Shown: piece after piece, positions 1 through 59,739 of the stretch
Position numbering within the stretch: position 1 is the stretch's first letter
Layout of the letters: the number at the start of each line of letters is the position of its first letter
DNA from: Bacteroidales bacterium
GTDB taxonomy: Bacteria > Bacteroidota > Bacteroidia > Bacteroidales > UBA3824
Reading direction: 5' to 3'
Length of the DNA stretch: 59,739 bases
NCBI GenBank assembly: GCA_017394445.1
Contig: JAFPYT010000347.1
Span: forward strand, 1 to 59,739
Notes under the pieces: model-generated
What the model saw: only the letters and a program-made list of their open reading frames with translations
Told to the model about the DNA's origin: nothing
Databases searched by the model: none
Made by a program: the position numbers and the translations under genes

Positions 1-21
1 ACAACATTGCGCAACGGACAC

Positions 22-43
22 AAAAAAGGTGCGACACCTTTTT
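22..43. terminator. Bidirectional intrinsic-terminator-like hairpin
   Basis: Perfect 9-bp stem AAAAAGGTG (23-31) / CACCTTTTT (35-43) with a 3-nt loop. It is flanked by an A-run and a T-run, so it reads as stem plus U-tract on either strand. Confidence 0.5.
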
Positions 44-50
44 CTATCTT

Positions 51-226
51 CGCGTCCACAGGAAGCCCGGAAAGAAAACCTGCACCCTACTCAATAGATA
101 ATAATGTGCGCGCACCGTGTAATGCGCACAGCATTGAGTAGAGTAGCGTTTCCACAACGGGAACAACGCGAAAATAATCCGTTTCCGAAAGAAAAACAGT
201 TTTCCGGGCTTTTTTTCTTGGACGCG
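51..226. ncRNA. Candidate structured non-coding RNA (about 175 nt, multi-helix), identity unknown
   Basis: Nested long-range pairings seen directly. CGCGTCCA 51-58 pairs with TGGACGCG 219-226. GGAAGCCCGGAAAG 61-74 pairs with 200-213 (11 Watson-Crick pairs plus 3 G-U pairs on the + strand). CTACTCAAT 87-95 pairs with ATTGAGTAG 133-141. TGTGCGC 105-111 pairs with GCGCACA 124-130. There is also a bulged hairpin at 146-169. No plausible CDS is present; ORF 104..328 looks spurious. Strand is unresolved. Confidence 0.3.
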
Positions 227-414
227 AATATTGCTAATGCTTTATGTTTTAATATGTTATATTCTTCTATCTTTTTATGCCATAGGCAAAATCAATTATT
301 TGATGGCAAAGTTAATAAAAGTTTTTGAGAAATTGGACATTATTGTTTGATAAAATTTGCATTATTCGTTTTTAACTGCTATTTTTGCAAAATAATTACA
401 AAAACAATGCTATT

Positions 415-1653
415 ATGCTGTTGAAAATTGAAATAGAGAACTTCTTTTCCATAAAGGAACGGATAACGTTGGATTTCAGAGCAGGAAACATCAACACTAC
501 CAAGAGCCGCGAACTCGCCGACAATGTTATGGAATGGAATGGGCAGAAAATCTTGAAAACCATAGGTTTGTTTGGTCCTAACGCATCTGGCAAGTCAAAT
601 ATCACCAAGGCCATCAATTTTTGTTGCAGGTTGATTTTTGAATCACATTTGCACAATGAAAATACGGTTTTTGATTTCACCCCTTTCAAGTTTGACGGAT
701 GGAGCAACAAACCAAGTAGTTTCCTTGTGGTTTTTGTTTGCGATGATATTGAATACGAATACTCATTTTCGCTTTCCAAAACAGAAATCCTTGGCGAATC
801 GCTTTATTATTATCCCAACAAACGTAGGGCAAAAGTTTTTGTGCGTCAGGGCAACCGCTACACATACGGTGAAGGCATCATTCCTCGCGCCAAAGACGTG
901 GAGGTGAACACTAGCAACAAAAACCTTTTTCTGAGTCGTGCAAGTTCGATGAACAGGGATTTTGCCAAAAGAATTTTCAACTATTTTTACAAAAGTTTTA
1001 TTTTTGGGTTGGTGCCTATAAACAGTTCCGACGCCGAGCAATATTTCAGCAAATACAAGCCCGTAATTCTCGAAGCGTTGTCGGTATGCGACAGCGATAT
1101 TTGCGATATACAACTTCAAAAACGGCAAGGACAGGAGTTGAGCATTTCCACAGACGGCATCAACGCCCAAAAAACAATTAGGGATGTTGAATTGATCCAA
1201 ATTCTTACATTTCATAAATCATCGTCAGAAATTGCCTTTGATATGATGAGCGAGGAATCTGCGGGAACACGTCAGTTGTTTGGTATATTGATGTTGCTAC
1301 TCGATGTGGTGAAACGCCACAAATCATTGATGCTCGATGAGTTTGATATTAGTCTCCATACACTTTTGGCGGATTTCATTTTGGACTTGGTTCACGCTAG
1401 CGATGGGGCGCAATTGTTGTTCACGTCGCACAACACCAATCTAATCGACACAAACCGTCTGCGAAAAGACCAAATAGTTTTTGTAAACAAAAAGGTTGAC
1501 GGCTCAACGGAGGTATATTCCCTGTACGACTTCAAGAATTTCAGGGATAATATGGATGCCGAAAAGAGTTACAAACAAGGCAGGTTTGATGCCGTTCCAA
1601 TTGTTGGTACATCGGTCGAAAACCTCAAAAGACTGTTGGAGGAGATACAATGA
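415..1653 (+). CDS. AAA15/AAA21-family ATPase (AbiLi-like, ABC/OLD-type ATPase)
   Basis: Lies within ORF 385..1653, which begins with TTG. The likely ATG at 415 gives MLLKIEIENFFSI, a typical N-terminus for this family. Walker A is GPNASGKSN; the Walker B region is LMLDEFDISLH; the C-terminal block is LLFTSHN. Confidence 0.8.
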   Translation: MLLKIEIENFFSIKERITLDFRAGNINTTKSRELADNVMEWNGQKILKTIGLFGPNASGKSNITKAINFCCRLIFESHLHNENTVFDFTPFKFDGWSNKPSSFLVVFVCDDIEYEYSFSLSKTEILGESLYYYPNKRRAKVFVRQGNRYTYGEGIIPRAKDVEVNTSNKNLFLSRASSMNRDFAKRIFNYFYKSFIFGLVPINSSDAEQYFSKYKPVILEALSVCDSDICDIQLQKRQGQELSISTDGINAQKTIRDVELIQILTFHKSSSEIAFDMMSEESAGTRQLFGILMLLLDVVKRHKSLMLDEFDISLHTLLADFILDLVHASDGAQLLFTSHNTNLIDTNRLRKDQIVFVNKKVDGSTEVYSLYDFKNFRDNMDAEKSYKQGRFDAVPIVGTSVENLKRLLEEIQ

Positions 1654-2198
1654 AAGGTAGGGACAAGAAGCCACAACGAACAATGAAACCTGTTTTTCTT
1701 GTTTTTTGCGAGGGCGAAACAGAAGAAAACTACATTGATTTTGTGCGACGAGAGTATCATTCGCCCATTAAAATTGTGTCGAAAACCGAGGGCAACAGAA
1801 TTTCGCAGTCGTTGATAACGCAGCGGCAAAACGAACTTAAAAATTCAAAAAACGACATTATCAAGACATTTTTGATGTATGATTTGGATGTCAAGCCGAT
1901 CAACGAAAAACTCAAATCGTGCGATGCTAAGTGGCTTTGCAGCAATCCTTGTGTTGAATTGTGGTTTTTGTTACATTCCAAGAATCAAACAGCCGAAATA
2001 TCAACCAACAATTGCGTTGTTGAATTAAAAAAATCGTCGTCCTGTTGGCAGCAATACCGAAAATCAACACTCACCGAAAGTCAGAAAGAAACGCTGCGCC
2101 AAAACAAGGATATTGCCATCAACCGAGCCAAACGCCTTTTGGAATATTCTAATCCATCTTCAACTGTTTATAGGCTTTTAGAAGAAATATGTAAATAA
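1650..2198 (+). CDS. RloB-like protein (AbiLii-like partner of the ATPase)
   Basis: The N-terminal block VFLVFCEGETEENY is characteristic of RloB-domain proteins. Its start overlaps the ATPase stop by 4 nt (ATGA at 1650-1653), which implies translational coupling. Confidence 0.7.
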   Translation: MKGRDKKPQRTMKPVFLVFCEGETEENYIDFVRREYHSPIKIVSKTEGNRISQSLITQRQNELKNSKNDIIKTFLMYDLDVKPINEKLKSCDAKWLCSNPCVELWFLLHSKNQTAEISTNNCVVELKKSSSCWQQYRKSTLTESQKETLRQNKDIAINRAKRLLEYSNPSSTVYRLLEEICK

Positions 2199-2202
2199 TC
2201 AC

Positions 2203-2240
2203 AAAAAAAAACGGACGGTAATCCTACCGCCCGTTTTTTT
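2203..2240. terminator. Bidirectional intrinsic terminator between convergent genes
   Basis: A-run at 2203-2210. Stem ACGGACGG 2211-2218 / CCGCCCGT 2227-2234 with one mismatch. T-run at 2234-2240. Confidence 0.6.
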
Positions 2241-2262
2241 CTATTTAATTATGCATTATGCA

Positions 2263-4974
2263 TTATTTCCCAAACTTCCACCAATCCAATCTTACTTCTC
2301 CATTAGCCTTTTGGAATGTGATGTAGAGGTCGTGGAGGCCTTTGGCGCCGGGGATTTTGGTGGTGACTGCTTTGTATTTTTCTACGTTGCCGGTAGGTTT
2401 TACCAAAACTTTGCCAATTTCAGCACCGTTGGGCGAATCTATGCGGAGCGAAATTTCTACTGTGCCGGTGGCGGCGGCGGTTATCGAAAACGATGTTGCT
2501 CCGTTGGCAAAATCTACACCGCGAACTCGGATGTATTCGCCATTGTCAATGTCGTTGACATACATATTGCGCTTGCCGGTTGAGTAGGGCATTTTTTCTA
2601 CCACGCCGGTGTTTTCAATTCCGATTTTGGCAGATTTTAGTCCGTATCCCCACGCCATTGTTTCGGCTTCAACACGTGAAAAGGGGTTGAGAGGTTTTAC
2701 CTGTTTGAGAGGCTGTTGGTCGAGCCAGTAGGGCACTTCCTCAATGCTTCCGTCGGGATTGTAGTGCATTTCGCCAACTGTTACCGAGCGGCGTTCGTGG
2801 TGTTCCCAGAGGTCGATGTGCATAAGGTCGTAGTTTTGTCCAAAAATGTAGGTTTTGCCCTTAAAATCAGCAATTCCGGGGTGATTGCCACGGTCGCGCT
2901 GTGTGGGACGCATTATGTAGCCGGTGCTTTTCCACGGTCCTGTTGGGTTATCGCTCATTGCATAGCCCAAACCCTCTGGACAGCAGGTAGATGCAAATCC
3001 GAGATAGTATTTTGAACCTCGGCGGTAAAACCAAGGGCCTTCCTGATAATTTTCGATGTGAGGCAAACGTACCACGCTGTCTTTCAACGAAATCATATCG
3101 TTATTTAATCGTGCGTAAAATGTGTGAGGATTGCCCCAATACATATACGCCTGACCGTCGGTGTCGGTGAATACTGAGGGGTCGATGTCGTACCAGTTGC
3201 TCTGATCCCAAACGAGGGGCTTGCCGAGCGGGTCTTTAAAAGGTCCGTAGGGCGAATCTGCCACCAAAACGCCAATTCCGTGACCGTGCAGAGGTGCGTA
3301 GAGATAGTATTTGCCGTTGCGTTCTACCACTTGGATAGCCCATCCGCCATTGTCGCGACTACGCCACGAAAAATCTTTCAACGATGCCACTGCGCCGTGC
3401 TCTGTCCAGTTTACCATATCGGTGGTGGAATAGAGCAGCCAATCGTACATAAAGAAACCAGCCGAACTCTTTTCGTTGGGGTCTACGATGTGCTCAGGCG
3501 ATGCGTCGTGCGAACAGAAAAGGAACAAAGTGTCGCCAATAACGAGCGGCGAAGGGTCGGCGGTGTATTTGGTTTGGAACGCGGGCATATTGCACTGCTC
3601 AATTCCGCGCATCTCCCAAAAATCGAGGTTGAACAGTTCGGGGCCTTTTCTTCCTGAAAACACAAAATAAACATCGTGAACGCCCTCAGCCTTGCCCACG
3701 CAGTCAACAGCAAAGGTCTTGAAATTTTCCCAACCGCCAGTGCCGTCAATTTGCAATGCTGCCACAAGAGTGCCACGGATGCTGTCGAGACGAACTTCTA
3801 TTTTGCCGCCACGCAATCCGCTTGCCGCCGACGCGCTAAACACACGGGGAAAGTTTTTACCAAAGTCTACATTTTGCAATTTTATGTAATCGCCATTGTG
3901 AATGTTACTTACATAAACGCCCTGTTTGTCGTTTTGGTAGGTTTTTACTCCTTTGGAAAAAGCCATTGTTTCCGCCTGAACTTTTCTAAAAGGATTAAAA
4001 GTGGCGATAGGTTTTACGCCTTCGTCGGTGGGCATAATTTTGGGAAACGAACCGTCGGAATTATACTTAAACTCCTCAACAGCAATGCTTCTGCCAAATC
4101 CTCCGCCACCGGGAAGTTTGCCCGTGTGATAAAAGAAATACGAATGACCCTTGTAGTCGATAACGCCGCAATGGTTTGTAAACGAGCCAGTTTCGCACAA
4201 TGGCATAATTTCGCCGGCATATTTCCAACCAGAAGTGATTTTGTCGCTAACCGAATACGAAATATGTTCAGGAACGCCTCCCGCAGCGTAGAGCAACTGA
4301 TATTTGCCGTTTCGCTTGGTGAGCCAAGGACCTTCCACATAGCAGTCTTTGTATTTTTTTGTGGAATCGCGCTGATTCATTTTGGGTGCTCCAAAAGCCT
4401 CCTCGGTCATATCCAACTGTCCGAGACCGCCGCTGTACGAAATCATATCTTCGTTGAGTTTCAGGTAGTAACATTGCGGATTACCCCACATAAGCCAAGC
4501 CTGATTGTCGTCGTCGATAAAAACTGTGGGGTCGATATGATCCCAACTTCCGTTTTCAAAAAGGGGTTTGCCTATGGCGTCTTTAAAACCCGAAGTAGGA
4601 TTGTCGGAAACAGCCACGCCTATTGCCATTCCGCCCGAAATTTTAGAATGAGCGCAAATGTACCAATAGAATTTTCCGTTTCGGTAGATGGTTTGCGAAG
4701 CCCAAGCGCGGTCGTCGGCCCACGAAAAAGTTTCAAGGGCAAGTGGCGAACCGTGGTCGGTGTAGTTTACCATATCGGTGGTGGAATACACGCGCCATTC
4801 TTGCATCCAAAAAAAGTCGGCATTGTCCTCATCGTGACCAGTGTAAACGTAGAGGGTGTCGTTGTGAACCATTGGCGCAGGGTCGGATGTAAACCACGTT
4901 TGCACCACGGGGTTTTGGGCGGATAAGCCTGCCGCCGTCAACATTGATGTAATCAATAATAAGTGTCTTTTCAT
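2263..4974 (-). CDS. Secreted tandem GH43 glycoside hydrolase with CBM6-like modules
   Basis: 903 aa with a signal peptide (MKRHLLLITSMLTAAGLSAQ). Two GH43-like propeller segments are present (DPTVFIDDDNQAWLMWGNP and DPSVFTDTDGQAYMYWGNP). Each is followed by a carbohydrate-binding-like segment (VQAETMAFSKG, VEAETMAWGYG). Confidence 0.85.
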   Translation of the reverse strand: MKRHLLLITSMLTAAGLSAQNPVVQTWFTSDPAPMVHNDTLYVYTGHDEDNADFFWMQEWRVYSTTDMVNYTDHGSPLALETFSWADDRAWASQTIYRNGKFYWYICAHSKISGGMAIGVAVSDNPTSGFKDAIGKPLFENGSWDHIDPTVFIDDDNQAWLMWGNPQCYYLKLNEDMISYSGGLGQLDMTEEAFGAPKMNQRDSTKKYKDCYVEGPWLTKRNGKYQLLYAAGGVPEHISYSVSDKITSGWKYAGEIMPLCETGSFTNHCGVIDYKGHSYFFYHTGKLPGGGGFGRSIAVEEFKYNSDGSFPKIMPTDEGVKPIATFNPFRKVQAETMAFSKGVKTYQNDKQGVYVSNIHNGDYIKLQNVDFGKNFPRVFSASAASGLRGGKIEVRLDSIRGTLVAALQIDGTGGWENFKTFAVDCVGKAEGVHDVYFVFSGRKGPELFNLDFWEMRGIEQCNMPAFQTKYTADPSPLVIGDTLFLFCSHDASPEHIVDPNEKSSAGFFMYDWLLYSTTDMVNWTEHGAVASLKDFSWRSRDNGGWAIQVVERNGKYYLYAPLHGHGIGVLVADSPYGPFKDPLGKPLVWDQSNWYDIDPSVFTDTDGQAYMYWGNPHTFYARLNNDMISLKDSVVRLPHIENYQEGPWFYRRGSKYYLGFASTCCPEGLGYAMSDNPTGPWKSTGYIMRPTQRDRGNHPGIADFKGKTYIFGQNYDLMHIDLWEHHERRSVTVGEMHYNPDGSIEEVPYWLDQQPLKQVKPLNPFSRVEAETMAWGYGLKSAKIGIENTGVVEKMPYSTGKRNMYVNDIDNGEYIRVRGVDFANGATSFSITAAATGTVEISLRIDSPNGAEIGKVLVKPTGNVEKYKAVTTKIPGAKGLHDLYITFQKANGEVRLDWWKFGK

Positions 4975-5068
4975 AGAGTATTATTTTAAAAATATTTCGG
5001 TGTAAAAATAGTGTTTATTTTACACTTTATTACTATCTTTACCCCATAAATTTTTATTCTGATTTAAT

Positions 5069-7108
5069 ATGAAGAGACTTTTTTTAAGCATTGCAACATT
5101 TTGTGCCCTCACGGCAGCGGCGCAAAACCCCTATCTGCCTCTGTGGGAGCATCTTCCAGATGGCGAACCCCGTGTGTTTGAAGACCCCGACAATCCGGGC
5201 AAATACCGCGCATACATTATTGGTTCGCACGATACCCGCTACACCGACTATTGTGGCAACGATATTCGTATGTGGAGCGCTCCCGTTGAAAATCTTGCCG
5301 ATTGGCGCGACGAAGGTCCGATTTTTTCGTACTTTGTAAACGGACAATGGGATACTATGTTTGCCCCTGACCTTGTGGAAGTTAACGACCGCGAAACTGG
5401 CAAACGCACCTATTATCTTTATCCCCATTCGCGTGGCTGGCGACGCATTCCTATGGTGTGCAAAAGCGACCGTCCCGATGGACCTTTTACGCCCATCAAC
5501 CTGACCCCCGACGGAAGTGCTTGTGTGGATGGTTCGCTAATTGATTTCGACCCCTCGGTATTTATCGAGCCTATCACCAACAAAAAAGACAAAGACTACA
5601 AAAAAGGATTCCGCGCATACGTTTTTTATGGTTTTCAACATTCAACTGCTTGTGAGTTAGACCAAAACACAATGTATTCGCAGCGTCCCGGCACTTCGCT
5701 TATCGACCCGTTTATACCCGCAAGCACCCGCGATGGTAAACTCTTAGACAAACCCGGTTCGGAATACAAAGCACTTTACAAAGGTCAGAACCCATTGGAT
5801 TTCAATTTCTTTGAAGCATCGTCGATACGTCAAGTGGGCAACAAATATGTGATGGTGTTTTCGGGATACAGCGGCACAGAATACGGTTTGGGGGCAACTA
5901 ATTCGGCTCTACGCTATGCTTACGGCGATTCTCCGTTAGGTCCTTGGCGTTCGGGCGGAGTTTTGGTAGATTCGCGCGGAATTGTGCTCAACGAAGACGG
6001 CTCTGCTCTCACCGAAACCAACGCTGCACACAACACTCACGGCTCTATTCAAGAAATCAACGGTCAGTGGTATGTATTTTACCATCGTCCTCCGCGCGGT
6101 TTTGGATATGCCCGTCAGCCTATGGTGGCTCCTGTAAAAATCACTTGGGACAAAAAATCTGTTGCCGAAGGTGGCACTGTAAAAATCACCGCTTACGACC
6201 CGTATGCGCCTAATAATGAGTGGACTGCAAAGGCTACAAACGGCAAAGAGTACACCGGCGCAGAGGTTACAAGCGAAGGTTTTCAGATTTTTGGACTTCC
6301 ACCTTATAAATATTACTCTGCCGGACTTGCCTGCTATATGAGCAACAACAATTGGATGCAAGATAATCACGATGTTTGGAACAATTCGATGGACCTTGTG
6401 GGCATCACCAACAAAGGCGTTGTAGGTTTCAAATATTTTGGCTTTGGAGGATTAACATCTGATACCAAGGGAGTTAAAGCATTTGCCGGAATCAAAAAAG
6501 GTGACGGAGCAACGCTCAATATCAACCTTTCGTCGCAAGGTCACGGAGCATTCAAAATCCACATTATGCTCGACGGTCCATACGCCAACTCCACTTGGAA
6601 AGGCAAAGAAATCGGTGTAATAGAAGTGCCCGCTGACGCTTCAAAATCGCCCAAAGTATATTCTATAAAAGTTCCTCAGGTAGAAGGACTTACTGGCAAA
6701 CACGCAATCTATCTTGTAGCCGAAGGACCCGATTTGGAAGAACCCAAACCCCGCAATCCGTGGGAACGCCGTCAATCAAACAAACCATACGGACTCTTTG
6801 ACCTTCACGGCATTGGCTTTACCAAAGGCAACGAAACCATTGACATTCCGCAAGTTCCGCAAATCACCATCACCGCCGATGGCAATGCGCTCACAATTCC
6901 CTCACAACCGATTTTCTTTACCAATTTCAACGGTTACTACGAATGTAATCATTATCAGGTTTACGGTCCAATCACCGACAAATCAACCCTCAAAGTAGAT
7001 TCCGACATCAAATCTGGAATAAAAATCTCAATCAGCAAAATCACCGACGGTCGCGCCACCATCCGCGCCGAATACAACGGCAAAGAAAAGGTATTTTTGA
7101 TTAACTAA
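5069..7108 (+). CDS. Secreted GH43-family glycoside hydrolase (xylosidase/arabinofuranosidase-like)
   Basis: 679 aa with a signal peptide. GH43-like blocks are present (DFDPSVFIE, FEASSIRQVGNKYVMVFSG, HGSIQEINGQWYVFYH). It sits next to the other GH43 gene. Confidence 0.65.
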   Translation: MKRLFLSIATFCALTAAAQNPYLPLWEHLPDGEPRVFEDPDNPGKYRAYIIGSHDTRYTDYCGNDIRMWSAPVENLADWRDEGPIFSYFVNGQWDTMFAPDLVEVNDRETGKRTYYLYPHSRGWRRIPMVCKSDRPDGPFTPINLTPDGSACVDGSLIDFDPSVFIEPITNKKDKDYKKGFRAYVFYGFQHSTACELDQNTMYSQRPGTSLIDPFIPASTRDGKLLDKPGSEYKALYKGQNPLDFNFFEASSIRQVGNKYVMVFSGYSGTEYGLGATNSALRYAYGDSPLGPWRSGGVLVDSRGIVLNEDGSALTETNAAHNTHGSIQEINGQWYVFYHRPPRGFGYARQPMVAPVKITWDKKSVAEGGTVKITAYDPYAPNNEWTAKATNGKEYTGAEVTSEGFQIFGLPPYKYYSAGLACYMSNNNWMQDNHDVWNNSMDLVGITNKGVVGFKYFGFGGLTSDTKGVKAFAGIKKGDGATLNINLSSQGHGAFKIHIMLDGPYANSTWKGKEIGVIEVPADASKSPKVYSIKVPQVEGLTGKHAIYLVAEGPDLEEPKPRNPWERRQSNKPYGLFDLHGIGFTKGNETIDIPQVPQITITADGNALTIPSQPIFFTNFNGYYECNHYQVYGPITDKSTLKVDSDIKSGIKISISKITDGRATIRAEYNGKEKVFLIN

Positions 7109-7128
7109 TACATTGTAAAATTTTAATA

Positions 7129-7172
7129 TTCACCGGGTTAATGAGAAGGATTAATCCGGTGAAGTTTTTTTT
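7129..7172 (+). terminator. Intrinsic terminator after the GH43 gene
   Basis: 14-bp stem 7129-7142 / 7150-7163 with one G-U pair, followed by T-run 7165-7172. Confidence 0.7.
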
Positions 7173-7195
7173 AGATTAGAAAACTTATTAATATA

Positions 7196-7681
7196 ATGAA
7201 TACCTTTGAAATCAATAAAATCCATTTCGTAAAACGATATTTTTTAACCCTATTTTCTGGGCAAACTTTTGGGGTTATAATTATGTTCTTTTTTTGGTAT
7301 TGTATACTCCCTCCTGAGTTATTATTTTTTTTATTAGTGTTTTCTCCTGTTTTTTTGGGGGATATTTTGTGGTCTTTATGGATATCTTATAAATATTTAT
7401 ATAAAATTGAGATTTGTGATAACGAGATTATATTCTATTTGCAAGTATTTAATAAAATACAAATTCATAAAAGAGATATTTCTAATACAAGAGTGTATTT
7501 TTATGTGGGTAACCCAAAGATGCGTTCAAGTATGTCGTTTGGAGGTAAGGTTAAAGGATATTTTTATAAAGAATCTTTGGGTCAATGGTTTGTTTGTGAG
7601 TGGGGTAAAAAATATAAAGATTTCGCTAAGTTTTTAACCACAAATGGTGTTTGGTATAAAGAAATGGGATTTTTAAGATAG
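7196..7681 (+). CDS. Hypothetical membrane protein
   Basis: 161-aa ORF with two hydrophobic segments near the N-terminus. The region is AT-rich and I recognise no motif. Confidence 0.4.
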   Translation: MNTFEINKIHFVKRYFLTLFSGQTFGVIIMFFFWYCILPPELLFFLLVFSPVFLGDILWSLWISYKYLYKIEICDNEIIFYLQVFNKIQIHKRDISNTRVYFYVGNPKMRSSMSFGGKVKGYFYKESLGQWFVCEWGKKYKDFAKFLTTNGVWYKEMGFLR

Positions 7682-7784
7682 CCAGCGGAGTCCATTAGTG
7701 TAGTTGTCACAAAAAAGAACTCCCTATTTTTTTGATTTTTTCTGAATAATACATAAATTTGCGGAAAATAAAAAACGACACATT

Positions 7785-8837
7785 ATGGCACAACTGATAG
7801 CAAATCCTATATACGACTCGGCTTTCAAATATATGATGCAAAACGAGCGGGCTGCAACTGTCTTGCTTGAAAACCTTCTCGACAAGGAGATTCTCAAACT
7901 CGACATCCTTACCAACGACACCCCCATCATTGAGGAGAAAAGCGGCGTAAGGATTCTGCGTCTTGATTTTTCTGCCAAAGTAAAAGATAAAACCACTGGC
8001 GAAACCGAACTTGTTACCATCGAACTCCAAAAATCGTATCTCGACACCGAGATAATGCGTTTTCGCACATATCTTGGACAGCAATATTCTGACGCCAATA
8101 AAACCGACACCGAAATGGTGGACACGTGGCGCAAAAACAAGAAAACCGGTCAGGTGGAACGTGTGACAGTAGAAAAACATATCCCACTGCATATTGTAGC
8201 CATATACATACTTGGACACACATTCCAAGAAATCGACATACCCAAACCGGTGATTTACAACTATCCCGACCCACGCGGCATTGAGAAAGAGCCTGTGCCA
8301 GACATCTTAAAAACTCGCTTTTTTAGAGGCATAACGCACGATACCATCATTGTTCAGATACCATATCTAAAACGCAATGCCAAAACCAAACTTGAACAGA
8401 TGTTGGAAATCTTCTGTCAGGATTATGTTTCTGCCAACACAGAGCAACTTCTTGAAATAGATGATTTTGACAACCGTTCGGAAGAGTTCAGAGATTTGGC
8501 TCGCCCGCTTGTCTACGCCGTATCCGACCCACAAGTCCGCAAGGTAATGACCGTAGAAGACGAGATGTCCATCCATTTTCAAAACGTCAAATATGTAACA
8601 GACGAAAACGAGGCGCTCCACACGATGATAGAAGAAAATCGTAAACAGTTGCAAGAGAAGGATAGCCAGTTGCAAGAGCAACAGAGCCAGTTGCAAGAGA
8701 AAGATAGCCAGTTGCAAGAGAAAGATAGCCAATTGACATTATCAATAAAAATGCTCTCTGAGTTGGGTGCTTCACCAGAACAAATCGCCGAAAAACTTAA
8801 AATATCTGTTGCAATTGTAAAACGGTGGCTTCATTAG
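7785..8837 (+). CDS. PD-(D/E)xK nuclease family transposase-like protein (Rpn-like) with a C-terminal heptad repeat
   Basis: The N-terminus MAQLIANPIYDSAFKYMMQNERAATVLL is typical of the Bacteroidales PD-(D/E)xK 'transposase' family. A D/E...ELQK block is present (LRLDFSAKV...VTIELQKS). The C-terminal repeat is (QLQEKDS)n. Confidence 0.7.
   Translation: MAQLIANPIYDSAFKYMMQNERAATVLLENLLDKEILKLDILTNDTPIIEEKSGVRILRLDFSAKVKDKTTGETELVTIELQKSYLDTEIMRFRTYLGQQYSDANKTDTEMVDTWRKNKKTGQVERVTVEKHIPLHIVAIYILGHTFQEIDIPKPVIYNYPDPRGIEKEPVPDILKTRFFRGITHDTIIVQIPYLKRNAKTKLEQMLEIFCQDYVSANTEQLLEIDDFDNRSEEFRDLARPLVYAVSDPQVRKVMTVEDEMSIHFQNVKYVTDENEALHTMIEENRKQLQEKDSQLQEQQSQLQEKDSQLQEKDSQLTLSIKMLSELGASPEQIAEKLKISVAIVKRWLH
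8646..8735 (+). repeat. 21-bp in-frame tandem repeat (about 4.3 copies) inside the Rpn-like CDS
   Basis: The units CAGTTGCAAGAG[AAGGATAGC/CAACAGAGC/AAAGATAGC/AAAGATAGC] run from 8646 and encode QLQEKDS / QLQEQQS. Confidence 0.9.
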
Positions 8838-8882
8838 TAAATATCCCTAATAATCTCCATATTTACGCAAAAAACAACCATT

Positions 8883-10223
8883 ATGACTCAGTTTTTAGAT
8901 TACGGAAAATGCGATTTTAAAAGCACAATATTAATAATTGCAACCATTTCATTATTAGCAACATCCTGTCACAAGTCGGACAATGACGACTTGGTGGTAG
9001 ACAATTTTTCGCGCAATGGTGCAAACTTTTATTACGCCGCCATTCCCGATAAATACAACTCAGGGTGCGACGAGGCTACAAGTTTTAACCGTTTGTCAGA
9101 AAGCGGATTGGCTGGCGAACTATTTATTAATGTGGGCAACGATGATAAAAAGGGAAAGTCTTACACAATTACCTCATATTCAAGCAATCTCACCGATTTG
9201 CCAAAAGAGGTTACCGTGCGCGACTATGATTTTTCGGATGCTGATATGAATGTGGTTCGTCCCGAAAGATATGAAAAAAATATCAAAATAAACTTTGTAA
9301 ACTGCAAATTCAAAGGCTTTTATAATGGAGGACCATACAACGACAACAAACTATCGTTCACTTTTGATTATTGCACTTTTGCCGGCGGAGTTAAAGAGAT
9401 AAATATCGCCCTAAATCACTGCAAGATAGGCGGTTTTATCGGCGATGCTATGAATCCGTTGAAAAATTTCACCTGCCTCAATACCTACGTCAGCGACCTT
9501 CTTCCCGAAGCCAACGTTACGGGTACGCATATCGATGGTGCGCAAACATACGGCAGAGAGGGCGTTGAGGGCGGTAATATCAAGTTCGATAATGTCAGGT
9601 TTGAGTTTCCATCATTCCATTTCGACGGCTACAAAGATGAATGTAACGCCTGCATAATGTTTCAGTTAGAGTTTGGCGATGCTAACAATTGCTCGTACAC
9701 TAACTTATATTGCAACGGCGGCGGCAAATGGTATCCTCTCTACTTGACCAACGGCAAAGGTGGCACTTCTTTTTCGCAAAAAAATCTTGTGATGAAAAAC
9801 GTTAAAGTTTCCGACAATTTTGGAACAATTTTCTATCCCACAACTTACGACCAAAACGCTAAGGTAGAGAATGTTGACCATTTTTCCGACCTTTATATTT
9901 CATCGGTTTTTGCAGCAGATGGCAAGTTGCACATTATTTGTTCCAACGATTCGCATTTAGATAAAACTCTGATTATCAAAACAGAATCAAAAGAATACAC
10001 CTTTGAAATACCCCACTGCCCCAGCAATTTTGCCCTCAATGGCGAAATCGACGGCAAGGTAAATTCCAATGAATCTCTCACCGACAAAAACGGCAAAAAA
10101 TACACCGAATACCGTTTTACAGATATGCCATTTGATATTGATTGTCAAATAGATATAACATCAGGAAACATAATGTGTTTTGATGGAGAAAAAATGATAT
10201 TGGAATTAAAGGTGGGAGAATAA
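8883..10223 (+). CDS. Hypothetical lipoprotein, possibly beta-helix fold
   Basis: 446 aa with a lipobox-like LLATSC. Recurrent short N/C/F-rich strand-like blocks occur (NFVNCKFKGF, FDYCTFAGG, LNHCKIGGF). The fold assignment is a guess. Confidence 0.45.
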   Translation: MTQFLDYGKCDFKSTILIIATISLLATSCHKSDNDDLVVDNFSRNGANFYYAAIPDKYNSGCDEATSFNRLSESGLAGELFINVGNDDKKGKSYTITSYSSNLTDLPKEVTVRDYDFSDADMNVVRPERYEKNIKINFVNCKFKGFYNGGPYNDNKLSFTFDYCTFAGGVKEINIALNHCKIGGFIGDAMNPLKNFTCLNTYVSDLLPEANVTGTHIDGAQTYGREGVEGGNIKFDNVRFEFPSFHFDGYKDECNACIMFQLEFGDANNCSYTNLYCNGGGKWYPLYLTNGKGGTSFSQKNLVMKNVKVSDNFGTIFYPTTYDQNAKVENVDHFSDLYISSVFAADGKLHIICSNDSHLDKTLIIKTESKEYTFEIPHCPSNFALNGEIDGKVNSNESLTDKNGKKYTEYRFTDMPFDIDCQIDITSGNIMCFDGEKMILELKVGE

Positions 10224-10290
10224 ATATCTGATCCAAATTGGAAAGTATAAATAAATAGTCAGATTATAAACTACATGGGTAGAATACATC

Positions 10291-12447
10291 CTACAAATTA
10301 TTCAAAATAAACTCTGTCATCTTGGTATACAAATGCAATCTGGTGTTGCCGCCGTAGATGCTGTGGTTGCGGTTGGTGTATTGCATATAGTCAAACTGTT
10401 TGTTGGCTTGCACAAGGGCTTCGGCAAACATCATTGAGTTTTGGGGGTGTACGTTGTCGTCGGCTGAACCGAATATTAGCAAAAATTTGCCTTCAAGTTG
10501 GTGGGCATACGATATGGGCGAGTTTGTGAGGTAGCCTTCGTGGTTGTCGGCGGGTAATCCCATATAACGTTCGGTGTAGATGTTGTCGTAATATTCCCAA
10601 TTGGTAACGGGAGCGACAGCAATGCCGAGAGCGTATTTGCCTGGAGTTCGTGTCATTGCGTTGGCTACCATAAATCCGCCGTAACTCCATCCCCAAATGC
10701 CGAGCCTTTTGCCGTCGATATACGATTGCGAACCAAGGTAATCGGCAAAATCGGAAAGGTCTTCGGTTTCAAGTGCGCCAAGTTTTCCGTAGGTGCATTT
10801 TCTAAAATCCGAACCTTTGCGTCCTGTGCCGCGTGTGTCGGTGGCTGCCACAATGTAGCCTTTTTGAGCCAAAAGTTGATGCCATCCAAATTCCCATTCG
10901 TCGTTTACAAAATTGTAGTTAGGACCATTGTAGCCCACCACAAGCACGGGGTAACGCTTGGTGGAGTCAAAGTCTGCGGGCTTGATTATATATGCCGAAA
11001 GTTGGTTGCCGTGGCTGTTTTTCCAAAAGAAGATTTCGCAGTTTGTTCCGCCGTATGATTCTGCGGCTTTTTTTACATTTTCGTTAGTTTCTAATGTTTT
11101 AATCACCTTGCCGTCGCTCGTGTTTACGGTAATAATGGCAGGTGTTGACGCGTTGGAATATGTGTTTACGTAGTATTTGAAATTCGACGAAAACACAGCC
11201 TCGTTGGTGCCATCGTTTTGCGATAGGCATTTGGTCTTTTTGCCAGCAAGGTCGGTGCAGTAGAGCGCAGTTTGCGTAGGATTTTTGCCCACACCTATAT
11301 AATATACCTTCTTGTTTTTTTCGTCCACGCCGCACAATTTTGTGAGTTCTTTTTCGCCCGAAGTAATGGCGTTGATAAGTTTTCCGTCCATTCCGTAACG
11401 GTAAATGTGCCGGTATCCGCTCTGCTCAGATTCCACGAGAAAAGATTTATTGTCGTTGAGAAAAACAAAACTTTGAGGTACGGTTTCTTCGATGTAATAC
11501 TTGTTGCTCTGAGTGTAGATGGTTTTGGTAGATTCGTCTTTGGTATTGTAGGCGATGAGGTCGAGGCGGTTTTGCTTGCGGTTCATCTTTACAATGGCGA
11601 GAGTTTCGGGATTGTTGGTCCATTGAATTTTGGGGACGTAGATGTCGGCGTTGTTACCAAGGTTTACGTTTGAGGTTCTACTTGTTTCAAAATCAAAAAT
11701 ATGCACCGAAACTTTTGAATTATTTTCACCTACTTTTGGATACTTGTACGAATAGTTGATAGGGTAGAGCGATTCGGGGTCATAATTGCTCGAGAGTTGG
11801 TTGTAATATTGCAAAACGTACTCTTTTACATCTGTTTCGTTGAATTTGATATAAGCGATTTTTTTGCTGTCGGGCGAAAATTCAAAAGCGCGGTTAAACG
11901 AAAACTCTTCTTCGTAAACCCAATCGGGAATGCCGTTGAGAATGCTGTTAATTTTGCCATCGGTGGTTACAGAAGAAATTTCTCCGCTTTCTAAGTCTTT
12001 CATCATTATATTGTTGTCTACCACAAAAGCCACTTTTTTGCCATCGGGCGAAAATGTAGCCTGCTGTTGCCAAGCACTTTCTATTAACGCTTCGCTTTGT
12101 TTGGTTTTTAAATCGTAAACATAATATATTGTGTTAAACGAATTGCGGTGAATAGGTTGGTAGATGCTGTAATACAGTATTTTATCTTCGGTGGGCGACA
12201 TTTCAAAACCGTAATAATAGCCTTTAATTATAGTTTCGGTTATTTCGCCAGTGGCAAACGAGCATTTAACAATGTTGCCATCTTTGAGTGCCACGTACGA
12301 TTCTCCGTCGCTCAAAGGGGTAATATCGTTGAATGTTTCGGAATAAAAGCGGTATGCACCTCTTGTAACATCGCTTACTGTGAGGATTTCCTGCGCAAAA
12401 ACAGGGTAGGAGGCAGCAATTAGTAACGAAAGTAATAGTTTTTTCAT
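10291..12447 (-). CDS. Dipeptidyl-peptidase IV (S9B prolyl oligopeptidase family)
   Basis: ORF 10291..12477 starts at TTG. The likely ATG at 12447 gives MKKLLLSLL, a signal peptide. A long N-terminal propeller-like region is followed by the nucleophile motif GWSYGG and the C-terminal block GSADDNVH. Confidence 0.85.
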   Translation of the reverse strand: MKKLLLSLLIAASYPVFAQEILTVSDVTRGAYRFYSETFNDITPLSDGESYVALKDGNIVKCSFATGEITETIIKGYYYGFEMSPTEDKILYYSIYQPIHRNSFNTIYYVYDLKTKQSEALIESAWQQQATFSPDGKKVAFVVDNNIMMKDLESGEISSVTTDGKINSILNGIPDWVYEEEFSFNRAFEFSPDSKKIAYIKFNETDVKEYVLQYYNQLSSNYDPESLYPINYSYKYPKVGENNSKVSVHIFDFETSRTSNVNLGNNADIYVPKIQWTNNPETLAIVKMNRKQNRLDLIAYNTKDESTKTIYTQSNKYYIEETVPQSFVFLNDNKSFLVESEQSGYRHIYRYGMDGKLINAITSGEKELTKLCGVDEKNKKVYYIGVGKNPTQTALYCTDLAGKKTKCLSQNDGTNEAVFSSNFKYYVNTYSNASTPAIITVNTSDGKVIKTLETNENVKKAAESYGGTNCEIFFWKNSHGNQLSAYIIKPADFDSTKRYPVLVVGYNGPNYNFVNDEWEFGWHQLLAQKGYIVAATDTRGTGRKGSDFRKCTYGKLGALETEDLSDFADYLGSQSYIDGKRLGIWGWSYGGFMVANAMTRTPGKYALGIAVAPVTNWEYYDNIYTERYMGLPADNHEGYLTNSPISYAHQLEGKFLLIFGSADDNVHPQNSMMFAEALVQANKQFDYMQYTNRNHSIYGGNTRLHLYTKMTEFILNNL

Positions 12448-12856
12448 AAGCTTTTTTCTTAATTTATCTTTTTGCAAAGATAGTGTTTTTTTGAGTTGGA
12501 GTGTTAAAATTGTTGTTTCATAATTGGTGTATGTTTTACAGATTTAGTGTCGTTTTTGATACATTGACTGTTGAATTTGTTATATCATTTTTTGTAATTA
12601 GTTTGTTATTAGATATTTATGGTAATGTTTCAAATCGCCGATTAGTTATGACTAAAAGTCTAAAATAATGTTAAAAAGTTTAAATCATTTGTTTCAAAAT
12701 GGTATAGTCAACGTTGCCTTAATTTTAAATTTTTGTTAACGAAATAAGGAACGAAAAAGAAGGCTCGAAAGGGCAGAAGTTTCACACCTTATTTAATAGT
12801 GCTTTATTTACAGATTTTAACTTACAGTATTTCAACAATTAAACTTAAATTTATTT

Positions 12857-15800
12857 ATGAAGGCAAATCTGAAATTTTTATGGGCGATGCTGATAATGCT
12901 GCCCTTGATGTTTGTCTCGGTGGCGGCAGTGGCACAAACCACGGCCTCGGGTACGGTAACATCGTCGAACGGTGAACCTCTTATAGGTGTAACCGTTTTA
13001 GAACAAGGTACTACCAACGGAACTATCACCGACCTTGATGGTAAGTTTTCGTTGCAAGTACAGAGCGGTGCAACGCTCGAATTCTCTTTTATGGGTTACG
13101 AACGTCAGTCGCAACCCGCTTCTTCTAACATGAATATCGTTTTGGAAGAAGACACCAAGGCTCTCGAAGAGGTTGTTGTCGTAGGTTACGGCACACAGCG
13201 CAAAGAGGCTGTTACTGGATCGGTCTCTTCTATGAAAGGAGACGAAATGCGTGCCGTTGCTGGTTCTAACATTACACAGAGCTTGCAAGGTCGTGTTGCC
13301 GGAGTAGAAATGAGCCAAGTATCTTCAAAACCTGGTGAAACGATGCAGATTCGTATCCGTGGTACTCGCTCGCTCAACGCAAGCAACGACCCTTTGATCG
13401 TACTCGACGGTATTCCTTTTGCAGGCAACCTCAGCGACATCAATCCTTCTGACATCAAGTCGTTGGATATCTTGAAAGATGCTTCTGCAACAGCAATCTA
13501 CGGTTCACGTGGTGCCAACGGCGTTATCATTATTACCACAAACCGTGGTGCCGAAGGTCAGAAGGCTAAATTCTCTTACAATGGATATTATGGTGTTAAG
13601 ACACTTTTCTCTGAATTCCCGATGATGGACGGTGCAAAATTCTCAAAACTCCGCGCCGATGGACAAGTTAAGAAAAACTCTGACGACGAGGCTGATGGAC
13701 AGAATGTTGATTGGCAGGATAGATACTTTGAAACTGGTATGGTAACAAGCCACGATATTGGTATTACTGGCGGCACTCAACACGGAAATTACTCTTTTGG
13801 CGCTGGTTATTATCACGAAGAGGCAGTTGTTCCTGGTCAGGATTTCTCTCGTTTCTCGCTCCGTGGTTCGGTTGACCAAAAAATTGGTAATTATTTCAAA
13901 GTTGGCTTCAGCTCCAACAATAACTATTCTATCACCAACGACAACAACCGTATTTTCAATGTTCTTTCTAACTCGCCTATTGCAGTTATCTACAACGAAG
14001 ATGGCTCTGAAAAACAATGGATTAAAAACTGCGACGGTAACGAAGGTTATGTAGTTTCTGCTGACAAAATCAACAACCTTGGCGACAAATATGCAAATCA
14101 ACGCAAGGTTTATGGCTCTTATAACACTTTATATGGTGAGGCAGAACTTCCTTATGTTAAAGGTTTGAAATATAGAATAAACGTTGGTCTCAACCTCCGT
14201 TATCAGAATAATGGTAACTACACTGCAGCCAAACTTTTTGGTTCTACTGATAATTCAAGTGCTTCAATTACCAATGCTCTTACAACTAACTGGGCTGTTG
14301 AAAACCTTATTACTTACGATAAGATTTTTGCAGAAAAACACTCTATCAATTTCGTAGCTATGTACTCTGCTGAGGCAAGCTTATACAATTCATCGAATGT
14401 AAGTGCTCAAGGTTTGCAATCAGACCATTTCCAATATTGGAACTTAGGTCGTACCGATAGTCCTCTAACTGTAAACCCAGATTATCAAGGTTATCAAAAA
14501 ACAGGTTTGATTTCTTATATGGCTCGTTTGATGTATTCTTACGACAGCAAATATATGCTCAGCGTTGCTCTTCGTAGCGATGGTTCTTCTCGTCTTGCTG
14601 AGGGTCACAAATGGCACACTTATCCGGCTGTTTCGCTCGGTTGGAATGTTAAAAACGAGGAATTTATGAGCGGTGTTACTTGGCTCGATCAATTAAAAAT
14701 CCGTGTTGGTTACGGCGAAACTTCTAACCAAGCCGTTGACCCTTACAAAACACTTGGTCGTCTTGGAACCAATCCTTACAACTATGGCAGCGAAAAGGCA
14801 ACTGGTCTTCATTTTGCCGAAGCTCCTAATGAGGAACTCGGCTGGGAATATTCTTCTACATGGAACGTAGGTCTCGACCTCGCTTTCTTCCGCAACCGCT
14901 TGAATGTTACTGCAGAATACTATTACATGAAGACCAAAGATGTATTGCTCGCTATCGGATTGCCAAGCACTTCGGGTATATCAAACGTCATGTCTAACAT
15001 CGGCGAAACAGAGAACAAAGGTTTTGAGATGAGCATCGACGGTACTATCATCGACAACAAGAATGGTTGGACTTGGACAGCTGGTGCTAACTTCTACATC
15101 AACCGCAATAAACTTGTGAAACTCGCTTCTGGTCAGACCGAAGACCGTGGTAACTCTTGGTTTGTTGGCAAACCTATCGACTGTATCTATGACTTCAAAT
15201 ACGAAGGTATCTGGCAGGAGAACGAAACTGATCTTCTCAAAGTGCTCGAACCCGCAGGTGCTCCTGGTATGATCAAAGTGGCTTACACTGGCGAATACGG
15301 TGCAGACGGAATGCCCGTTAGAGCAATCAACGATGACGACAAAGTTCCTCAGAGCATGGAGTGCGATCTCCAAGGTGGTTTCAACACAACTGTTGCTTGG
15401 AAAAATATCGACCTTAATGTTGTAGGTTCTTTTAAAGTTGGTGGTTTGCTTATCAGCACTCTCTACGGTACATCTGGTTATTTGAACCTTCTTACTACTA
15501 AAAACAACAATGTGGATGTAGATTATTGGACACCCGAAAATACAGGTGCGCGTTATCCTGCTCCAGGTGGTATCCGTAGCGGTGACGGTCCTAAATATGG
15601 TTCTACACTCGGATATTTCGATGCTTCTTACTTGAAAATTCGCACCATTACTCTCGGTTATAATTTCGACCAACTGTCTGTTTTCAGAAATACCAATATT
15701 TCTAAATTAAGACTTTACTTCTCGGTTGTTAATCCTTTTGTAATGTTCTCGCCCTATAAAGACGAATCTGGAATGGATCCTGAAACCAACTCATACGGTA

Positions 15801-15904
15801 ATGAGAATGCAGCATCGGCTCAGTATCAGAAACGTCTCTTGACTATTGGTACCAACACACCGTCTACAAGAACTTATATGTTCGGTCTTAATTTCACATT
15901 CTAA
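12857..15904 (+). CDS. SusC/RagA-family TonB-dependent outer-membrane transporter
   Basis: 1015 aa with a signal peptide. A CarboxypepD_reg-like N-domain is present (GTVTSSNGEPLIGVTVLEQGTTNGTITDLDGKFSL), as is the plug (VVVVGYGTQRKEAVTGSVSS). The C-terminus is aromatic (FGLNFTF). Confidence 0.95.
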   Translation: MKANLKFLWAMLIMLPLMFVSVAAVAQTTASGTVTSSNGEPLIGVTVLEQGTTNGTITDLDGKFSLQVQSGATLEFSFMGYERQSQPASSNMNIVLEEDTKALEEVVVVGYGTQRKEAVTGSVSSMKGDEMRAVAGSNITQSLQGRVAGVEMSQVSSKPGETMQIRIRGTRSLNASNDPLIVLDGIPFAGNLSDINPSDIKSLDILKDASATAIYGSRGANGVIIITTNRGAEGQKAKFSYNGYYGVKTLFSEFPMMDGAKFSKLRADGQVKKNSDDEADGQNVDWQDRYFETGMVTSHDIGITGGTQHGNYSFGAGYYHEEAVVPGQDFSRFSLRGSVDQKIGNYFKVGFSSNNNYSITNDNNRIFNVLSNSPIAVIYNEDGSEKQWIKNCDGNEGYVVSADKINNLGDKYANQRKVYGSYNTLYGEAELPYVKGLKYRINVGLNLRYQNNGNYTAAKLFGSTDNSSASITNALTTNWAVENLITYDKIFAEKHSINFVAMYSAEASLYNSSNVSAQGLQSDHFQYWNLGRTDSPLTVNPDYQGYQKTGLISYMARLMYSYDSKYMLSVALRSDGSSRLAEGHKWHTYPAVSLGWNVKNEEFMSGVTWLDQLKIRVGYGETSNQAVDPYKTLGRLGTNPYNYGSEKATGLHFAEAPNEELGWEYSSTWNVGLDLAFFRNRLNVTAEYYYMKTKDVLLAIGLPSTSGISNVMSNIGETENKGFEMSIDGTIIDNKNGWTWTAGANFYINRNKLVKLASGQTEDRGNSWFVGKPIDCIYDFKYEGIWQENETDLLKVLEPAGAPGMIKVAYTGEYGADGMPVRAINDDDKVPQSMECDLQGGFNTTVAWKNIDLNVVGSFKVGGLLISTLYGTSGYLNLLTTKNNNVDVDYWTPENTGARYPAPGGIRSGDGPKYGSTLGYFDASYLKIRTITLGYNFDQLSVFRNTNISKLRLYFSVVNPFVMFSPYKDESGMDPETNSYGNENAASAQYQKRLLTIGTNTPSTRTYMFGLNFTF

Positions 15905-15930
15905 ATCACTTACTTTATAAATTAGAAACA

Positions 15931-17862
15931 ATGAATACAAAATTAAAATATATAGCATTGGCGGCCGCCGCTATTACCTCAGTGGGTGGCTTCACCGGCT
16001 GTGAAGATGTTCTTGACGAACAACCTCGCACTATTTTTGAGCCGAGTTCTTTTGGTACAGAACAAGGCATACAAGGCGGTCTTACCGGTTTTTATCAAAA
16101 CCTCCGCAACCTATATGGCAATATGTACTTTTACAATTCGCTTGAAACAGGAACCGACGAGTATACCTACGGTGAAAGTGCCGACGGCAACTTCAAGGAT
16201 GCAGACCTTTCGGGCGCAGGTACTTTGACTCCTTCGTCGTGCCGTAGCGATGCTTTGTGGGGCAACGCTTTTACCGCTATCAACTCTGCCAACTTGCTTA
16301 TCAAAAGTGGAGAGGAAAGTGGTGTGGCAGCATCGATGATTGCAGAGGCTTATTTTTTCAGAGCTTTCAATTATTTCTGCCTCGTTCAAACTTTTGGCGG
16401 AGTGCCTCTTGATCTCGGTAGCGGAAAACTCGAACCTAACATCGCGGCTTCTCGTACAAGTGTGCGCAATACTGTTCCCGAGGTTTATCAGGTTATTTTT
16501 CAAGACCTCAATAAGGCTGTGTCAGACCTTCCTGAAAAATCGAGAAAAACCGGTACCGTTACCAAGACAGTGGCAAGATTCTTTCTTGCTAAGGCTTACT
16601 TAACATTCGGCTGGTGGCTCGAAAACCCCAACAACATTCCCACATACCCCGATTGTAACCGCGCCGACCTCGACGGCCACGATGCCGCATGGTATTACAA
16701 CGAGGCTTACACTGTGGCAAAAACTGCTATCGACAATCCTGGCTCTTACGGTCTTATGGATACATATTACGATGTTAACCTTGGTGCTAACGACCGTAAT
16801 AAGGAGTGCCTTCTCTATGCCGACCATACCGAAGAAGACGAATACTACAACGGTGGTGCTTTCGGCTACGCCAACGGAAGTGCCACTGATCAGGTATCAG
16901 TTTGGGCTGTAACATGGAACTATTGCAACATTCACTGCGCCGACGATTTTGCACCCTGCGTTCGTGCTGAAGTTCAGTGGGGTGGACGTCCTTGGACACG
17001 TATGGCTCCTTCTCATGAGGTATTCCACGTGTTTACCGATAAGGACAAAGATTCTCGCTACGACGGTACTTTTGTAACTGTTTATCGTGGCAACTGGGAT
17101 AAGGCAGGTCAGAAACCTGATGCTCACAAAAATGCTAACGGTATGGATGTTAAACCTGGAGAACCTGTCCTCACTTTTGTATCGGAACAACTCAGCGGAA
17201 CTGTTACATATCCTACCGAAAAGAAAGGTAAAAACAATGTATGTGCAGGTGAAACCGAAGGTCGTGCCGACTGGGTTGTTGAGCCCGACCATGTTAGCCG
17301 CAACACCTATCCCGGACTTTGGAAACTCGGTTCTTACAACAGCAAGGTGGGTGACGGTATTGGTCAGCCCAACGGTTCGCTTCGTCGTCCGTTTGTAATT
17401 GCCAAATTCTCCGAACTTTACCTTATTGCTGCAGAAGCCGCTGTTAAGGCAGGTAAAAACACCGAAGCTCGCGATATGATCAATGTTCTTCGTGCTCGTG
17501 CAGGCAAATGGCGTTTTAGCAATGCTGAAAACCAGATTGTTTCTGCCGACTATTCTGACGAACTTGTAGCTGCAACTCCCGCAACTATCGACATCAACTA
17601 CATTCTCGATGAGCGTATGCGCGAACTCGATGGCGAGGGTATCCGCTGGTACGACCTCGTACGTACTCAGACTTGGGCTGAGCGTGCCGGTTCTTACACT
17701 ATCTGCGTTAAGAACAGCAAGGAAGCATGGATAGAAAAACAGACTTTTACTCGTGATATCAAGCCTTTCAACTATCTCCGTCCTATTCCCGTTGGTCAGT
17801 TGAATGCAATGGAAATCACAGATGCCGAGCGTGCTGCTTATCAAAACCCTGGATACAACTAG
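15931..17862 (+). CDS. SusD/RagB-family nutrient-binding outer-membrane lipoprotein
   Basis: 643 aa with a lipobox (GGFTGC). It starts 26 nt downstream of SusC and has SusD-like helical N-terminal blocks. Confidence 0.85.
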   Translation: MNTKLKYIALAAAAITSVGGFTGCEDVLDEQPRTIFEPSSFGTEQGIQGGLTGFYQNLRNLYGNMYFYNSLETGTDEYTYGESADGNFKDADLSGAGTLTPSSCRSDALWGNAFTAINSANLLIKSGEESGVAASMIAEAYFFRAFNYFCLVQTFGGVPLDLGSGKLEPNIAASRTSVRNTVPEVYQVIFQDLNKAVSDLPEKSRKTGTVTKTVARFFLAKAYLTFGWWLENPNNIPTYPDCNRADLDGHDAAWYYNEAYTVAKTAIDNPGSYGLMDTYYDVNLGANDRNKECLLYADHTEEDEYYNGGAFGYANGSATDQVSVWAVTWNYCNIHCADDFAPCVRAEVQWGGRPWTRMAPSHEVFHVFTDKDKDSRYDGTFVTVYRGNWDKAGQKPDAHKNANGMDVKPGEPVLTFVSEQLSGTVTYPTEKKGKNNVCAGETEGRADWVVEPDHVSRNTYPGLWKLGSYNSKVGDGIGQPNGSLRRPFVIAKFSELYLIAAEAAVKAGKNTEARDMINVLRARAGKWRFSNAENQIVSADYSDELVAATPATIDINYILDERMRELDGEGIRWYDLVRTQTWAERAGSYTICVKNSKEAWIEKQTFTRDIKPFNYLRPIPVGQLNAMEITDAERAAYQNPGYN

Positions 17863-17913
17863 AATTTGTTTTCCCCTCTTAATACTTAAATAGGTTAATA
17901 AAAAGACTTCTTT

Positions 17914-17951
17914 CCCCGGCGCAGTGATTGCGTCGGGGATTTGTTTTTTTT
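17914..17951 (+). terminator. Intrinsic terminator after susD-like gene
   Basis: 10-bp stem CCCCGGCGCA 17914-17923 / TGCGTCGGGG 17929-17938 with one G-U pair, followed by a T-rich tract to 17951. Confidence 0.7.
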
Positions 17952-18604
17952 AGATGTCTTCTAATCCGAGTATCAGAAAATCTTTGCGCATTTTGCGGTA
18001 TTTTGGTGGCAGACTTTCTGATTTCTGTTTCAACAGCATAATATTGGCGCGTTGCGGGTCGCGCTTTATTTCGGCTATTAGGCATTTTTTGTCTAATTCG
18101 TTTACTGCAACAAGGTCTATTTCGTTTTCGCCTTTTTTTGTCCAAAAATTTGTAACGATGTTATAAGCTCCGCTTTCAAGGTATTTTTGACGGAAAAGCC
18201 GTTCTAACATTTGACCTGAGTATGTGTTGTAGTCTTGTTTTAGTTTTTGAATCAAAAAGTCGAAATTGTTGATTTCTACTGCACTGCGGTAGCGGTATAC
18301 AAATCTGAACCAAAAATTTAAAAAGTTGTCGGCAAGCGAATATTTCACGTTTTTTGAGTTGGTGTCGAATCCGAGCGGACGCATTTTTGCTATTATGTTG
18401 TAATTGTTTTCGAGTTTGTCGAGATAGCCTCCACATTCAAAATCTACGTATTTGTTGATTTGAGCGCGAGTGGTGTTGCCGTTAGCAATGGCTTCGAGAA
18501 CCGAAAAATATTTACCGTAATCTTTTGAAAATTGCGTGGATCGAGGATAGTTCTTCTATCCTCCTGAGATTTTCGGTTTCTAATTCTCTATCGTAAAACT
18601 TCAT
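17950..18604 (-). pseudogene. Degraded DUF234-type ATPase gene with the P-loop domain deleted
   Basis: An ATG at 18604 opens MKFYDRELETENLRRIEELSSIHAIFKRLR, with a stop at 18512-18514. A different frame then continues ...DYGKYFSVLEAIANGNTTRAQINKY... into ORF 17950..18384. That ORF carries a winged-helix plus DUF234-like C-terminus (ENEIDLVAVN...AEIKR). No Walker A/B region lies between the two pieces. Confidence 0.7.
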
Positions 18605-18717
18605 ATTATCAATATTTTACTAATTGGCACGGCTGTTACTGTAACCACTGTGCCAATTTTTATTAGTTGCAAATATAGATATTTTTAAAACACAAATGAT
18701 TTGCAAATCAATTTTTT

Positions 18718-21700
18718 TTACATCCTCACCATTTTTTCAAATTCCTCTTGATTTTCCGAAGCTGAATATTTTGCTACAAATTCGGTGGGAGAGATGCCGT
18801 AGTATTCTTTGAAATGGCTCGAAAAATAACTGTGGCTCGAAAATCCAAGTTTGAACGCTACGTCGGCTACGTTGAGTTTGTTGCGTACCAAAAGTATCGC
18901 TGCCTGACGCATTTTGATTGATTTGATGAGGTTTACGGGCGTGATGTCGAGCAGTTCTTTCAACTTGCGGTTGAGGTGTACGCGGCTGATGCCTACTTTT
19001 GCGCTGAGTTCGTTTACACCGAAATTTGTGTTTTCTAAGTTTTTGTTGATGGTGTCCACTACCTTTTTTAGCAATATCTGGTCGGGACTTTCGGCTTCGA
19101 TTACTGTTTGTGCCGAATGTATGTCGGCTGCCATTCGTGCCGCCATTTTTTCGCGGGTGGTGATGGCGTTGGTAATCGAACTTTTTAGCATATTGATACT
19201 TACGGGCTTGGTAAGGTAATGGTCTACACCAATTTCCACGCAGGTTTGGCGACTTTCTTCGTCGGCTTTGGAGGTGAGCACAATAATTGGTAATAGACTT
19301 GTCTGCGGGTTTTGACGGATTTTTTTGCAGAGGTCGTAGCCGTTGAGTCCGGGCATTACAAGGTCGGTGATTATGGCATCGGGTTTTTCGGCAATTATCT
19401 GGTTGATAGCTTGTTCGGGATGGTTGCATACCACGGGGTTAAACTTGTCGCTTAATGCCATTGATATATAGCCTGTCCATTCCGAATCGTCGTCGATAAA
19501 GAGTATCTTTTTGAGTTTTTTGTTGGTAGTGGTGTCGGCGGGTGTGTCTTGCGCAATATCTACAAATAAATCGTGCTTGGGAGTTTTAACTTCCTCGTTT
19601 TCAGTTTGTTCGTTGATGGTGTAGAATGGCAGCGTAATGGCAAACTCTACGCCTTGTTCTGTGTTGTACGCTTTAATAAAACCTTTGTGTGCGTCGATAA
19701 TCATTTTGGCAATGTGCAGACCTATGCCCGAACCCTCGTGACTGCTGTTGTCGGATGTCTGGTAAAATCGCTCAAATATTTTTTCGCACTCTTCGGGCGG
19801 AATGTGGCTGCCGGAGTTTTCTATTTTGATAGATACAAATGGTTCTTCGGTTTTTTCAATATTAATATTGACAAATCCACCGTCGGGAGTAAATTTAAAC
19901 GCATTCGACAGGATATTAAACACAGCCTTATCGAGATTGTATGGGTCGAAGGCAAATTTTATGTCAAAGTTGTTGGTGTTGAGGTTGATATTGATATTAC
20001 GCATTAGCGACAATTGGTCAAACGATTTTACAATATCGCTGATAAAATCCACAATGTCGGCGTTTTGTAGTTTTAGCACAAATTTGTTGTTGTCGATTTT
20101 GCGGATGTCCATAATTCGGTTTAATTGCGAAGTTACGCGCTGCACATTTCGCCGCATAAGTTGCAGTATAGCCGATTTCTTTTTGTCGTTTTCGGTTTCG
20201 ATAAGCGAGTTGAGAGGTGTTTCTACCAGCGAAAGCGGTGTGCGAATCTCGTGCGAAAGGTTGGTAAACATTTGCAGGCGCATCTCTTTTTTCTGGTTTT
20301 CTTCGCGTTGTATTTTAAGGGTATGTTTGTTTTGCGCTAATGCTTTTATTATCAGTAGTATAATGATACCCACCACTGCGTATGCCAAATATGCCCACCA
20401 AGTGTTGTACCACGGCGGAAGCACCGTTACGGCTATGCTTTTGGATACGCTCTGGGTTTCGTTGTTTTCGATAAAGGCTTTGATTTCAAGGGTGTAATCG
20501 CCTTCGGGAATGTTGGTAAACGACAGTATCCGTGCCAATTGCCTCACGCGGTACCAAGTGTCGTCGAATCCTTTAAGCCGGTATAGGAATTTTATGCGGT
20601 GCTGGTTGGCATATTCGTTGATGCCAAATTGTAGTGTAAACTTGTTTTGGCTGTGTTTCATAGTCATGCGGCTTGCAAGGTTGATGGGTGCGTCGATAAT
20701 GCCCTGCGAATTGCCGAATGTGATGTTTTCGCCTGCCACCGAAAGAGAGTTGAAGTATATTTCGGCGTTGAAAGCGATTTTTTGCAGTCCTTCGGCGGGG
20801 TGGAATATTATCATTCCGTTGTTAGTGCCGAGAAAAAGAGCGCCGTCGTTGCCTTTGTAGATTGCGTTGCTGCAAAATTCGTTGCTTGGCAGTCCGTCCA
20901 TTGTGGTGAATGTTTCGTAGCCGCCTTCTTTTATGGAATAATGCACAAGGCGGTCGTCGGTGCTGTACCAGAGGTTTCCAAAATGGTCGGTGGCCATACT
21001 CAGGATTGTGCCTTTGTGAGCCTTTTCGATAATGCTTGTGAGGGTTTTGGTGTCGGGGTTGTAACGGCATAGCCAATCTTCGCCTCCGAGATAGATGTTT
21101 CCTTCGTTGTCGTCGGTGGCGCAGGCGCACACTTGGTCGGTGATGGTGATGGTGTCGTTTGTGGCGGTGTAAATTATTGTGCTGTTGATCATTACATACC
21201 CGCGTTTGCTTACGTATACGTGGTGCACCCATTGCGGCTGGCTGATGTTGTGTTGCGAGGTTATTTTGCCGTTTTTGAGCGTCAGCACGTGCGTGCCGTT
21301 GCCGAGAGTGCCAGCGTAGAGGGTGTTTGATGCGGTGTCGAATGTCAGGTGCGATATTTTTTGAAATTCGGGATTGGTAAAAAGGTTTTCGATTTTGCCG
21401 TCGGGCTTGCGCACCGAAAGACCTCCGTTGTAGGTGGCAATCCAAAGGTTTCCGTCGTTGTCGGCGGTCATAGCGTTGATAGAGTTGTTTGGCAATCCGT
21501 TTTCGGCAGTGCAGATTCGTGTTTTTTTTCCTCCCTGTTCAAGTTTGATAACGCCTCCGCCATCGGTGCCTGCGTATATTGTGCCGTTACGAGAGCCTAC
21601 AATTGCTGTTACGGGTGCAAGGTTTGGACCAGAACCTTCGTTCATCGCAACGCTTAAAAATGTAAAGTACGCATTACCCCCCCCTATACTATGTTGTTGA

Positions 21701-22740
21701 TTATTAATAATATAGTCGGCTGCCGATTTGGGTACAAACACTCCGCCTTTTTGGTATGCCGCCGCCCAAATGTTGCCTTGTCGGTCTTCAAAAATGTCGT
21801 GTATCTTGCAGTTGTGAAGGTCGATATTGTCGTTGCGCAGCGACGGTGTTATCACTTTTTGGGTGTTGTTGTCGTAGAGCATTAGTCCGTACTCTTCTGA
21901 GCCTATCCAAAATAGGTGGTCGGTGCCTTGCGCCCTCGGATGCATTATTACATTGATGACGCCTGTAATATCGGCTGTGGCTTTGGTGGGTGTAACAATG
22001 TTGTCTTTTTGGTTGTAACGCAGTATGCCTGAATGACTTGTGCCAATAAGTATATCACCTGTTGTGGGCACTTCGGTAACGCTTGTTACTGCACTTGGCA
22101 AAATACCGTCTTGAAAACGTAATGTGCTGCGTGTTAGCGTGTTGAGGTCTATATTTATAAAATTTCCTTCCGAGCTGAATGTCCAAAGATTGTTACGGCT
22201 GTCGATATACATTGCCCCGGGAAACTTGGTATCAATCAGTTGGTTGATAGTGTCGGTTAGCGGTTTTAGAGGTTCAAGTGTGTTGGGGTCTAACGCAGCA
22301 ATGCCGTTACCCGAGCAAGTTACGAGTATTGCGCCGAGTTTTTGGCTCTTTACCACCGACGACACAAAGTAATTGTCTATAACAGTGTCGTTTATGTAAA
22401 CAGGCAACATCTTAAAAGTGTCGGTCATACACTCGTTGAGCACAAGTCCCCGCGATGTGCCAAAAAGTATTCGTTCGCCGTCTAAAAACTCCATACATTT
22501 AACCCACGGCAGAGTAGGGGCGTTGGTATAGCGCAGAGGTTCGCGGCTGAATGTCATTCCGCCATATTTAATTGCTCCGCTTTTGCCTGTAAACCAGACA
22601 TTTCCGTGCGGATCTTGAAAAATCCTATCAATAAGGCTTCCCGGCAATTGGTATTGGCTGTCGAAAAATCTCACTTGCTGTGCTTTGGAGGGCAATGCCG
22701 TTGTTAATAATATAAGGAGCAGGAGGTATACATTTCGCAT
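18718..22740 (-). CDS. Hybrid two-component system sensor kinase/response regulator with AraC-type HTH (PUL regulator, HTCS)
   Basis: 1340 aa. The order is signal peptide, periplasmic propeller-repeat region, TM segment, HisKA (FTNLSHEIRTPLSL), HATPase (GSGIGLHIAKMII), receiver (ILFIDDD...ITDLVMPGLNG), and a C-terminal AraC HTH (GFSSHSYFSSHFKEYYGISP). Confidence 0.92.
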   Translation of the reverse strand: MRNVYLLLLILLTTALPSKAQQVRFFDSQYQLPGSLIDRIFQDPHGNVWFTGKSGAIKYGGMTFSREPLRYTNAPTLPWVKCMEFLDGERILFGTSRGLVLNECMTDTFKMLPVYINDTVIDNYFVSSVVKSQKLGAILVTCSGNGIAALDPNTLEPLKPLTDTINQLIDTKFPGAMYIDSRNNLWTFSSEGNFINIDLNTLTRSTLRFQDGILPSAVTSVTEVPTTGDILIGTSHSGILRYNQKDNIVTPTKATADITGVINVIMHPRAQGTDHLFWIGSEEYGLMLYDNNTQKVITPSLRNDNIDLHNCKIHDIFEDRQGNIWAAAYQKGGVFVPKSAADYIINNQQHSIGGGNAYFTFLSVAMNEGSGPNLAPVTAIVGSRNGTIYAGTDGGGVIKLEQGGKKTRICTAENGLPNNSINAMTADNDGNLWIATYNGGLSVRKPDGKIENLFTNPEFQKISHLTFDTASNTLYAGTLGNGTHVLTLKNGKITSQHNISQPQWVHHVYVSKRGYVMINSTIIYTATNDTITITDQVCACATDDNEGNIYLGGEDWLCRYNPDTKTLTSIIEKAHKGTILSMATDHFGNLWYSTDDRLVHYSIKEGGYETFTTMDGLPSNEFCSNAIYKGNDGALFLGTNNGMIIFHPAEGLQKIAFNAEIYFNSLSVAGENITFGNSQGIIDAPINLASRMTMKHSQNKFTLQFGINEYANQHRIKFLYRLKGFDDTWYRVRQLARILSFTNIPEGDYTLEIKAFIENNETQSVSKSIAVTVLPPWYNTWWAYLAYAVVGIIILLIIKALAQNKHTLKIQREENQKKEMRLQMFTNLSHEIRTPLSLVETPLNSLIETENDKKKSAILQLMRRNVQRVTSQLNRIMDIRKIDNNKFVLKLQNADIVDFISDIVKSFDQLSLMRNININLNTNNFDIKFAFDPYNLDKAVFNILSNAFKFTPDGGFVNINIEKTEEPFVSIKIENSGSHIPPEECEKIFERFYQTSDNSSHEGSGIGLHIAKMIIDAHKGFIKAYNTEQGVEFAITLPFYTINEQTENEEVKTPKHDLFVDIAQDTPADTTTNKKLKKILFIDDDSEWTGYISMALSDKFNPVVCNHPEQAINQIIAEKPDAIITDLVMPGLNGYDLCKKIRQNPQTSLLPIIVLTSKADEESRQTCVEIGVDHYLTKPVSINMLKSSITNAITTREKMAARMAADIHSAQTVIEAESPDQILLKKVVDTINKNLENTNFGVNELSAKVGISRVHLNRKLKELLDITPVNLIKSIKMRQAAILLVRNKLNVADVAFKLGFSSHSYFSSHFKEYYGISPTEFVAKYSASENQEEFEKMVRM

Positions 22741-22842
22741 TATAGTTTTAGTTTTTTATACAGAATTTACAGTTACAGTTTTCAAAATGCAATAATAAAA
22801 GGTTTTTGCTGTAATTGCAAAAATTATTAATAAAAAATTACA

Positions 22843-23994
22843 CTATATCATCAGCAGAATTTTTGCCAATCCAAATCCAAAGTAAGTGCCTATGGCGTAA
22901 CCAAATAGACCAACTGCTATGCCGGGACCTATTACTGCCTTGTTGTGCAATACGCTGCCCATTACCGGTGCAAAGGGCGGACTGCATATCAGCGAAATGC
23001 TTGTGGTGAGGGTGGTGTCGGTGTCTACTCGCATTATGGCGTTGAGCAGCACGTGGAATATCAGTGTGCCAAAGGTTACTATGGTGGTGAAAATAAATAT
23101 GTTGGCATCTACTTCCGACAATACTTTGAGGCTAACTTGCGATGCCACTGCCACGCTGAATATTATGATAAAGAGCGTTCCAAGTTCAAATGTGCGTTTT
23201 ATGGCGCGGACCTTTTTGTTGGTGGAGGCAATTATCGACAGCAGCGAAATTGAGAGTATAAACACCGATTGAAACGCCTCTTTGGGCACGAGTAAAGCAA
23301 TTCCAGCGCCAATGGCAATGATAATAACCGTAAGCAAAAGCGCACGGAAAAGGTCTTTGAGGTTGCTGCGGGTAAATAGTCCGTAAAAAAGTTCGTGGTC
23401 GTGGTTTTCGATTTTGAGGTCTAATTGTTCTTGGTCTTTGTTGTCTTTAAAATCGGGTAGGATAGGGCGGAGGGCTTTTTTGCCGGCAATTATTACAAAA
23501 AATAGGTAAATTGCGCTTGACACGGTGCTGTAAGCCGAAACGAGAATGTAAGTGGCGTCGTCTACTCCGAGTGCAATTTTTAGCGATGCAAGATTGGCAT
23601 TGCCGCCTGTGTATAGTCCTGTTAACATTCCGCCAATAGATGCGTAAGTGGTTGAATTGTCGCCTTTCCCGTAAATAAAATAGCCAATTGCCACTGCCAA
23701 AGCGCAGCCCAAAAGTCCCGCAATGGTAGATTTGATAAACGGTGGTGCAAGCCTTGTCCACGATTTTATATCTGCCGAAAACAGCAGCAGAGGTATTGCA
23801 AACGGTATTGCCACGGTTGCCACGGTGGTTTGCAGTTTGTGGGTTGCCTCGTCGTCGGGAATTATGCCTGTAAGTCCGAGAGCGCAACCAAAAATGTAGG
23901 CTATGATTATGCCTCCCACCTTGTTGAGCGCGGGACTTTTGTAAGTGAGCCACATTATCAGCAGCGGAAGTATGCAGATGAGGATAACTAACAT
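22843..23994 (-). CDS. Polytopic integral membrane protein (DUF819-like)
   Basis: 383 aa and hydrophobic throughout, with about 10 or more TM segments. The DUF819 assignment is from memory of similar Bacteroidales proteins. Confidence 0.45.
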   Translation of the reverse strand: MLVILICILPLLIMWLTYKSPALNKVGGIIIAYIFGCALGLTGIIPDDEATHKLQTTVATVAIPFAIPLLLFSADIKSWTRLAPPFIKSTIAGLLGCALAVAIGYFIYGKGDNSTTYASIGGMLTGLYTGGNANLASLKIALGVDDATYILVSAYSTVSSAIYLFFVIIAGKKALRPILPDFKDNKDQEQLDLKIENHDHELFYGLFTRSNLKDLFRALLLTVIIIAIGAGIALLVPKEAFQSVFILSISLLSIIASTNKKVRAIKRTFELGTLFIIIFSVAVASQVSLKVLSEVDANIFIFTTIVTFGTLIFHVLLNAIMRVDTDTTLTTSISLICSPPFAPVMGSVLHNKAVIGPGIAVGLFGYAIGTYFGFGLAKILLMI

Positions 23995-24104
23995 CGTATT
24001 TTAACTTTTAAAAAAAAGTGCAATAATAAGACGATTTTTTTGAATTTTAAAGAGATTTTTTTTGATAAAACCTTCAAAATATTTGTTTTTTACAAAAAAT
24101 ACCA

Positions 24105-24112
24105 TATATTTG
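24105..24112 (+). promoter_or_regulatory. Bacteroides-type -7 promoter box TATATTTG
   Basis: Matches the TAnnTTTG consensus and lies 32 nt upstream of the ATG at 24144. Confidence 0.5.
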
Positions 24113-24143
24113 TAAGCAAATAATAACTCTAAACATTCACAAT

Positions 24144-24719
24144 ATGGGATTATTCGACGACCTCAGAAAAGCCGCCAATTCGCTTATCAATGCGGCTGAA
24201 AATGCGGCTAAAAACACCCCTCAGGTGCAAGGCCCAAATGCTAACGAACTAAAAAATGCCGCTGACCAACTGCGCAATACTCTTGGCGGACTTGTAAACA
24301 ACACACAGTCAGCCCCCAAGCCGCAACCCAAACCCGCGCAGCCTCCGCAACAGCCGCAGCCAAAACAACCCGAAGTTTACGACGGTGGCACGTTTTGGGA
24401 TTACGAAGATAATATTCCTATCACAAAGAAACTCAGTGATATACTTGCCGAAAAATTCTCGCAATACGAGGTTCGTCGCGATGTTTCGCCCACCGAAATT
24501 GGCGGCACTGGCAAGTTTATGAATTATTCGTTTGGTATTTACCAAGGAGGCTCGCCAAAATTGTTTATAATGATAACTGGCAAAACCACTTTGAGTAACC
24601 GCCTTTACCGTTGGTCGAAAGAGCAGGCGCAGAAAGCCGGCGTTACGTTGATAAACTTTGTGGAGCATTTTCCCAACCGTCCCGAATATGTGTCGGAACG
24701 TCTTGCTAAGTATTTGTAA
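24144..24719 (+). CDS. Hypothetical protein with a P/Q-rich linker
   Basis: 191-aa ORF with a low-complexity stretch (PKPQPKPAQPPQQPQPKQP) followed by a globular C-terminal half. A promoter box lies upstream. I recognise no family. Confidence 0.5.
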   Translation: MGLFDDLRKAANSLINAAENAAKNTPQVQGPNANELKNAADQLRNTLGGLVNNTQSAPKPQPKPAQPPQQPQPKQPEVYDGGTFWDYEDNIPITKKLSDILAEKFSQYEVRRDVSPTEIGGTGKFMNYSFGIYQGGSPKLFIMITGKTTLSNRLYRWSKEQAQKAGVTLINFVEHFPNRPEYVSERLAKYL

Positions 24720-24819
24720 ATAAAGAATTTGTCCTAATATTATAAAAAAAGAGAAAAACGCGGAGCAATCCGCACCTGCGGCGGACAAAGCGTGACACAT
24801 TAAAATAGTTTTGCAGGTA

Positions 24820-24932
24820 ACTGTGTAACGTTCAGTCTGGTATCATAAGCAATTGCTTATTTCAAAGCATTTTTTTCTCACCCCGCACATCCTCTGTACA
24901 TCCCCGCACATCTAAGGATGTACGGGGTTTTT
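24820..24932 (+). ncRNA. Candidate small RNA (about 110 nt) bounded by a -7 box and an intrinsic terminator
   Basis: TAGTTTTG at 24806-24813 matches TAnnTTTG. A 16-nt perfect palindrome ATAAGCAATTGCTTAT lies at 24845-24860. The terminator has an 11-bp stem 24902-24912 / 24917-24927 (one mismatch) plus TTTTT at 24928-24932. A duplicate copy of the 5' arm lies at 24881-24892. There is no ORF. Confidence 0.25.
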
Positions 24933-24972
24933 GAAATATCGTCTTACAGACGATTTGTAATTATTTATAATT

Positions 24973-25440
24973 ATGAAGTGTAAAATATTATTTGCTTTTT
25001 TTATAGCCTTAATGCTCGGCACAGTATCGTGTAGAGATATGCTGATGGATCAGGCGGCGCAAAAAATCAACGCCAAATGCCCGTCGAAAAGTTTCAAGGG
25101 TTTTGTGCTCAATAGCGTTGTGTATCAAGATAATAACTTTGTCTTTGACGTCGCCTTAGAAGATGATGTTATCAAAGAGACCCTTGCTCAATATGGCATC
25201 AGCGAGAGTATGCTCTATTTCGCGCTTGATTTGCTGTCCGACCAATTTACTGCCAAGGGTTCGGTTAAAAACTTTGCCAAAACGCTTGTAGACCTCTCAG
25301 GACGCGATGAAAACTACAAAACGCTCATCGACCTCTGCGTTTCCGAAAAGGTTGGCGCAAAATTCAACCTTCAAATTGGCAACCGCCACAAGTCGCTACT
25401 GATAACAAGTGATGATATTTCCGATGTGGTAACTAATTGA
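24973..25440 (+). CDS. Hypothetical lipoprotein
   Basis: 155 aa with a signal peptide and lipobox (LMLGTVSC). I recognise no family. Confidence 0.55.
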   Translation: MKCKILFAFFIALMLGTVSCRDMLMDQAAQKINAKCPSKSFKGFVLNSVVYQDNNFVFDVALEDDVIKETLAQYGISESMLYFALDLLSDQFTAKGSVKNFAKTLVDLSGRDENYKTLIDLCVSEKVGAKFNLQIGNRHKSLLITSDDISDVVTN

Positions 25441-25463
25441 TAATCAAGATTGATTTTGAAACC

Positions 25464-25534
25464 GCAACCAAAAGTGGGTATTTTACCCCACTTTTGGTTA
25501 TGGTTTTTAAAAAACTGCAACCAAAAGTGGTATG
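25464..25534 (+). promoter_or_regulatory. Three-part repeat (A, A', A) forming mutually exclusive hairpins over the RT start codon
   Basis: A is GCAACCAAAAGTGGGTA at 25464-25480. A' is TACCCCACTTTTGGTT at 25484-25499, the complement of A. A second copy of A, GCAACCAAAAGTGGTA, lies at 25517-25532 and ends on the A of the RT ATG (25532-25534). The A/A' hairpin has 15 bp with a 1-nt bulge and is followed by a TTTTT tract. Confidence 0.5.
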
Positions 25535-26740
25535 AATAGTTTACTAAATTCCCTCTCCGACCATTCTATTTGGCTCGAATTCCTAAAAATCCGAACCGAG
25601 GATGGGCATACCAAAAAAAAGGAACTTGCGCGGTTGAAGGCGTTTGTAGAGAATAAACTTTATGTTGATATTGCAAATAACATTAATTCAGGTAATTATG
25701 TGTTTGATTTTCCTGTAAAGACCGAAATCAACAAGAGCGGCTCCACCAAAAAACGCATTGTCTATCGTTTTGATAGTGAGGAAACTTTGGTGCTGAAACT
25801 ATTGGCGCACCTTTTATATAAATACGACAATAAGTTGAGTCCCGCTTGCTATTCGTTTCGCAAACATCTTACCGCCAAAAATGCTTTTGATAAAATTACT
25901 TCAATTCCGCATCTTGCTGATAAATACGTGCTTAAAGTAGATATTCACAACTATTTTAATTCTATTCCTTCACAACGTCTTGTAGATGAAATCAAAAATG
26001 TGATTGACGACGACCAGCAGTTGTGTCAACTTCTTGTAAAACTTGTATTTGCCAATAAAGCATACTATTACAACGAAAACGGCGAGCGGCTTTTGATTAC
26101 CGAAAACCGAGGTGCTATGGCGGGTGTGCCTGTGTCGGCTTTTTTTGCAAATATCTACTTAACCTCTATGGATGAGGCGTTTACAAAGATTGGTGTGCCA
26201 TATTTCCGTTATTCTGACGATATAATTGTTTTTGCCGATAATGGGGATGATTTACAGCGTTATAAAAATTTGATTTTTAGTATTATAGGAGAAAAAGGGT
26301 TAACAATTAATCCCACAAAAGTGAAAATTTCTGCACCCGGCGAGGAGTGGGAATTTCTTGGTTTTTGTTATCGCAATGGCAATGTTGATTTGGCTTCGGC
26401 AACGTTGCACAAGATAAAATCAAAGATAAAGCGTAAGGCTAAGGCTTTGATGCGCAGCAAAATACGCAAGGACAGAAGTTTCGATGACGTGGCTGCCGAC
26501 CTTATCGACCATTTTAACCGTAAATTCTACCGAGAGTTTTCGGACAATGATTTTACTTGGTGCCGATGGTTTTTCCCAGTTATCACCACCGCCGAAAGTC
26601 TTAAAGCAATCGACAACTATCTTGTTGAGTATGTGCGATTTTTGCGCAGTGGACGGCATACCAAAAAGAATTTCGTGGTTGATTACACCGAAATCAAAGA
26701 ATTAGGATTCAAGAGCCTTGTAAATGCATATTATGGATAA
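25532..26740 (+). CDS. Stand-alone reverse transcriptase (RNA-directed DNA polymerase), unclassified lineage
   Basis: 402 aa. RT motifs run in order: KKRIVYRF, LVLKLLAHLL, YVLKVDIHNYFNSI, RGAMAGVPVSAFFANIYL, and the catalytic YFRYSDDIIVFA (YSDD = nt 26210-26221). These are followed by GLTINPTKVKI and WEFLGFCY, then a thumb-like tail of about 120 aa. Confidence 0.85.
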   Translation: MNSLLNSLSDHSIWLEFLKIRTEDGHTKKKELARLKAFVENKLYVDIANNINSGNYVFDFPVKTEINKSGSTKKRIVYRFDSEETLVLKLLAHLLYKYDNKLSPACYSFRKHLTAKNAFDKITSIPHLADKYVLKVDIHNYFNSIPSQRLVDEIKNVIDDDQQLCQLLVKLVFANKAYYYNENGERLLITENRGAMAGVPVSAFFANIYLTSMDEAFTKIGVPYFRYSDDIIVFADNGDDLQRYKNLIFSIIGEKGLTINPTKVKISAPGEEWEFLGFCYRNGNVDLASATLHKIKSKIKRKAKALMRSKIRKDRSFDDVAADLIDHFNRKFYREFSDNDFTWCRWFFPVITTAESLKAIDNYLVEYVRFLRSGRHTKKNFVVDYTEIKELGFKSLVNAYYG

Positions 26741-26759
26741 TTCAATGATGAAAAATGTT

Positions 26760-29570
26760 TTACAAAAGTTCAAACAGCCTGCCCACCATTTCGGCTTCGG
26801 TGGCGTCTTTTTTCAGTCCGTACAATCCCAAAACAATGACATCCAATTCGCGGTGAGCCTCGGCAAGGTCGGTGAACAATAGGTCGAGGTTTTCTCCGTA
26901 AAGTGTGGCAAGCGACGCACCCTGCGAGAGATATTTTTCGCGGACGTCGAGGATTTTTTGGGCGGCGGTTGGGATGCGGGCTGCCAGCCCGCTATTGGCG
27001 GACGAGCCGTCCACATTCCATTCAGGCCACGGAAAATTGTTATAGACAATATCCTTGCTGTAACGGTAATCAGATTTCAACCGTCCCGCCACAACGCGCA
27101 TCCACGCATTATGAACTATCGAGGTGAGAATGCCAAATTCGTAGAGCGTGGCGTTGGGGATGATTTGGACGGCATTGGATGCGATTACGTCTTTGCTCAT
27201 ATATCCAATCGGAATATATTTGCGTTTCTCCGACGAATGACACGGAATCAACAAGAAATTAGAATCAGGCATATTTTCTATATGAAACCGAGTAGGTTTT
27301 TCTGCAAGTTTTCTTGTGCCCTCGCTTTTGCTTGCAAGCCGGAATTCTTTCACAGCCTTGATACGTTCCAAACATAACGGCATTTTTGCTAATTCCATTA
27401 AATCTGCATCGCCAAGCCAAAGGCAATAGCGTTTCCCATTATTGAGAAACTCTTCTGCGCCATAATAGGGGCGGAAATATTTTTTTGCATTTGGTTCAAG
27501 CGTTATGAAGTCGTGCATTTGTTCAGATGTAAACAAATAATGACCATTATCAATTGGCTTGCTTCCTATTCCAATTTCTGACACATTGCAAATAGGTTTG
27601 TTACGGCTTTCAACAAAAACATTTTTTCCATCAAGAAGATAGGCGTTTATATTTTTTGCTGTTTCGATTGTGCCGTCGGGGTTGTAGATGTGTTTGGTTG
27701 GTAGAGACGGTGTGCACACCGTCTCTACACCGGCAACCGAAAATCCGACAATCACACAATGCACGTGCGCCATTCCAACAGAATCGCTTTCCCAACGGAA
27801 TGTGCGGTAGGCAAAATTAATTACCAATCCGTCTTCAAAAAGCGGTTTCCAAAGATTTGCCACCTGTTCGCCTTGACAAATGGAATTGGTGGATACAAAG
27901 GCGCAACGGATTTTGGGATTATGTTTTATATAATCAAAAGCCTTTTTGTACCAACACGTTACATAATCCATATTACCAACATTTTTCCAATCCTTGCCAA
28001 AAATGCTGATGACATCCTCTTTTTGATTTGCGTTCATAATCCTTGCACCAACAAACGGCGGATTACCAACGATATAATCCAAATCTGACGGATTGACATA
28101 ATCTTCCCAATTGATGCGCAATGCGTTGACACAGTGGATTGTGGTGATGTCGTTGAGGGGCAATTCGGAAATGTTTTCGCCGAGGATTTGTTGCGTTTCG
28201 TGCAACATTTGGTTTTGAGCAATCCACAGGGCGGTCTTGGCGGTATCAACGGCAAATTCGTTGATTTCAAACCCGTGGAATTGCGATAATGATACCTTTA
28301 TTGACGACGATAATCCCGCAGTATGCAATTCGTATAGAATTTTGTTTTCTAATCGGCGGAGTTCCATAAAACAGTATGTCAAGAAATTGCCCGAACCGCA
28401 CGCCGGGTCGAGTATGCGGATTGAAGACAATTCGTCTTGAAGGCTCAGCAGAGCATCTCGTTTTGTGTTGAGGTCGGGAATTTTGGTTGCGTCGCTCAGT
28501 TGGGAGCGCAATCTGTCAAGAAACAACGGTGCAAGAGCCTTGTCGATATTGTCGGTGGTGGTGTAGTGCATACCGCCTTCGCGACGGTCTTTTGACGAAA
28601 GCGTACTCTCAAACATCGCCCCGAAAATTGCAGGGTTTATCGGGCTCCAATCAAATCCGAGCGAAAACCTTTGGGTGATATTGAAGGCAATGTTTTGTGA
28701 CAACTTCGGCAACTTGACATTGGCGGCAAAAAGTCCGCCGTTGGTATATGGAAATTCATTAAGCCTCACGTCCTCGCTGTCGCGTTCCGATGGTGGCGTG
28801 TTCAGTGTCTGAAACAACAATTTCAAATGCAGTCGGAACTCGTCGCTGTTTTGAATGAAGGCTTTGAGATAATTGCCAAACATATCCTTACGGCTAAACA
28901 CCAAAGCATCCTCGGCATAAAGGCAGAACACGAGTCTGACACAAAACACATTGATATTATGGAACAATTCGAGCGTCATCTCGTCCATGGAGTATTGGCG
29001 AAGGATGTCATTATAGAGTTCGCCGATTTGGAGCGCGGCGGCCTTGGAAACTGCGGTTTCGAGTGCCGTTACCGAAGATTCCTTGTCCAAAAGGAATTTA
29101 AGACGGTAATAGTTTTGTGAAACTCCGTTCTCGGTAAAAGGGATTATGTACGGCGGCTCCAACGGCTTGTTGCGGTCGTGGATTTCGATGGTGCGGAAGT
29201 TGGAGCATACGATGTAACGCGCCTTTTCGTTGAGCGGCAGCCAATTGTCGTAACGCTCAGCCTGTTGGAATGGCGTGAGCATATCGCCGCCCGACTGCGA
29301 CTCGGGCTTGTCGAGGTCGATGTGGCTACTTTTCTGTTCTATCAATACTTTGGTATGCGGAATATAAGCGTCGATAAATTTGGTGCTGCCCGAGGCGGGG
29401 TCTTTCACTTGTTTTTCGTAAATGATGGTATTAGGCAAGTCGATTTGCGGGTCAAAACAGCGCAGAATCGAGTTCCAAAACTGTTGACATTGCCCCTTTT
29501 CGTATCCTTCCTTGTTGTTCCAAAATTTGGTTTGAACAATTAATTTCTGACGTATATCCTTATCTTCCAT
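26760..29570 (-). CDS. MmeI-like type IIL/IIG restriction-modification enzyme (fused nuclease, N6-adenine methyltransferase and TRD)
   Basis: 936 aa. The N-terminus has a PD-ExK-like block (FIDAYIP...VLIEQKS). SAM motif I is LDPACGSGNFL and motif IV is VGNPPFVG (about nt 28047-28070). A long C-terminal specificity region follows. No separate R or S gene lies nearby. Confidence 0.75.
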   Translation of the reverse strand: MEDKDIRQKLIVQTKFWNNKEGYEKGQCQQFWNSILRCFDPQIDLPNTIIYEKQVKDPASGSTKFIDAYIPHTKVLIEQKSSHIDLDKPESQSGGDMLTPFQQAERYDNWLPLNEKARYIVCSNFRTIEIHDRNKPLEPPYIIPFTENGVSQNYYRLKFLLDKESSVTALETAVSKAAALQIGELYNDILRQYSMDEMTLELFHNINVFCVRLVFCLYAEDALVFSRKDMFGNYLKAFIQNSDEFRLHLKLLFQTLNTPPSERDSEDVRLNEFPYTNGGLFAANVKLPKLSQNIAFNITQRFSLGFDWSPINPAIFGAMFESTLSSKDRREGGMHYTTTDNIDKALAPLFLDRLRSQLSDATKIPDLNTKRDALLSLQDELSSIRILDPACGSGNFLTYCFMELRRLENKILYELHTAGLSSSIKVSLSQFHGFEINEFAVDTAKTALWIAQNQMLHETQQILGENISELPLNDITTIHCVNALRINWEDYVNPSDLDYIVGNPPFVGARIMNANQKEDVISIFGKDWKNVGNMDYVTCWYKKAFDYIKHNPKIRCAFVSTNSICQGEQVANLWKPLFEDGLVINFAYRTFRWESDSVGMAHVHCVIVGFSVAGVETVCTPSLPTKHIYNPDGTIETAKNINAYLLDGKNVFVESRNKPICNVSEIGIGSKPIDNGHYLFTSEQMHDFITLEPNAKKYFRPYYGAEEFLNNGKRYCLWLGDADLMELAKMPLCLERIKAVKEFRLASKSEGTRKLAEKPTRFHIENMPDSNFLLIPCHSSEKRKYIPIGYMSKDVIASNAVQIIPNATLYEFGILTSIVHNAWMRVVAGRLKSDYRYSKDIVYNNFPWPEWNVDGSSANSGLAARIPTAAQKILDVREKYLSQGASLATLYGENLDLLFTDLAEAHRELDVIVLGLYGLKKDATEAEMVGRLFELL

Positions 29571-29615
29571 AGTGATGTGTTATTCTCCTGATTGTTTTTA
29601 AATGAGATTTTAAAC

Positions 29616-30110
29616 TTATTTTTCAATCATATTTAGCAATTGTTCGTATAGTCTTTCGCTAATATGTCGTCCTGAATCTCTTAGAATTTCTATTGACTGT
29701 TTTATTTCTTCTTTTGTAATAATGGAATCTTGGTATGCTATGCCTAAAATACCAATAGTTCCCATAATTTTTATTCCCATACGGGTAGCCACTTCGCGAC
29801 CACGCACTTCGTCCATCAGAAGTAAATCTGCTTTTCCGTTGTCAGAAAGGAAAATGGCTTCGCTTTCTCCCAAATCAAGCCCGGCAGAACGGCGTAGGAG
29901 CGTAACATATCCTTCGTCAATTTTATTTACAACATATATAAAAGGTGTTTTTTTTATAATTTCCGCCTCAGCAAGGTATTTGGGATTGTCAGTAAGTTCT
30001 GCAAAAACACCTTTGGGAATCTGTACAGAACCGAATAGTTGTTGGAGTAAATCTAAACGATTAATTTTCAACAATGATATCAAAGGCGTTGTATCGGAAA
30101 TAACTATCAT
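29616..30110 (-). CDS. DUF3368-family PIN-like toxin
   Basis: 164 aa. The N-terminus MIVISDTTPLISLLKINRLDLL is typical of DUF3368/PIN-like proteins. Its start overlaps the upstream antitoxin stop by 4 nt. Confidence 0.7.
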   Translation of the reverse strand: MIVISDTTPLISLLKINRLDLLQQLFGSVQIPKGVFAELTDNPKYLAEAEIIKKTPFIYVVNKIDEGYVTLLRRSAGLDLGESEAIFLSDNGKADLLLMDEVRGREVATRMGIKIMGTIGILGIAYQDSIITKEEIKQSIEILRDSGRHISERLYEQLLNMIEK

Positions 30111-30397
30111 ACCCTTTCTTTTTTTAATGATCGGAATGTGCTTATATCATTCATCACTTCGCTCAGGTCGATATCAAAATAAGGAAACCCCATATTATCG
30201 TACAAATCAATTAAATCCATTTTTTTGATACCTAAAATTTCGGCTGCTCGTCCGTGCGAGATTATTTTGTTGTGGATATAGGGATACAATAGTAAGGCGT
30301 TGCGTTTGAGTTGGTTATCGTTTTCAAACGTATAATTGTCGGAAAGGTAGGTTTCCATAGCCTTAGGTACGGTTATTTGAATTGTAGCATATTCCAT
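30107..30397 (-). CDS. UPF0175-family antitoxin
   Basis: 96 aa. It sits upstream of and overlaps the DUF3368 gene, which is the classical UPF0175/DUF3368 pairing. An HTH-like segment is present (ISHGRAAEILGIKKMDLIDL). Confidence 0.6.
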   Translation of the reverse strand: MEYATIQITVPKAMETYLSDNYTFENDNQLKRNALLLYPYIHNKIISHGRAAEILGIKKMDLIDLYDNMGFPYFDIDLSEVMNDISTFRSLKKERV

Positions 30398-30420
30398 AAA
30401 GCCTCCTTGTTATTTATCTG

Positions 30421-30428
30421 CAAATATA
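30421..30428 (-). promoter_or_regulatory. -7 promoter box TATATTTG for the TA operon
   Basis: The reverse complement of CAAATATA matches TAnnTTTG. It lies 24 nt upstream of the ATG at 30397. Confidence 0.45.
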
Positions 30429-30464
30429 AACGAAATTTGTTAAAAATGCAAATTATTAGATAGC

Positions 30465-30493
30465 AAAAAAAGAGGCACGATTTATCGTGCCTC
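30465..30493 (-). terminator. Intrinsic terminator of the alpha-oxoamine synthase gene
   Basis: Perfect 9-bp stem GAGGCACGA 30472-30480 / TCGTGCCTC 30485-30493. On the minus strand it is followed by TTTTTTT (plus-strand A-run 30465-30471). Confidence 0.75.
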
Positions 30494-30518
30494 GTATATT
30501 CAAAAAAATCAGAGTCTG

Positions 30519-31844
30519 TTAGAATTCCACTTTGCCTGATTTGAGTTTTGTCCACGGGTCAACCTTGTCGGCTTTGTAGCGACCTGCGTCGAGTTTTGCC
30601 TTGCAAGCCTTGAATGCTGCAATGGTGCGGTCTACCTGTTCCAAAGTGTGTGCTGCGGTAGGAATTACACGGAACATTACTGTGCCTTTGGGAACAACAG
30701 GGTAAACAACTATCGAACAGAAAATGCCGTAGTTTTCGCGGAGGTCTAAAAGCATATTGGTAGCCTCGGCTGTTTGAGCCACGTCGGTAGCGTTGGGGTC
30801 GAGGTGCATATATACCGGAGTTACAGGCGATTGAGTCTTGCCTATATCGAAGCCCTCTTTTTTGAAACCGCTTTGGATTGCGTTAACAATTTTCCAAAGG
30901 TTTTCGCGGTATTTGGGGTTCTGCTCTATGAGGTCGAGACGTTTCAAGTGGCCAACAACCATAGGCATAGGCAATGATTTTGCGTAAATCTGCGAACGGA
31001 GGTTCATGCGGAGGAAGTCAACGATGTTTCTCGGACCAGAGATAAAACCGCCGATACCAGCCATAGCCTTAGCGAATGTGGCAAAATAGAGGTCTACTTT
31101 GTCTTGAACGCCAAAATGCTCGCCTGTGCCGCCGCCGTTGGGACCCATTGTGCCGAATCCGTGAGCGTCGTCGATAAGAAGGCGGAACTGATATTTTTCT
31201 TTCAAGTCGGTGATACCCTTCAAGTTGCCGAGGTCGCCTGCCATACCGAACACGCCTTCGGTGATAACGAGGATAGAACCGCCGGTTTCAGCCACTTTCT
31301 TGGTTGCAAGTTTAAGTTGCTTTTCGAGTTTTTCCATATCGTTGTGAGGGTATACGTAACTCATTTTTTCGCCGCCGCATTTTGCTTTGTGGAGGAAAAT
31401 ACCGTCCATAATGCAGGCGTGAGCCTCGTAGTCGTATACGATAACGTCGTTGCGGTCAACGATTGAGTCGATAATCGAAACCATAGCCTGATAGCCGAAG
31501 TTTACCACAAAGGCAGCCTCTTTTTTGGCGTGAGCGGCAAGACGGCGTTCCAACTCTTCGTGGAGCGTTGTCTGACCCGACATCATACGTGCGCCCATAG
31601 GAGCGGCAAGACCGTATTTTGCAGCACCCTCAGCGTCGGCTTTGCGTACTTCGGGGTCGTTGGCAAGACCAAGGTAGTTGTTGAGCGACCAGTTTAATAC
31701 GGGTTTTACGCCGAAAGGTGTTCTAAAATTCATTTCAGGACCTATTTCACCTTCCAATTTCGGGAACATAAAATAGCCGTCGCCGCCCTGCTGATATTTG
31801 CCAAGGTCGGTAACTTTCTTTAATACTTTTTCGAATAAATCCAT
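30519..31844 (-). CDS. PLP-dependent alpha-oxoamine synthase family acyltransferase (KBL/SPT/cysteate-acyltransferase-like)
   Basis: 441 aa with class-II aminotransferase-fold blocks (NYLGLANDP, LLIDDAHGFG). The PLP-lysine context is ATFAKAMAGIGG. Substrate cannot be assigned from the sequence alone. Confidence 0.75.
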   Translation of the reverse strand: MDLFEKVLKKVTDLGKYQQGGDGYFMFPKLEGEIGPEMNFRTPFGVKPVLNWSLNNYLGLANDPEVRKADAEGAAKYGLAAPMGARMMSGQTTLHEELERRLAAHAKKEAAFVVNFGYQAMVSIIDSIVDRNDVIVYDYEAHACIMDGIFLHKAKCGGEKMSYVYPHNDMEKLEKQLKLATKKVAETGGSILVITEGVFGMAGDLGNLKGITDLKEKYQFRLLIDDAHGFGTMGPNGGGTGEHFGVQDKVDLYFATFAKAMAGIGGFISGPRNIVDFLRMNLRSQIYAKSLPMPMVVGHLKRLDLIEQNPKYRENLWKIVNAIQSGFKKEGFDIGKTQSPVTPVYMHLDPNATDVAQTAEATNMLLDLRENYGIFCSIVVYPVVPKGTVMFRVIPTAAHTLEQVDRTIAAFKACKAKLDAGRYKADKVDPWTKLKSGKVEF

Positions 31845-31968
31845 TTTATAATGTGTTTAAATATTATTGCATTATTATACGCTGCAAATTTAGAAATTTT
31901 TTTTGGAATGATGTAATGATAGGGTGAAAAAATTATAGTTCACGGAATGTGGGGAAAAATGGTTGATT

Positions 31969-32358
31969 CTAAAACCCCGGCCAATTATCTACTATTTTTA
32001 CCTTAATGTCAGCCCAATTATCAACTATTTGCACTTTAAGGTCGGGCCAACTGTCTACTACTTGAAATTTGCCGCAACTGTCTGGCCAATTGTCTACGAT
32101 TTTCACTTTTATGTCTGGCCAATTGTCTACGATTTGGATTTTTATGTCGGGCCAATTGTCAACAAATTGTATCTTGCCGTATAGATGGAACGTTTTGCCG
32201 TCTTTGGTGATGGTACATTCTTCTTTGTTGATGGTAATGTTGTCGTAAATGGTTTCGATACGGGTAATATCGTTGTTGTAAGCCGTTTGCCAATTGGTTT
32301 GACCGAATGTAGCCATTTGAACAAATAACATTAATGCTATGAGTATTATTTTTGTCAT
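31969..32358 (-). CDS. Secreted repeat protein with six 11-residue (V/I)VDNWPD(I/L)K(V/I)(K/Q) repeats
   Basis: 129 aa with a signal peptide (MTKIILIALMLFVQMATFGQ). The C-terminal 70 aa are an almost pure tandem repeat. Confidence 0.6.
   Translation of the reverse strand: MTKIILIALMLFVQMATFGQTNWQTAYNNDITRIETIYDNITINKEECTITKDGKTFHLYGKIQFVDNWPDIKIQIVDNWPDIKVKIVDNWPDSCGKFQVVDSWPDLKVQIVDNWADIKVKIVDNWPGF
31979..32182 (-). repeat. 33-bp in-frame tandem repeat (6 units, one of them 39 bp)
   Basis: Plus-strand units start with GGCCAATTGTCTAC at 31979, 32012, 32045, 32084, 32117 and 32150. The three at 32084-32182 are the most similar to one another. Confidence 0.9.
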
Positions 32359-32378
32359 AATTATTTGATTTATAATGA

Positions 32379-33152
32379 TTAAAAACCTTGATTGCTTTCC
32401 CCTACGAGTTTGGTGGTGAGGTCTTCACCTGTGGATACTATTTGAACGGTGTAGTCTTCGCCACTTTGCACTAATTTTATTTCGCCACAGCGACTGCAAA
32501 CTTCGCCGGGATGAATTTTAATGTCGTAATGGTTGGCTGAAACTTTCACTTTTACATCGCCACCAGATGTTACAACTTTAACTTTGCCGTTTAGCGGAAA
32601 TATGTTTCCGTTTTTGATGAGGGCGCAATTTTCTTTGTCGATAACGCTCTTGTTGTCAACTATTTGGTCTTGAGTGTGGTGGAATGGGGGATTGTTATTG
32701 TTGTTGTCTAAAGGTTCGTTGCTAATGGCGTAATATATTGATGGTGAATCTTTTATCTTTACCGTTGAACCCGGAAGAAATATTTCGCCTGAACCATCAT
32801 TTTTTGTGTTCCAATATTTAAAAGTGTGTTTTAGAAAATTCTCTGCCTCGTTTTGGTCAATTTTTTTTGGCGAAAAAATAATTTGAGGATAAAATGTAAG
32901 AAGTCCGTCGTTGATTTCAATTTTTTCGGGAAGGGTTATTTCCTTGCCAATAGTATCGTAGGTGAGTTGAACGCCGTTGATGCAATATGTTTTTAAGTAA
33001 ATAATGCCTAAATCATAAGTCTCGTTTTCAGGAATTTCTTGCTCTGAATTGTGACGGTTATGATTGTCCTTTTGCGGTCGATAATCGGTATTATCATCTG
33101 AATAACAACTTGTTATCAGCAACAAAAACAATATGGCACCAAAAGGTTTCAT
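32379..33152 (-). CDS. Hypothetical lipoprotein with a C-terminal domain paralogous to the neighbouring repeat protein
   Basis: 257 aa with a lipobox (LLITSC). The C-terminal segment IKNGNIFPLNGKVKVVTSGGDVKVKVSANHYDIKI... parallels TKDGKTFHLYGKIQFVDNWPDIKIQIV... of ORF 31969..32358. Confidence 0.55.
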   Translation of the reverse strand: MKPFGAILFLLLITSCYSDDNTDYRPQKDNHNRHNSEQEIPENETYDLGIIYLKTYCINGVQLTYDTIGKEITLPEKIEINDGLLTFYPQIIFSPKKIDQNEAENFLKHTFKYWNTKNDGSGEIFLPGSTVKIKDSPSIYYAISNEPLDNNNNNPPFHHTQDQIVDNKSVIDKENCALIKNGNIFPLNGKVKVVTSGGDVKVKVSANHYDIKIHPGEVCSRCGEIKLVQSGEDYTVQIVSTGEDLTTKLVGESNQGF

Positions 33153-33243
33153 AGCGAAAAGTGTAATTGACGTTTATTTTTCCAAATGTACAATTATTTT
33201 TGTTAATCATTATCACTTTTTGGGTAAAAAAACAGCCGCAAGA

Positions 33244-33269
33244 AATTCGGTAGTTTAAACTACCGAATT
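33244..33269 (-). terminator. 26-nt perfect palindrome AATTCGGTAGTTTAAACTACCGAATT, the probable operon terminator
   Basis: It lies 27 nt downstream of the DUF1016 stop. On the minus strand it is followed by TTCTTGCGGCTGTTTTTTT. A near-identical copy occurs inside the CDS at 34107-34133. Confidence 0.5.
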
Positions 33270-33295
33270 ATCTATTATGTATATTATGCTTATTT

Positions 33296-34423
33296 TCAAT
33301 TGTTTATAATCTTTTCTAAGTCTTCGATAGGCGGAAGTAATTCTTTTAGTTTGTTGTCAATATCATTTGGTGTCGTGTAGGTAGCAACGCCCATTGGTTT
33401 TCGATAATCTTGCAAAACATATTCAACATATGCTTTATCTGCTTTTTTGCAAAGAATTATTCCTACAGATGGATTTTCTCCGGGTAGTTTTTCGTCATCG
33501 TCAAGAATGCGAAGGTATGCGGCAAGTTGTCCCAAATATGATGTTTTAAATTGTCCTTTTTTTAATTCTACTACTACAAGTGCTTTTAATTCGCGGTTAA
33601 AAAACAATAGATCGATCCAATGATCGTGACCTAATTTGTCGTAATGAACTTGATGTCCTTTGTAAGTAAAAGACTTGCCGAATGTTAGTATAAAGTTTTT
33701 GATGTTCATTACAATTTTGCTTTCTATTACCCTTTCGTCAATATCCATTGGATCTGCAATGTCAATGTCTTCTACGTTGATGTAATCCAACAAATATGAG
33801 TCTTTGAATGATTGTAAAGTACGAATGGCCAATGCTTTATCGGGAATTGTTTTGAAAAAGTTGTTTGGTAAAGATTCTCTATGTTCGTAAACATTAGCCT
33901 TTATCATTTGTTCTAATTCATCGGCTTTCAATCTATGTTGGTATGCCATTTTGACATAGTATTTCCGTTCTTCGTAGGTTTTGGCATACCGAAAAATGGC
34001 GACATGGTGAGTGAATGAAATGTTTAAAAAGTCGGTTATTGGAAAATCTTCATCGTTAGTAAGATGCAATTGTTTTATAGTATCTTCTTTATAATCAATT
34101 GATTGTAATTCGGTAGTTTGAACTACCGAAATTACTTCAATATCTTTCCACGTTTCATAAAATCGTCTCATTAATTTAATGTTTTCTTCTGAAAAACCTT
34201 TTAATCCGGGAAGTTCTGCTTTTAACATACGACTAATTTGTGTTATTGAGCCTGTTCCCCAATAACCTTCGCGAGAGTGTTCAGATACATATCGTCCTAT
34301 GCCATAATACAGTGACAATTGTTCTTGGTTTACCATTTGTATCGCCCGTGATTGACTTTTGAGAATGGCATATTTAATGGCTTGTACTGCTGATAATAGT
34401 TCTGTGGAAAGATTGGTGTTCAT
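33296..34423 (-). CDS. PD-(D/E)xK nuclease domain protein (DUF1016 / YhcG family)
   Basis: 375 aa. The helical N-terminus (AIKYAILKSQSRAIQMVNQEQLSLYYGIGRYV) and the C-terminal core WIDLLFFNRELKALVVVELKKGQFK (D...E-x-K) are typical of this family. Confidence 0.75.
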   Translation of the reverse strand: MNTNLSTELLSAVQAIKYAILKSQSRAIQMVNQEQLSLYYGIGRYVSEHSREGYWGTGSITQISRMLKAELPGLKGFSEENIKLMRRFYETWKDIEVISVVQTTELQSIDYKEDTIKQLHLTNDEDFPITDFLNISFTHHVAIFRYAKTYEERKYYVKMAYQHRLKADELEQMIKANVYEHRESLPNNFFKTIPDKALAIRTLQSFKDSYLLDYINVEDIDIADPMDIDERVIESKIVMNIKNFILTFGKSFTYKGHQVHYDKLGHDHWIDLLFFNRELKALVVVELKKGQFKTSYLGQLAAYLRILDDDEKLPGENPSVGIILCKKADKAYVEYVLQDYRKPMGVATYTTPNDIDNKLKELLPPIEDLEKIINN

Positions 34424-34452
34424 TACGGTCTAATTGATTTATTTTTAAGATA

Positions 34453-36075
34453 TTAATCAAAACTTCTGTTATTCTCTTTTTCTTGTGGTGTCATAACAAA
34501 TTTCTTGTCATCGTTTTCTTCTTGTGGCGGGTTCTCGTTGTTCTTTTCACCCGCAAATTTTGCACGGGATTCTGCCCATCCTCTCAAACTTTTTATTTTC
34601 TTATCCATAGTTTTCGACAGAGGGACAATGCCTTTAATCGCATCCAACAAATGCTTTATCATTAGTTTTGGTTCGTTGGGATTTTCGGTGTAAGCGGCAA
34701 ACATTGCTTCGTTGATACACTCTTCTATTTCGGCTCCATTGAACCCAAAGGTTTCAGAAGCCAATTTGTCGAGAGAATAATTGTCAGGGTTGTGTCCCTT
34801 TCGTTTCAGATGGATAGAAAAGATGCTTTTGCGTTCGTTTTTTGTTGGCAAATCGACAAAGAATATTTCGTCAAAACGTCCTTTACGCAATAGTTCGGGA
34901 GGTAGTTGCGCAATGTCGTTGGCGGTGGCGACAACAAAAACAGGTTTGGTTTTCTCTTGCATCCATGTAAGAATTGTGGAGAAAATCCTTGCCGAAGTGC
35001 CGCCGTCGGTGTCACCGCTACTTTGTATTCCCGACAATCCTTTTTCTATTTCGTCAATCCATAGTACACAAGGAGCAACTGCTTCGGCGGTCATAATAGC
35101 CCTCCTAATGTTTTCCTCGCTGCTACCAACCTTGCCTTCAAACACTTTTCCAATGTCGAAACGCAGCAATGGCATATTCCACAGTGAGGAAATGCACTTT
35201 GCTGTAAGGCTCTTGCCACAGCCAGGAATGCCTGTGAGCAATACGCCTTTGGGTTCGGGGAGATTCCAAAGTTGTGCCTTGAAGTCGTATGCTAGCCTTC
35301 TTTGTTCAAGCCATTTTTTCAAGTGTTCCATACCGCCAATGTTCTGCAAGTTTTCGTTTACTTGAAAGTAGTCTAGCAATCCGCTTTTTTTGATTATTTG
35401 TTCTTTTTCTCGTGACACAATATTTGGAGAATCGTTGCCCAACTTGTTTTTGGCAGCGGCAAGACAATACGCCAAATCCGCTTCCATAACTGTCATTCCC
35501 AATGCAGAATCAATCAATTTTTTCTTCAATTCATCATTCAATTCGGTGTTTGCGTTTTCGGCTATACGCATAAGTACTTTCTCCAAATCGCCACGACCAG
35601 GTAAAGGCATTTCTACAACAGTAATGTACTTTTCCAATTCGACAGGAAGTTTCATAACAGAAGATACTATTATTATGTGTTTCCTATAAAAACGTAGTTT
35701 TTCTGCCAATTGTCGAAGTAAAACTTTGATATTTGTATCTTCGATGTATTCATGGAAGTCTTCGATGATGAATAATTCTGCCTTAGCACTATCATCTTTG
35801 TTTTCAATACGTTTCCCAATAAATTTCAACAATTCTTCGGGATTTTCTTTTAAAGATATGCTTTCTATTTCGTTGGTTTTTAAATCTGTTTTATTAAGAC
35901 CGTCAACACAATTCCACTCATAATAAGTGTAATCCTTTTTTAAGTCTCTAGCAATACCTTTGATTTTGTCTTTGGTGCGATTGTATTCAAACGTGGTAAG
36001 ATACAATACCGGATAATATGCTTTGAGCATGTTCTGTATTTGTTCAAATACATTGTTTTCTTTGTGAAGTATCAT
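34453..36075 (-). CDS. Classic-clade AAA+ ATPase (Ycf46-like architecture: N-terminal non-ATPase domain plus one AAA module)
   Basis: 540 aa. Walker A is [14 protein letters not shown] and Walker B is VLWIDEIEK. Sensor-1 is VVATAN and the arginine-finger region is [14 protein letters not shown]. Confidence 0.85.
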
Positions 36076-36077
36076 AG

Positions 36078-36713
36078 TTATTTAAGGTTTAAGATTTGTG
36101 TTTGTTGTAATTTGCTTTTGTTGATTCGGTCGCGATATTTTAGCGGAACTTCCTTTTTTGTCATCACACGTTTTGAACTGAAATGCAAATCCACTTCATC
36201 CATTGCTGCATGTGCACGCTTGTTAACATCATCGGGTAGATAGTTGGAATCGCTTATAACCGTTCCGTCATCAAGTATTGTGAACTTTATTTGTCCTACA
36301 GGTTCTGTTTCGTTCTTGTCTTTACTGCGACCTTCCATATAGAACGATACTTTCTCAGTGGCAGTTTCAACGAATTTGTCGTTGCTTTTGTAGGTAAATC
36401 CTTTTGCCTTGAACTGATTGATAATCATATTCTTGGAGTATTCTACATTGAGTTTATTGTATACCGTTTGAAGTTGATTTACATATTCACGGGCATTTCC
36501 CAAATAATATGTGTTGTATGTAACGTCAGTGCCTTTTACACGTAGGGCATACTCGCCGTACAACTTTTGGCTGACACCGATTCCCGTTACCAACAGTTCG
36601 TCTGAGCCGCGTGTTATATATTTCCAACCGAGTTGGTCACACGCCTGAACCAAACATTCGCGATTCATCACGGCATTGTTGCGTACGAATTTAGATGTTT
36701 CAAATCTTGACAT
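36078..36713 (-). CDS. Hypothetical 211-aa protein (N-terminus reminiscent of DUF1257/Ycf35)
   Basis: It is separated from each neighbouring gene by 2 nt. The N-terminus MSRFETSKFVRNNAVMNRECLVQACDQLGW resembles the DUF1257 N-terminal pattern as I recall it. This is unverified. Confidence 0.55.
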   Translation of the reverse strand: MSRFETSKFVRNNAVMNRECLVQACDQLGWKYITRGSDELLVTGIGVSQKLYGEYALRVKGTDVTYNTYYLGNAREYVNQLQTVYNKLNVEYSKNMIINQFKAKGFTYKSNDKFVETATEKVSFYMEGRSKDKNETEPVGQIKFTILDDGTVISDSNYLPDDVNKRAHAAMDEVDLHFSSKRVMTKKEVPLKYRDRINKSKLQQTQILNLK

Positions 36714-36715
36714 AG

Positions 36716-38779
36716 TTACTTTCTCCTTTTTTTATTATATTTTGATTTGTTTTTATTTTGATTTGCAAATACTTTAAGTAATTGAACCTGTTCTTCTGTG
36801 TTGATAAATGATTCGGTTTTGCTGATGATAGGATATTGTTCGCGAATAATGTCCAATCGTTTTTGGAAATCATTTTTTCTATCTGAGGGTATTGTTTGAT
36901 TTTGCACTTTATTTATCTCGGCAGATAATGCCGCTAGTTCTCTTGTGTAGATGTTTTGTTTCACTCGGATAAGTTTATTATCTTTTATTTCCTCAAATTC
37001 AGCATACTTTTTTTCAAAAGTTTCATATCCTTTATCTTTGAATGTTTGAAGTTTACCATTGCTTAATTGTTCTATTTTTTGAAGAATATCCTTGTTCATT
37101 ATCGAATTCGGCTGACATAGTTCGTTTATTTCTTCAACTGCCTTACTCAAGTATTTTTCGCCGAATTGTAGGAAAAGATTTTTGTATTCTTCATCGTTTT
37201 CGCTATTCCAATCTAATCGAGTCATTTCTTCCTGACGAAAGTTCTGCGTACCTTGTTTTACAAAGAACGATAAAATATTGTAACTTCCTGTATAATATAG
37301 GTTTTTGTCTTTTGATTTCAACCAAACCCGTTTATAATGGAACGATGGCAGTTGGTGTATATAGAAGTTTTGATACTTTTTATCCAATTCATGCAGTTTT
37401 TCCAACGCTTCTTCGTCAGCCATATTATCAATGCTATTTTCTGGCATAGAATAGGCAATGAAAATACGTCCGCCCTTGCGAAGGTAATTTTCAAAGAATG
37501 GAATTCTTCGTTGGGTTGCATATTTTTTTATCCACGGACTTATAATCCACAGTTCGTCAGCGGTTGTGTCGAACAGCCGTTTGAGTTCAATTTCAAATTC
37601 CAATGAATTGAAATGACGTTTTTGTTGCGCTACTTCGTTTTTTATAGTGGTTATTTTTTGTATATCGTTGTTTTCTACTGCGACATCTATTTCTTTTTGT
37701 TTTTGGATTAGTTCTTTTTCTGAAATAGATTGACTTTCTTGTTTAGGCTCTGTGGTGTTTCCTATTTCAAAATCATCTTCTTCGGATTCTCTGATAAGTT
37801 TTTCAAGAAGTTCAGTTTTCTTATCATCCAACAAATCTAAGGATTCTGAGAGTATGTCAATAATAGCATCCTTTTTTTCATCATAAACAAGTGTTCGGAC
37901 AACATTATCTCTAAAATTTTCTAACAAAACAACCCAAAGTTTGGCAGAGAAACATTCGGATTTGATGAAATCGCACGATTGAAGAATAAAATTTTTTGTC
38001 GGAAAATGAATTTCAGGTGCTTGAATTTCTGCCAATGACTTAACATCGTCAATATCTTCTGGAATTATATTTTGTGGGAAATAAGGCTGTTTTTCACTTT
38101 TGAGATTGCTAAATATCTCTTTGGTATCACTTTTTAAATTGCTTGTAGAGTCAATATACAATTCAAAATCACGTTCAAAAGTTGAAAATTTAACTCCATT
38201 TTTAGCGTATTCTTTTCCTGTGTCTGTCAGCCAATAAAGGCTTTCATCACCATCTATCATTTCATCTTTTTTCAAGTTGTTGATGACAGATAAAAGAATA
38301 TTTTTTTCTGCTGGATCGGTTGTAATATCGAAACCTAAAATTTTGCCAATTTGTTGTGCTGAACTTTCGCCTTTGAGTAATATAGCACAAATGGCTTCGT
38401 CAAAATGATTAAAATCAACAGGTTGCGAGCATACTCCTTTGTATTTAGCCACGATGTACTTCCAATCGAAATCTGTAAAACCTATAATTCGTTCTATAAG
38501 TTTTTTTTCTTTGCTTGCAGCATCTATTATCTTTAATTCTAATGGTATAGACACTTCGTCTGTTGTGACAGGAGAAGATGTTTGATCTACTAATAGTTCC
38601 TTTCCTTTTGACGCAGACAAAAATCCTTTAATGTTGGAATACACGAAGTCAATTATATCAGCATTGAGAGTTTCATTTGGATCTTCTTCACACTGATGGC
38701 CGTTTTTGTTGAGGAAATCGGTAATAACAGATATGCCAATATTCAGGTCGCGTGATATTTTTGATAGTTTTTTGCTCAT
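36716..38779 (-). CDS. PLD-like (HKD-superfamily variant) putative nuclease with an N-terminal HTH-like motif and a coiled-coil tail
   Basis: 687 aa. The N-terminus MSKKLSKISRDLNIGISVITDFLNKNG is IF2-N-like/HTH-like. The PLD-type blocks are ELWIISPWI and LPSFHYKRVWLKSKDKNLYYTGSYNILS. The H-x-K lies at about nt 37332-37340, with K where the D usually sits and GSxN present. The C-terminus is K/E-rich. Confidence 0.6.
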   Translation of the reverse strand: MSKKLSKISRDLNIGISVITDFLNKNGHQCEEDPNETLNADIIDFVYSNIKGFLSASKGKELLVDQTSSPVTTDEVSIPLELKIIDAASKEKKLIERIIGFTDFDWKYIVAKYKGVCSQPVDFNHFDEAICAILLKGESSAQQIGKILGFDITTDPAEKNILLSVINNLKKDEMIDGDESLYWLTDTGKEYAKNGVKFSTFERDFELYIDSTSNLKSDTKEIFSNLKSEKQPYFPQNIIPEDIDDVKSLAEIQAPEIHFPTKNFILQSCDFIKSECFSAKLWVVLLENFRDNVVRTLVYDEKKDAIIDILSESLDLLDDKKTELLEKLIRESEEDDFEIGNTTEPKQESQSISEKELIQKQKEIDVAVENNDIQKITTIKNEVAQQKRHFNSLEFEIELKRLFDTTADELWIISPWIKKYATQRRIPFFENYLRKGGRIFIAYSMPENSIDNMADEEALEKLHELDKKYQNFYIHQLPSFHYKRVWLKSKDKNLYYTGSYNILSFFVKQGTQNFRQEEMTRLDWNSENDEEYKNLFLQFGEKYLSKAVEEINELCQPNSIMNKDILQKIEQLSNGKLQTFKDKGYETFEKKYAEFEEIKDNKLIRVKQNIYTRELAALSAEINKVQNQTIPSDRKNDFQKRLDIIREQYPIISKTESFINTEEQVQLLKVFANQNKNKSKYNKKRRK

Positions 38780-38785
38780 AGGTGT

Positions 38786-41700
38786 TTACAGGTTTTTCAG
38801 TTGTTTGACATCTATTCTGTGCATTTGGGAAATAGCCTCGGCATATTCGGGTTTGTTGGCGAAATGTTTTTCATTTCCTACAACTATGAGTAATCTCTTG
38901 GCTCTCGAAAAACCAACGTTGACACGTTGCAATTCTTTTGCAAACCCCAAAGCATAAGGATAATGCGTGTTTTTTTGCTGTTTCCCATTTTCGTCAATCT
39001 GAATATTGCTCCTTACTGTTGATACAATGATGATATTTCGTTCCATACCTTGGAATCGGTCAACAGTGTTAATTCTAAATGGAATCTGAAACTCATTATT
39101 GTACTTGTGCAGTTCAAAATTTTTCCACTGTTCTTTTGAAAAGCCTAGATACAACTGTTTACGAATTTCGTTCATCTGAGGCATGTAGTATGTTATCACT
39201 CCAATTTCCTTATCTTCATCTTTCTTAAAATAATCTATATACTCTTTAAAACCTTTTGCTCCCGTTAAGGCTTTAAGAACTGATTTAATAGCATCAATTT
39301 CGCCTTGATTTTCGTAAGAGGTTCCTACCTTTTTTTCTGGTGTTTCCACGTTAACCCAAATTGCATGGACTTTGGGTTCAATAAACGGCTGCATTGTTAA
39401 CCCATGCCAACGGCTTGCCTTGTCGGAAATGTCGGGAATATCCATGTGTTGCTTGATTCCGCAAATCAATCCGTTTTCCAATTCTTCTTGATCTTTGTAA
39501 AATTGCGAAATGCAATTCATAATTTGTTCGTGCATTCGGAATTGAGTGTCCAAACTAGCAACAATTTCTTTTGGCGCATTGACAAATAGTTTTTCAAATT
39601 GTGATGTCTTATAATCTTGGTTAGTCCAATTTTCTATCAAGTCTTTTGCTCCTATTGCTTCCAATGCTTCGCCAAACTCTTTTTCATCAAGCATTGGCGG
39701 CAACTGTTTGTGGTCGCCAATTATGATTACTTTTTTGCCTAATGTAAGTGGCAAAACAAGTTCGGGTGGAGTTGCTTTGCTCGCCTCGTCCATAATAACA
39801 ACATCAAAGACAGGGTCGCCTTGGGTTTCCTGATTTTTTTGAAACATTGATTGGTACGCATTGGCAAAGTTCCCGCTTCCACACTCGCTACAAGTTGCAG
39901 CGAAAACATTCACGTGTTTGAAATATTCTTCAGAAAAAATGGATTTAACGTACGATTGGTTGGCTAATCCTTTTTTCCATTTTCTTACTATTTCAGAATA
40001 TTCGCTATCTTCACAACATCTGTTGCCAATGCTATTTATCCAATCACAAATAGCATTGTTTTTGAAGTTGTCTTCTTCCTTTGAATTTTTGGCTTTAAGC
40101 CATTGTTGCATACGCTCGTTTGAATACATTTTGCCCTCGTCTTCAAACTTTTCGATGTTGCCAATACGTATGGAACGTACCATTTTCTTGCCTCGCAGAC
40201 GTTCTAAAGCGTTGTCAACGGCAAGGTTTGTCTGAGAGGTTATTAGTATTTTAGATTCGGGGTTTTGTAACAATGTCTGCCATATAATTTCAGCGATTAC
40301 TGTGGTCTTGCCTGTTCCCGGAGGACCTTGAATCAGTGCCATATCTGTTGCGATTAACGCTTTTGCAACTGCTTCCAATTGTTTTGGCTGATTTTTTAGT
40401 AAAGGCTCGTTCAGATTGGACAGAATGCGTTGTTTAGTTTCTTCCAAATCTTCTGTAGATGGTCGAGCATAATTTGGGTCGAATAAAAAATTTGGAAGGT
40501 TTTTGTTTGCTGGATAGCCTATTATACCAATACCTTTCCTAAATTCTCCCGGTGTGGTCACTTTTGCCATAGCCTTTATCATTCTGCCAATGTTGGTTAG
40601 TTCTCCTGGAAATATTGGCTTAATAAAGCCATTTTTGAGTTTTTGCACATTTTCATGAGATTGAATAATAAAATCTTCAAAATCTTCTTTGATTCTGAAT
40701 TTCAGTCTGTTGCGTTCTTTATAAACCAACGTTCCGATTTGTATTCCCTCTCTAAAGACAGCATCATCTCCATATCCTTCGATTTTCTTTTGTAATGTTT
40801 CGTTCTGATCTTTGGTCAAAAAAACAAACGATGCCATACGGACATTTTTGTAGATTTCTTTTTCTCGTTCCCCTTCCAAAGATTTGTTTTTTTCAAAGTG
40901 GTAAGTTGTATGTCCTAATTCGTTTTCAAATGAACAAGATAGGATATAATCGTATTTTGAACATTCGTATTTAAATATTTTTTTGAAGTTTTCACGTTCA
41001 TCTTCAGAGTTGAATTTGTACGAAAACGAAATTCTTGTATATTTTTTAAAAGGGTCGTAATCAACCTTCAGGTTATGTTTGCGAATAGCGTTTTGAAAGT
41101 TAGTAATAATGGATTTCCTGAATTGTTCATAATCTGAGTTGAGACAAACAAAAAAAGACGGTTTGTATGGCTTGTATTCCAATTCGATACTTGGTACTAC
41201 CGCAGTTATACGTTGAAGTTCCTTTTTGTAATCATCGTCAGAATTTGCAGTAATGGTTATCGCAGATTTCCTAATATCTACGATTGATTTGTCTTGTAAG
41301 TCGGTTAGTGTTTTGACATCCCTCAACAACTGTTTTTGCTTTTCTGATTGTAGCGGAAAGGCAAAAATGTATCTTGTTGGCAATTGACGTATTCTCCAAT
41401 CTTCATTTTTATCTTGAATCTCAGTAAGTTTTGTCTTGAAATCAACTCGTTGTTTTGTTTGGTATTCACCATCAACTATTTCGAGTCCATCAACTTCTAC
41501 AAAAGAATTGCTGTTATCTTTATTACCAAAACGATAAATCGTATTTTGGAGTTGAAGTCCAAAATCTGAAAACAAATCATTTTTCACCGGAGCCGCTACT
41601 TCAATGACCAATTGTGATGAATCATTCGAAATATAGGGGTGTGCTTTGGTCAGCCCATTATCTACTAAAACCTTTTTTATCTCGCTAACAGAAGGTAGCG

Positions 41701-42826
41701 TATTAATTTCAGTTTTTATATTGATTTTCAATACAATATCATTACGTCTTTCCACAGAGGCAATCTCCGCAAAATTATCATCTATACACCTTTTTATATG
41801 TGGATAATCATTTTCCGTAATATCAATCTCTCCAAAAGATGAAATTACCAACTCATCATATCCGTAATCGTCTGATAATTTTTGTTGTATTTGGTTGTAT
41901 ATATCCTCTTTGGAATTGTCGTCGGTATATTTGAATGTTAACTCTCCTATTATTTCATTGGTTGGTGTATTTGTGGATTTTTCAAAAAAATATTCCGATG
42001 CCATTGCTTCAAGTTGCGAGATTTCGTCTGGACTCAAAACCCTGTACGTATCAAATTCAATAAAAGCCGAATCCTTATTAACGGCATAGTCAGACAAATC
42101 GTTTTCTGAAAATAAATCTTCTATATTTTCCTCGAACTTCTTGTTCAAATCATCTTCGTTGATTTCGATGTCAACGTATGATGAGTTATCTCTGCTACCG
42201 TTTTTGTCGGTGTATGGATTAGTTATGGTTTTGATTTTCCAAACAATCTCCTTTTGTTTTACAAGTTTTTTGAGCGCATTTACATAGTTGTCCCAAATTT
42301 TTCTATCTTTTTCCTTGTTAAGGTCAATAGTAGGGATGTGGAGAGCATCAACTTTTTGATAAAAATCAGTGAATTGTCGACCTTTGCCTCTATTATCTTT
42401 TGAATATAATGAAAAAGCACATTCTCTTGACTCTACATCTTTGTTAGGAGCAACAATAAAAACATTTTCTTTCCCTTTTTTGACAAAATATGAATATAAC
42501 TTATCAAATTGATTGATAGGTTCTTCGTTGATTGAACATTGAAATTCAATAGCCTTATCTTCCTCGATAGGAATAAGTATTTTATGAACAGAATTATTAT
42601 GTTTAATTCCATAATTATCTGTTCGTTCATATGTTTTAATTTTCTGAAAATAACACGTCCGAGATTCTGTGAGCAACCTTTTCATCTCGCTAAACCGCAA
42701 TGTGTTATTTTCGTTACGTTCCCAAGTACCTTCAAAGTCATCCTTGAATTTTAATACGATTTCTATTGGCGAATCATCTGTTTCGCTGAAATCTATTGGC
42801 TGATATTGTCTTTCAAATTCTGACAT
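38786..42826 (-). CDS. Giant protein: unknown N-terminal region of about 790 aa fused to a UPF1/DNA2-like SF1B helicase
   Basis: 1346 aa. The helicase motifs are I LIQGPPGTGKTT (about nt 40311-40336), Ia ILITSQTNLAVDN, II VVIMDEASKA, III VIIIGDHKQLPP, IV LDTQFRMH, V TVDRFQGMERNIIIVSTVRS and VI VNVGFSRAKRLLIVVG. Confidence 0.85.
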   Translation of the reverse strand: MSEFERQYQPIDFSETDDSPIEIVLKFKDDFEGTWERNENNTLRFSEMKRLLTESRTCYFQKIKTYERTDNYGIKHNNSVHKILIPIEEDKAIEFQCSINEEPINQFDKLYSYFVKKGKENVFIVAPNKDVESRECAFSLYSKDNRGKGRQFTDFYQKVDALHIPTIDLNKEKDRKIWDNYVNALKKLVKQKEIVWKIKTITNPYTDKNGSRDNSSYVDIEINEDDLNKKFEENIEDLFSENDLSDYAVNKDSAFIEFDTYRVLSPDEISQLEAMASEYFFEKSTNTPTNEIIGELTFKYTDDNSKEDIYNQIQQKLSDDYGYDELVISSFGEIDITENDYPHIKRCIDDNFAEIASVERRNDIVLKINIKTEINTLPSVSEIKKVLVDNGLTKAHPYISNDSSQLVIEVAAPVKNDLFSDFGLQLQNTIYRFGNKDNSNSFVEVDGLEIVDGEYQTKQRVDFKTKLTEIQDKNEDWRIRQLPTRYIFAFPLQSEKQKQLLRDVKTLTDLQDKSIVDIRKSAITITANSDDDYKKELQRITAVVPSIELEYKPYKPSFFVCLNSDYEQFRKSIITNFQNAIRKHNLKVDYDPFKKYTRISFSYKFNSEDERENFKKIFKYECSKYDYILSCSFENELGHTTYHFEKNKSLEGEREKEIYKNVRMASFVFLTKDQNETLQKKIEGYGDDAVFREGIQIGTLVYKERNRLKFRIKEDFEDFIIQSHENVQKLKNGFIKPIFPGELTNIGRMIKAMAKVTTPGEFRKGIGIIGYPANKNLPNFLFDPNYARPSTEDLEETKQRILSNLNEPLLKNQPKQLEAVAKALIATDMALIQGPPGTGKTTVIAEIIWQTLLQNPESKILITSQTNLAVDNALERLRGKKMVRSIRIGNIEKFEDEGKMYSNERMQQWLKAKNSKEEDNFKNNAICDWINSIGNRCCEDSEYSEIVRKWKKGLANQSYVKSIFSEEYFKHVNVFAATCSECGSGNFANAYQSMFQKNQETQGDPVFDVVIMDEASKATPPELVLPLTLGKKVIIIGDHKQLPPMLDEKEFGEALEAIGAKDLIENWTNQDYKTSQFEKLFVNAPKEIVASLDTQFRMHEQIMNCISQFYKDQEELENGLICGIKQHMDIPDISDKASRWHGLTMQPFIEPKVHAIWVNVETPEKKVGTSYENQGEIDAIKSVLKALTGAKGFKEYIDYFKKDEDKEIGVITYYMPQMNEIRKQLYLGFSKEQWKNFELHKYNNEFQIPFRINTVDRFQGMERNIIIVSTVRSNIQIDENGKQQKNTHYPYALGFAKELQRVNVGFSRAKRLLIVVGNEKHFANKPEYAEAISQMHRIDVKQLKNL

Positions 42827-42853
42827 TCTTAGTTCGAATTAATAATTATATCA

Positions 42854-42861
42854 GCAAATAT
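42854..42861 (-). promoter_or_regulatory. -7 promoter box TATATTTG for the helicase operon
   Basis: The reverse complement of CAAATATA matches TAnnTTTG. It lies 28 nt upstream of the ATG at 42826 and directly downstream of the terminator of the preceding gene. Confidence 0.5.
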
Positions 42862-42862
42862 A

Positions 42863-42904
42863 ATAAAAAAAATCAACCGTGCGAAAAAAAATCACACGGT
42901 TGAT
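42863..42904 (-). terminator. Intrinsic terminator of the C1-peptidase gene
   Basis: Perfect 11-bp stem AATCAACCGTG 42870-42880 / CACGGTTGATT 42894-42904. On the minus strand it is followed by TTTTTTTT (plus-strand A-run 42863-42870). Confidence 0.8.
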
Positions 42905-42927
42905 TAGTATTTTTATTTAAAATTCAA

Positions 42928-44442
42928 TTACGCTTCGTCGTCGTCTTCGCCGTCGTCGAAGTCTTCGTCGTAATAGTAGTCGTCTTCGTCGTCGTAATCA
43001 TCGTAGTCTTCGTAGTCTTCTTCGTCGAGGTAGTCTGAATAGTACGATTCGATGAGGTCGTCGTTGAGCCATTCGCCTACAAGACCAAGAATTACTTCGC
43101 GTTCTTCGTCGGAAGCCTCGCCGTCGGCTTCGCAGATTTCGAGCAAGTCGGCTGCTATTGTGGCGCGGGCACCATCCGAAAGGTATTTCGAGAGGATTTC
43201 TACGGTTTCTTCAAGGAAGTTTTCTTTGTTTACCCAAAGATTTTGACAGTGTTTCAACACCTTTTTGGGCGAATAATCGAGACCAAACATTACGAGAAGT
43301 TTTTTGAGTTTCTCTATTGCCAAAGCGTTTTCTTCGGCGGTAATTTCAGTCTCTTCGTCGCACCAGCAAGCAAAATTGTAGAATGCTCCAAGACGGAAAA
43401 CAATGTCGTATTCGCCAAGTTCGTCGCACATTGCATCCCATTGTTCGTCCGACATTTCGGTAAACTCGTTTTCCATATCCACAAACATCGATTCTTCGCT
43501 GTCGTTCCAAGCCTCTTCCTCTAATTTGTCAGAGTCGATTTCGCCGTCCATACTGTAAATCACCCAAGAGTCGCCGTCGTTGTAGTTGCGGTTCATCATA
43601 TAGTCGTAGGGGATGTAGCAGTATCCTTTGTCGCCCCATTGGTGCCCCCACGAGTTGCGCACGATAAACACGCGGTCGGGGTCGGAATATCCCACGCAGC
43701 ACATAGCGTGTCCGCCTTCGGGTTGGTCGTTGGAGCGGGGCATTGATATAAAGCCGTTGCGGGGATTCATAAACGAACTGTAAATCTGCACGCCAAAAAT
43801 AATGGGATAACCCTCGGCAAGAACGCTTTTCCAAGTGTTGAGGTCTAAGTCGATACGCTCAAACTTACTGATAGAGTTGTTTTTAGCCTCAGAATAGCAG
43901 TTTTCGGGCGGACGCTGTTTGAATTTTTGAACAGCGTAGGGCCACGATTTTTCGCTACAAACGCCATTGTCGTGGAGGGCTTGGATAACGTCGTAAATCA
44001 TTGCTCCATTGTCCATATTTACAGTGCCTTCGATAACGCGGGTGTTGTAATAGAGGAAAAGGCGGCTGAGGTCAAACTGGCTCTCCTTGTGCCACCATTT
44101 TAGATATTCGTAAGCACCGGCAGTGGCGTTGGCAGTGCACGAACCAAGTTGACCTTGGTCTTCAACAGGCGACATATACGGACGCAAGTCTACTTTTGAA
44201 GGCAGATTGTCGGCTTTGAGCGACGCGCTGTACTTGGGTGCGTCGGTGTTGGGAGCGGCAGCCTTGTAACCGCCCATTTTGATTATACTACCATCGGCAC
44301 GTTTGATAACGCCCGCTGACTGAGAGTTGTTTGACGGGGAGTTTTCTCCGCCTTGGTTGCTGTTACCTTCGCCGCCTCCAAAGCACGATGCAAGCGACAG
44401 GGATACGGCAGTAGCCGCAATGATGCTTAATAATTTTCTCAT
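42928..44442 (-). CDS. Papain-family (C1) cysteine peptidase lipoprotein with an extra C-terminal domain and a polyacidic D/E/Y tail
   Basis: 504 aa with a lipobox (LSLASC). The catalytic blocks are QGQLGSCTANATAGAYEY (Cys), GGHAMCCVGY (His) and VRNSWGHQWGDKGY (Asn). The tail is EEDYEDYDDYDDEDDYYYDEDFDDGEDDDEA. Confidence 0.8.
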   Translation of the reverse strand: MRKLLSIIAATAVSLSLASCFGGGEGNSNQGGENSPSNNSQSAGVIKRADGSIIKMGGYKAAAPNTDAPKYSASLKADNLPSKVDLRPYMSPVEDQGQLGSCTANATAGAYEYLKWWHKESQFDLSRLFLYYNTRVIEGTVNMDNGAMIYDVIQALHDNGVCSEKSWPYAVQKFKQRPPENCYSEAKNNSISKFERIDLDLNTWKSVLAEGYPIIFGVQIYSSFMNPRNGFISMPRSNDQPEGGHAMCCVGYSDPDRVFIVRNSWGHQWGDKGYCYIPYDYMMNRNYNDGDSWVIYSMDGEIDSDKLEEEAWNDSEESMFVDMENEFTEMSDEQWDAMCDELGEYDIVFRLGAFYNFACWCDEETEITAEENALAIEKLKKLLVMFGLDYSPKKVLKHCQNLWVNKENFLEETVEILSKYLSDGARATIAADLLEICEADGEASDEEREVILGLVGEWLNDDLIESYYSDYLDEEDYEDYDDYDDEDDYYYDEDFDDGEDDDEA

Positions 44443-44616
44443 AAATATGTGTTTTAATATGTTTTGTCTAATAGATGATTTGTTTGCTATTATTCCACAA
44501 AAATACAGAAATTTTTTTACACCTTTTATTATATATGCGAAAGGATGGCTAATTATTTTTTAACAAAAGTTAAGATAAAATTAGTATTTGGGCGGTTAAC
44601 CGAATAATTTATTTTG

Positions 44617-44624
44617 TAAATTTG
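44617..44624 (+). promoter_or_regulatory. -7 promoter box TAAATTTG upstream of gap
   Basis: Matches TAnnTTTG and lies 50 nt upstream of the ATG at 44674. Confidence 0.45.
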
Positions 44625-44658
44625 CGGTGTTAAAAACACGAAATTTTTAATTAATTAA

Positions 44659-45672
<1,014 letters not shown>

Positions 45673-45701
45673 TTAGGTTAGAACCTTATTAACATATTTC
45701 G

Positions 45702-45733
45702 GCCTGAACGGTTTTCCGCTCAGGCTTTTTTTT
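45702..45733 (+). terminator. Intrinsic terminator after gap
   Basis: Stem 45702-45711 / 45716-45725 with one mismatch and a TTTT loop, followed by T-run 45726-45733. Confidence 0.75.
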
Positions 45734-45745
45734 AAATTTGATTAT

Positions 45746-47533
45746 ATGAAAAGACTTATATATACAATTTTTGCCGCTGCAATGGTGGCATCGGCGGCGG
45801 CGCAAGAGTGCCCTCAAATTGCCAACATTATCAACCGCGAAAAAGTTTCGCTCAACGGAGAATGGAACTATATTGTTGACGTTCAAGAAATTGGATATTA
45901 CGACTACCGTATGAACCCTACTCCTTGGGGATTTTTTCAAAACGCCAAACCTCAAAAACCCGAAGACCTTATAGAATACGATTTTGACAAGGCTGCCACT
46001 ATGCAGATTCCGGCGGATTGGAATACAAAAGACGACCGCCTTTTCTTTTACGAAGGCACTGTGTGGTTCAAAAAATCGTTTGACTACAAAAAAACTGCCG
46101 ACAAAAATACTTTTCTATATTTTGGAGCAATCAACTATGAATCAATTGTTTATCTTAACGGAAAACTCCTCGGCCGACACGAGGGTGGTTTTACTCCTTT
46201 TAATTTTGACGTTACCGACTATGTCAACAACGGCGAAAACACTATTATTATAAAGGTGGACAACAAGCGCGGAAAGGAAAAAGTGCCTACGCAGATTTTT
46301 GACTGGTGGAACTACGGCGGCATTACTCGTGATGTGTATATCGTTGAAACTGAGAATGTTTTTATTCAAAACTATAATTTTGACCTTGACCCAAAAAGCC
46401 GCAGCCAAATATTTTTTGACATAACACTCAACCAAAATACGGCGGGCGCAAAAGTGGAGGTTTCGATACCCGAACTTAAAGTAAAACAGACATTTACCTC
46501 CGACCGTAGCGGCAAAATTTCTGGTTCGTTTTCGGTAAAGAATCTTGTGCTGTGGTGTCCCGAAAATCCTAAACTCTACAATGTGCAACTAAAACTCGGC
46601 AGCACTGTGCTCAACGATCAAATTGGTTTCCGCACTATTGAAACGCAGGGTAAAAAGATACTTTTGAACGGTAAGCCGATTTTTCTCAAAGGCATTTCAA
46701 TCCACGAGGAGAAACCCAACGGCGGAGGTCGCGCCAACTGCACCGACGATGCCAAGACGCTGCTTTCTTGGGCTAAGGAACTTGGTTGCAACTTTGTACG
46801 TCTTGCGCATTATCCTCACAACGAATTTATGGTGCGCGAGGCTGAGCGCGAGGGTATTTTGGTGTGGAGCGAGATTCCCGTTTACTGGACTATCGACTGG
46901 GAAAATCCCGCCACGCTGCTCAATGCCAAACGCCAACTGTCGGATATGATTCTCCGCGACCAAAACCGCGCCAACATTATCATTTGGTCTATCGCTAACG
47001 AAACCCCTCACGGATACGCCCGTGAACAGTTTTTGGCGGCTCTTGCCAAGCACGCCCGCTCGTTGGATTCTACCCGCTTGATAAGTATGGCTATGGAGGT
47101 AACTTCGGCATCGAACTATGTTAACCGCCTCAACGACAATATGAACCGCTATGTGGATGTTATCAGTTTCAACCAATACATAGGCTGGTATCGCGATGTG
47201 GACGACGCTGCCAAAATGACTTGGGATATTCCATACAACAAGCCGGTGATAATCAGCGAGTTTGGCGGAGGTGCAAAATATGGTTACCACGGCGACAAAA
47301 ACCAACGCTGGACCGAGGAGTTTCAAGAAAACCTCTACCGCGAAAACACCCTTATGCTCGACAAAATCGACGGGCTTGCCGGCACATCGCCTTGGATATT
47401 AAAAGATTTCCGCTCGCCCCGCCGCGTGCTCAATGGTGTTCAAGACTACTACAACCGCAAAGGTCTCTTCTCCGACCACGGCGAAAAGAAAAAGGCATTT
47501 TATGTGCTGAAAAAGTGGTACGAGGGTAAATAA
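45746..47533 (+). CDS. Glycoside hydrolase family 2 (beta-glucuronidase/beta-galactosidase-like)
   Basis: 595 aa with a signal peptide. A sugar-binding N-domain is followed by a TIM barrel. The acid/base block is IIWSIANE and the nucleophile block is VIISEFGGGA. Confidence 0.8.
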   Translation: MKRLIYTIFAAAMVASAAAQECPQIANIINREKVSLNGEWNYIVDVQEIGYYDYRMNPTPWGFFQNAKPQKPEDLIEYDFDKAATMQIPADWNTKDDRLFFYEGTVWFKKSFDYKKTADKNTFLYFGAINYESIVYLNGKLLGRHEGGFTPFNFDVTDYVNNGENTIIIKVDNKRGKEKVPTQIFDWWNYGGITRDVYIVETENVFIQNYNFDLDPKSRSQIFFDITLNQNTAGAKVEVSIPELKVKQTFTSDRSGKISGSFSVKNLVLWCPENPKLYNVQLKLGSTVLNDQIGFRTIETQGKKILLNGKPIFLKGISIHEEKPNGGGRANCTDDAKTLLSWAKELGCNFVRLAHYPHNEFMVREAEREGILVWSEIPVYWTIDWENPATLLNAKRQLSDMILRDQNRANIIIWSIANETPHGYAREQFLAALAKHARSLDSTRLISMAMEVTSASNYVNRLNDNMNRYVDVISFNQYIGWYRDVDDAAKMTWDIPYNKPVIISEFGGGAKYGYHGDKNQRWTEEFQENLYRENTLMLDKIDGLAGTSPWILKDFRSPRRVLNGVQDYYNRKGLFSDHGEKKKAFYVLKKWYEGK

Positions 47534-47595
47534 ACGCAACAAAATCATCAATCTTCCGTTTTAGGTTCATAATTAACTCACAAATATTTTTAATT

Positions 47596-47802
47596 ATGGC
47601 CAAGAAACGCACTTCGGTTGACCTTTATGTCAACGCAGTAAAGCGAGCCGACCGCGAAGAAGAGATACGTCGGCACGGAAAACTTATTTCAACACGTCCC
47701 GCGAGGATAGTAAAATCCAAAAAAATCTACACCCGCAAAGGCAACAAAAAGAATCCGGACCAATATGGTTCGGATTTTTTTTGTGCGTTGGTTTCTTTAT
47801 AA
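47596..47802 (+). CDS. Small basic hypothetical protein (doubtful 3' end)
   Basis: 68-aa K/R-rich ORF. A strong terminator hairpin with a T-run (47752-47782) lies inside its last 17 codons, so either the CDS or its annotated end is questionable. Confidence 0.3.
   Translation: MAKKRTSVDLYVNAVKRADREEEIRRHGKLISTRPARIVKSKKIYTRKGNKKNPDQYGSDFFCALVSL
47752..47782 (+). terminator. Intrinsic terminator-like hairpin
   Basis: Stem AATCCGGACC 47752-47761 / GGTTCGGATT 47767-47776 with one G-U pair; the T-run extends to 47782. Confidence 0.6.
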
Positions 47803-47875
47803 AGAAAGATTTTGGGGTAAAATGTTTCTTTACAAAGAAAGATTTTATGGTGTTTTTTTTTATAAGGAAAAATAG
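47791..47875 (+). repeat. 33-bp tandem repeat array, copy set 1 (2 good units plus 1 degenerate)
   Basis: Unit 1 is GTTTCTTTATAAAGAAAGATTTTGGGGTAAAAT (47791-47823). Unit 2 is GTTTCTTTACAAAGAAAGATTTTATGGTGTTTT (47824-47856). A degenerate unit follows. Each unit contains the palindrome TTTCTTTATAAAGAAA. Confidence 0.85.
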
Positions 47876-47957
47876 TATCAAAATAACTGTGGTTTTGTAA
47901 TCTTTTTATTCTATATTTGCAAGAAGATATCTAACTCACAATAAATCTATTTTAAGT

Positions 47958-48761
47958 ATGAAACCATTTTTATTCACACTTTTAATAATATTAGGTAGTA
48001 TCAATTGTTATTGCCAAAAATTGAGCGAGAATGAATCTATTCAATCGTCTCCTCTCCCCATTGTCATTGATAATAAAATCTACGGTTATATGATACAAGT
48101 TTCCGGTGGTTCGTTTCAGATGGGTTCAAATGACTACGACAATGAACAGCCGCCCCATACGGTATCTGTAAACACTTTCTATATTGGCGAAACCGAAGTT
48201 ACCCAAGAACTTTGGAAGGATGTGATGGGTGATAATCCGAGTTATTTCAAAAAAGGTGATAATTATCCTGTTGAAAATGTTTTTTGGAACGATTGTCAAA
48301 CATTTATTAAAAAACTAAACGAAAAAACAGGCAAGAAATTCCGCCTTCCCACCGAAGCCGAATGGGAATATGCCGCCCGTGGCGGTAAGAGTGGCGGCAC
48401 AAAGTATAGCGGAAGTGATAATATTGATGATGTGTCTGTCTATACTAAAAACTCATACGATTTGGGTAGTAGCAATTCTGCATACGGCACTCATCATGTT
48501 AAATCAAAGAAACCTAACTCACTTGGTATTTATGATATGTCGGGCAATGTTTGGGAATGGTGCAACGATTGGTATGCTTCTGACTATTATAAAAATAGTC
48601 CTTCAAACAATCCGCAAGGTCCTTCATCGGGTTATGGCCGCGTGCTTCGTGGTGGTTCGTGGATCAACCCCGCTGACTACTGTCGCGTTGCTAATCGTGG
48701 CTACGACGCCCCCGTCATCAGGAGCGGCAACTGCGGTTTGCGCCTCGCCTTAGTTCCTTAG
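47958..48761 (+). CDS. Formylglycine-generating enzyme (SUMF1) family protein, secreted
   Basis: 267 aa with a signal peptide. The family blocks are RLPTEAEWEYAARGG, GNVWEWCNDWY and RVLRGGSW. Confidence 0.85.
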   Translation: MKPFLFTLLIILGSINCYCQKLSENESIQSSPLPIVIDNKIYGYMIQVSGGSFQMGSNDYDNEQPPHTVSVNTFYIGETEVTQELWKDVMGDNPSYFKKGDNYPVENVFWNDCQTFIKKLNEKTGKKFRLPTEAEWEYAARGGKSGGTKYSGSDNIDDVSVYTKNSYDLGSSNSAYGTHHVKSKKPNSLGIYDMSGNVWEWCNDWYASDYYKNSPSNNPQGPSSGYGRVLRGGSWINPADYCRVANRGYDAPVIRSGNCGLRLALVP

Positions 48762-48820
48762 TTTAAACTTCGACATTCAGTCATTTTTTAAGGATGGAAA
48801 AAATGGGAAAAAACTGTTGG

Positions 48821-50017
48821 TTAATACATCATTCCAAACAACCACAAGGGAATTTTGTTGCCAAAACCAATCTCAATTTCGTCGGCGGCTATGAAACTGT
48901 CGGGAATGTCTTTGATTTGGGTGAATTTTTTGCCACGTTCGCCTATTTCAAATAAGTATCGATTGTCGACAAGGAGGTCGCCCTGAGTTGGAAATTGTAT
49001 CGAGTGCGACTGGTTCATCATAGATGCAAAAAACGACTCGCGCAAAGTGCCTGTGTCAACGGGCTGAGTAAGAGCCTGCATTAGATTGGGGTTGTTGAAA
49101 AGTATTTTTTCGGGTTTTCCTAATGCTTTTAAACCTTTGCCTTCGGTGTATAGCAACCTTAACAATGCGGAGTGGTGCAACAAAGAGAGCAATTTGATGA
49201 GTTGGTTTCGTGTAGTTGCAAGTGCAGCGCAAAGCGATGATATATTGAGCGTAAATGGTGCCATCTGCGCCAATAAAACAAGCAACCGTTTGGCTTTGCG
49301 CAGCGTGTCGTACTCAATGTTCTCAACTGTGGGAATATCGTTTTCTATTATTGTGGAAATCACATTTTGGATACGTTCGTAATAACTTTCTAATGAAGTG
49401 GTTTCAAGTAAAAATGGGTAATAACCCTGCTGAACGTATTTTTCAAAATGTGGAAGCACTTTTATCTTTGCGGTTATTTGGGAGGCAATTTGCTGATGGT
49501 TAGTTATTATTTCATTTAGTGAAACTGCCGGGATATCGGCTATTTTATTGATAGCCAAATATTCACGAAACGATAAACCCTCTAAATGGTACATTCTTAA
49601 ACGACGTGAAAGGTCGGCCTTTGCATTGTCGATTTCTAACAGCGAAGAGCCTGTAAATGTGATATGTAGGGTAGGATAGCCGTCGTAAATATTCTTGATT
49701 TCGCGAATCCAGTTAGGATAACGGTGCACTTCGTCGAGAAAAATATGTGTAACGCCGTGAGTATAAAGATATTCGGTAAGTTCCATAAGAGTATGTGTAC
49801 TAAACCAAATGTGGTCGAGTGACACATAAAAAGCGTTGTTTCTATTTGTGAATGAGCGTTTTATGTGTTGTAGAATCAGTGTGGTTTTGCCCACACCTCT
49901 TGCACCCTTGATACCTATTAATCGTTCGTTCCAATCTATCTTAGAGTATAAGTATCTGAAATACTCGAATTTAGTATCTTCTAACCTTCTGTTATATGCC
50001 AAAATAAGTGATTCCAT
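48821..50017 (-). CDS. AAA_14-type ATPase with DUF4143 C-terminal domain
   Basis: 398 aa. Walker A is GARGVGKTT and Walker B is HIFLDEVH. The C-terminal DUF4143-like region carries an E...K block. Confidence 0.8.
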   Translation of the reverse strand: MESLILAYNRRLEDTKFEYFRYLYSKIDWNERLIGIKGARGVGKTTLILQHIKRSFTNRNNAFYVSLDHIWFSTHTLMELTEYLYTHGVTHIFLDEVHRYPNWIREIKNIYDGYPTLHITFTGSSLLEIDNAKADLSRRLRMYHLEGLSFREYLAINKIADIPAVSLNEIITNHQQIASQITAKIKVLPHFEKYVQQGYYPFLLETTSLESYYERIQNVISTIIENDIPTVENIEYDTLRKAKRLLVLLAQMAPFTLNISSLCAALATTRNQLIKLLSLLHHSALLRLLYTEGKGLKALGKPEKILFNNPNLMQALTQPVDTGTLRESFFASMMNQSHSIQFPTQGDLLVDNRYLFEIGERGKKFTQIKDIPDSFIAADEIEIGFGNKIPLWLFGMMY

Positions 50018-50058
50018 AATTGCATTTTTTTATTTCTACGACTGCAAATGTATAAAAA

Positions 50059-50190
50059 GTTTCTTTATAAAGAAAGAATTTTGGGCAAATAGTTTCTTTA
50101 TAAAGAAAGATTTGTGGGTAAATTGTTTCTTTGTAAAGAAAGATTTCTGAGTAAAATGTTTCTTTTCACGGAAAAGTTATAGGGAGGTAA
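50059..50190 (+). repeat. 33-bp tandem repeat array, copy set 2 (4 units)
   Basis: The units lie at 50059-50091, 50092-50124, 50125-50157 and 50158-50190 (the last degenerate). The consensus and orientation match the array at 47791. The array starts 42 nt upstream of the ATPase start codon at 50017. Confidence 0.9.
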
Positions 50191-50244
50191 AAAAATGAGT
50201 TTTTTCCAAAATTAGTAAAAAATACATAGTTTTGGAAAAAACTC
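50189..50244 (-). terminator. Intrinsic terminator of the S41 peptidase gene
   Basis: Perfect 15-bp stem GAGTTTTTTCCAAAA 50197-50211 / TTTTGGAAAAAACTC 50230-50244. On the minus strand it is followed by ATTTTTTT. Confidence 0.7.
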
Positions 50245-50268
50245 AACTTTGTGTTGTTAGAGAAAACC

Positions 50269-52410
50269 CTATTTCATATCCCCAACCACATTTACTGCCT
50301 CAGAGATGTAGATGTCTTTTTCTACTTCGCCAAACCATTGGGTGAACTTCTTGATTTTGAGGGTGTCGGAGCCACAGGCGGTTTTGTCGGCAGAGGTGAA
50401 GGTGGCTGTTACGCCAGTTTTTTCTTTGCCAATTTTGCTGTACTTGTCGGCCTCGTCTTTAAGTTCTTTGAGGTGCTTGCGATATTTGTCGAAATTGAGC
50501 GAGTAGTCGGTGTCGTCGTTTTTGGCTTTTAGGCGGTGAGCGTTTTCGTCAATTTGGCGGAAAATCGGGTCGGCGCTGATGCGTTTGCGGCTGAGGTCGG
50601 CTATCTTGGAGCGTTTTACGGTGTTGGTGGGTTTGTATTGCGCACGGTCTATCACGTCGTATTGAAGGGCTGTTTTGCTCTCCTTTTCGCCTGTTTCGAT
50701 GTAGGTGTAGGCATCGGGAATAATGATGTCGGGAATTACGCCCTTCAACTGTGTGGTGCCGCCGTTTACACGGTAAAATTTCTGTATGGTGAGTTTTACA
50801 GTGCCGAGAGGTTTGAGGTCGTTGTAGCCGTTTACAAGTTGGTCTAAGTCGTAGAAACTCTGCACAGTACCTTTGCCGAACGACGAGTTGCTGCCCATAA
50901 TGATGGCGCGGTCGTAGTCTTGCATTGCGGCAGCAAATATTTCAGATGCCGACGCGCTGAAATTGTTGACCATCACTACCAACGGACCGTTGTATTTGAT
51001 TTCTGCATTGTTGTCGTTGAGGGTGTTAACACGGTTGTCGCGGGTTTTTACCTGAACAATTGGACCTTTACCTACAAAAATTCCTGACATTTTAACCACG
51101 TCTTGGAGGCTTCCTCCTCCGTTGTTTCTCAGGTCGATAACAATGCCGTCAACATTCTCTTTTTTGAGTTTTTCTACCTCAATTTCCACGTCTTTGCTGC
51201 AAAAACGTCCTGTGCGGTCGTTGAAGTCGGCGTAAAATTTGGGCAGATAGATGTATCCCACTTTGGTTTTGCCGTCTTTCGATTTGATAACCGACGATTT
51301 GGCGTAGGTTTCTTCGATAATTACCACGTCGCGAACGATAGGAATTATTTTGATATTGCCGTCCAATTTTTTTACGGTGAGTTTTACGGTAGTTCCTTTT
51401 TTGCCACGGATAAGTTTTACGGCATCGTCGAGGTTCATATTGGTGATGTCGGTAGGCTCTGCGTCGCCCTGACCCACCTTTAATATAATGTCGTTGACTT
51501 CGAGTTCGCCCTGTTTCCAACTTGCGCTGCCGGGGATTATGTTAACAACCTTGGTTTGACCTTTGTTGTTTTGGAGAGTTGCGCCGATACCTTCAAACTT
51601 GCCCGACATCGAAATATCGAAACTCTCTTTGTCTTCGGGGGGCATATATTCGGAGTGGGGGTCGCAGCAAGCGGTCATTGCATTGATATAGAGCGATACC
51701 CACTCTTTTTGCTTAATTTTGCTGAGGCGTTCCATCCAATTGTCGTAGTTTTCTTTTACGCTTTTAACAGCCTCTGCTTTAAGTTCGTCGGCAGACTTTT
51801 GCTTGTAAGTGGAATCGTTTTTAGATGATTCTTGAATATCGGTTAAGTCAGAAAGTTTCTCTAAAACAGCGAGTTTGGTAATTTTATACCAATTTTTGCG
51901 GAGTTCCTCTTTTGAGGCGGCATAATTCAGTTTCTTGGGGTCGGTTTCGATGTCGTCGTTGGTGGTGAAATCAAAATCGCTTGCGATAGCCTCACGATAA
52001 TACTGCTCAGCCTCGTTTTGACGCTGGATAATCAGTTTTGTAGCCTCGTCAAAAAAGTCGAGGTTCGACATTTTGATTTGGTCGTCGATGAGGTAGCGAT
52101 ATTTTTCCAACTGTTGAATGTCGGATTTTATAAAGTAGCGTTTGACATAATCCAAACGGTCGATATATTCGTCGAACATCTTTGACGAAAACTCATCGTT
52201 AACGTTGATTGGTGCGTAATGTGCGTGTGTAAGTACTTGATATACAAGTTGCATTGTAACACGATCCTTAGTATCAGAATCTCCTCGGTGGGGCATAAAA
52301 GCCACAAAAACTACCGCTGCCAATGCAAGCGGTAAACTGATTTTTATAATTGCCTTCATTATTTTATTCTTTTTTGTATCTTCTTCGTTATCAATTTGTT
52401 CAATGTCCAT
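50269..52410 (-). CDS. Carboxy-terminal processing (tail-specific) peptidase, S41 family
   Basis: 713 aa with an N-terminal TM/signal segment. A PDZ-like region (DIILKVGQGD) is followed by the S41 core with FSASASEIFAAAMQD and GKGTVQ. The start may instead be the internal MKAIIK at 52359. Confidence 0.85.
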   Translation of the reverse strand: MDIEQIDNEEDTKKNKIMKAIIKISLPLALAAVVFVAFMPHRGDSDTKDRVTMQLVYQVLTHAHYAPINVNDEFSSKMFDEYIDRLDYVKRYFIKSDIQQLEKYRYLIDDQIKMSNLDFFDEATKLIIQRQNEAEQYYREAIASDFDFTTNDDIETDPKKLNYAASKEELRKNWYKITKLAVLEKLSDLTDIQESSKNDSTYKQKSADELKAEAVKSVKENYDNWMERLSKIKQKEWVSLYINAMTACCDPHSEYMPPEDKESFDISMSGKFEGIGATLQNNKGQTKVVNIIPGSASWKQGELEVNDIILKVGQGDAEPTDITNMNLDDAVKLIRGKKGTTVKLTVKKLDGNIKIIPIVRDVVIIEETYAKSSVIKSKDGKTKVGYIYLPKFYADFNDRTGRFCSKDVEIEVEKLKKENVDGIVIDLRNNGGGSLQDVVKMSGIFVGKGPIVQVKTRDNRVNTLNDNNAEIKYNGPLVVMVNNFSASASEIFAAAMQDYDRAIIMGSNSSFGKGTVQSFYDLDQLVNGYNDLKPLGTVKLTIQKFYRVNGGTTQLKGVIPDIIIPDAYTYIETGEKESKTALQYDVIDRAQYKPTNTVKRSKIADLSRKRISADPIFRQIDENAHRLKAKNDDTDYSLNFDKYRKHLKELKDEADKYSKIGKEKTGVTATFTSADKTACGSDTLKIKKFTQWFGEVEKDIYISEAVNVVGDMK

Positions 52411-52556
52411 TTTGTTTTTGTACTGTTTTCGTTTTTGAGTTTTACAAATTTACATTTTATTTGCATACGTGTATCAATAATTGTACAATTTTTGCTAAGG
52501 AATCCGCTTTTTTTGTATATTTGCGCTATAAAAAACGTTAAAACACCTTATTAATA

Positions 52557-53504
52557 ATGGACAAAAAAGATTTGCGCATAATATATATGGGTACGCCCGA
52601 ATTTGCCGTTGCACCTCTCAAAGCGTTGGTAGACAATGGATTTAATATCGTTGCCGTGGTAACTGGCGAAGACAAGCCGCAGGGTAGGGGACGCACTATA
52701 AAGCCCACGCCCGTAAAAGAACTTGCAGTTTCGCTCGGAATACCCGTTTTGCAGCCAGCCAAACTTAAAGATGAGAATTTTCAAGCCGAATTGCGTTCGT
52801 ATAATGCCGATTTACAGGTAGTTGTGGCATTTCGTATGCTCCCCGAGGCGGTTTGGGCTATGCCTAAATTCGGCACGTTTAACCTTCACACAGCCATTTT
52901 GCCGCAGTATCGTGGTGCAGCTCCTATAAATTGGGCTGTGATTAACGGCGAAACCAAAACTGGCGTTACCACCTTTATGCTCGACCACGACATCGACACC
53001 GGACGCATTTTGCTCAAAAAAGAGATTGACATTTTGCCCGAGGATAATGCCGGCAGCGTGCACGACAAACTTATGGAAGTTGGTTCTCAACTTGTGGTTG
53101 ACACAGTGGAGATGATTCTTTCGGGTAATGTTAAATCTGTGGCACAGAGCGACTTGATTGCTCCTGGCACTGTGCTTAAACCTGCTCCAAAAATTTTTAA
53201 GGAGGATTGTCGCTTAGATTTTTCTAAAAATGGAATATCCATTAAGAATCTTGTTCGCGGATTAAGTCCCTATCCCACAGCGTTTACCACTATCAAGGTT
53301 AAAGATAAGGATATGAGTCTCAAAGTGTTTGCCGTGGATTTTGAACCCGCCAAAGGCATTACCGAAACAGGCAAACTCTTTACCGATAACAAAACTTTTA
53401 TTAAAATCTCCTGCTCCGATGGATATATTCAATTGCTTGATATTCAATTGGAAGGCAAAAAGCGTATGGGCGTAGTAGATTTTTTGAGAGGGGTGAAGTT
53501 ATAA
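52557..53504 (+). CDS. fmt: Methionyl-tRNA formyltransferase
   Basis: 315 aa. Blocks are IIYMGTPEFAVAPL and NLHTAILPQYRGAAPINWAVING (the HxSLLPxxRG-type motif). A C-terminal Fmt domain is present. Confidence 0.95.
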   Translation: MDKKDLRIIYMGTPEFAVAPLKALVDNGFNIVAVVTGEDKPQGRGRTIKPTPVKELAVSLGIPVLQPAKLKDENFQAELRSYNADLQVVVAFRMLPEAVWAMPKFGTFNLHTAILPQYRGAAPINWAVINGETKTGVTTFMLDHDIDTGRILLKKEIDILPEDNAGSVHDKLMEVGSQLVVDTVEMILSGNVKSVAQSDLIAPGTVLKPAPKIFKEDCRLDFSKNGISIKNLVRGLSPYPTAFTTIKVKDKDMSLKVFAVDFEPAKGITETGKLFTDNKTFIKISCSDGYIQLLDIQLEGKKRMGVVDFLRGVKL

Positions 53505-53539
53505 AATGTTAAAAAATTTAGTTGTAACTAAACAATAAA

Positions 53540-53926
53540 ATGAGTACATTTGCGCTTGAAAAGTTAGAAGGTGTTGAAGGTAGGCAACGTTTTGAAAAAT
53601 TGGTAGTGGATGGTGTTGCTCCGTTCGACGTTTTTGAACAGAATGTTGCTTCGGCTTATAAATCTGAATTGATTGGAATTTACGCAGTTATGAACGATGT
53701 AGCCAACCTCAAATCTGTGCCGCAAACCAAATTTCACCCATATAGCGATGGCAAAGATGGGTTGAGAGAGTTTGAGTTTAAGAGCAAGCACCTGCGAGTG
53801 TACGCTGTGGAACAAAAAGGTGGAAAGATTATAATTATAGGCGGCACAAAAGCCACCCAAAAGAAAGACGAAGCAGAGTTTCGTCGTCTTAAAAACCTAT
53901 TAAATAAACAGTTTAAAATTGTATAG
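53540..53926 (+). CDS. RelE/ParE-superfamily (Gp49/HigB-like) toxin
   Basis: 128 aa. The block LREFEFKSKHLRVYAVEQKGGKIIIIGGTKATQKKD matches the usual 'E-F/R-x... Y-R-V-F/Y ... G-x-x-K-x-x-Q' layout. The toxin-first gene order, with an XRE partner 2 nt downstream, fits this class. Confidence 0.6.
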   Translation: MSTFALEKLEGVEGRQRFEKLVVDGVAPFDVFEQNVASAYKSELIGIYAVMNDVANLKSVPQTKFHPYSDGKDGLREFEFKSKHLRVYAVEQKGGKIIIIGGTKATQKKDEAEFRRLKNLLNKQFKIV

Positions 53927-53928
53927 TT

Positions 53929-54261
53929 ATGAAACGTGAAGAATTATTGCAGAGCCCCGAATATTGGACATCGGAAATCCAAATGGAACTTTTCCGCGAG
54001 ATAGAAAAATATATGCAGACTAAGGGAATTAACAGGGCTCAATTTGCTGAATATTTGGGTTGTACCCGTGGTTATGTAACGCAATTGCTTAACGGCGATT
54101 TCGATAATAAACTTAGCAAGTTGGTGAGCCTTTCGTTAAAGATTGGAAAAATACCTGTGATTAAGTTTGAAGATGTTGATGAGGTGATGAAACCTCATAC
54201 CGATAGCAATAATGTGGCACAGAGTGGTTACAAAATAGGTGATTATGCTTTGTGTAACTAA
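53929..54261 (+). CDS. XRE-family HTH antitoxin (HigA-like)
   Basis: 110 aa. The HTH is GINRAQFAEYLGCTRGYVTQLLNG. Confidence 0.7.
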   Translation: MKREELLQSPEYWTSEIQMELFREIEKYMQTKGINRAQFAEYLGCTRGYVTQLLNGDFDNKLSKLVSLSLKIGKIPVIKFEDVDEVMKPHTDSNNVAQSGYKIGDYALCN

Positions 54262-55007
54262 CAATGGAATAAATAATTAACAAACCTCTCCATTCCGTTG
54301 CGTTTCTGCTCAGTGAGTTCGTAACTGATATTTTTGGTGTAATATTCCATTGGGTTAAACTCCTTGATAAATCTTTGGTGATAGTAATCAATCACAGCGG
54401 GAATATTATGCACACCTATGCCAAGTGCTTGATTGAATGATTGTTGTAGGTCTTTGTCGATGGGTTTGGTAGATAGCCACGCCGCAAACACAAAGGGCAA
54501 ACCTGTAAACTTTATCCACTCTTCGGCAAGGTCGTAAACGTGGCTGTGTGGCTTGATGGTAAAGCAGCGGTCGCCAATTACCACGCCAGCAATGTTGCCG
54601 CCGATGAGGTTTTCGTATCCTGCCTCGCTCTGTTGCCATCCAGGATTGATGCGCCAATAGTTTTCGGCAAGAACTTTTACAAGGCGAACGCTTGTAGCCG
54701 ATTGATAATCAAGCATTATGCGGTTGATTTGGGGTAGGGGAGTGTCGCTTGCAAGTATCACCGAACGCACCTTGTCTTCTGCGCCAATGCAATAATCTGA
54801 AACTATTTGATATTCTTTTAGTTGCGGAATCACACCCACCGGCACAAGGGCAATATCACATCGGTTTTCGATAAGTGCGCGGGCACATTCCGACGGATAG
54901 TGGAGTATAAGTTCGCAATTATGCTTAATAAATTCGGAATGCTCTAAACCATAGAGCATTGGCAGCGTATTGTAGTACGAAACGGCAACAATCTTAATCT
55001 TAGCCAT
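54258..55007 (-). CDS. mqnA: MqnA-like menaquinone biosynthesis protein (futalosine pathway, chorismate dehydratase family)
   Basis: 249 aa. The N-terminus is KIKIVAVSYYNTLPMLYGL. It has a periplasmic-binding-protein-like fold signature typical of MqnA/MqnD. Confidence 0.6.
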   Translation of the reverse strand: MAKIKIVAVSYYNTLPMLYGLEHSEFIKHNCELILHYPSECARALIENRCDIALVPVGVIPQLKEYQIVSDYCIGAEDKVRSVILASDTPLPQINRIMLDYQSATSVRLVKVLAENYWRINPGWQQSEAGYENLIGGNIAGVVIGDRCFTIKPHSHVYDLAEEWIKFTGLPFVFAAWLSTKPIDKDLQQSFNQALGIGVHNIPAVIDYYHQRFIKEFNPMEYYTKNISYELTEQKRNGMERFVNYLFHC

Positions 55008-55009
55008 AG

Positions 55010-55777
55010 TTAAAGGGTTTGATTGTCAATCTTTTCCGCTTCAATTTGCGACCACGCAGCCGCCACCGTCGAAATACCGCCTGTAAACACGGCGAAAAAT
55101 GTTCCGCACATTATATAAAGTGTGAGTGTGTAAATTGCGCCGTTGGTAATGGTGAGCCAACGGTAACGGTGAATAACTCGTGCGCTCTCTTTGGTGTCGC
55201 GGCGGTAACGCTCGTTGTTGTAGTCCATAAACGAGTATCCAAAATAATAACTATTTATTAGAAATACAACAATAGGCATAATGAATCCAATTACGGGAAT
55301 AAAACTTGCTATAAAGCAAACAATCAACAGAATACTCTGTTTTATAGTGTTTTTTAGAGCGATTTTTACACCTCGCCAAATATCTTTTACGGTTTGTTTT
55401 GCGCTGAATCCAAATTCGCGACCTGTTAAATATGTATCAGTTTTTTCGGACATATTGGTGTATATCGGCGACATACACAATATTACCAAACTACCACCTA
55501 AAAATATAAACGCAAGGTAGCATATAATCTTGGTAATCACTGTGGTAGTGCCGCTGACAAAACTTCCCCATCCGCCTTCCAACTGCCAACTTTCTGTAAT
55601 TTTTTCGTTGAGCCAATCCGACAGATTTCCGCTGTAATGCCATATCAGCCAAACGCATATCACATTGATAATCATCGGGATGATGAAGAATTTCCACATT
55701 TTTTGCGCGGACATTATGCCAAACGCGTGGCTGTATCCGCCGAGTCCGAGTTGTATCTGTTTGCCTACTGAAACCAT
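55010..55777 (-). CDS. EI24/CysZ-like integral membrane protein
   Basis: ORF 55010..55828 opens with GTG. The likely ATG at 55777 gives MVSVGKQIQ. It has 4-5 TM segments. The family call is from memory. Confidence 0.45.
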   Translation of the reverse strand: MVSVGKQIQLGLGGYSHAFGIMSAQKMWKFFIIPMIINVICVWLIWHYSGNLSDWLNEKITESWQLEGGWGSFVSGTTTVITKIICYLAFIFLGGSLVILCMSPIYTNMSEKTDTYLTGREFGFSAKQTVKDIWRGVKIALKNTIKQSILLIVCFIASFIPVIGFIMPIVVFLINSYYFGYSFMDYNNERYRRDTKESARVIHRYRWLTITNGAIYTLTLYIMCGTFFAVFTGGISTVAAAWSQIEAEKIDNQTL

Positions 55778-55894
55778 TTTGTTTGCTTTTGCCGCAAAGT
55801 TACGTTTTTTTTGTAGAAACGAATGCACATATTATTTTTTTTACTACCTTTGTTTTATTAAAAATTTATCTGTTAACTTAAAAATATTATTGAT

Positions 55895-56788
55895 ATGAGA
55901 CTTACAGGACGTAGAGAGAGCAGCAATGTGGAAGATCGCCGCGGCGGCTCTTCGGGTATGCGTATGACTACCGGCAAAAAAGGCGGCTGCGCAGGTATTA
56001 TTATGCTGATTATCGGTGCTTTGATTTGGTGGAAAACCGGCGACAGCACAATGTTTGTCAACAACCTTGGCGTAGGTCAGGGCACTACAACAGAGCAAAC
56101 CACCACCAACACCGGCACCAACAAGGCGCAAGACGAACTCGCTGTGTTCGCATCTCGCATCTTGGCATCTACCGAAGATATTTGGACAAGCATTTTTCAA
56201 CAAAACGGTATGACCTACCAAAAGCCCAAAATGGTGATTTTTAGCGACGCCGTTAACACTGGCTGCGGCTCGGCTTCATCGTCAACGGGTCCGTTCTATT
56301 GTTCTGCTGATCAGAAACTTTACTTAGACCTCTCGTTCTTTACCACAATGAAACGTCAACTCGGTGCTGAGGGCGACCTTGCTTACGCCTACGTTATTGC
56401 TCACGAGGTTGGTCACCACGTAGAATACCTCACAGGATTGCTTTCAAAACTTCATCAACAGATGGACAGGGCACGTTCCGACGCTGAGGCAAACGCCATT
56501 TCGGTTCGTATAGAGTTGCTTGCCGACTTCTACGCAGGCGTTTGGGGACACTATGAGAACAAAACTTTCAAATCGTTTGAAGATGGCGACCTTGAAGAGG
56601 CTATCAACTGCGCTCACCAAATCGGCGACGACTATCTGCAAAAATCGGCAGGTTACCGCACTATCAACCCCGAATCATTTACCCACGGCACATCGGCGCA
56701 GCGTATGAAATGGCTCAAACTTGGTCTTCAAACTGGCGACCTAAGCCGTGCTAATCAGATACTTACTTGCAGCGAAAGCGAATTATAA
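55895..56788 (+). CDS. ypfJ: YpfJ-family neutral zinc metallopeptidase
   Basis: 297 aa. The N-terminus is RRESSNVEDRRG, followed by a TM segment and the zinc motif AHEVGHH. Confidence 0.85.
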   Translation: MRLTGRRESSNVEDRRGGSSGMRMTTGKKGGCAGIIMLIIGALIWWKTGDSTMFVNNLGVGQGTTTEQTTTNTGTNKAQDELAVFASRILASTEDIWTSIFQQNGMTYQKPKMVIFSDAVNTGCGSASSSTGPFYCSADQKLYLDLSFFTTMKRQLGAEGDLAYAYVIAHEVGHHVEYLTGLLSKLHQQMDRARSDAEANAISVRIELLADFYAGVWGHYENKTFKSFEDGDLEEAINCAHQIGDDYLQKSAGYRTINPESFTHGTSAQRMKWLKLGLQTGDLSRANQILTCSESEL

Positions 56789-56869
56789 AAAAAAATTTAG
56801 TTTTTTTTGTGGATTTTTATGGAATGATTACTCTATATGGTGTAATTTAATTTTAAAAAGTAATAAAAA

Positions 56870-57604
56870 ATGGCAGAAGAAAATTCATTTAAAGAAAATC
56901 TCAATTGGAAAAAACTTTCAATTGACGCAGTTAACACAATTATTGCAACCGCAATTGGTATTATCCTCGGTCTTTTGGTAGACAAATGGCGCGAGAATGT
57001 CAACAATCAGGAAAACTATCAAAAAGTGATTGTTGCCACCATCGTCAACCTCGAAAATTACAAGAGTCAGATTGAAAACTTGGAGTCGTACGTCGATTAC
57101 AGCAGCGAGGAGTTCGACACTTATTACGATGCTGAGTATGAGGAAACTGACTCCACAATGGACGAAATTGGCTATGTATTTTTCTCTGAAAATTTCCAAC
57201 AGCAAGACCGTTGGATAGAGGAAAACTTTATCACCAACGGCGGATTTATCGAGGATGCCGACTTGCGCCTCAAAATCGGTAACGTTTACTCGCTTATCGA
57301 CTTGTGCAAAAACAGTTTTGCTCATCTCAAAACCGTTTCTGACAAAGCCTACGACAAGTATGTGGATATTTACGTAAACGAGGATAGCAAAAATGCATTT
57401 GATAAGTTGCTTACCGACAAGGAGTTTATGGCTTATTCAAGTGCAATTACCGAGACGAAATACAACGTTGATACTTGGCTCAAAAGCATCGACGAACTTA
57501 CACAAGAGATTGTTAAAATCGCTAACGCCGACGAAAAACAGTTGACAGAAATGCGTCAGTCGTCGAAAAAGATACTCGATATGATATCCAAAAGTCGCGA
57601 GTAA
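56870..57604 (+). CDS. Hypothetical membrane-anchored protein
   Basis: 244 aa with a single N-terminal TM segment (AVNTIIATAIGIILGLLV) and an acidic helical remainder. Confidence 0.45.
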   Translation: MAEENSFKENLNWKKLSIDAVNTIIATAIGIILGLLVDKWRENVNNQENYQKVIVATIVNLENYKSQIENLESYVDYSSEEFDTYYDAEYEETDSTMDEIGYVFFSENFQQQDRWIEENFITNGGFIEDADLRLKIGNVYSLIDLCKNSFAHLKTVSDKAYDKYVDIYVNEDSKNAFDKLLTDKEFMAYSSAITETKYNVDTWLKSIDELTQEIVKIANADEKQLTEMRQSSKKILDMISKSRE

Positions 57605-57617
57605 TAAATTTTAGTAT

Positions 57618-58670
57618 ATGGGAATCAAAAAATACTTTTCGGCAGAATACCTCTTGCAGATGTTTCGCGACACCTGCAAGAGATTTCCCATTTCGGTGGG
57701 ATTAGCCTTTTTGTTGTTTATCACAACATTTTGCGCAGTTTGTGAGGTGGATTGGAGCGAACAAACGTGGTTTTTCCTAATTTTTTACACCGTATCAGGC
57801 TGTGTGCTAAACGTTTCGCTTAGTATTTGGGGCGAAGGTTGCGCTAAAAAAACGCTTAAAGCATTAGTTATTTGTGTTGTAAATATCTTATGGTTAGCGT
57901 ATTGTATTTATGCCGCTTTTGATTTTCCATATAATCATAAAGAATGGCTCAGTATGCCGGGATTATGCGCCTTTTCGGTAGCAGTGCTGCTCTCGGTATA
58001 TTGTCTGCCATTTTTCCGTAGCAAAAGCGATTCTCCTTTTTGGAATTTTGCTACAAATTTTACCGGTGTAACCCTCGGCTCAATAGTGGCTGCGGGTGTG
58101 CTCACAAGTGGAATTTCTTTGCTTTATGCCGCTGTAATTGTGATATTTAATCTCGGCGAAGTAATTAAGCCGATTATCGTAATCGACAGTTTTCTTTTGT
58201 GCTTGGTGATGCCGCTGTTGATAATGGGTCAGATTCCGCCCAAAGAGCAAATCTACAACGATACCAACATAGGTCTCAACAAGTTTTTCCGTGGGGTAAT
58301 CAAATTTATGTTTATCCCCTTGTTGGCTATGTATCTTTTGGTGCTATATCTCTATGGATTAAAGAGTTTAATAACATTTGAACTGCCAAACGGATGGGTT
58401 TCTACCTTGGTTTCGGTGTCTATGTTTTTTATGGTGCTTATTTATATGGTGCTGTATATCAGCAACTCTTATAAAGAAGACAAATTAAGCGGATTTTTTG
58501 TTAAATATATTCCGTGGATAATGATTCCCCTTGTGCTGTTTATGAGCGTGGGCGTATTTCGTCGTTTCAACGATTATGGAATCACCATTCCGCGACTTTA
58601 TCTGCTTATCGTAATATTTGGTTTCTTGCTATTTGCGTATATTTTGCTGTTGCAAAACGCAAACGTATGA
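57618..58670 (+). CDS. DUF4153-like polytopic membrane protein (N-terminal part)
   Basis: 350 aa with about 9 TM segments. It ends at TGA 58668-58670, which overlaps the next ATG. Confidence 0.55.
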   Translation: MGIKKYFSAEYLLQMFRDTCKRFPISVGLAFLLFITTFCAVCEVDWSEQTWFFLIFYTVSGCVLNVSLSIWGEGCAKKTLKALVICVVNILWLAYCIYAAFDFPYNHKEWLSMPGLCAFSVAVLLSVYCLPFFRSKSDSPFWNFATNFTGVTLGSIVAAGVLTSGISLLYAAVIVIFNLGEVIKPIIVIDSFLLCLVMPLLIMGQIPPKEQIYNDTNIGLNKFFRGVIKFMFIPLLAMYLLVLYLYGLKSLITFELPNGWVSTLVSVSMFFMVLIYMVLYISNSYKEDKLSGFFVKYIPWIMIPLVLFMSVGVFRRFNDYGITIPRLYLLIVIFGFLLFAYILLLQNANV

Positions 58671-59341
58671 TATTGATACCGGCATCGTTTTCGGTGCTGT
58701 TTGTGGTGTTCTCGTTTGGTCCGCTGAGTGCCGCCAACATCACGCTAAAATCGTTGCGTACATCTGTAACCGATTGGTTATCAAAGGAAAATGCACAATT
58801 GCCTTTAACTGATACCGCCTTTGAAAATCTTGTAAATCAATCTGCCGATAGTATTCGTGCATTTGAAATAGGTTCAAAACTTGCCTATATCACTCATAAT
58901 TATCCAGAAGAAAAATATTCCGACATTGTTGACGATCGTGTTTCGGAATATCGGTTGCGCAACCCCGAAAAAACTCGCGAAGATAATTCAATAAATTACA
59001 ATGGTATAGATATTTCGGGAGATTATTATCTTTATAATCTTCCTATTGAGCATAATTTAGATGCCCATTACACTAAGTTTTATGATGTATCTCCTACATC
59101 GTACTACACCGATGAAGAAATGCTGCAACCCATTATAAAACATAGTTTTACGCCCTTAGGCACAAATACCCGCTATACTTTTGAGGTATCGCGCGATATG
59201 TTGATGAATCGTAGTCGAAAAGATGCAGACTACATCACCCTCAAAAACGATTCTGCATTATACTTTTTGCGCGAATACTCTCTTGATATTCATCGCGGTA
59301 ATTGTAGGTTGAGCACCGTAGGGTATTTGTTTGTGAAATAG
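58667..59341 (+). CDS. Hypothetical protein (possibly the C-terminal part of the DUF4153-like gene)
   Basis: The ATG at 58667 overlaps the preceding stop (ATGA). One N-terminal TM segment (ILIPASFSVLFVVFSFGPLSA) is followed by a soluble domain. The same frame is open from 58514. Confidence 0.5.
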   Translation: MILIPASFSVLFVVFSFGPLSAANITLKSLRTSVTDWLSKENAQLPLTDTAFENLVNQSADSIRAFEIGSKLAYITHNYPEEKYSDIVDDRVSEYRLRNPEKTREDNSINYNGIDISGDYYLYNLPIEHNLDAHYTKFYDVSPTSYYTDEEMLQPIIKHSFTPLGTNTRYTFEVSRDMLMNRSRKDADYITLKNDSALYFLREYSLDIHRGNCRLSTVGYLFVK

Positions 59342-59356
59342 GGGGGGTACATATCG

Positions 59357-59739
59357 TTACACAAACATTGCCATGTACATGGGAATATAACACATTCCGT
59401 CATTTTCTACCTTTAAATCTTTTGTGTAAAAAAGGTAACGGTAGGATATGCGCTGGGAGAATTTGTGGCAAAACATATCGAGCGATACGTGTGTTTTATA
59501 TCCTGACGATTTAACCTCTATCGGGACTATTTTGCTGCCCCGCGACAGAAGAAAATCTATTTCGTAATTGTGTTTGCCGCTTTCTGTAGGCCAAGTGTGG
59601 TAAAAAAGGCGGTTGCCTTGCGCTGTAAGCATTTGGGCTACAAGATTTTCGTACACGTAACCAAGGTCGGCAGATAGTTTGTCGCTAAGGAGTTCCAAAT
59701 TGTTGAGCAATTCTGCCATTGAATCAGGATTTTCGCTCC
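59357..59739 (-). CDS. AAA_14/DUF4143-type ATPase, C-terminal part (gene continues beyond the window end)
   Basis: The DUF4143-like block is HNYEIDFLLSRGSKIVPIEVKSSGY. The frame is open to the window edge. Confidence 0.6.
   Translation of the reverse strand, partial: SENPDSMAELLNNLELLSDKLSADLGYVYENLVAQMLTAQGNRLFYHTWPTESGKHNYEIDFLLSRGSKIVPIEVKSSGYKTHVSLDMFCHKFSQRISYRYLFYTKDLKVENDGMCYIPMYMAMFV

Follow-up and report, generated by a model that had tools for sequence, protein, structure and literature searches.

A UG26 reverse transcriptase in a Bacteroidales genome probably forms a conserved module with the RT-5 RNA and a small protein

The reverse transcriptase (RT) gene considered here closes a three-part module, in which it is preceded by a gene for a small, unannotated protein and by a structured non-coding RNA (ncRNA) known as the RT-5 motif (Table 1). 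The module is carried on a contig of a Bacteroidales bacterium, and the whole stretch of 59,739 nucleotides that was analysed is referred to below as the window. In the lineage of the window, the RNA and the RT have been separated by the insertion of a terminator hairpin and of a lipoprotein gene unrelated to the module, and the RT looks orphaned because these insertions part it from both the RNA and the small open reading frame (ORF). The best explanation of the locus, to which we give a probability of roughly 60%, is that a UG26 RT, the RT-5 RNA, and the small protein act as one module, in which the RNA is probably both the scaffold and the template for protein-primed cDNA synthesis, as in the defence-associated RT systems DRT9 and DRT10.

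Table 1. Features of the RT locus, with positions counted from the first nucleotide of the window.
Feature	Position	Strand	Basis or remark
Small partner protein, 191 aa, unannotated	24144-24719	+	
Structured ncRNA: Rfam RT-5 core (24770-24874) plus closing helix outside the Rfam model	24751-24879	+	RF03026
P0 closing helix	24751-24758 with 24872-24879	+	Not in Rfam model
P1 hairpin	24760-24773	+	
Pseudoknot	24774-24779 (ACCUGC) with 24813-24818 (GCAGGU)	+	
P2	24782-24839	+	
P3	24845-24860	+	
Single-stranded junction UUCAAAGCA	24861-24871	+	
Terminator-like hairpin: CCCCGCACATC (duplicated), TAAG, GATGTACGGGG, then TTTTT	24881-24932	+	Sequence and fold
Intervening predicted lipoprotein gene, 155 aa	24973-25440	+	Insertion
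Hairpin with 13-bp stem and T-run, flanked by direct repeat AAAC[C/T]GCAACCAAAAGTGG	25454-25530	+	Within 91-nt spacer
UG26 (Class 2 UG/Abi) reverse transcriptase	25532-26740	+	402 aa, ATG start; PADLOC RT_UG26 profile
Type IIG (MmeI-like) restriction-modification enzyme	26760-29570	-	Pfam; PADLOC 1002 bits
PDC-S70 pair, DUF3368 PIN-like and UPF0175	29616-30397	-	Pfam; PADLOC candidate system

The class of the RT can be read from its profile scores. The enzyme matches the PADLOC profile RT_UG26 from end to end (495.1 bits, E 3e-149; residues 3-401 aligned to profile positions 2-393 of 398), and the runners-up are the generic RT profile at 125 bits, UG27 at 118, UG4 at 112, and UG17 at 103. Pfam recognises RVT_1 alone (residues 66-278), with no further known domain fused to it, and the absence of such a domain is the Class 2 criterion of Mestre et al. 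2022. Judged by this comparison of scores, the RT is assigned to UG26, within the Class 2 UG/Abi group. A first-pass annotation of the same DNA had rightly taken it for a stand-alone RT of the UG/Abi/DRT type, and had located its motifs correctly: YSDD lies at residues 227-230 (nt 26210-26221), NAFDK at 117-121, and WEFLGFCY at 273-280. Its description of the class as uncertain gives way to a match at 495 bits, the next being at 125. That annotation would have abandoned its view if the RT were placed in a well-characterised class with the expected partners in the locus. Class and partners have both been found, and UG26 is a class that is catalogued, not one that is well characterised. The AlphaFold2 model of the RT (mean pLDDT 91.6) is a compact, group II-like RT that has a thumb and a helical region at its C-terminus, and its nearest solved folds are GsI-IIC RT, G2L4, DRT9, and DRT2.

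Mestre et al. 2022 listed 35 members of UG26, of which nine had a Vsr-like (COG2852) neighbour, and reported no ncRNA (PMC9226505). The RT described here agrees with that group in its end-to-end profile match and in having no fused domain. It differs in its conserved partners, namely the RT-5 RNA and a small unannotated protein whose fold weakly resembles that of endonucleases, and the family now extends to at least 413 species genomes as against the original 35. In the searchable literature, no experimental characterisation of a UG26 system was found, whether by expression, by cDNA, or by phage challenge, nor any link between RT-5 and UG26.

The identity of the RNA is established by a full-length match to the Rfam family RF03026 (85.8 bits, where the gathering score is 45.7), covering positions 1-104 of the 104 in the model. 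The RNA shares its strand with the RT and lies 657 nt upstream of it, with one gene between. Weinberg et al. 2017 described this motif upstream of RT genes, listed its function as unknown, and speculated on a role in retrons or diversity-generating retroelements (DGRs) (PMC5737381). The window RNA shares the position upstream of an RT gene. The Rfam model, however, spans 104 nt, and its structure line contains neither the pseudoknot nor P0; both are added to the model here, and the pseudoknot covaries.

Across the RT-5 alignment, 96.5% of cells are paired, and compensatory changes are present at 23 of the 28 pairs. The pseudoknot is paired in 98.9% of cases and covaries at four of its six pairs (for example, GC 49 and AU 21 at one, CG 62 and UA 11 at another); this covariation is independent, since the pseudoknot had been left out of the search model. 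P0 is a polypurine/polypyrimidine helix of 12-20 bp that reaches at least 10 bp in 70 of 74 sequences, and its own strand pairs better than foreign strands in 69 of 73 cases. A yGC directly after the 5' strand of P0 is conserved, and the single strand between P3 and P0, UUCAAAGC(nn), keeps a constant length of 7-10 nt. A tertiary contact of AAA with UUU, from the junction to the P2 loop, was dropped when the alignment, inspected by eye, gave no sign of covariation.

The copy of the RNA in the window scores 117 bits with the covariance model built in this analysis, and its core is among the best of all matches despite the terminator and the gene that precede the RT. Its minimum free energy fold recovers P0, P1, P2, and P3 (z = -4.2). 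P0 is shortened to 8 bp, and its 3' strand pairs more poorly than 96% of foreign strands, as would follow from a truncation of the closing helix by the insertion. This copy might therefore be impaired.

The three components are found together well beyond the window. With the same covariance model, the RNA was detected in the window and in 75 of 80 related loci, always upstream of the RT and on its strand, and three of the five loci without it are cut off by a contig end. A scan with Rfam returned RT-5 in all 16 loci examined. A small ORF lies directly upstream of the RNA, again on the same strand, in 66 of the 80 loci, and is also present in the distant members L088 and L089, both of which have the RNA and one of which has a UG26 RT at 497 bits. 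The parts are usually packed closely, the RNA beginning 13-25 nt past the small ORF and ending 10-35 nt ahead of the RT start codon. Since nine loci retain the RNA and the RT without the small ORF, the small protein is not universally required. This context sets aside the earlier description of the RT as an orphan that fits no standard RT setting. Both the RNA and the small ORF lie upstream of the 155-aa lipoprotein ORF, and both had been overlooked in the first-pass annotation.

The small protein begins with a helix of the form MGLFDxLxK, continues through a variable, low-complexity linker, and ends in a conserved alpha/beta domain of about 105 aa, for which AlphaFold2 gives a pLDDT above 95 over residues 90-191. 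It had no match in Pfam (run on every member of the alignment), NCBIfam, PADLOC, or PHROG, and none in a profile search of the PDB. Foldseek returned weak, non-significant matches to PD-(D/E)XK or restriction-endonuclease-like folds (best E 0.13), and a conserved catalytic triad of acidic residues and lysine was not found in the alignment. The protein has no transmembrane segments and no SLATT domain.

The history of the insertion was read from an alignment of the window with loci L002-L005. The terminator-like hairpin that follows the RNA is present in the window and in L002-L004, and is missing from L005 and from every distant locus. The lipoprotein gene occurs in just two of the 80 related loci (L003 and L004), and has been deleted from L002, the RT of which is 96% identical to that of the window. 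Homologues of the lipoprotein elsewhere (L081-L083) have neither an RT nor an RT-5 RNA nearby. The 155-aa ORF was therefore rejected as a component of the system. Its dN/dS is 0.09, but its dS is about 1.05 versus 0.06-0.29 in the flanking genes.

A second hairpin element was added after this first insertion. It occupies most of the 91-nt spacer ahead of the RT (25441-25531), a spacer that the first-pass annotation had measured correctly, as it had the 19 nt between the end of the RT and the convergent 936-aa ORF. The element is present in the window and L002 and missing from L003 and L004, and no further copy was found in the window. A reading of the spacer as an ncRNA of its own, with a possible rolling-circle or attenuator feature, was discarded because the element is absent from L003, L004, and all distant loci. 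Despite the insertions, the genes of the module are still under purifying selection, with dN/dS of 0.10-0.24 for the RT and 0.08-0.21 for the small protein (0.08-0.24 overall). The persistence of an intact RNA core that is parted from the RT by a terminator and a gene argues that the RNA acts in trans, and not only as a leader.

In the window, the RT sits in a small defence island, beside the type IIG enzyme and the PDC-S70 pair, neighbours that had already been recognised as a restriction-modification enzyme and a toxin-antitoxin pair, and that are confirmed here by Pfam and PADLOC. At the other loci, only about 10% of immediate neighbours match defence profiles, and many of the loci lie amid housekeeping genes, which counts against the best explanation. 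A search of IMG/VR for a phage origin found no close relatives.

How the module may work is suggested by its better-known relatives. In characterised Class 2 systems, the upstream ncRNA serves as a template, which is a short single-stranded segment between two stems (bioRxiv 10.64898/2026.06.29.735271), and both DRT9 and DRT10 prime synthesis from a C-terminal tyrosine or serine that follows a helix (PMC12483538; PMC12632851; bioRxiv 10.64898/2026.06.29.735271). By analogy, the UG26 RT would bind the RT-5 RNA, which would serve it as both scaffold and template. The single strand between hairpin P3 and closing helix P0 is the candidate template, and would be copied repeatedly. The candidate primer is a tyrosine of the motif SLVxEYY, which is conserved at the RT C-terminus and takes the form ...SLVNAYYG in the window, where Tyr400-Tyr401 are encoded at nt 26729-26734; at least one of the tyrosines is present in every RT whose C-terminal motif fell inside the part of the sequence examined. 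The product would be a protein-linked, repetitive, single-stranded DNA, for which a repeat of about 9 nt, 5'-TGCTTTGAA-3', is predicted in the window. Again by analogy, this DNA, alone or with the small protein, may mediate anti-phage defence.

One parallel is with DRT10 (UG17), which consists of an RT, an ncRNA, and a SLATT protein (PMC12632851; bioRxiv 10.64898/2026.06.29.735271). Both are tripartite modules built on a Class 2 UG RT and an upstream structured ncRNA, both have a short single strand between two stems, and both have a conserved C-terminal hydroxyl residue after a helix. They differ in gene order, which is RNA, SLATT, RT in DRT10 and protein, RNA, RT in UG26, as well as in the partner, which is not a SLATT protein in UG26, and in profile score (103 bits for UG17 versus 495). 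The UG26 RNA also adds a pseudoknot and a polypurine/polypyrimidine closing helix, and its candidate template is highly conserved in sequence. Indeed, UUCAAAGC is far more conserved than the template loops reported for DRT10, and could be a protein-recognition element instead of a template. The A-A' microhomology amounts to no more than UU...UU, a trivial match where the context is U-rich. An AAGC...AAGC pattern was also considered as an A-B-A' template; it fits 57 of 73 sequences and shows a single instance of co-variation (L058 and L075), but fails in L024/L041, L045/L032, and L088, and an alternative hairpin explains it equally well, so that it was not adopted.

DRT9 (UG28) comprises an RT and an ncRNA that provides scaffold and template upstream of it, and synthesises poly-dA (PMC12483538). 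Its fold is similar to the UG26 RT model (TM 0.70), and its priming tyrosines lie in a C-terminal tail ending ...SLNYDYE, which can be set beside the UG26 tail given above. In contrast, the UG26 RT is shorter by about 100 aa and is accompanied by an extra small protein, and no poly-U template is evident in single-stranded form, the U-rich tail at the 3' end of the RNA being paired in P0.

Several other readings of the locus have to be weighed against this one. The RNA could be mainly a cis-regulatory leader or autoregulatory site, with the RT acting on other substrates, for instance in housekeeping or in DNA repair like G2L4. Its closeness to the RT start in most loci would suit such a role, particularly in Erysipelotrichaceae, where no more than 10 nt separate P0 from the ATG and there is no Shine-Dalgarno sequence, as would the housekeeping genes that flank most loci and the synteny common to 18 of them. 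Among solved structures, moreover, group II intron RTs and G2L4 are closer to the RT by sequence and by fold than the DRTs are (GsI-IIC TM 0.77 and 98.8 bits; G2L4 TM 0.72), which counts against a DRT-like mechanism. Nevertheless, we consider a leader unlikely. In the window lineage, a terminator hairpin, a gene, and a second hairpin part the RNA from the RT, yet the RNA core is intact and purifying selection still acts on the genes. A typical leader is simpler than this RNA, which has four helices and a pseudoknot within about 130 nt and is conserved across phyla, and all Class 2 UG RTs characterised so far use the upstream RNA as their template (bioRxiv 10.64898/2026.06.29.735271).

A retron-like system, in which RT-5 would be an msr/msd-type RNA, the G after P0 would prime through its 2'-OH to give branched msDNA, and the small protein would be the effector, seems very unlikely. 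The module does share with retrons an ncRNA upstream of the RT, RNA ends that pair in a closing helix, and an accessory ORF; the yGC after the 5' strand of P0 fits as well, and Weinberg et al. 2017 had speculated that RT motifs function in retrons (PMC5737381). By profile scores, however, the RT falls outside the retron clade, reaching at most 66 bits with the retron profiles in PADLOC versus 495 for UG26, and 71.6 bits with NCBIfam retron_St85 against a cut-off of 235. The retron motifs NAxxH and VTG are missing, their positions being taken by NAFDK and LGFCY, and the conserved C-terminal tyrosine motif resembles the protein primers of DRT9 and DRT10. There is hardly any probability left for a true orphan or unclassifiable RT, a degraded group II intron, or a DGR RT, for the RT has an end-to-end UG26 match and a partner RNA and ORF in the locus. 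GsI-IIC is the best structural match, and there are partial matches to group II profiles, but TIGR04416 reaches 111 bits against a family cut-off of 300, and a dedicated small ncRNA takes the place of an intron RNA. The remnant of a group II intron was rejected because no ribozyme domain was matched anywhere in the window: RT-5 was the sole Rfam result, both for the entire window at gathering thresholds and for 22000-31000 in a scan by E-value. A DGR was rejected because no TR/VR pair was found within about 5 kb on either side; no repeat of at least 35 nt exceeded chance in 21000-31000. The first-pass annotation, which had likewise spoken against retrons, group II introns, and DGRs, is supported on these points.

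A bolder reading would make UG26 with RT-5 a fourth type of Class 2 defence RT templated by an ncRNA, one that is so far uncharacterised. With all its components taken together, this proposal is tentative and perhaps doubtful. It would rest on a compact RNA, some 130 nt long, in which a closing helix and a pseudoknot accompany a template flanked by stems; this RNA would direct the tyrosine-primed synthesis of sequence-conserved tandem-repeat DNA with a unit of about 9-10 nt (...GCTTTGAA...). Readout or regulation of the product DNA would fall to the small protein, whose endonuclease-like fold would be non-catalytic, and the window lineage would be a natural demonstration that the RNA works in trans. 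The combination of closing helix, pseudoknot, and stem-flanked template presumably recalls the core of telomerase RNA.

Every Class 2 UG RT characterised so far has shown a different and unexpected kind of DNA synthesis: DRT2 assembles a gene, DRT9 synthesises poly-dA, DRT10 makes telomerase-like repeats, and DRT3 uses a protein template. UG26 is now tied to RT-5, a strongly covarying ncRNA that has awaited a function since 2017, and to a small protein that is conserved alongside it. The analysis predicts, in testable form, which segment is the template, which tyrosines prime synthesis, and what sequence is repeated. It also illustrates that an inserted gene can displace the ncRNA of a seemingly partnerless RT, and searches for such RNAs should therefore reach past the adjacent spacer.

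The reverse transcriptase (RT) gene of the window is one component of a three-part module encoded on a single strand, in which a conserved small open reading frame (ORF) is followed by a structured RNA and then by the RT. The locus belongs to two catalogued families, UG26 (the RT) and RT-5 (the RNA), which are linked here to each other and to the conserved small protein. The window holds a derived form of the module, with its RNA and RT parted by an inserted gene.

Features of the module and of the adjoining defence genes in the window
Feature	Position (nt)	Strand	Remarks
Small ORF, 191 aa	24144–24719	+	Conserved directly 5' of the RNA
RT-5 RNA (RF03026) core	24770–24874	+	Full-length Rfam match
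Terminator-like hairpin	24881–24932	+	Window, L002–L004; between RNA and RT
Lipoprotein gene, 155 aa	24973–25440	+	Window, L003, L004; between RNA and RT
Hairpin/direct-repeat element, 70 nt	25454–25530	+	In the 91-nt spacer; window and L002 only
RT ORF, 402 aa	25532–26740	+	
Type IIG MmeI-family restriction-modification enzyme, 936 aa	Downstream of RT, convergent	-	Pfam; PADLOC 1002 bits
DUF3368 PIN-like and UPF0175 pair	29616–30397	-	PADLOC candidate system PDC-S70, E 2e-40 and 6e-07

A first-pass annotation of the sequence had described the locus accurately. The ORF, the YSDD motif (residues 227–230, nt 26210–26221), the NAFDK and WEFLGFCY motifs, the 91-nt spacer 5' of the gene, the 19-nt gap to the convergent gene, and the neighbours were all recovered. 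It had regarded the protein as a candidate defence RT of uncertain class. The UG/Abi type holds, but the class is no longer uncertain. Of the comparison with RT profile sets that the annotation proposed, the PADLOC search gave RT_UG26 end to end (RT residues 3–401 on profile positions 2–393 of 398; 495 bits, E 3e-149), followed by generic RT (125 bits), UG27 (118), UG4 (112), UG17 (103), and Drt9 (100). RVT_1 is the sole Pfam domain, and every NCBIfam model scored under its cut-off, including group II RT/maturase (111 bits vs. 300) and retron St85 (71.6 vs. 235). The solved folds nearest to the confident AF2 model (pLDDT 91.6) are the GsI-IIC group II intron RT (TM 0.77), G2L4 (0.72), DRT9 (0.70), and DRT2 (0.59); a profile search of PDB sequences returned comparable relatives, with group II intron RTs on top. 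UG26 is one of nine Class 2 UG/Abi groups; Mestre et al. 2022 (PMC9226505) list 35 members for it, some beside a Vsr-like gene, and describe no ncRNA. The literature searched mentions it only in this classification and one metagenomic survey, with no experimental work found.

RT-5 is the sole Rfam match in the whole window (85.8 bits vs. a gathering score of 45.7, E 2e-16); group II intron domains, including the ribozyme fragments that the annotation had suggested looking for, are absent throughout, and no TR/VR-like repeat lies within ~5 kb of the RT. The earlier view that the locus lacks both an intron context and a DGR repeat pair is thus borne out, whereas its label of ‘orphan’ is not, since the RNA and the small ORF lie upstream in the same locus, behind the inserted gene. 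Readings as an orphan RT, an intron remnant, or a DGR are excluded.

RT-5 is among 19 ‘RT’ motifs found near RT genes (Weinberg et al. 2017, PMC5737381). From at least 413 species genomes with a relative of the RT, 80 loci were sampled, mainly from rumen and gut Bacteroidales, Lachnospiraceae, other Clostridia, and Erysipelotrichaceae. Rfam detected RT-5 in all 16 loci scanned, and a purpose-built covariance model detected it in 75 of the 80, invariably on the RT strand and upstream of the RT; the window core (117 bits) is among the best matches. Three of the remaining five loci end at a contig edge, and in the other two, L007 and L036, both with a UG26-type RT, RT-5 was not detected in the upstream sequence present (697 and 164 nt, respectively). 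L007 shares its MAG with L001; it may thus represent an assembly artefact or an extra copy devoid of the RNA.

The small ORF and the RT are the only conserved neighbours across these loci. In 66/80, the former immediately precedes the RNA in the same orientation; five loci end upstream, and nine (L012, L022, L031, L039, L042, L052, L058, L075, and L076) hold the RNA and an intact RT without it. Housekeeping genes lie upstream in these nine. The small-protein family comprises ~390 representative clusters, and in two distant members RT-5 again follows the small ORF; in L089, the one whose contig is long enough, a UG26 RT also follows (497 bits). Searches of Pfam, NCBIfam, PADLOC, PHROGs, and PDB sequences returned nothing for the protein. 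It begins with a conserved N-terminal MGLFDxLxK helix; a low-complexity linker, which is variable and in some members contains a zinc ribbon, leads to a C-terminal domain of ~105 aa that carries the motifs VSPxxIGGxGKF, PKLFIM, RxYRWSKEQA, INF, and PN..YI..RL.KYL, modelled by AF2 as alpha-beta-beta-beta-alpha-beta-alpha (pLDDT >95). Foldseek gave no significant match; its weak top matches are PD-(D/E)XK-fold nucleases (TnsA, splicing endonuclease, EcoT38I, SfsA, and RecU), and the canonical acidic and Lys residues of that fold are not conserved in the alignment. The modelled protein is probably a non-catalytic, nucleic-acid-binding partner or effector. Two large proteins, P0269 (3197 aa) and P0341 (2204 aa), each match profile positions ~97–146, the Gly-rich GGxGKF region, 10–11 times, which may reflect a motif repeat or a compositional artefact.

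The RNA structure covaries strongly. Pairing holds in 96.5% of the cells of a 76-sequence alignment, with compensatory changes at 23 of 28 pairs; no shuffled or slid control came near these values. A pseudoknot joins the 5' strand ACCUGC (24774–79) to the apical loop GCAGGU (24813–18). It is 98.9% paired, and four of its six pairs covary (GC 49/AU 21; CG 62/UA 11), statistics that are independent because the pseudoknot was absent from the search model. Two further elements lie outside the Rfam model: P1, a small hairpin at the 5' side, and P0, a closing helix in which the purine-rich 5' flank of the core (consensus AAAAAGAAAGAGAAA) exactly complements the pyrimidine-rich 3' tail (UUUCUCUUUCUUUUU). 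P0 reaches at least 10 bp in 70 of 74 distinct sequences (median 16 bp). Matched changes occur on both strands (GAGAGGGAAA/UUUCCCUCUC in L064, GGGAGAGAAA/UUUCUCUCCC in L041, and GAAAGGGAAA/UUUCCCUUUC in L045), as does a paired one-base deletion in many Clostridiales, and cognate strands outpair foreign ones in 69/73 cases (Wilcoxon p ~1e-11, kinship ignored). P0 encloses P1, the pseudoknot strand, a long hairpin (P2), a short hairpin (P3), and a single-stranded junction, UUCAAAGC(nn), of constant length (7–10 nt) and almost invariant sequence. The MFE fold of 24745–24940 has the same layout (z = -4.2).

P0 (window 24751–24758/24872–24879; L005–L080) is a polypurine/polypyrimidine duplex, conserved in sequence (GAAAGAGAAA/UUUCUCUUUC) as well as pairing from Bacteroidales to Firmicutes. 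In eight Erysipelotrichaceae/Solobacterium loci (L029, L040, L044, L055, L062, L069, L073, and L079), the RT ATG lies ~10 nt past its 3' strand (ttttttcatgATG); a Shine-Dalgarno sequence is absent (around 3990–4001) and the start codon sits at the P0 base. L058 and L075 have a variant P3 and junction, AACC replacing AAGC at both sites.

In distant loci, the RNA ends 10–35 nt before the RT start codon, and when the window is aligned with its nearest relatives, the compact arrangement of L005 (RT 73% identical) emerges as ancestral. Most of the inserted 155-aa gene has subsequently disappeared from L002 (RT 96% identical). Elsewhere, this gene occurs in unrelated contexts, with RT and RNA both absent. 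It behaves as a foreign cassette, because its dS to L003/L004 is ~1.05 vs. 0.06–0.29 for the flanking small ORF and RT; the sequence divergence suggests allelic replacement or recombination of the cassette within the module. Its lipoprotein-like product has a signal peptide ending in ...LGTVSC. The insertion cut P0 back on its 3' side from the outer end, leaving 8 bp (-8.1 kcal/mol); of the foreign 3' strands, 96% would pair better with the window 5' strand than its own does. Nevertheless, the RNA core is intact and the RT, small ORF, and inserted gene are under purifying selection (dN/dS 0.08–0.24) despite this natural separation, which speaks for action of the RNA in trans, beyond that of an RT mRNA leader.

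The terminator hairpin has a 5' arm (CCCCGCACATC, 24881–24912) that is duplicated 21 nt apart, also in L004, and single in L002 and L003. The 25454–25530 element has a 13-bp stem and T-run flanked by two AAAC[C/T]GCAACCAAAAGTGG copies at a spacing of 53 nt. Pairing of the second of these with the hairpin 3' arm could give alternative structures right before the RT ATG. The element could exert attenuator-like control of RT expression.

The restriction-modification neighbour and ‘TA pair’ of the annotation were confirmed, the latter as PDC-S70; three defence or candidate-defence modules therefore stand consecutively in an island. Elsewhere, defence genes are modestly enriched among immediate neighbours (~8–9/87), and IMG/VR viral contigs hold no close relatives. 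Family membership, island context, and this enrichment together suggest a role in defence. Positions 18718–22740 (-) encode a hybrid two-component sensor of 1340 aa, which combines histidine kinase, receiver, and AraC-type HTH parts. Such sensors are typical of Bacteroidota; this one agrees with the Bacteroidales origin to which the nearest RT homologues, from rumen MAGs, point.

In all characterised Class 2 UG RTs (DRT2, DRT3a, DRT9, and DRT10), the adjacent ncRNA is scaffold and template, a short single-stranded template lying between two RT-anchored stems, and C-terminal priming may extend more widely in the class (2026 structural study, bioRxiv 10.64898/2026.06.29.735271). Priming uses Tyr496/498 in DRT9, in the tail ...SLNYDYE (PMC12483538), and a C-terminal Ser or Tyr in DRT10 (PMC12632851). 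UG26 has a candidate for each feature: its junction sits between P3 and P0, and a conserved SLVxEYY lies near the RT C-terminus (SLVNAYYG in the window; variants EFY, EYW, and EYH), with at least one Tyr in every RT whose examined part included the motif. Protein-primed, RNA-templated synthesis is proposed on this basis. By analogy, the RT would copy the RNA template from a protein primer into repetitive single-stranded DNA. The simplest A-B-A' reading of the window, UU-CAAAGCA-UU, would speculatively yield 5'-TGCTTTGAA-3' repeats; the microhomology is trivial, and for a template the junction varies unusually little.

Retron-like RNA priming is very unlikely, as the RT scores poorly against the retron profiles of PADLOC and NCBIfam, even though the layout is common to retrons. 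The RNA might instead be a cis-regulatory leader of a housekeeping, G2L4-like RT. Tight RNA–RT spacing in most loci, housekeeping neighbours, and the nearest solved relatives (group II intron RTs and G2L4) are consistent with that account, but it is unlikely given the trans arrangement in the window. Although the locus does not represent a new category, it offers a well-defined candidate, amenable to testing, for a further unusual way of synthesising DNA.

Follow-up and report, generated by a model that had tools for sequence, protein, structure and literature searches.

An apparently undescribed four-gene helicase, nuclease and AAA+ ATPase cassette of Bacteroidota that looks like an extended relative of Mokosh

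Introduction

Type I Mokosh, as described by Millman et al. in 2022, reportedly consists of MkoA and MkoB, and to our knowledge the mechanism of Mokosh is still unknown. In types I and II, helicase and PLD active-site mutants lose defence, and type I MkoA additionally has a serine/threonine kinase domain (10.1101/2022.05.11.491447). Type I Mokosh resisted purification in a broad biochemical survey (10.1101/2025.07.10.664194), and a link between Mokosh and piRNA factors has been proposed (10.1101/2022.12.12.520048).

The CoCoNuT systems (Bell et al. 2024) contain a comparable pair, CnuH and CnuE. In the published description, UPF1-like helicases typically precede a protein that joins an elongated winged helix and a coiled coil to an exchangeable nuclease; a CDC48-like ATPase, active only in its C-terminal domain and linked to ribosome rescue, accompanies some CoCoNuTs (PMC11090510).

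Here we analyse a four-gene cassette in a window (the whole stretch of DNA examined, 59,739 nucleotides from a Bacteroidales bacterium), for which type I Mokosh and the CnuH/CnuE pair are the closest described systems. A literature search found no description of a system combining this helicase, gene 2, gene 3 and AAA+ ATPase, and PADLOC, Pfam, NCBIfam and PHROGs hold no gene 3 model, in keeping with the impression of a sequence-only reading that the gene content was undescribed. The cassette looks like an undescribed, extended relative of Mokosh.

Results

The four minus-strand ORFs (1346, 687, 211 and 540 aa) and the gaps of 6, 2 and 2 nt between them were reproduced from the ORF coordinates (Table 1). 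Hundreds of homologues for each ORF, and the same order of genes in other genomes, show that these are real genes rather than chance ORFs. The predicted Bacteroidetes-type -7 box claimed earlier, TATATTTG, is present, although the coordinates first given for it (42854-42861) were off by one base; direct reading of the sequence places it 28 nt 5' of the gene 1 ATG. The terminator of the preceding gene was also found as claimed, and is predicted to shield the four-gene operon from read-through. At the other end, the hairpin noted 3' of the neighbouring YhcG gene exists (33243-33270), but its standing as a convincing terminator was only partly confirmed: the T-run begins about 12 nt past the stem on the gene strand, and a terminator scan of that strand did not call it.

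Table 1. Features of the cassette and its immediate surroundings (positions in the window)
Feature	Position	Strand	Length	Basis or remark
Gene 1 ORF	38786-42826	minus	1346 aa
Gene 1 N-terminal region (aa 1-814)	40385-42826	minus		without recognisable domain, fast-evolving
Gene 1 helicase core, MkoA-like, UPF1-like SF1 (aa 815-1346)	38786-40384	minus		Pfam, PADLOC and motifs
Gene 2 ORF, scaffold-plus-effector protein	36716-38779	minus	687 aa	AF2 model, Foldseek and PADLOC
Single HKD-like active-site motif of gene 2 (H481-x-K483 ... G498-S499-x-N501)	37277-37339	minus		conservation
Gene 3 ORF, small conserved protein	36078-36713	minus	211 aa	narrow family, fold family without relatives
Gene 4 ORF, AAA+ ATPase	34453-36075	minus	540 aa	Pfam, PDB and PHROGs
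YhcG/DUF1016 PD-(D/E)xK ORF (neighbour, outside the system)	33296-34423	minus		PADLOC and Pfam
Intrinsic terminator of the upstream C1-peptidase gene	42871-42905	minus		14-bp stem, 6 GC pairs, then T8
Predicted Bacteroidetes-type -7 box (TAnnTTTG)	42855-42862	minus		consensus match only

All the SF1B/UPF1-like helicase motifs expected in the C-terminal part of gene 1 were located (GPPGTGKT at aa 834, VIMDEASKA at 1010, GDHKQLPP at 1037, TQFRMH at 1094, TVDRFQGME at 1254 and VGFSRAK at 1304), with a conservation of 95-100% for motifs I, II, III, V and VI across 41 homologues. Pfam matched AAA_11 (1.1e-37) and AAA_12 (4.8e-39), and the PADLOC MkoA model (PDLC03920) matched across aa 611-1331 at 2e-110. 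Upstream of this core, neither Pkinase nor any other Pfam domain was found in aa 1-810 at E<=0.1, the N-regions of eight other cassette helicases likewise contained neither at the same threshold, and a PDB sequence search with the profile of the N-terminal region (A6) returned zero matches. Identity in this region drops to 22-47% while the helicase core remains conserved, and a weak internal repeat relates aa 295-361 to aa 559-636 (P 4.8e-4). We regard it as a possible sensor region.

The AF2 model of gene 2 (pLDDT 80) begins with a small helical domain at the N-terminus. A winged helix with a beta-rich region follows (about aa 80-335), then a coiled coil and a PLD-like nuclease domain (about aa 405-525), and the protein ends in a helical tail. 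Its best Foldseek matches all belong to the PLD superfamily (SauUSI, BfiI, NgoAVII, PLD1/2 and Zucchini; probability 0.97-1.0), and the model also matches MarR-type winged helices. The PADLOC MkoB match is weak and partial (8.5e-9 across aa 294-479). Together with the PLD fold, the invariance of H481, K483, G498, S499 and N501 in 32 homologues confirms the single HKD-like motif that had been read from the sequence (FHYKRVW at aa 480, YTGSYNILS at aa 496), which is present in 25 of 25 PLD-type gene 2 proteins. Single-HKD PLD nucleases such as Nuc, Zucchini and BfiI dimerise to build one active site, so by analogy gene 2 would need to form a dimer for activity.

PLD nucleases are also able to cut DNA. 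For this family, sister cassettes point elsewhere: of 48 gene 2 proteins, 22 keep the PLD-like domain but have lost its H, K and N, and carry an appended PIN_4 domain, with or without OST-HTH/LOTUS. PIN_4 includes SMG6, which cuts single-stranded RNA and not single-stranded DNA, and OST-HTH is predicted to bind RNA (PMC5499597). Because the nuclease has been replaced by PIN where the PLD site died, it is marked as a selected effector, and nuclease activity appears to be the selected function of gene 2. The addition of an SMG6-type RNase to a dead PLD site in about half of the cassettes suggests that RNA is the likely target. The earlier view of a PLD-family nuclease as part of the core thus stands for this locus, where the motif is intact, but in about half of the cassettes a PIN RNase takes its place.

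Gene 4 proved to be a classic-clade AAA+ ATPase, as had been claimed. It combines a family-specific N-domain (aa 1-265) with a Cdc48-D2-like classic-clade module (aa 278-465) that matches Pfam AAA (PF00004; 1.2e-28) and AAA_lid_3; the nearest PDB match is the D2 ring of VAT/p97 (3e-57), and phrog_8638 matches over the full length (1.7e-141). The module carries GIPGCGKS at aa 282, VLWIDEIEK at 337, ATAN at 383 and RKGRFDE at 397, and is predicted to be active; K288, D341, E342, N386, R397 and R400 are 100% conserved among 82 homologues. Pore-loop position 315 is non-aromatic in the cassette AAA+ proteins (E, I, L or K), which would argue against gene 4 being a classic threading unfoldase.

Gene 3 belongs to a narrow family. 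Across its 559 close homologues about 60 residues are invariant. A search of 1.84 billion representative proteins gave only 80 matches, and Pfam, PADLOC, NCBIfam and PHROGs gave none; an exhaustive HMM search revealed no remote relatives. Foldseek with its AF2 model (pLDDT 79) found nothing significant in PDB or BFVD. The one lead was DUF1257 (PF06868): the window protein did not match it at E<=10, an orphan homologue (L028) did so at a Pfam E of 0.09, and hhalign gave a weak alignment (P 0.0029, probability 10.7%). In other phyla and in phages, AAA+ proteins of the phrog_8638 type with the same N-domain (31-35% identity) stand beside DUF1257/ycf35 genes; these loci share with the cassette a small alpha+beta protein encoded next to the AAA+ protein, but lack helicase and nuclease. 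From adjacency and co-conservation only, we propose that gene 3 is a partner or adaptor of the AAA+ ATPase.

Homology and context suggest that the cassette is probably one four-component anti-phage or anti-mobile-element defence operon. The UPF1-like SF1 helicase would serve as the ATP-driven motor, and its variable N-terminal region of about 800 aa as the probable sensor of foreign nucleic acid. Gene 2 would use its scaffold of winged helix and coiled coil to dock on the helicase, and would carry the nuclease, whose substrate is likely to be single-stranded nucleic acid, most probably RNA. The AAA+ protein may assemble into a hexamer with a single active ring, and the 211-aa protein would be its dedicated partner; rather than acting as a general unfoldase, the two most likely serve to license, assemble or reset the complex of helicase and nuclease, a part played by the McrBC-type NTPase module in CoCoNuTs and by Trip13-HORMA in CBASS. 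Gene identities, conserved catalytic motifs, conserved gene order with translational coupling, defence-island context and the replacement of PLD by PIN are what the analysis shows; that the four proteins form a physical complex, that RNA is its target, that the AAA+ pair regulates it and that the cassette confers defence are what we infer.

The logic could also be reversed, with the AAA+ protein and gene 3 as an effector that extracts or unfolds a phage or host protein (at stalled ribosomes, for example) and the helicase-nuclease pair mainly as the sensor. The kinship of gene 4 to the Cdc48/VAT D2 unfoldase ring speaks for this arrangement, as does the connection to ribosome rescue made for the CoCoNuT ATPases (PMC11090510). 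Against it stand the missing canonical aromatic pore-loop residue and the replacement of the nuclease where the PLD site died, and we consider it unlikely.

Conservation of the cassette as a whole supports the defence-operon reading. The order helicase, gene 2, gene 3, AAA+ was present in 41 of 52 non-redundant loci fetched via gene 3, with most of the remainder broken by contig ends; in essentially all (about 35 of 35) Bacteroidota loci fetched via the AAA+ N-domain; and, when the gene 2 scaffold was used to retrieve new loci, in about 27 of the 30 that were informative. It is kept down to about 40% gene 3 identity, with junctions that overlap or span 1-11 nt. Co-occurrence of the 211-aa and 540-aa proteins with a helicase and a PLD-like gene, which the sequence-only reading had made a question for comparative genomics, was thus seen in dozens of Bacteroidota genomes, and the conserved gene order with translational coupling identifies the cassette as one unit. 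In one locus (L004), genes 3 and 4 are 70-71% identical and genes 1 and 2 only 54-55%; genes 3 and 4 form the most conserved half, which would fit a conserved machine joined to fast-evolving sensor and effector parts.

Some loci are incomplete. A minority have the helicase-nuclease pair without genes 3 and 4 (L111 and L115, with L128 degenerate), one cassette lacks the AAA+ gene (L023), another lacks the helicase (L027), and gene 3 occurs as an orphan in L022, L028 and L029. Because loci of the L111, L115 and L023 types exist, the gene 3-gene 4 module is not absolutely obligatory. The AAA+ family is also found in unrelated settings: it occurs in mycobacteriophages, and its relatives in other phyla adjoin ECF sigma, radical SAM and DUF1257 genes, so the presence of such an ATPase alone is not a defence signature.

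The two-gene versions, the orphan gene 3 copies and the AAA+ proteins that occur without any helicase are what would be expected of two independent neighbours, a Mokosh-like helicase-nuclease pair and a small protein/AAA+ pair resembling IetAS (Gao et al. 2020), a system that likewise encodes a classic-clade AAA+ ATPase and a second protein in a defence operon. PADLOC IetA does match gene 4 (4.5e-22), but in the ATPase core only; gene 4 scores 70 bits with NCBIfam IteA, whose cut-off is 510, and has its own N-domain family (phrog_8638), and the subtilisin-like serine protease domain of IetS is absent from genes 1-4 by Pfam and PADLOC. In the sampled Bacteroidota loci, moreover, no stand-alone gene 3 and AAA+ pair was found: the two always follow gene 2 with junctions of 1-30 nt over the whole range of divergence. 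Two separate systems are therefore improbable, and a single defence operon remains our preferred reading.

The neighbours of the cassette in the window are a reverse transcriptase of type DRT UG26 together with its RT-5 RNA, an MmeI-type IIG enzyme, PDC-S70 and PDC-S02. GC content is 0.33-0.38 across the island and 0.42-0.45 in the flanks. Other cassettes are flanked by DruE of Druantia (five times), by pAgo together with SIR2, by restriction enzymes of types IIG and I, and by PDC candidates. A role outside immunity, as a housekeeping or stress module for RNA surveillance and turnover or as an addiction module of a mobile island, would suit components whose eukaryotic counterparts (UPF1, SMG6-type PIN, Cdc48) are RNA and protein quality-control factors, and DUF1257 (ycf35), found beside AAA+ relatives, is a conserved cyanobacterial gene family. 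It is at odds, however, with the low-GC island and its defence-gene neighbours in the window and elsewhere, with the strong MkoA homology of gene 1 and with a sparse, patchy distribution (a few dozen among 185,579 species genomes), and we judge it decidedly improbable.

The fifth ORF, 29 nt downstream of gene 4, is a DUF1016/YhcG nuclease as had been read (Pfam DUF1016_N and YhcG_C; PADLOC PDC-S02, 1.9e-107), and may be co-transcribed with the cassette at this locus. A five-gene system including it, which the same reading had entertained, is barely credible: the short gap without a terminator, the hairpin only past YhcG and the recurrence of the arrangement on contigs carrying an identical gene 2 are outweighed by the finding that no YhcG homologue adjoins any other cassette and by its match to a stand-alone PADLOC candidate.

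Discussion

The suggestion of a Mokosh-like core is borne out by the strong MkoA and weak MkoB matches, the PLD fold and the invariant HxK...GSxN, and the AAA+/small-protein module proposed as an attachment is bound to that core in dozens of genomes. Like type I Mokosh, the cassette encodes a UPF1/COG1112-type SF1 helicase and, in a gene of its own behind it, a PLD-family nuclease, and it lies in defence islands. In contrast to type I Mokosh, gene 1 lacks the kinase domain (its PADLOC MkoA match leaves out the first ~450 profile positions), most loci keep a set of four genes and not two, and in half of the family the PLD site is dead and a PIN RNase is present instead. Strict membership of type I Mokosh was rejected for want of the kinase domain and because the unit has four genes.

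Compared with the published description of CoCoNuTs, in its accessible parts (PMC11090510), genes 1 and 2 resemble the CnuH-CnuE layout in architecture, with winged-helix matches, long helices and a C-terminal nuclease in gene 2; coupling to a hexameric NTPase module would be a further likeness, and RNA targeting is predicted for both; types III-C (PLD effector) and extended III-A (CDC48/SpoVK-like ATPase) are most alike. The cassette is missing the McrB-like GTPase (CnuB, with its NxD motif), McrC (CnuC), TerY-P and VWA genes of that description, and gene 4 is without the LRR and beta-barrel tail of the CoCoNuT ATPase and has a novel 211-aa partner; PIN is not among the CnuE effectors named there (PMC11090510). 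An assignment to CnuB/CnuC was rejected: there are no such genes, and the only other NTPase is a classic-clade AAA (PF00004) of the Cdc48/VAT D2 kind.

Two eukaryotic pairs are similar by analogy only. UPF1-SMG6 of nonsense-mediated decay (NMD) joins a UPF1-family helicase to PIN_4, as in the sister cassettes, and MOV10L1-Zucchini/PLD6 of the piRNA pathway joins one to a single-HKD PLD, as in the window. The cassette, by contrast, is a prokaryotic operon with an AAA+ partnership of its own.

On a more tentative reading, the cassettes may represent a distinct, unnamed Bacteroidota family of four-component RNA-surveillance-type immunity, in which a UPF1-like helicase, a swappable nuclease (Zucchini-type PLD, or SMG6-type PIN that may be joined by LOTUS) and a Cdc48-like AAA+ ring, together with an adaptor of new fold, act in one machine and the AAA+ pair is the licensing switch. 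If true, this would be a bacterial counterpart in which components of eukaryotic NMD, the piRNA pathway and Cdc48 quality control come together, and the combination of domains from the NMD (UPF1, SMG6), piRNA (MOV10L1, Zucchini) and Cdc48 pathways could inform the origins of those pathways. A natural variant that wires the helicase-nuclease pair to an AAA+ ATPase and an adaptor would offer a new way into the Mokosh mechanism, with the exchange of a dead PLD for an RNA-specific PIN with LOTUS as a strong comparative clue to the substrate. Gut, rumen and marine Bacteroidota would gain a defence system now missed by automated tools, since the PADLOC MkoB model does not pick up gene 2 in the distant cassettes.

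Cultured carriers are available, which opens the cassette to experiment now; they include Bacteroides bouchesdurhonensis, B. gallinaceum and Flavobacterium glaciei, and also Cellulophaga fucicola, Polaribacter marinus and Lacinutrix species.

Operon organization

The four genes of the cassette follow one another on the minus strand and, in the ORF listing of the window, are separated by gaps of only 6, 2 and 2 nt. This confirms the sizes and spacing given in the sequence-only reading, and the protein motifs that it quoted were all found where it had placed them. The preceding C1-peptidase gene ends in a strong intrinsic terminator, followed by a -7 box; both elements had been claimed, the box with coordinates shifted by one base. 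A convincing hairpin with a U-tract had also been reported after the YhcG ORF. The hairpin is present (33243-33270), but its T-run begins ~12 nt past the stem on the gene strand and a terminator scan of that strand did not call it as a terminator. Within the window the cassette block has a GC content of 0.33-0.38, against 0.42-0.45 around it.

Features of the window and of selected gene 2 homologues in related loci (L014, L064 and L066)
Feature	Sequence	Positions	Strand	Description
RT-5 RNA	window	24770-24874		Rfam RF03026, 85.8 bits
UG26-class DRT reverse transcriptase	window	25532-26740		402 aa; PADLOC RT_UG26 3e-149
MmeI-type IIG restriction-modification enzyme	window	26760-29570		PADLOC 5e-302
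PDC-S70	window	29616-30110		PADLOC candidate
96-aa ORF	window	30107-30397		weak PDC-S70 match
Two small ORFs	window	31969-33152		129 aa and 257 aa; common C-terminal domain phrog_6462
YhcG ORF	window	33296-34423		29 nt after gene 4
Gene 4	window	34453-36075	minus	ORF, 540 aa
Gene 3	window	36078-36713	minus	ORF, 211 aa
Gene 2	window	36716-38779	minus	ORF, 687 aa
Gene 1	window	38786-42826	minus	ORF, 1346 aa
-7 box TATATTTG	window	42862-42855		after C1-peptidase terminator; matches Bacteroidetes consensus TAnnTTTG
Intrinsic terminator of C1-peptidase gene	window	42905-42871		upstream of gene 1; 14-bp stem + T8; strong
AAA_14 protein	window	48821-50017		398 aa; PADLOC candidate PDC-S01 2e-24
PIN-type gene 2	L014	2243-5023		OST-HTH/LOTUS domain
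PIN-type gene 2	L064	3881-6658		OST-HTH/LOTUS domain; Sigma54_DBD-like C-terminus
PIN-type gene 2	L066	5833-8289		OST-HTH/LOTUS domain

Conservation of the four genes

Co-occurrence was tested from three independent anchors on contigs of one genome per species. With gene 3 as the anchor, the full set of four was present in unchanged order at 41 of 52 non-redundant loci. Most of the other 11 were cut by contig ends or had a missed gene call; the real exceptions were orphan gene 3 copies (L022, L028 and L029) and the loci L023 and L027. L023 lacks the AAA+ gene and has ligA after the cassette, and L027 lacks the helicase. The AAA+ N-domain as anchor gave at least 587 loci, and among the best 80 of these every Bacteroidota locus with enough flank bears the cassette. 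The gene 2 scaffold retrieved 33 new loci, with ~27 of the 30 informative ones complete; L111 and L115 (Dysgonomonas capnocytophagoides DSM 22835) contain the helicase and gene 2 only. L128 looks degenerate. The partial cassettes (L111, L115, L128, L023, L027, L022, L028 and L029) are natural 'deletion mutants'.

From all three anchors, homologues of the 211-aa and 540-aa proteins were found to accompany the helicase and nuclease in other Bacteroidota, a co-occurrence that the sequence-only reading had suggested checking. Even at ~40% identity, for example in L019, the gene junctions of this translationally coupled operon overlap or lie a few nt apart, and the four genes very probably constitute one conserved unit. 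Genes 3 and 4 are consistently better conserved than genes 1 and 2 (70% and 71% versus 54% and 55% in L004). The downstream YhcG gene, suggested earlier as a possible fifth component, has to be set aside: no homologue adjoins any other cassette, and YhcG corresponds to the single-gene PADLOC candidate PDC-S02.

A 73.8-kb wolf-gut metagenome scaffold (L107; ENA ERZ28655796) encodes an identical gene 2 within the same cassette, together with YhcG and the two small ORFs. Upstream of its peptidase gene it carries a run of small ORFs where the window has GAPDH and GH2 genes, so the flank varies between close relatives.

The helicase and the PLD-like nuclease

Residues 815-1319 of gene 1 form an SF1 UPF1-like helicase core (Pfam AAA_11 1e-37, AAA_12 5e-39), and residues 611-1331 match PADLOC MkoA at 2e-110. 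The first ~800 residues contain no Pfam domain at E<=0.1, and therefore no protein kinase, and a profile search found no PDB sequence match for them; this region displays a weak internal-repeat signal. Assignment of gene 1 to the 'PLuB system' (NCBIfam NF040671) was rejected, as the helicase scored well under the model cut-off, and a literature search for that name found no paper.

Gene 2 had no match in Pfam, NCBIfam or PHROG, nor in a PDB sequence search, and aligned with PADLOC MkoB only partially (8.5e-9, residues 294-479). An AlphaFold2 model (32 homologues in the alignment, pLDDT 80) comprises a short N-terminal helical domain, a winged-helix/beta-rich region and long helices; residues ~405-525 fold as an alpha/beta domain, and the tail is helical. 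Its best Foldseek matches in the PDB all belong to the PLD superfamily (SauUSI, MITD1, BfiI, NgoAVII, PLD1/2, Tdp1 and Zucchini), and MarR-type winged helices were also matched. The catalytic site is intact, with H481, K483, G498, S499 and N501 invariant in the homologue alignment. In Nuc, Zucchini and BfiI of the PLD superfamily, the active site is formed by a dimer. By analogy, gene 2 with its one HKD-type motif would need to dimerize to build an active site.

Replacement of the nuclease domain

Of 48 non-redundant gene 2 proteins, no more than 25 retain the HxK...GSxN motif. Another 22 instead end in a PIN_4 domain (E 1e-16 to 1e-24), and one is unassigned. Profile-profile alignment demonstrated that the two types are homologous over nearly the full length of the PLD type (residues 78-652; probability 100%, E 8.6e-58). 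This homology spans the PLD-like domain, where the catalytic H, K and N are absent from the PIN type. At the level of sequence, PIN-type proteins have lost the predicted PLD site and gained a putative PIN RNase. PLD and PIN types are interleaved on the gene 3 identity scale, which hints that the replacement may have occurred more than once.

Three of nine PIN-type proteins scanned with Pfam contain an OST-HTH/LOTUS domain; the L064 protein has a Sigma54_DBD-like C-terminus. LOTUS domains of eukaryotic germ-granule proteins bind RNA helicases or RNA. PIN_4 is the family of SMG5, SMG6, Swt1 and PhoH2; SMG6 cleaves single-stranded RNA but leaves ssDNA uncut, and OST-HTH domains are predicted to bind RNA (PMC5499597). 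The PLD-to-PIN replacement suggests that the nuclease is the selected effector and that RNA would be the most likely substrate for the family. Our assignment of an RNA target is nevertheless tentative, with its chances close to balanced, and for the PLD-type copy in the window it derives from the sister cassettes.

The AAA+ ATPase and its 211-aa partner

Gene 4 belongs to the classic clade of AAA+ ATPases, with the D2 ring of VAT/p97/Cdc48 as its nearest match (3e-57). Its N-domain of 265 aa is specific to the family, and phrog_8638 is matched across the entire protein at 1.7e-141. K288 (Walker A), D341/E342 (Walker B), N386 (sensor-1) and R397/R400 are invariant in 82 relatives, indicating an intact catalytic site. 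In pore loop 1 (residues 306-323), F312, V316 and G317 are conserved. Cassette proteins have E, I, L or K at the classic aromatic position, and non-cassette relatives L or F. The non-aromatic loop argues against a simple threading unfoldase. Self-similarity between the N-domain and the lid region (P 0.017) was too weak for the N-domain to be accepted as a degenerate AAA module.

Full-length relatives at 30% identity occur in cluster O mycobacteriophages, where the neighbouring genes are uninformative. Outside Bacteroidota the family is found at 31-35% identity in Verrucomicrobiota, Armatimonadota, Bifidobacteriaceae and spirochaetes, in quite different neighbourhoods (L067-L106, for example L082 at 7138-11642). 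In several of these loci the upstream genes encode an ECF sigma factor, a ~74-aa protein and a radical-SAM protein. The locus set also yielded eight DUF1257 (ycf35)-like proteins, most of them encoded directly after the AAA+ gene and before a ~66-aa protein. Such arrangements look like separate uncharacterised modules built on the ATPase.

Gene 3 matched nothing in Pfam, PADLOC, NCBIfam or PHROGs or in a PDB sequence search. It has 559 close homologues with ~60 invariant positions, including an N-terminal MSRFExSKF. When its profile was run against 1.84 billion representative proteins, only 80 matches were obtained, mostly fragments of the same family; this exhaustive search retrieved no remote relatives, and no relative was found in IMG/VR viral contigs. 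Kinship with DUF1257 is no more than hinted at by a weak signal: hhalign gave a probability of 10.7%, and a single homologue reached E 0.09 in Pfam. Foldseek found no significant structural neighbour of the model (pLDDT 79) in the PDB or BFVD. Readings as a HORMA, TBP or RnlA-like fold were unconvincing, the best hits reaching E 0.017 with TM <=0.35 in the PDB and E 4e-4 with TM 0.24 and an rmsd of 19.5 Å in BFVD. Short segments of two library proteins, P0298 (444 aa) and P0317 (1123 aa, five matched stretches), match the gene 3 profile; these may represent fusions, or repeats of a portion of its fold.

Comparison with known systems

Type I Mokosh comprises two genes, MkoA (kinase plus COG1112 helicase) and MkoB (PLD) (10.1101/2022.05.11.491447). 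The cassette supplies both the helicase and the PLD protein but has no kinase and is not a two-gene system, and the PADLOC MkoB model missed the distant gene 2 proteins. In domain architecture, genes 1 and 2 also fit the CnuH-CnuE layout of CoCoNuTs, where a UPF1-like helicase typically precedes a protein made of an elongated winged helix, a coiled coil and a swappable nuclease (Bell et al., PMC11090510). CoCoNuTs add an McrB-type GTPase and McrC, and some also a CDC48/SpoVK-like tandem ATPase in which only the C-terminal domain is active. The cassette lacks McrBC, TerY-P and VWA genes; its AAA+ protein has neither the C-terminal LRR nor the beta-barrel described there and is paired with the novel 211-aa protein. 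The likeness to IetAS is confined to a generic AAA+ core (NCBIfam IteA, 70 bits versus a cut-off of 510), and the cassette encodes no protease.

Because both halves have precedents, the cassette is not categorically new. It looks like a helicase-nuclease system of the Mokosh/CnuH-CnuE kind to which a dedicated AAA+ module has been added and whose effector comes in a PLD and a PIN variant. The MkoA match and the four-gene co-occurrence support the earlier proposal of a Mokosh-like core joined to an AAA+/small-protein module, YhcG excepted. In full-text literature searches this combination of four genes was not described in any paper, in agreement with the sequence-only reading, and neither the DefensePredictor nor the nuclease-NTPase papers contain a matching system. 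Within the libraries and literature searched, the four-gene system is not already known.

Proposed mechanism

The predicted function, likely one in defence, would begin with the helicase and a gene 2 dimer forming a Mokosh/CnuHE-type helicase-nuclease complex. This complex would attack foreign single-stranded nucleic acid, probably RNA, and the fast-evolving N-region of the helicase would be its likely sensor. The AAA+ protein, as a predicted hexamer, could together with the 211-aa protein license, assemble or reset the complex, much as McrBC does functionally for CoCoNuTs or Trip13-HORMA for CBASS. Such a regulatory role is possible, and we advance it with slightly less assurance than RNA targeting. 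The rare two-gene versions fit a core-plus-accessory logic. Taken as a whole, we consider this composite explanation reasonably probable.

Genomic context

The window itself is a defence island. The RT-5 RNA and the UG26 reverse transcriptase look like a DRT-type defence element with its own non-coding RNA, and the MmeI-type IIG and PDC-S70 genes indicate that the island reaches well beyond the cassette. PDC-S70 is followed by a serine-palmitoyltransferase-like gene, beyond which lie the two small ORFs, then YhcG and finally the cassette. The AAA_14 protein, 6 kb upstream of the cassette, is possibly another defence gene. Among 120 genes flanking other cassettes, PADLOC detected DruE (5), pAgo (3) with SIR2 (4), type IIG (2), PDC-S68 (2) and others, and in L019 a type I HsdR gene lies directly upstream of the cassette.

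No tRNA genes were found in the window and no attachment-site-like direct repeats flanking the island; a 31-nt similarity linking 31873 with 44488 corresponds to two promoter regions. The 129-aa and 257-aa ORFs lie in the low-GC block of the cassette. Septknot (PF19647) was recorded for the 129-aa product, whose ORF includes six 33-nt tandem repeats (31974-32177). The hairpin 3' of YhcG is a 28-nt palindrome, AATTCGGTAGTTTAAACTACCGAATT, with a second, 93% identical copy inside the YhcG coding sequence (34106-34133) and a weaker third copy inside gene 1 (41181-41204); it may be a repeat element or a scar of recombination.
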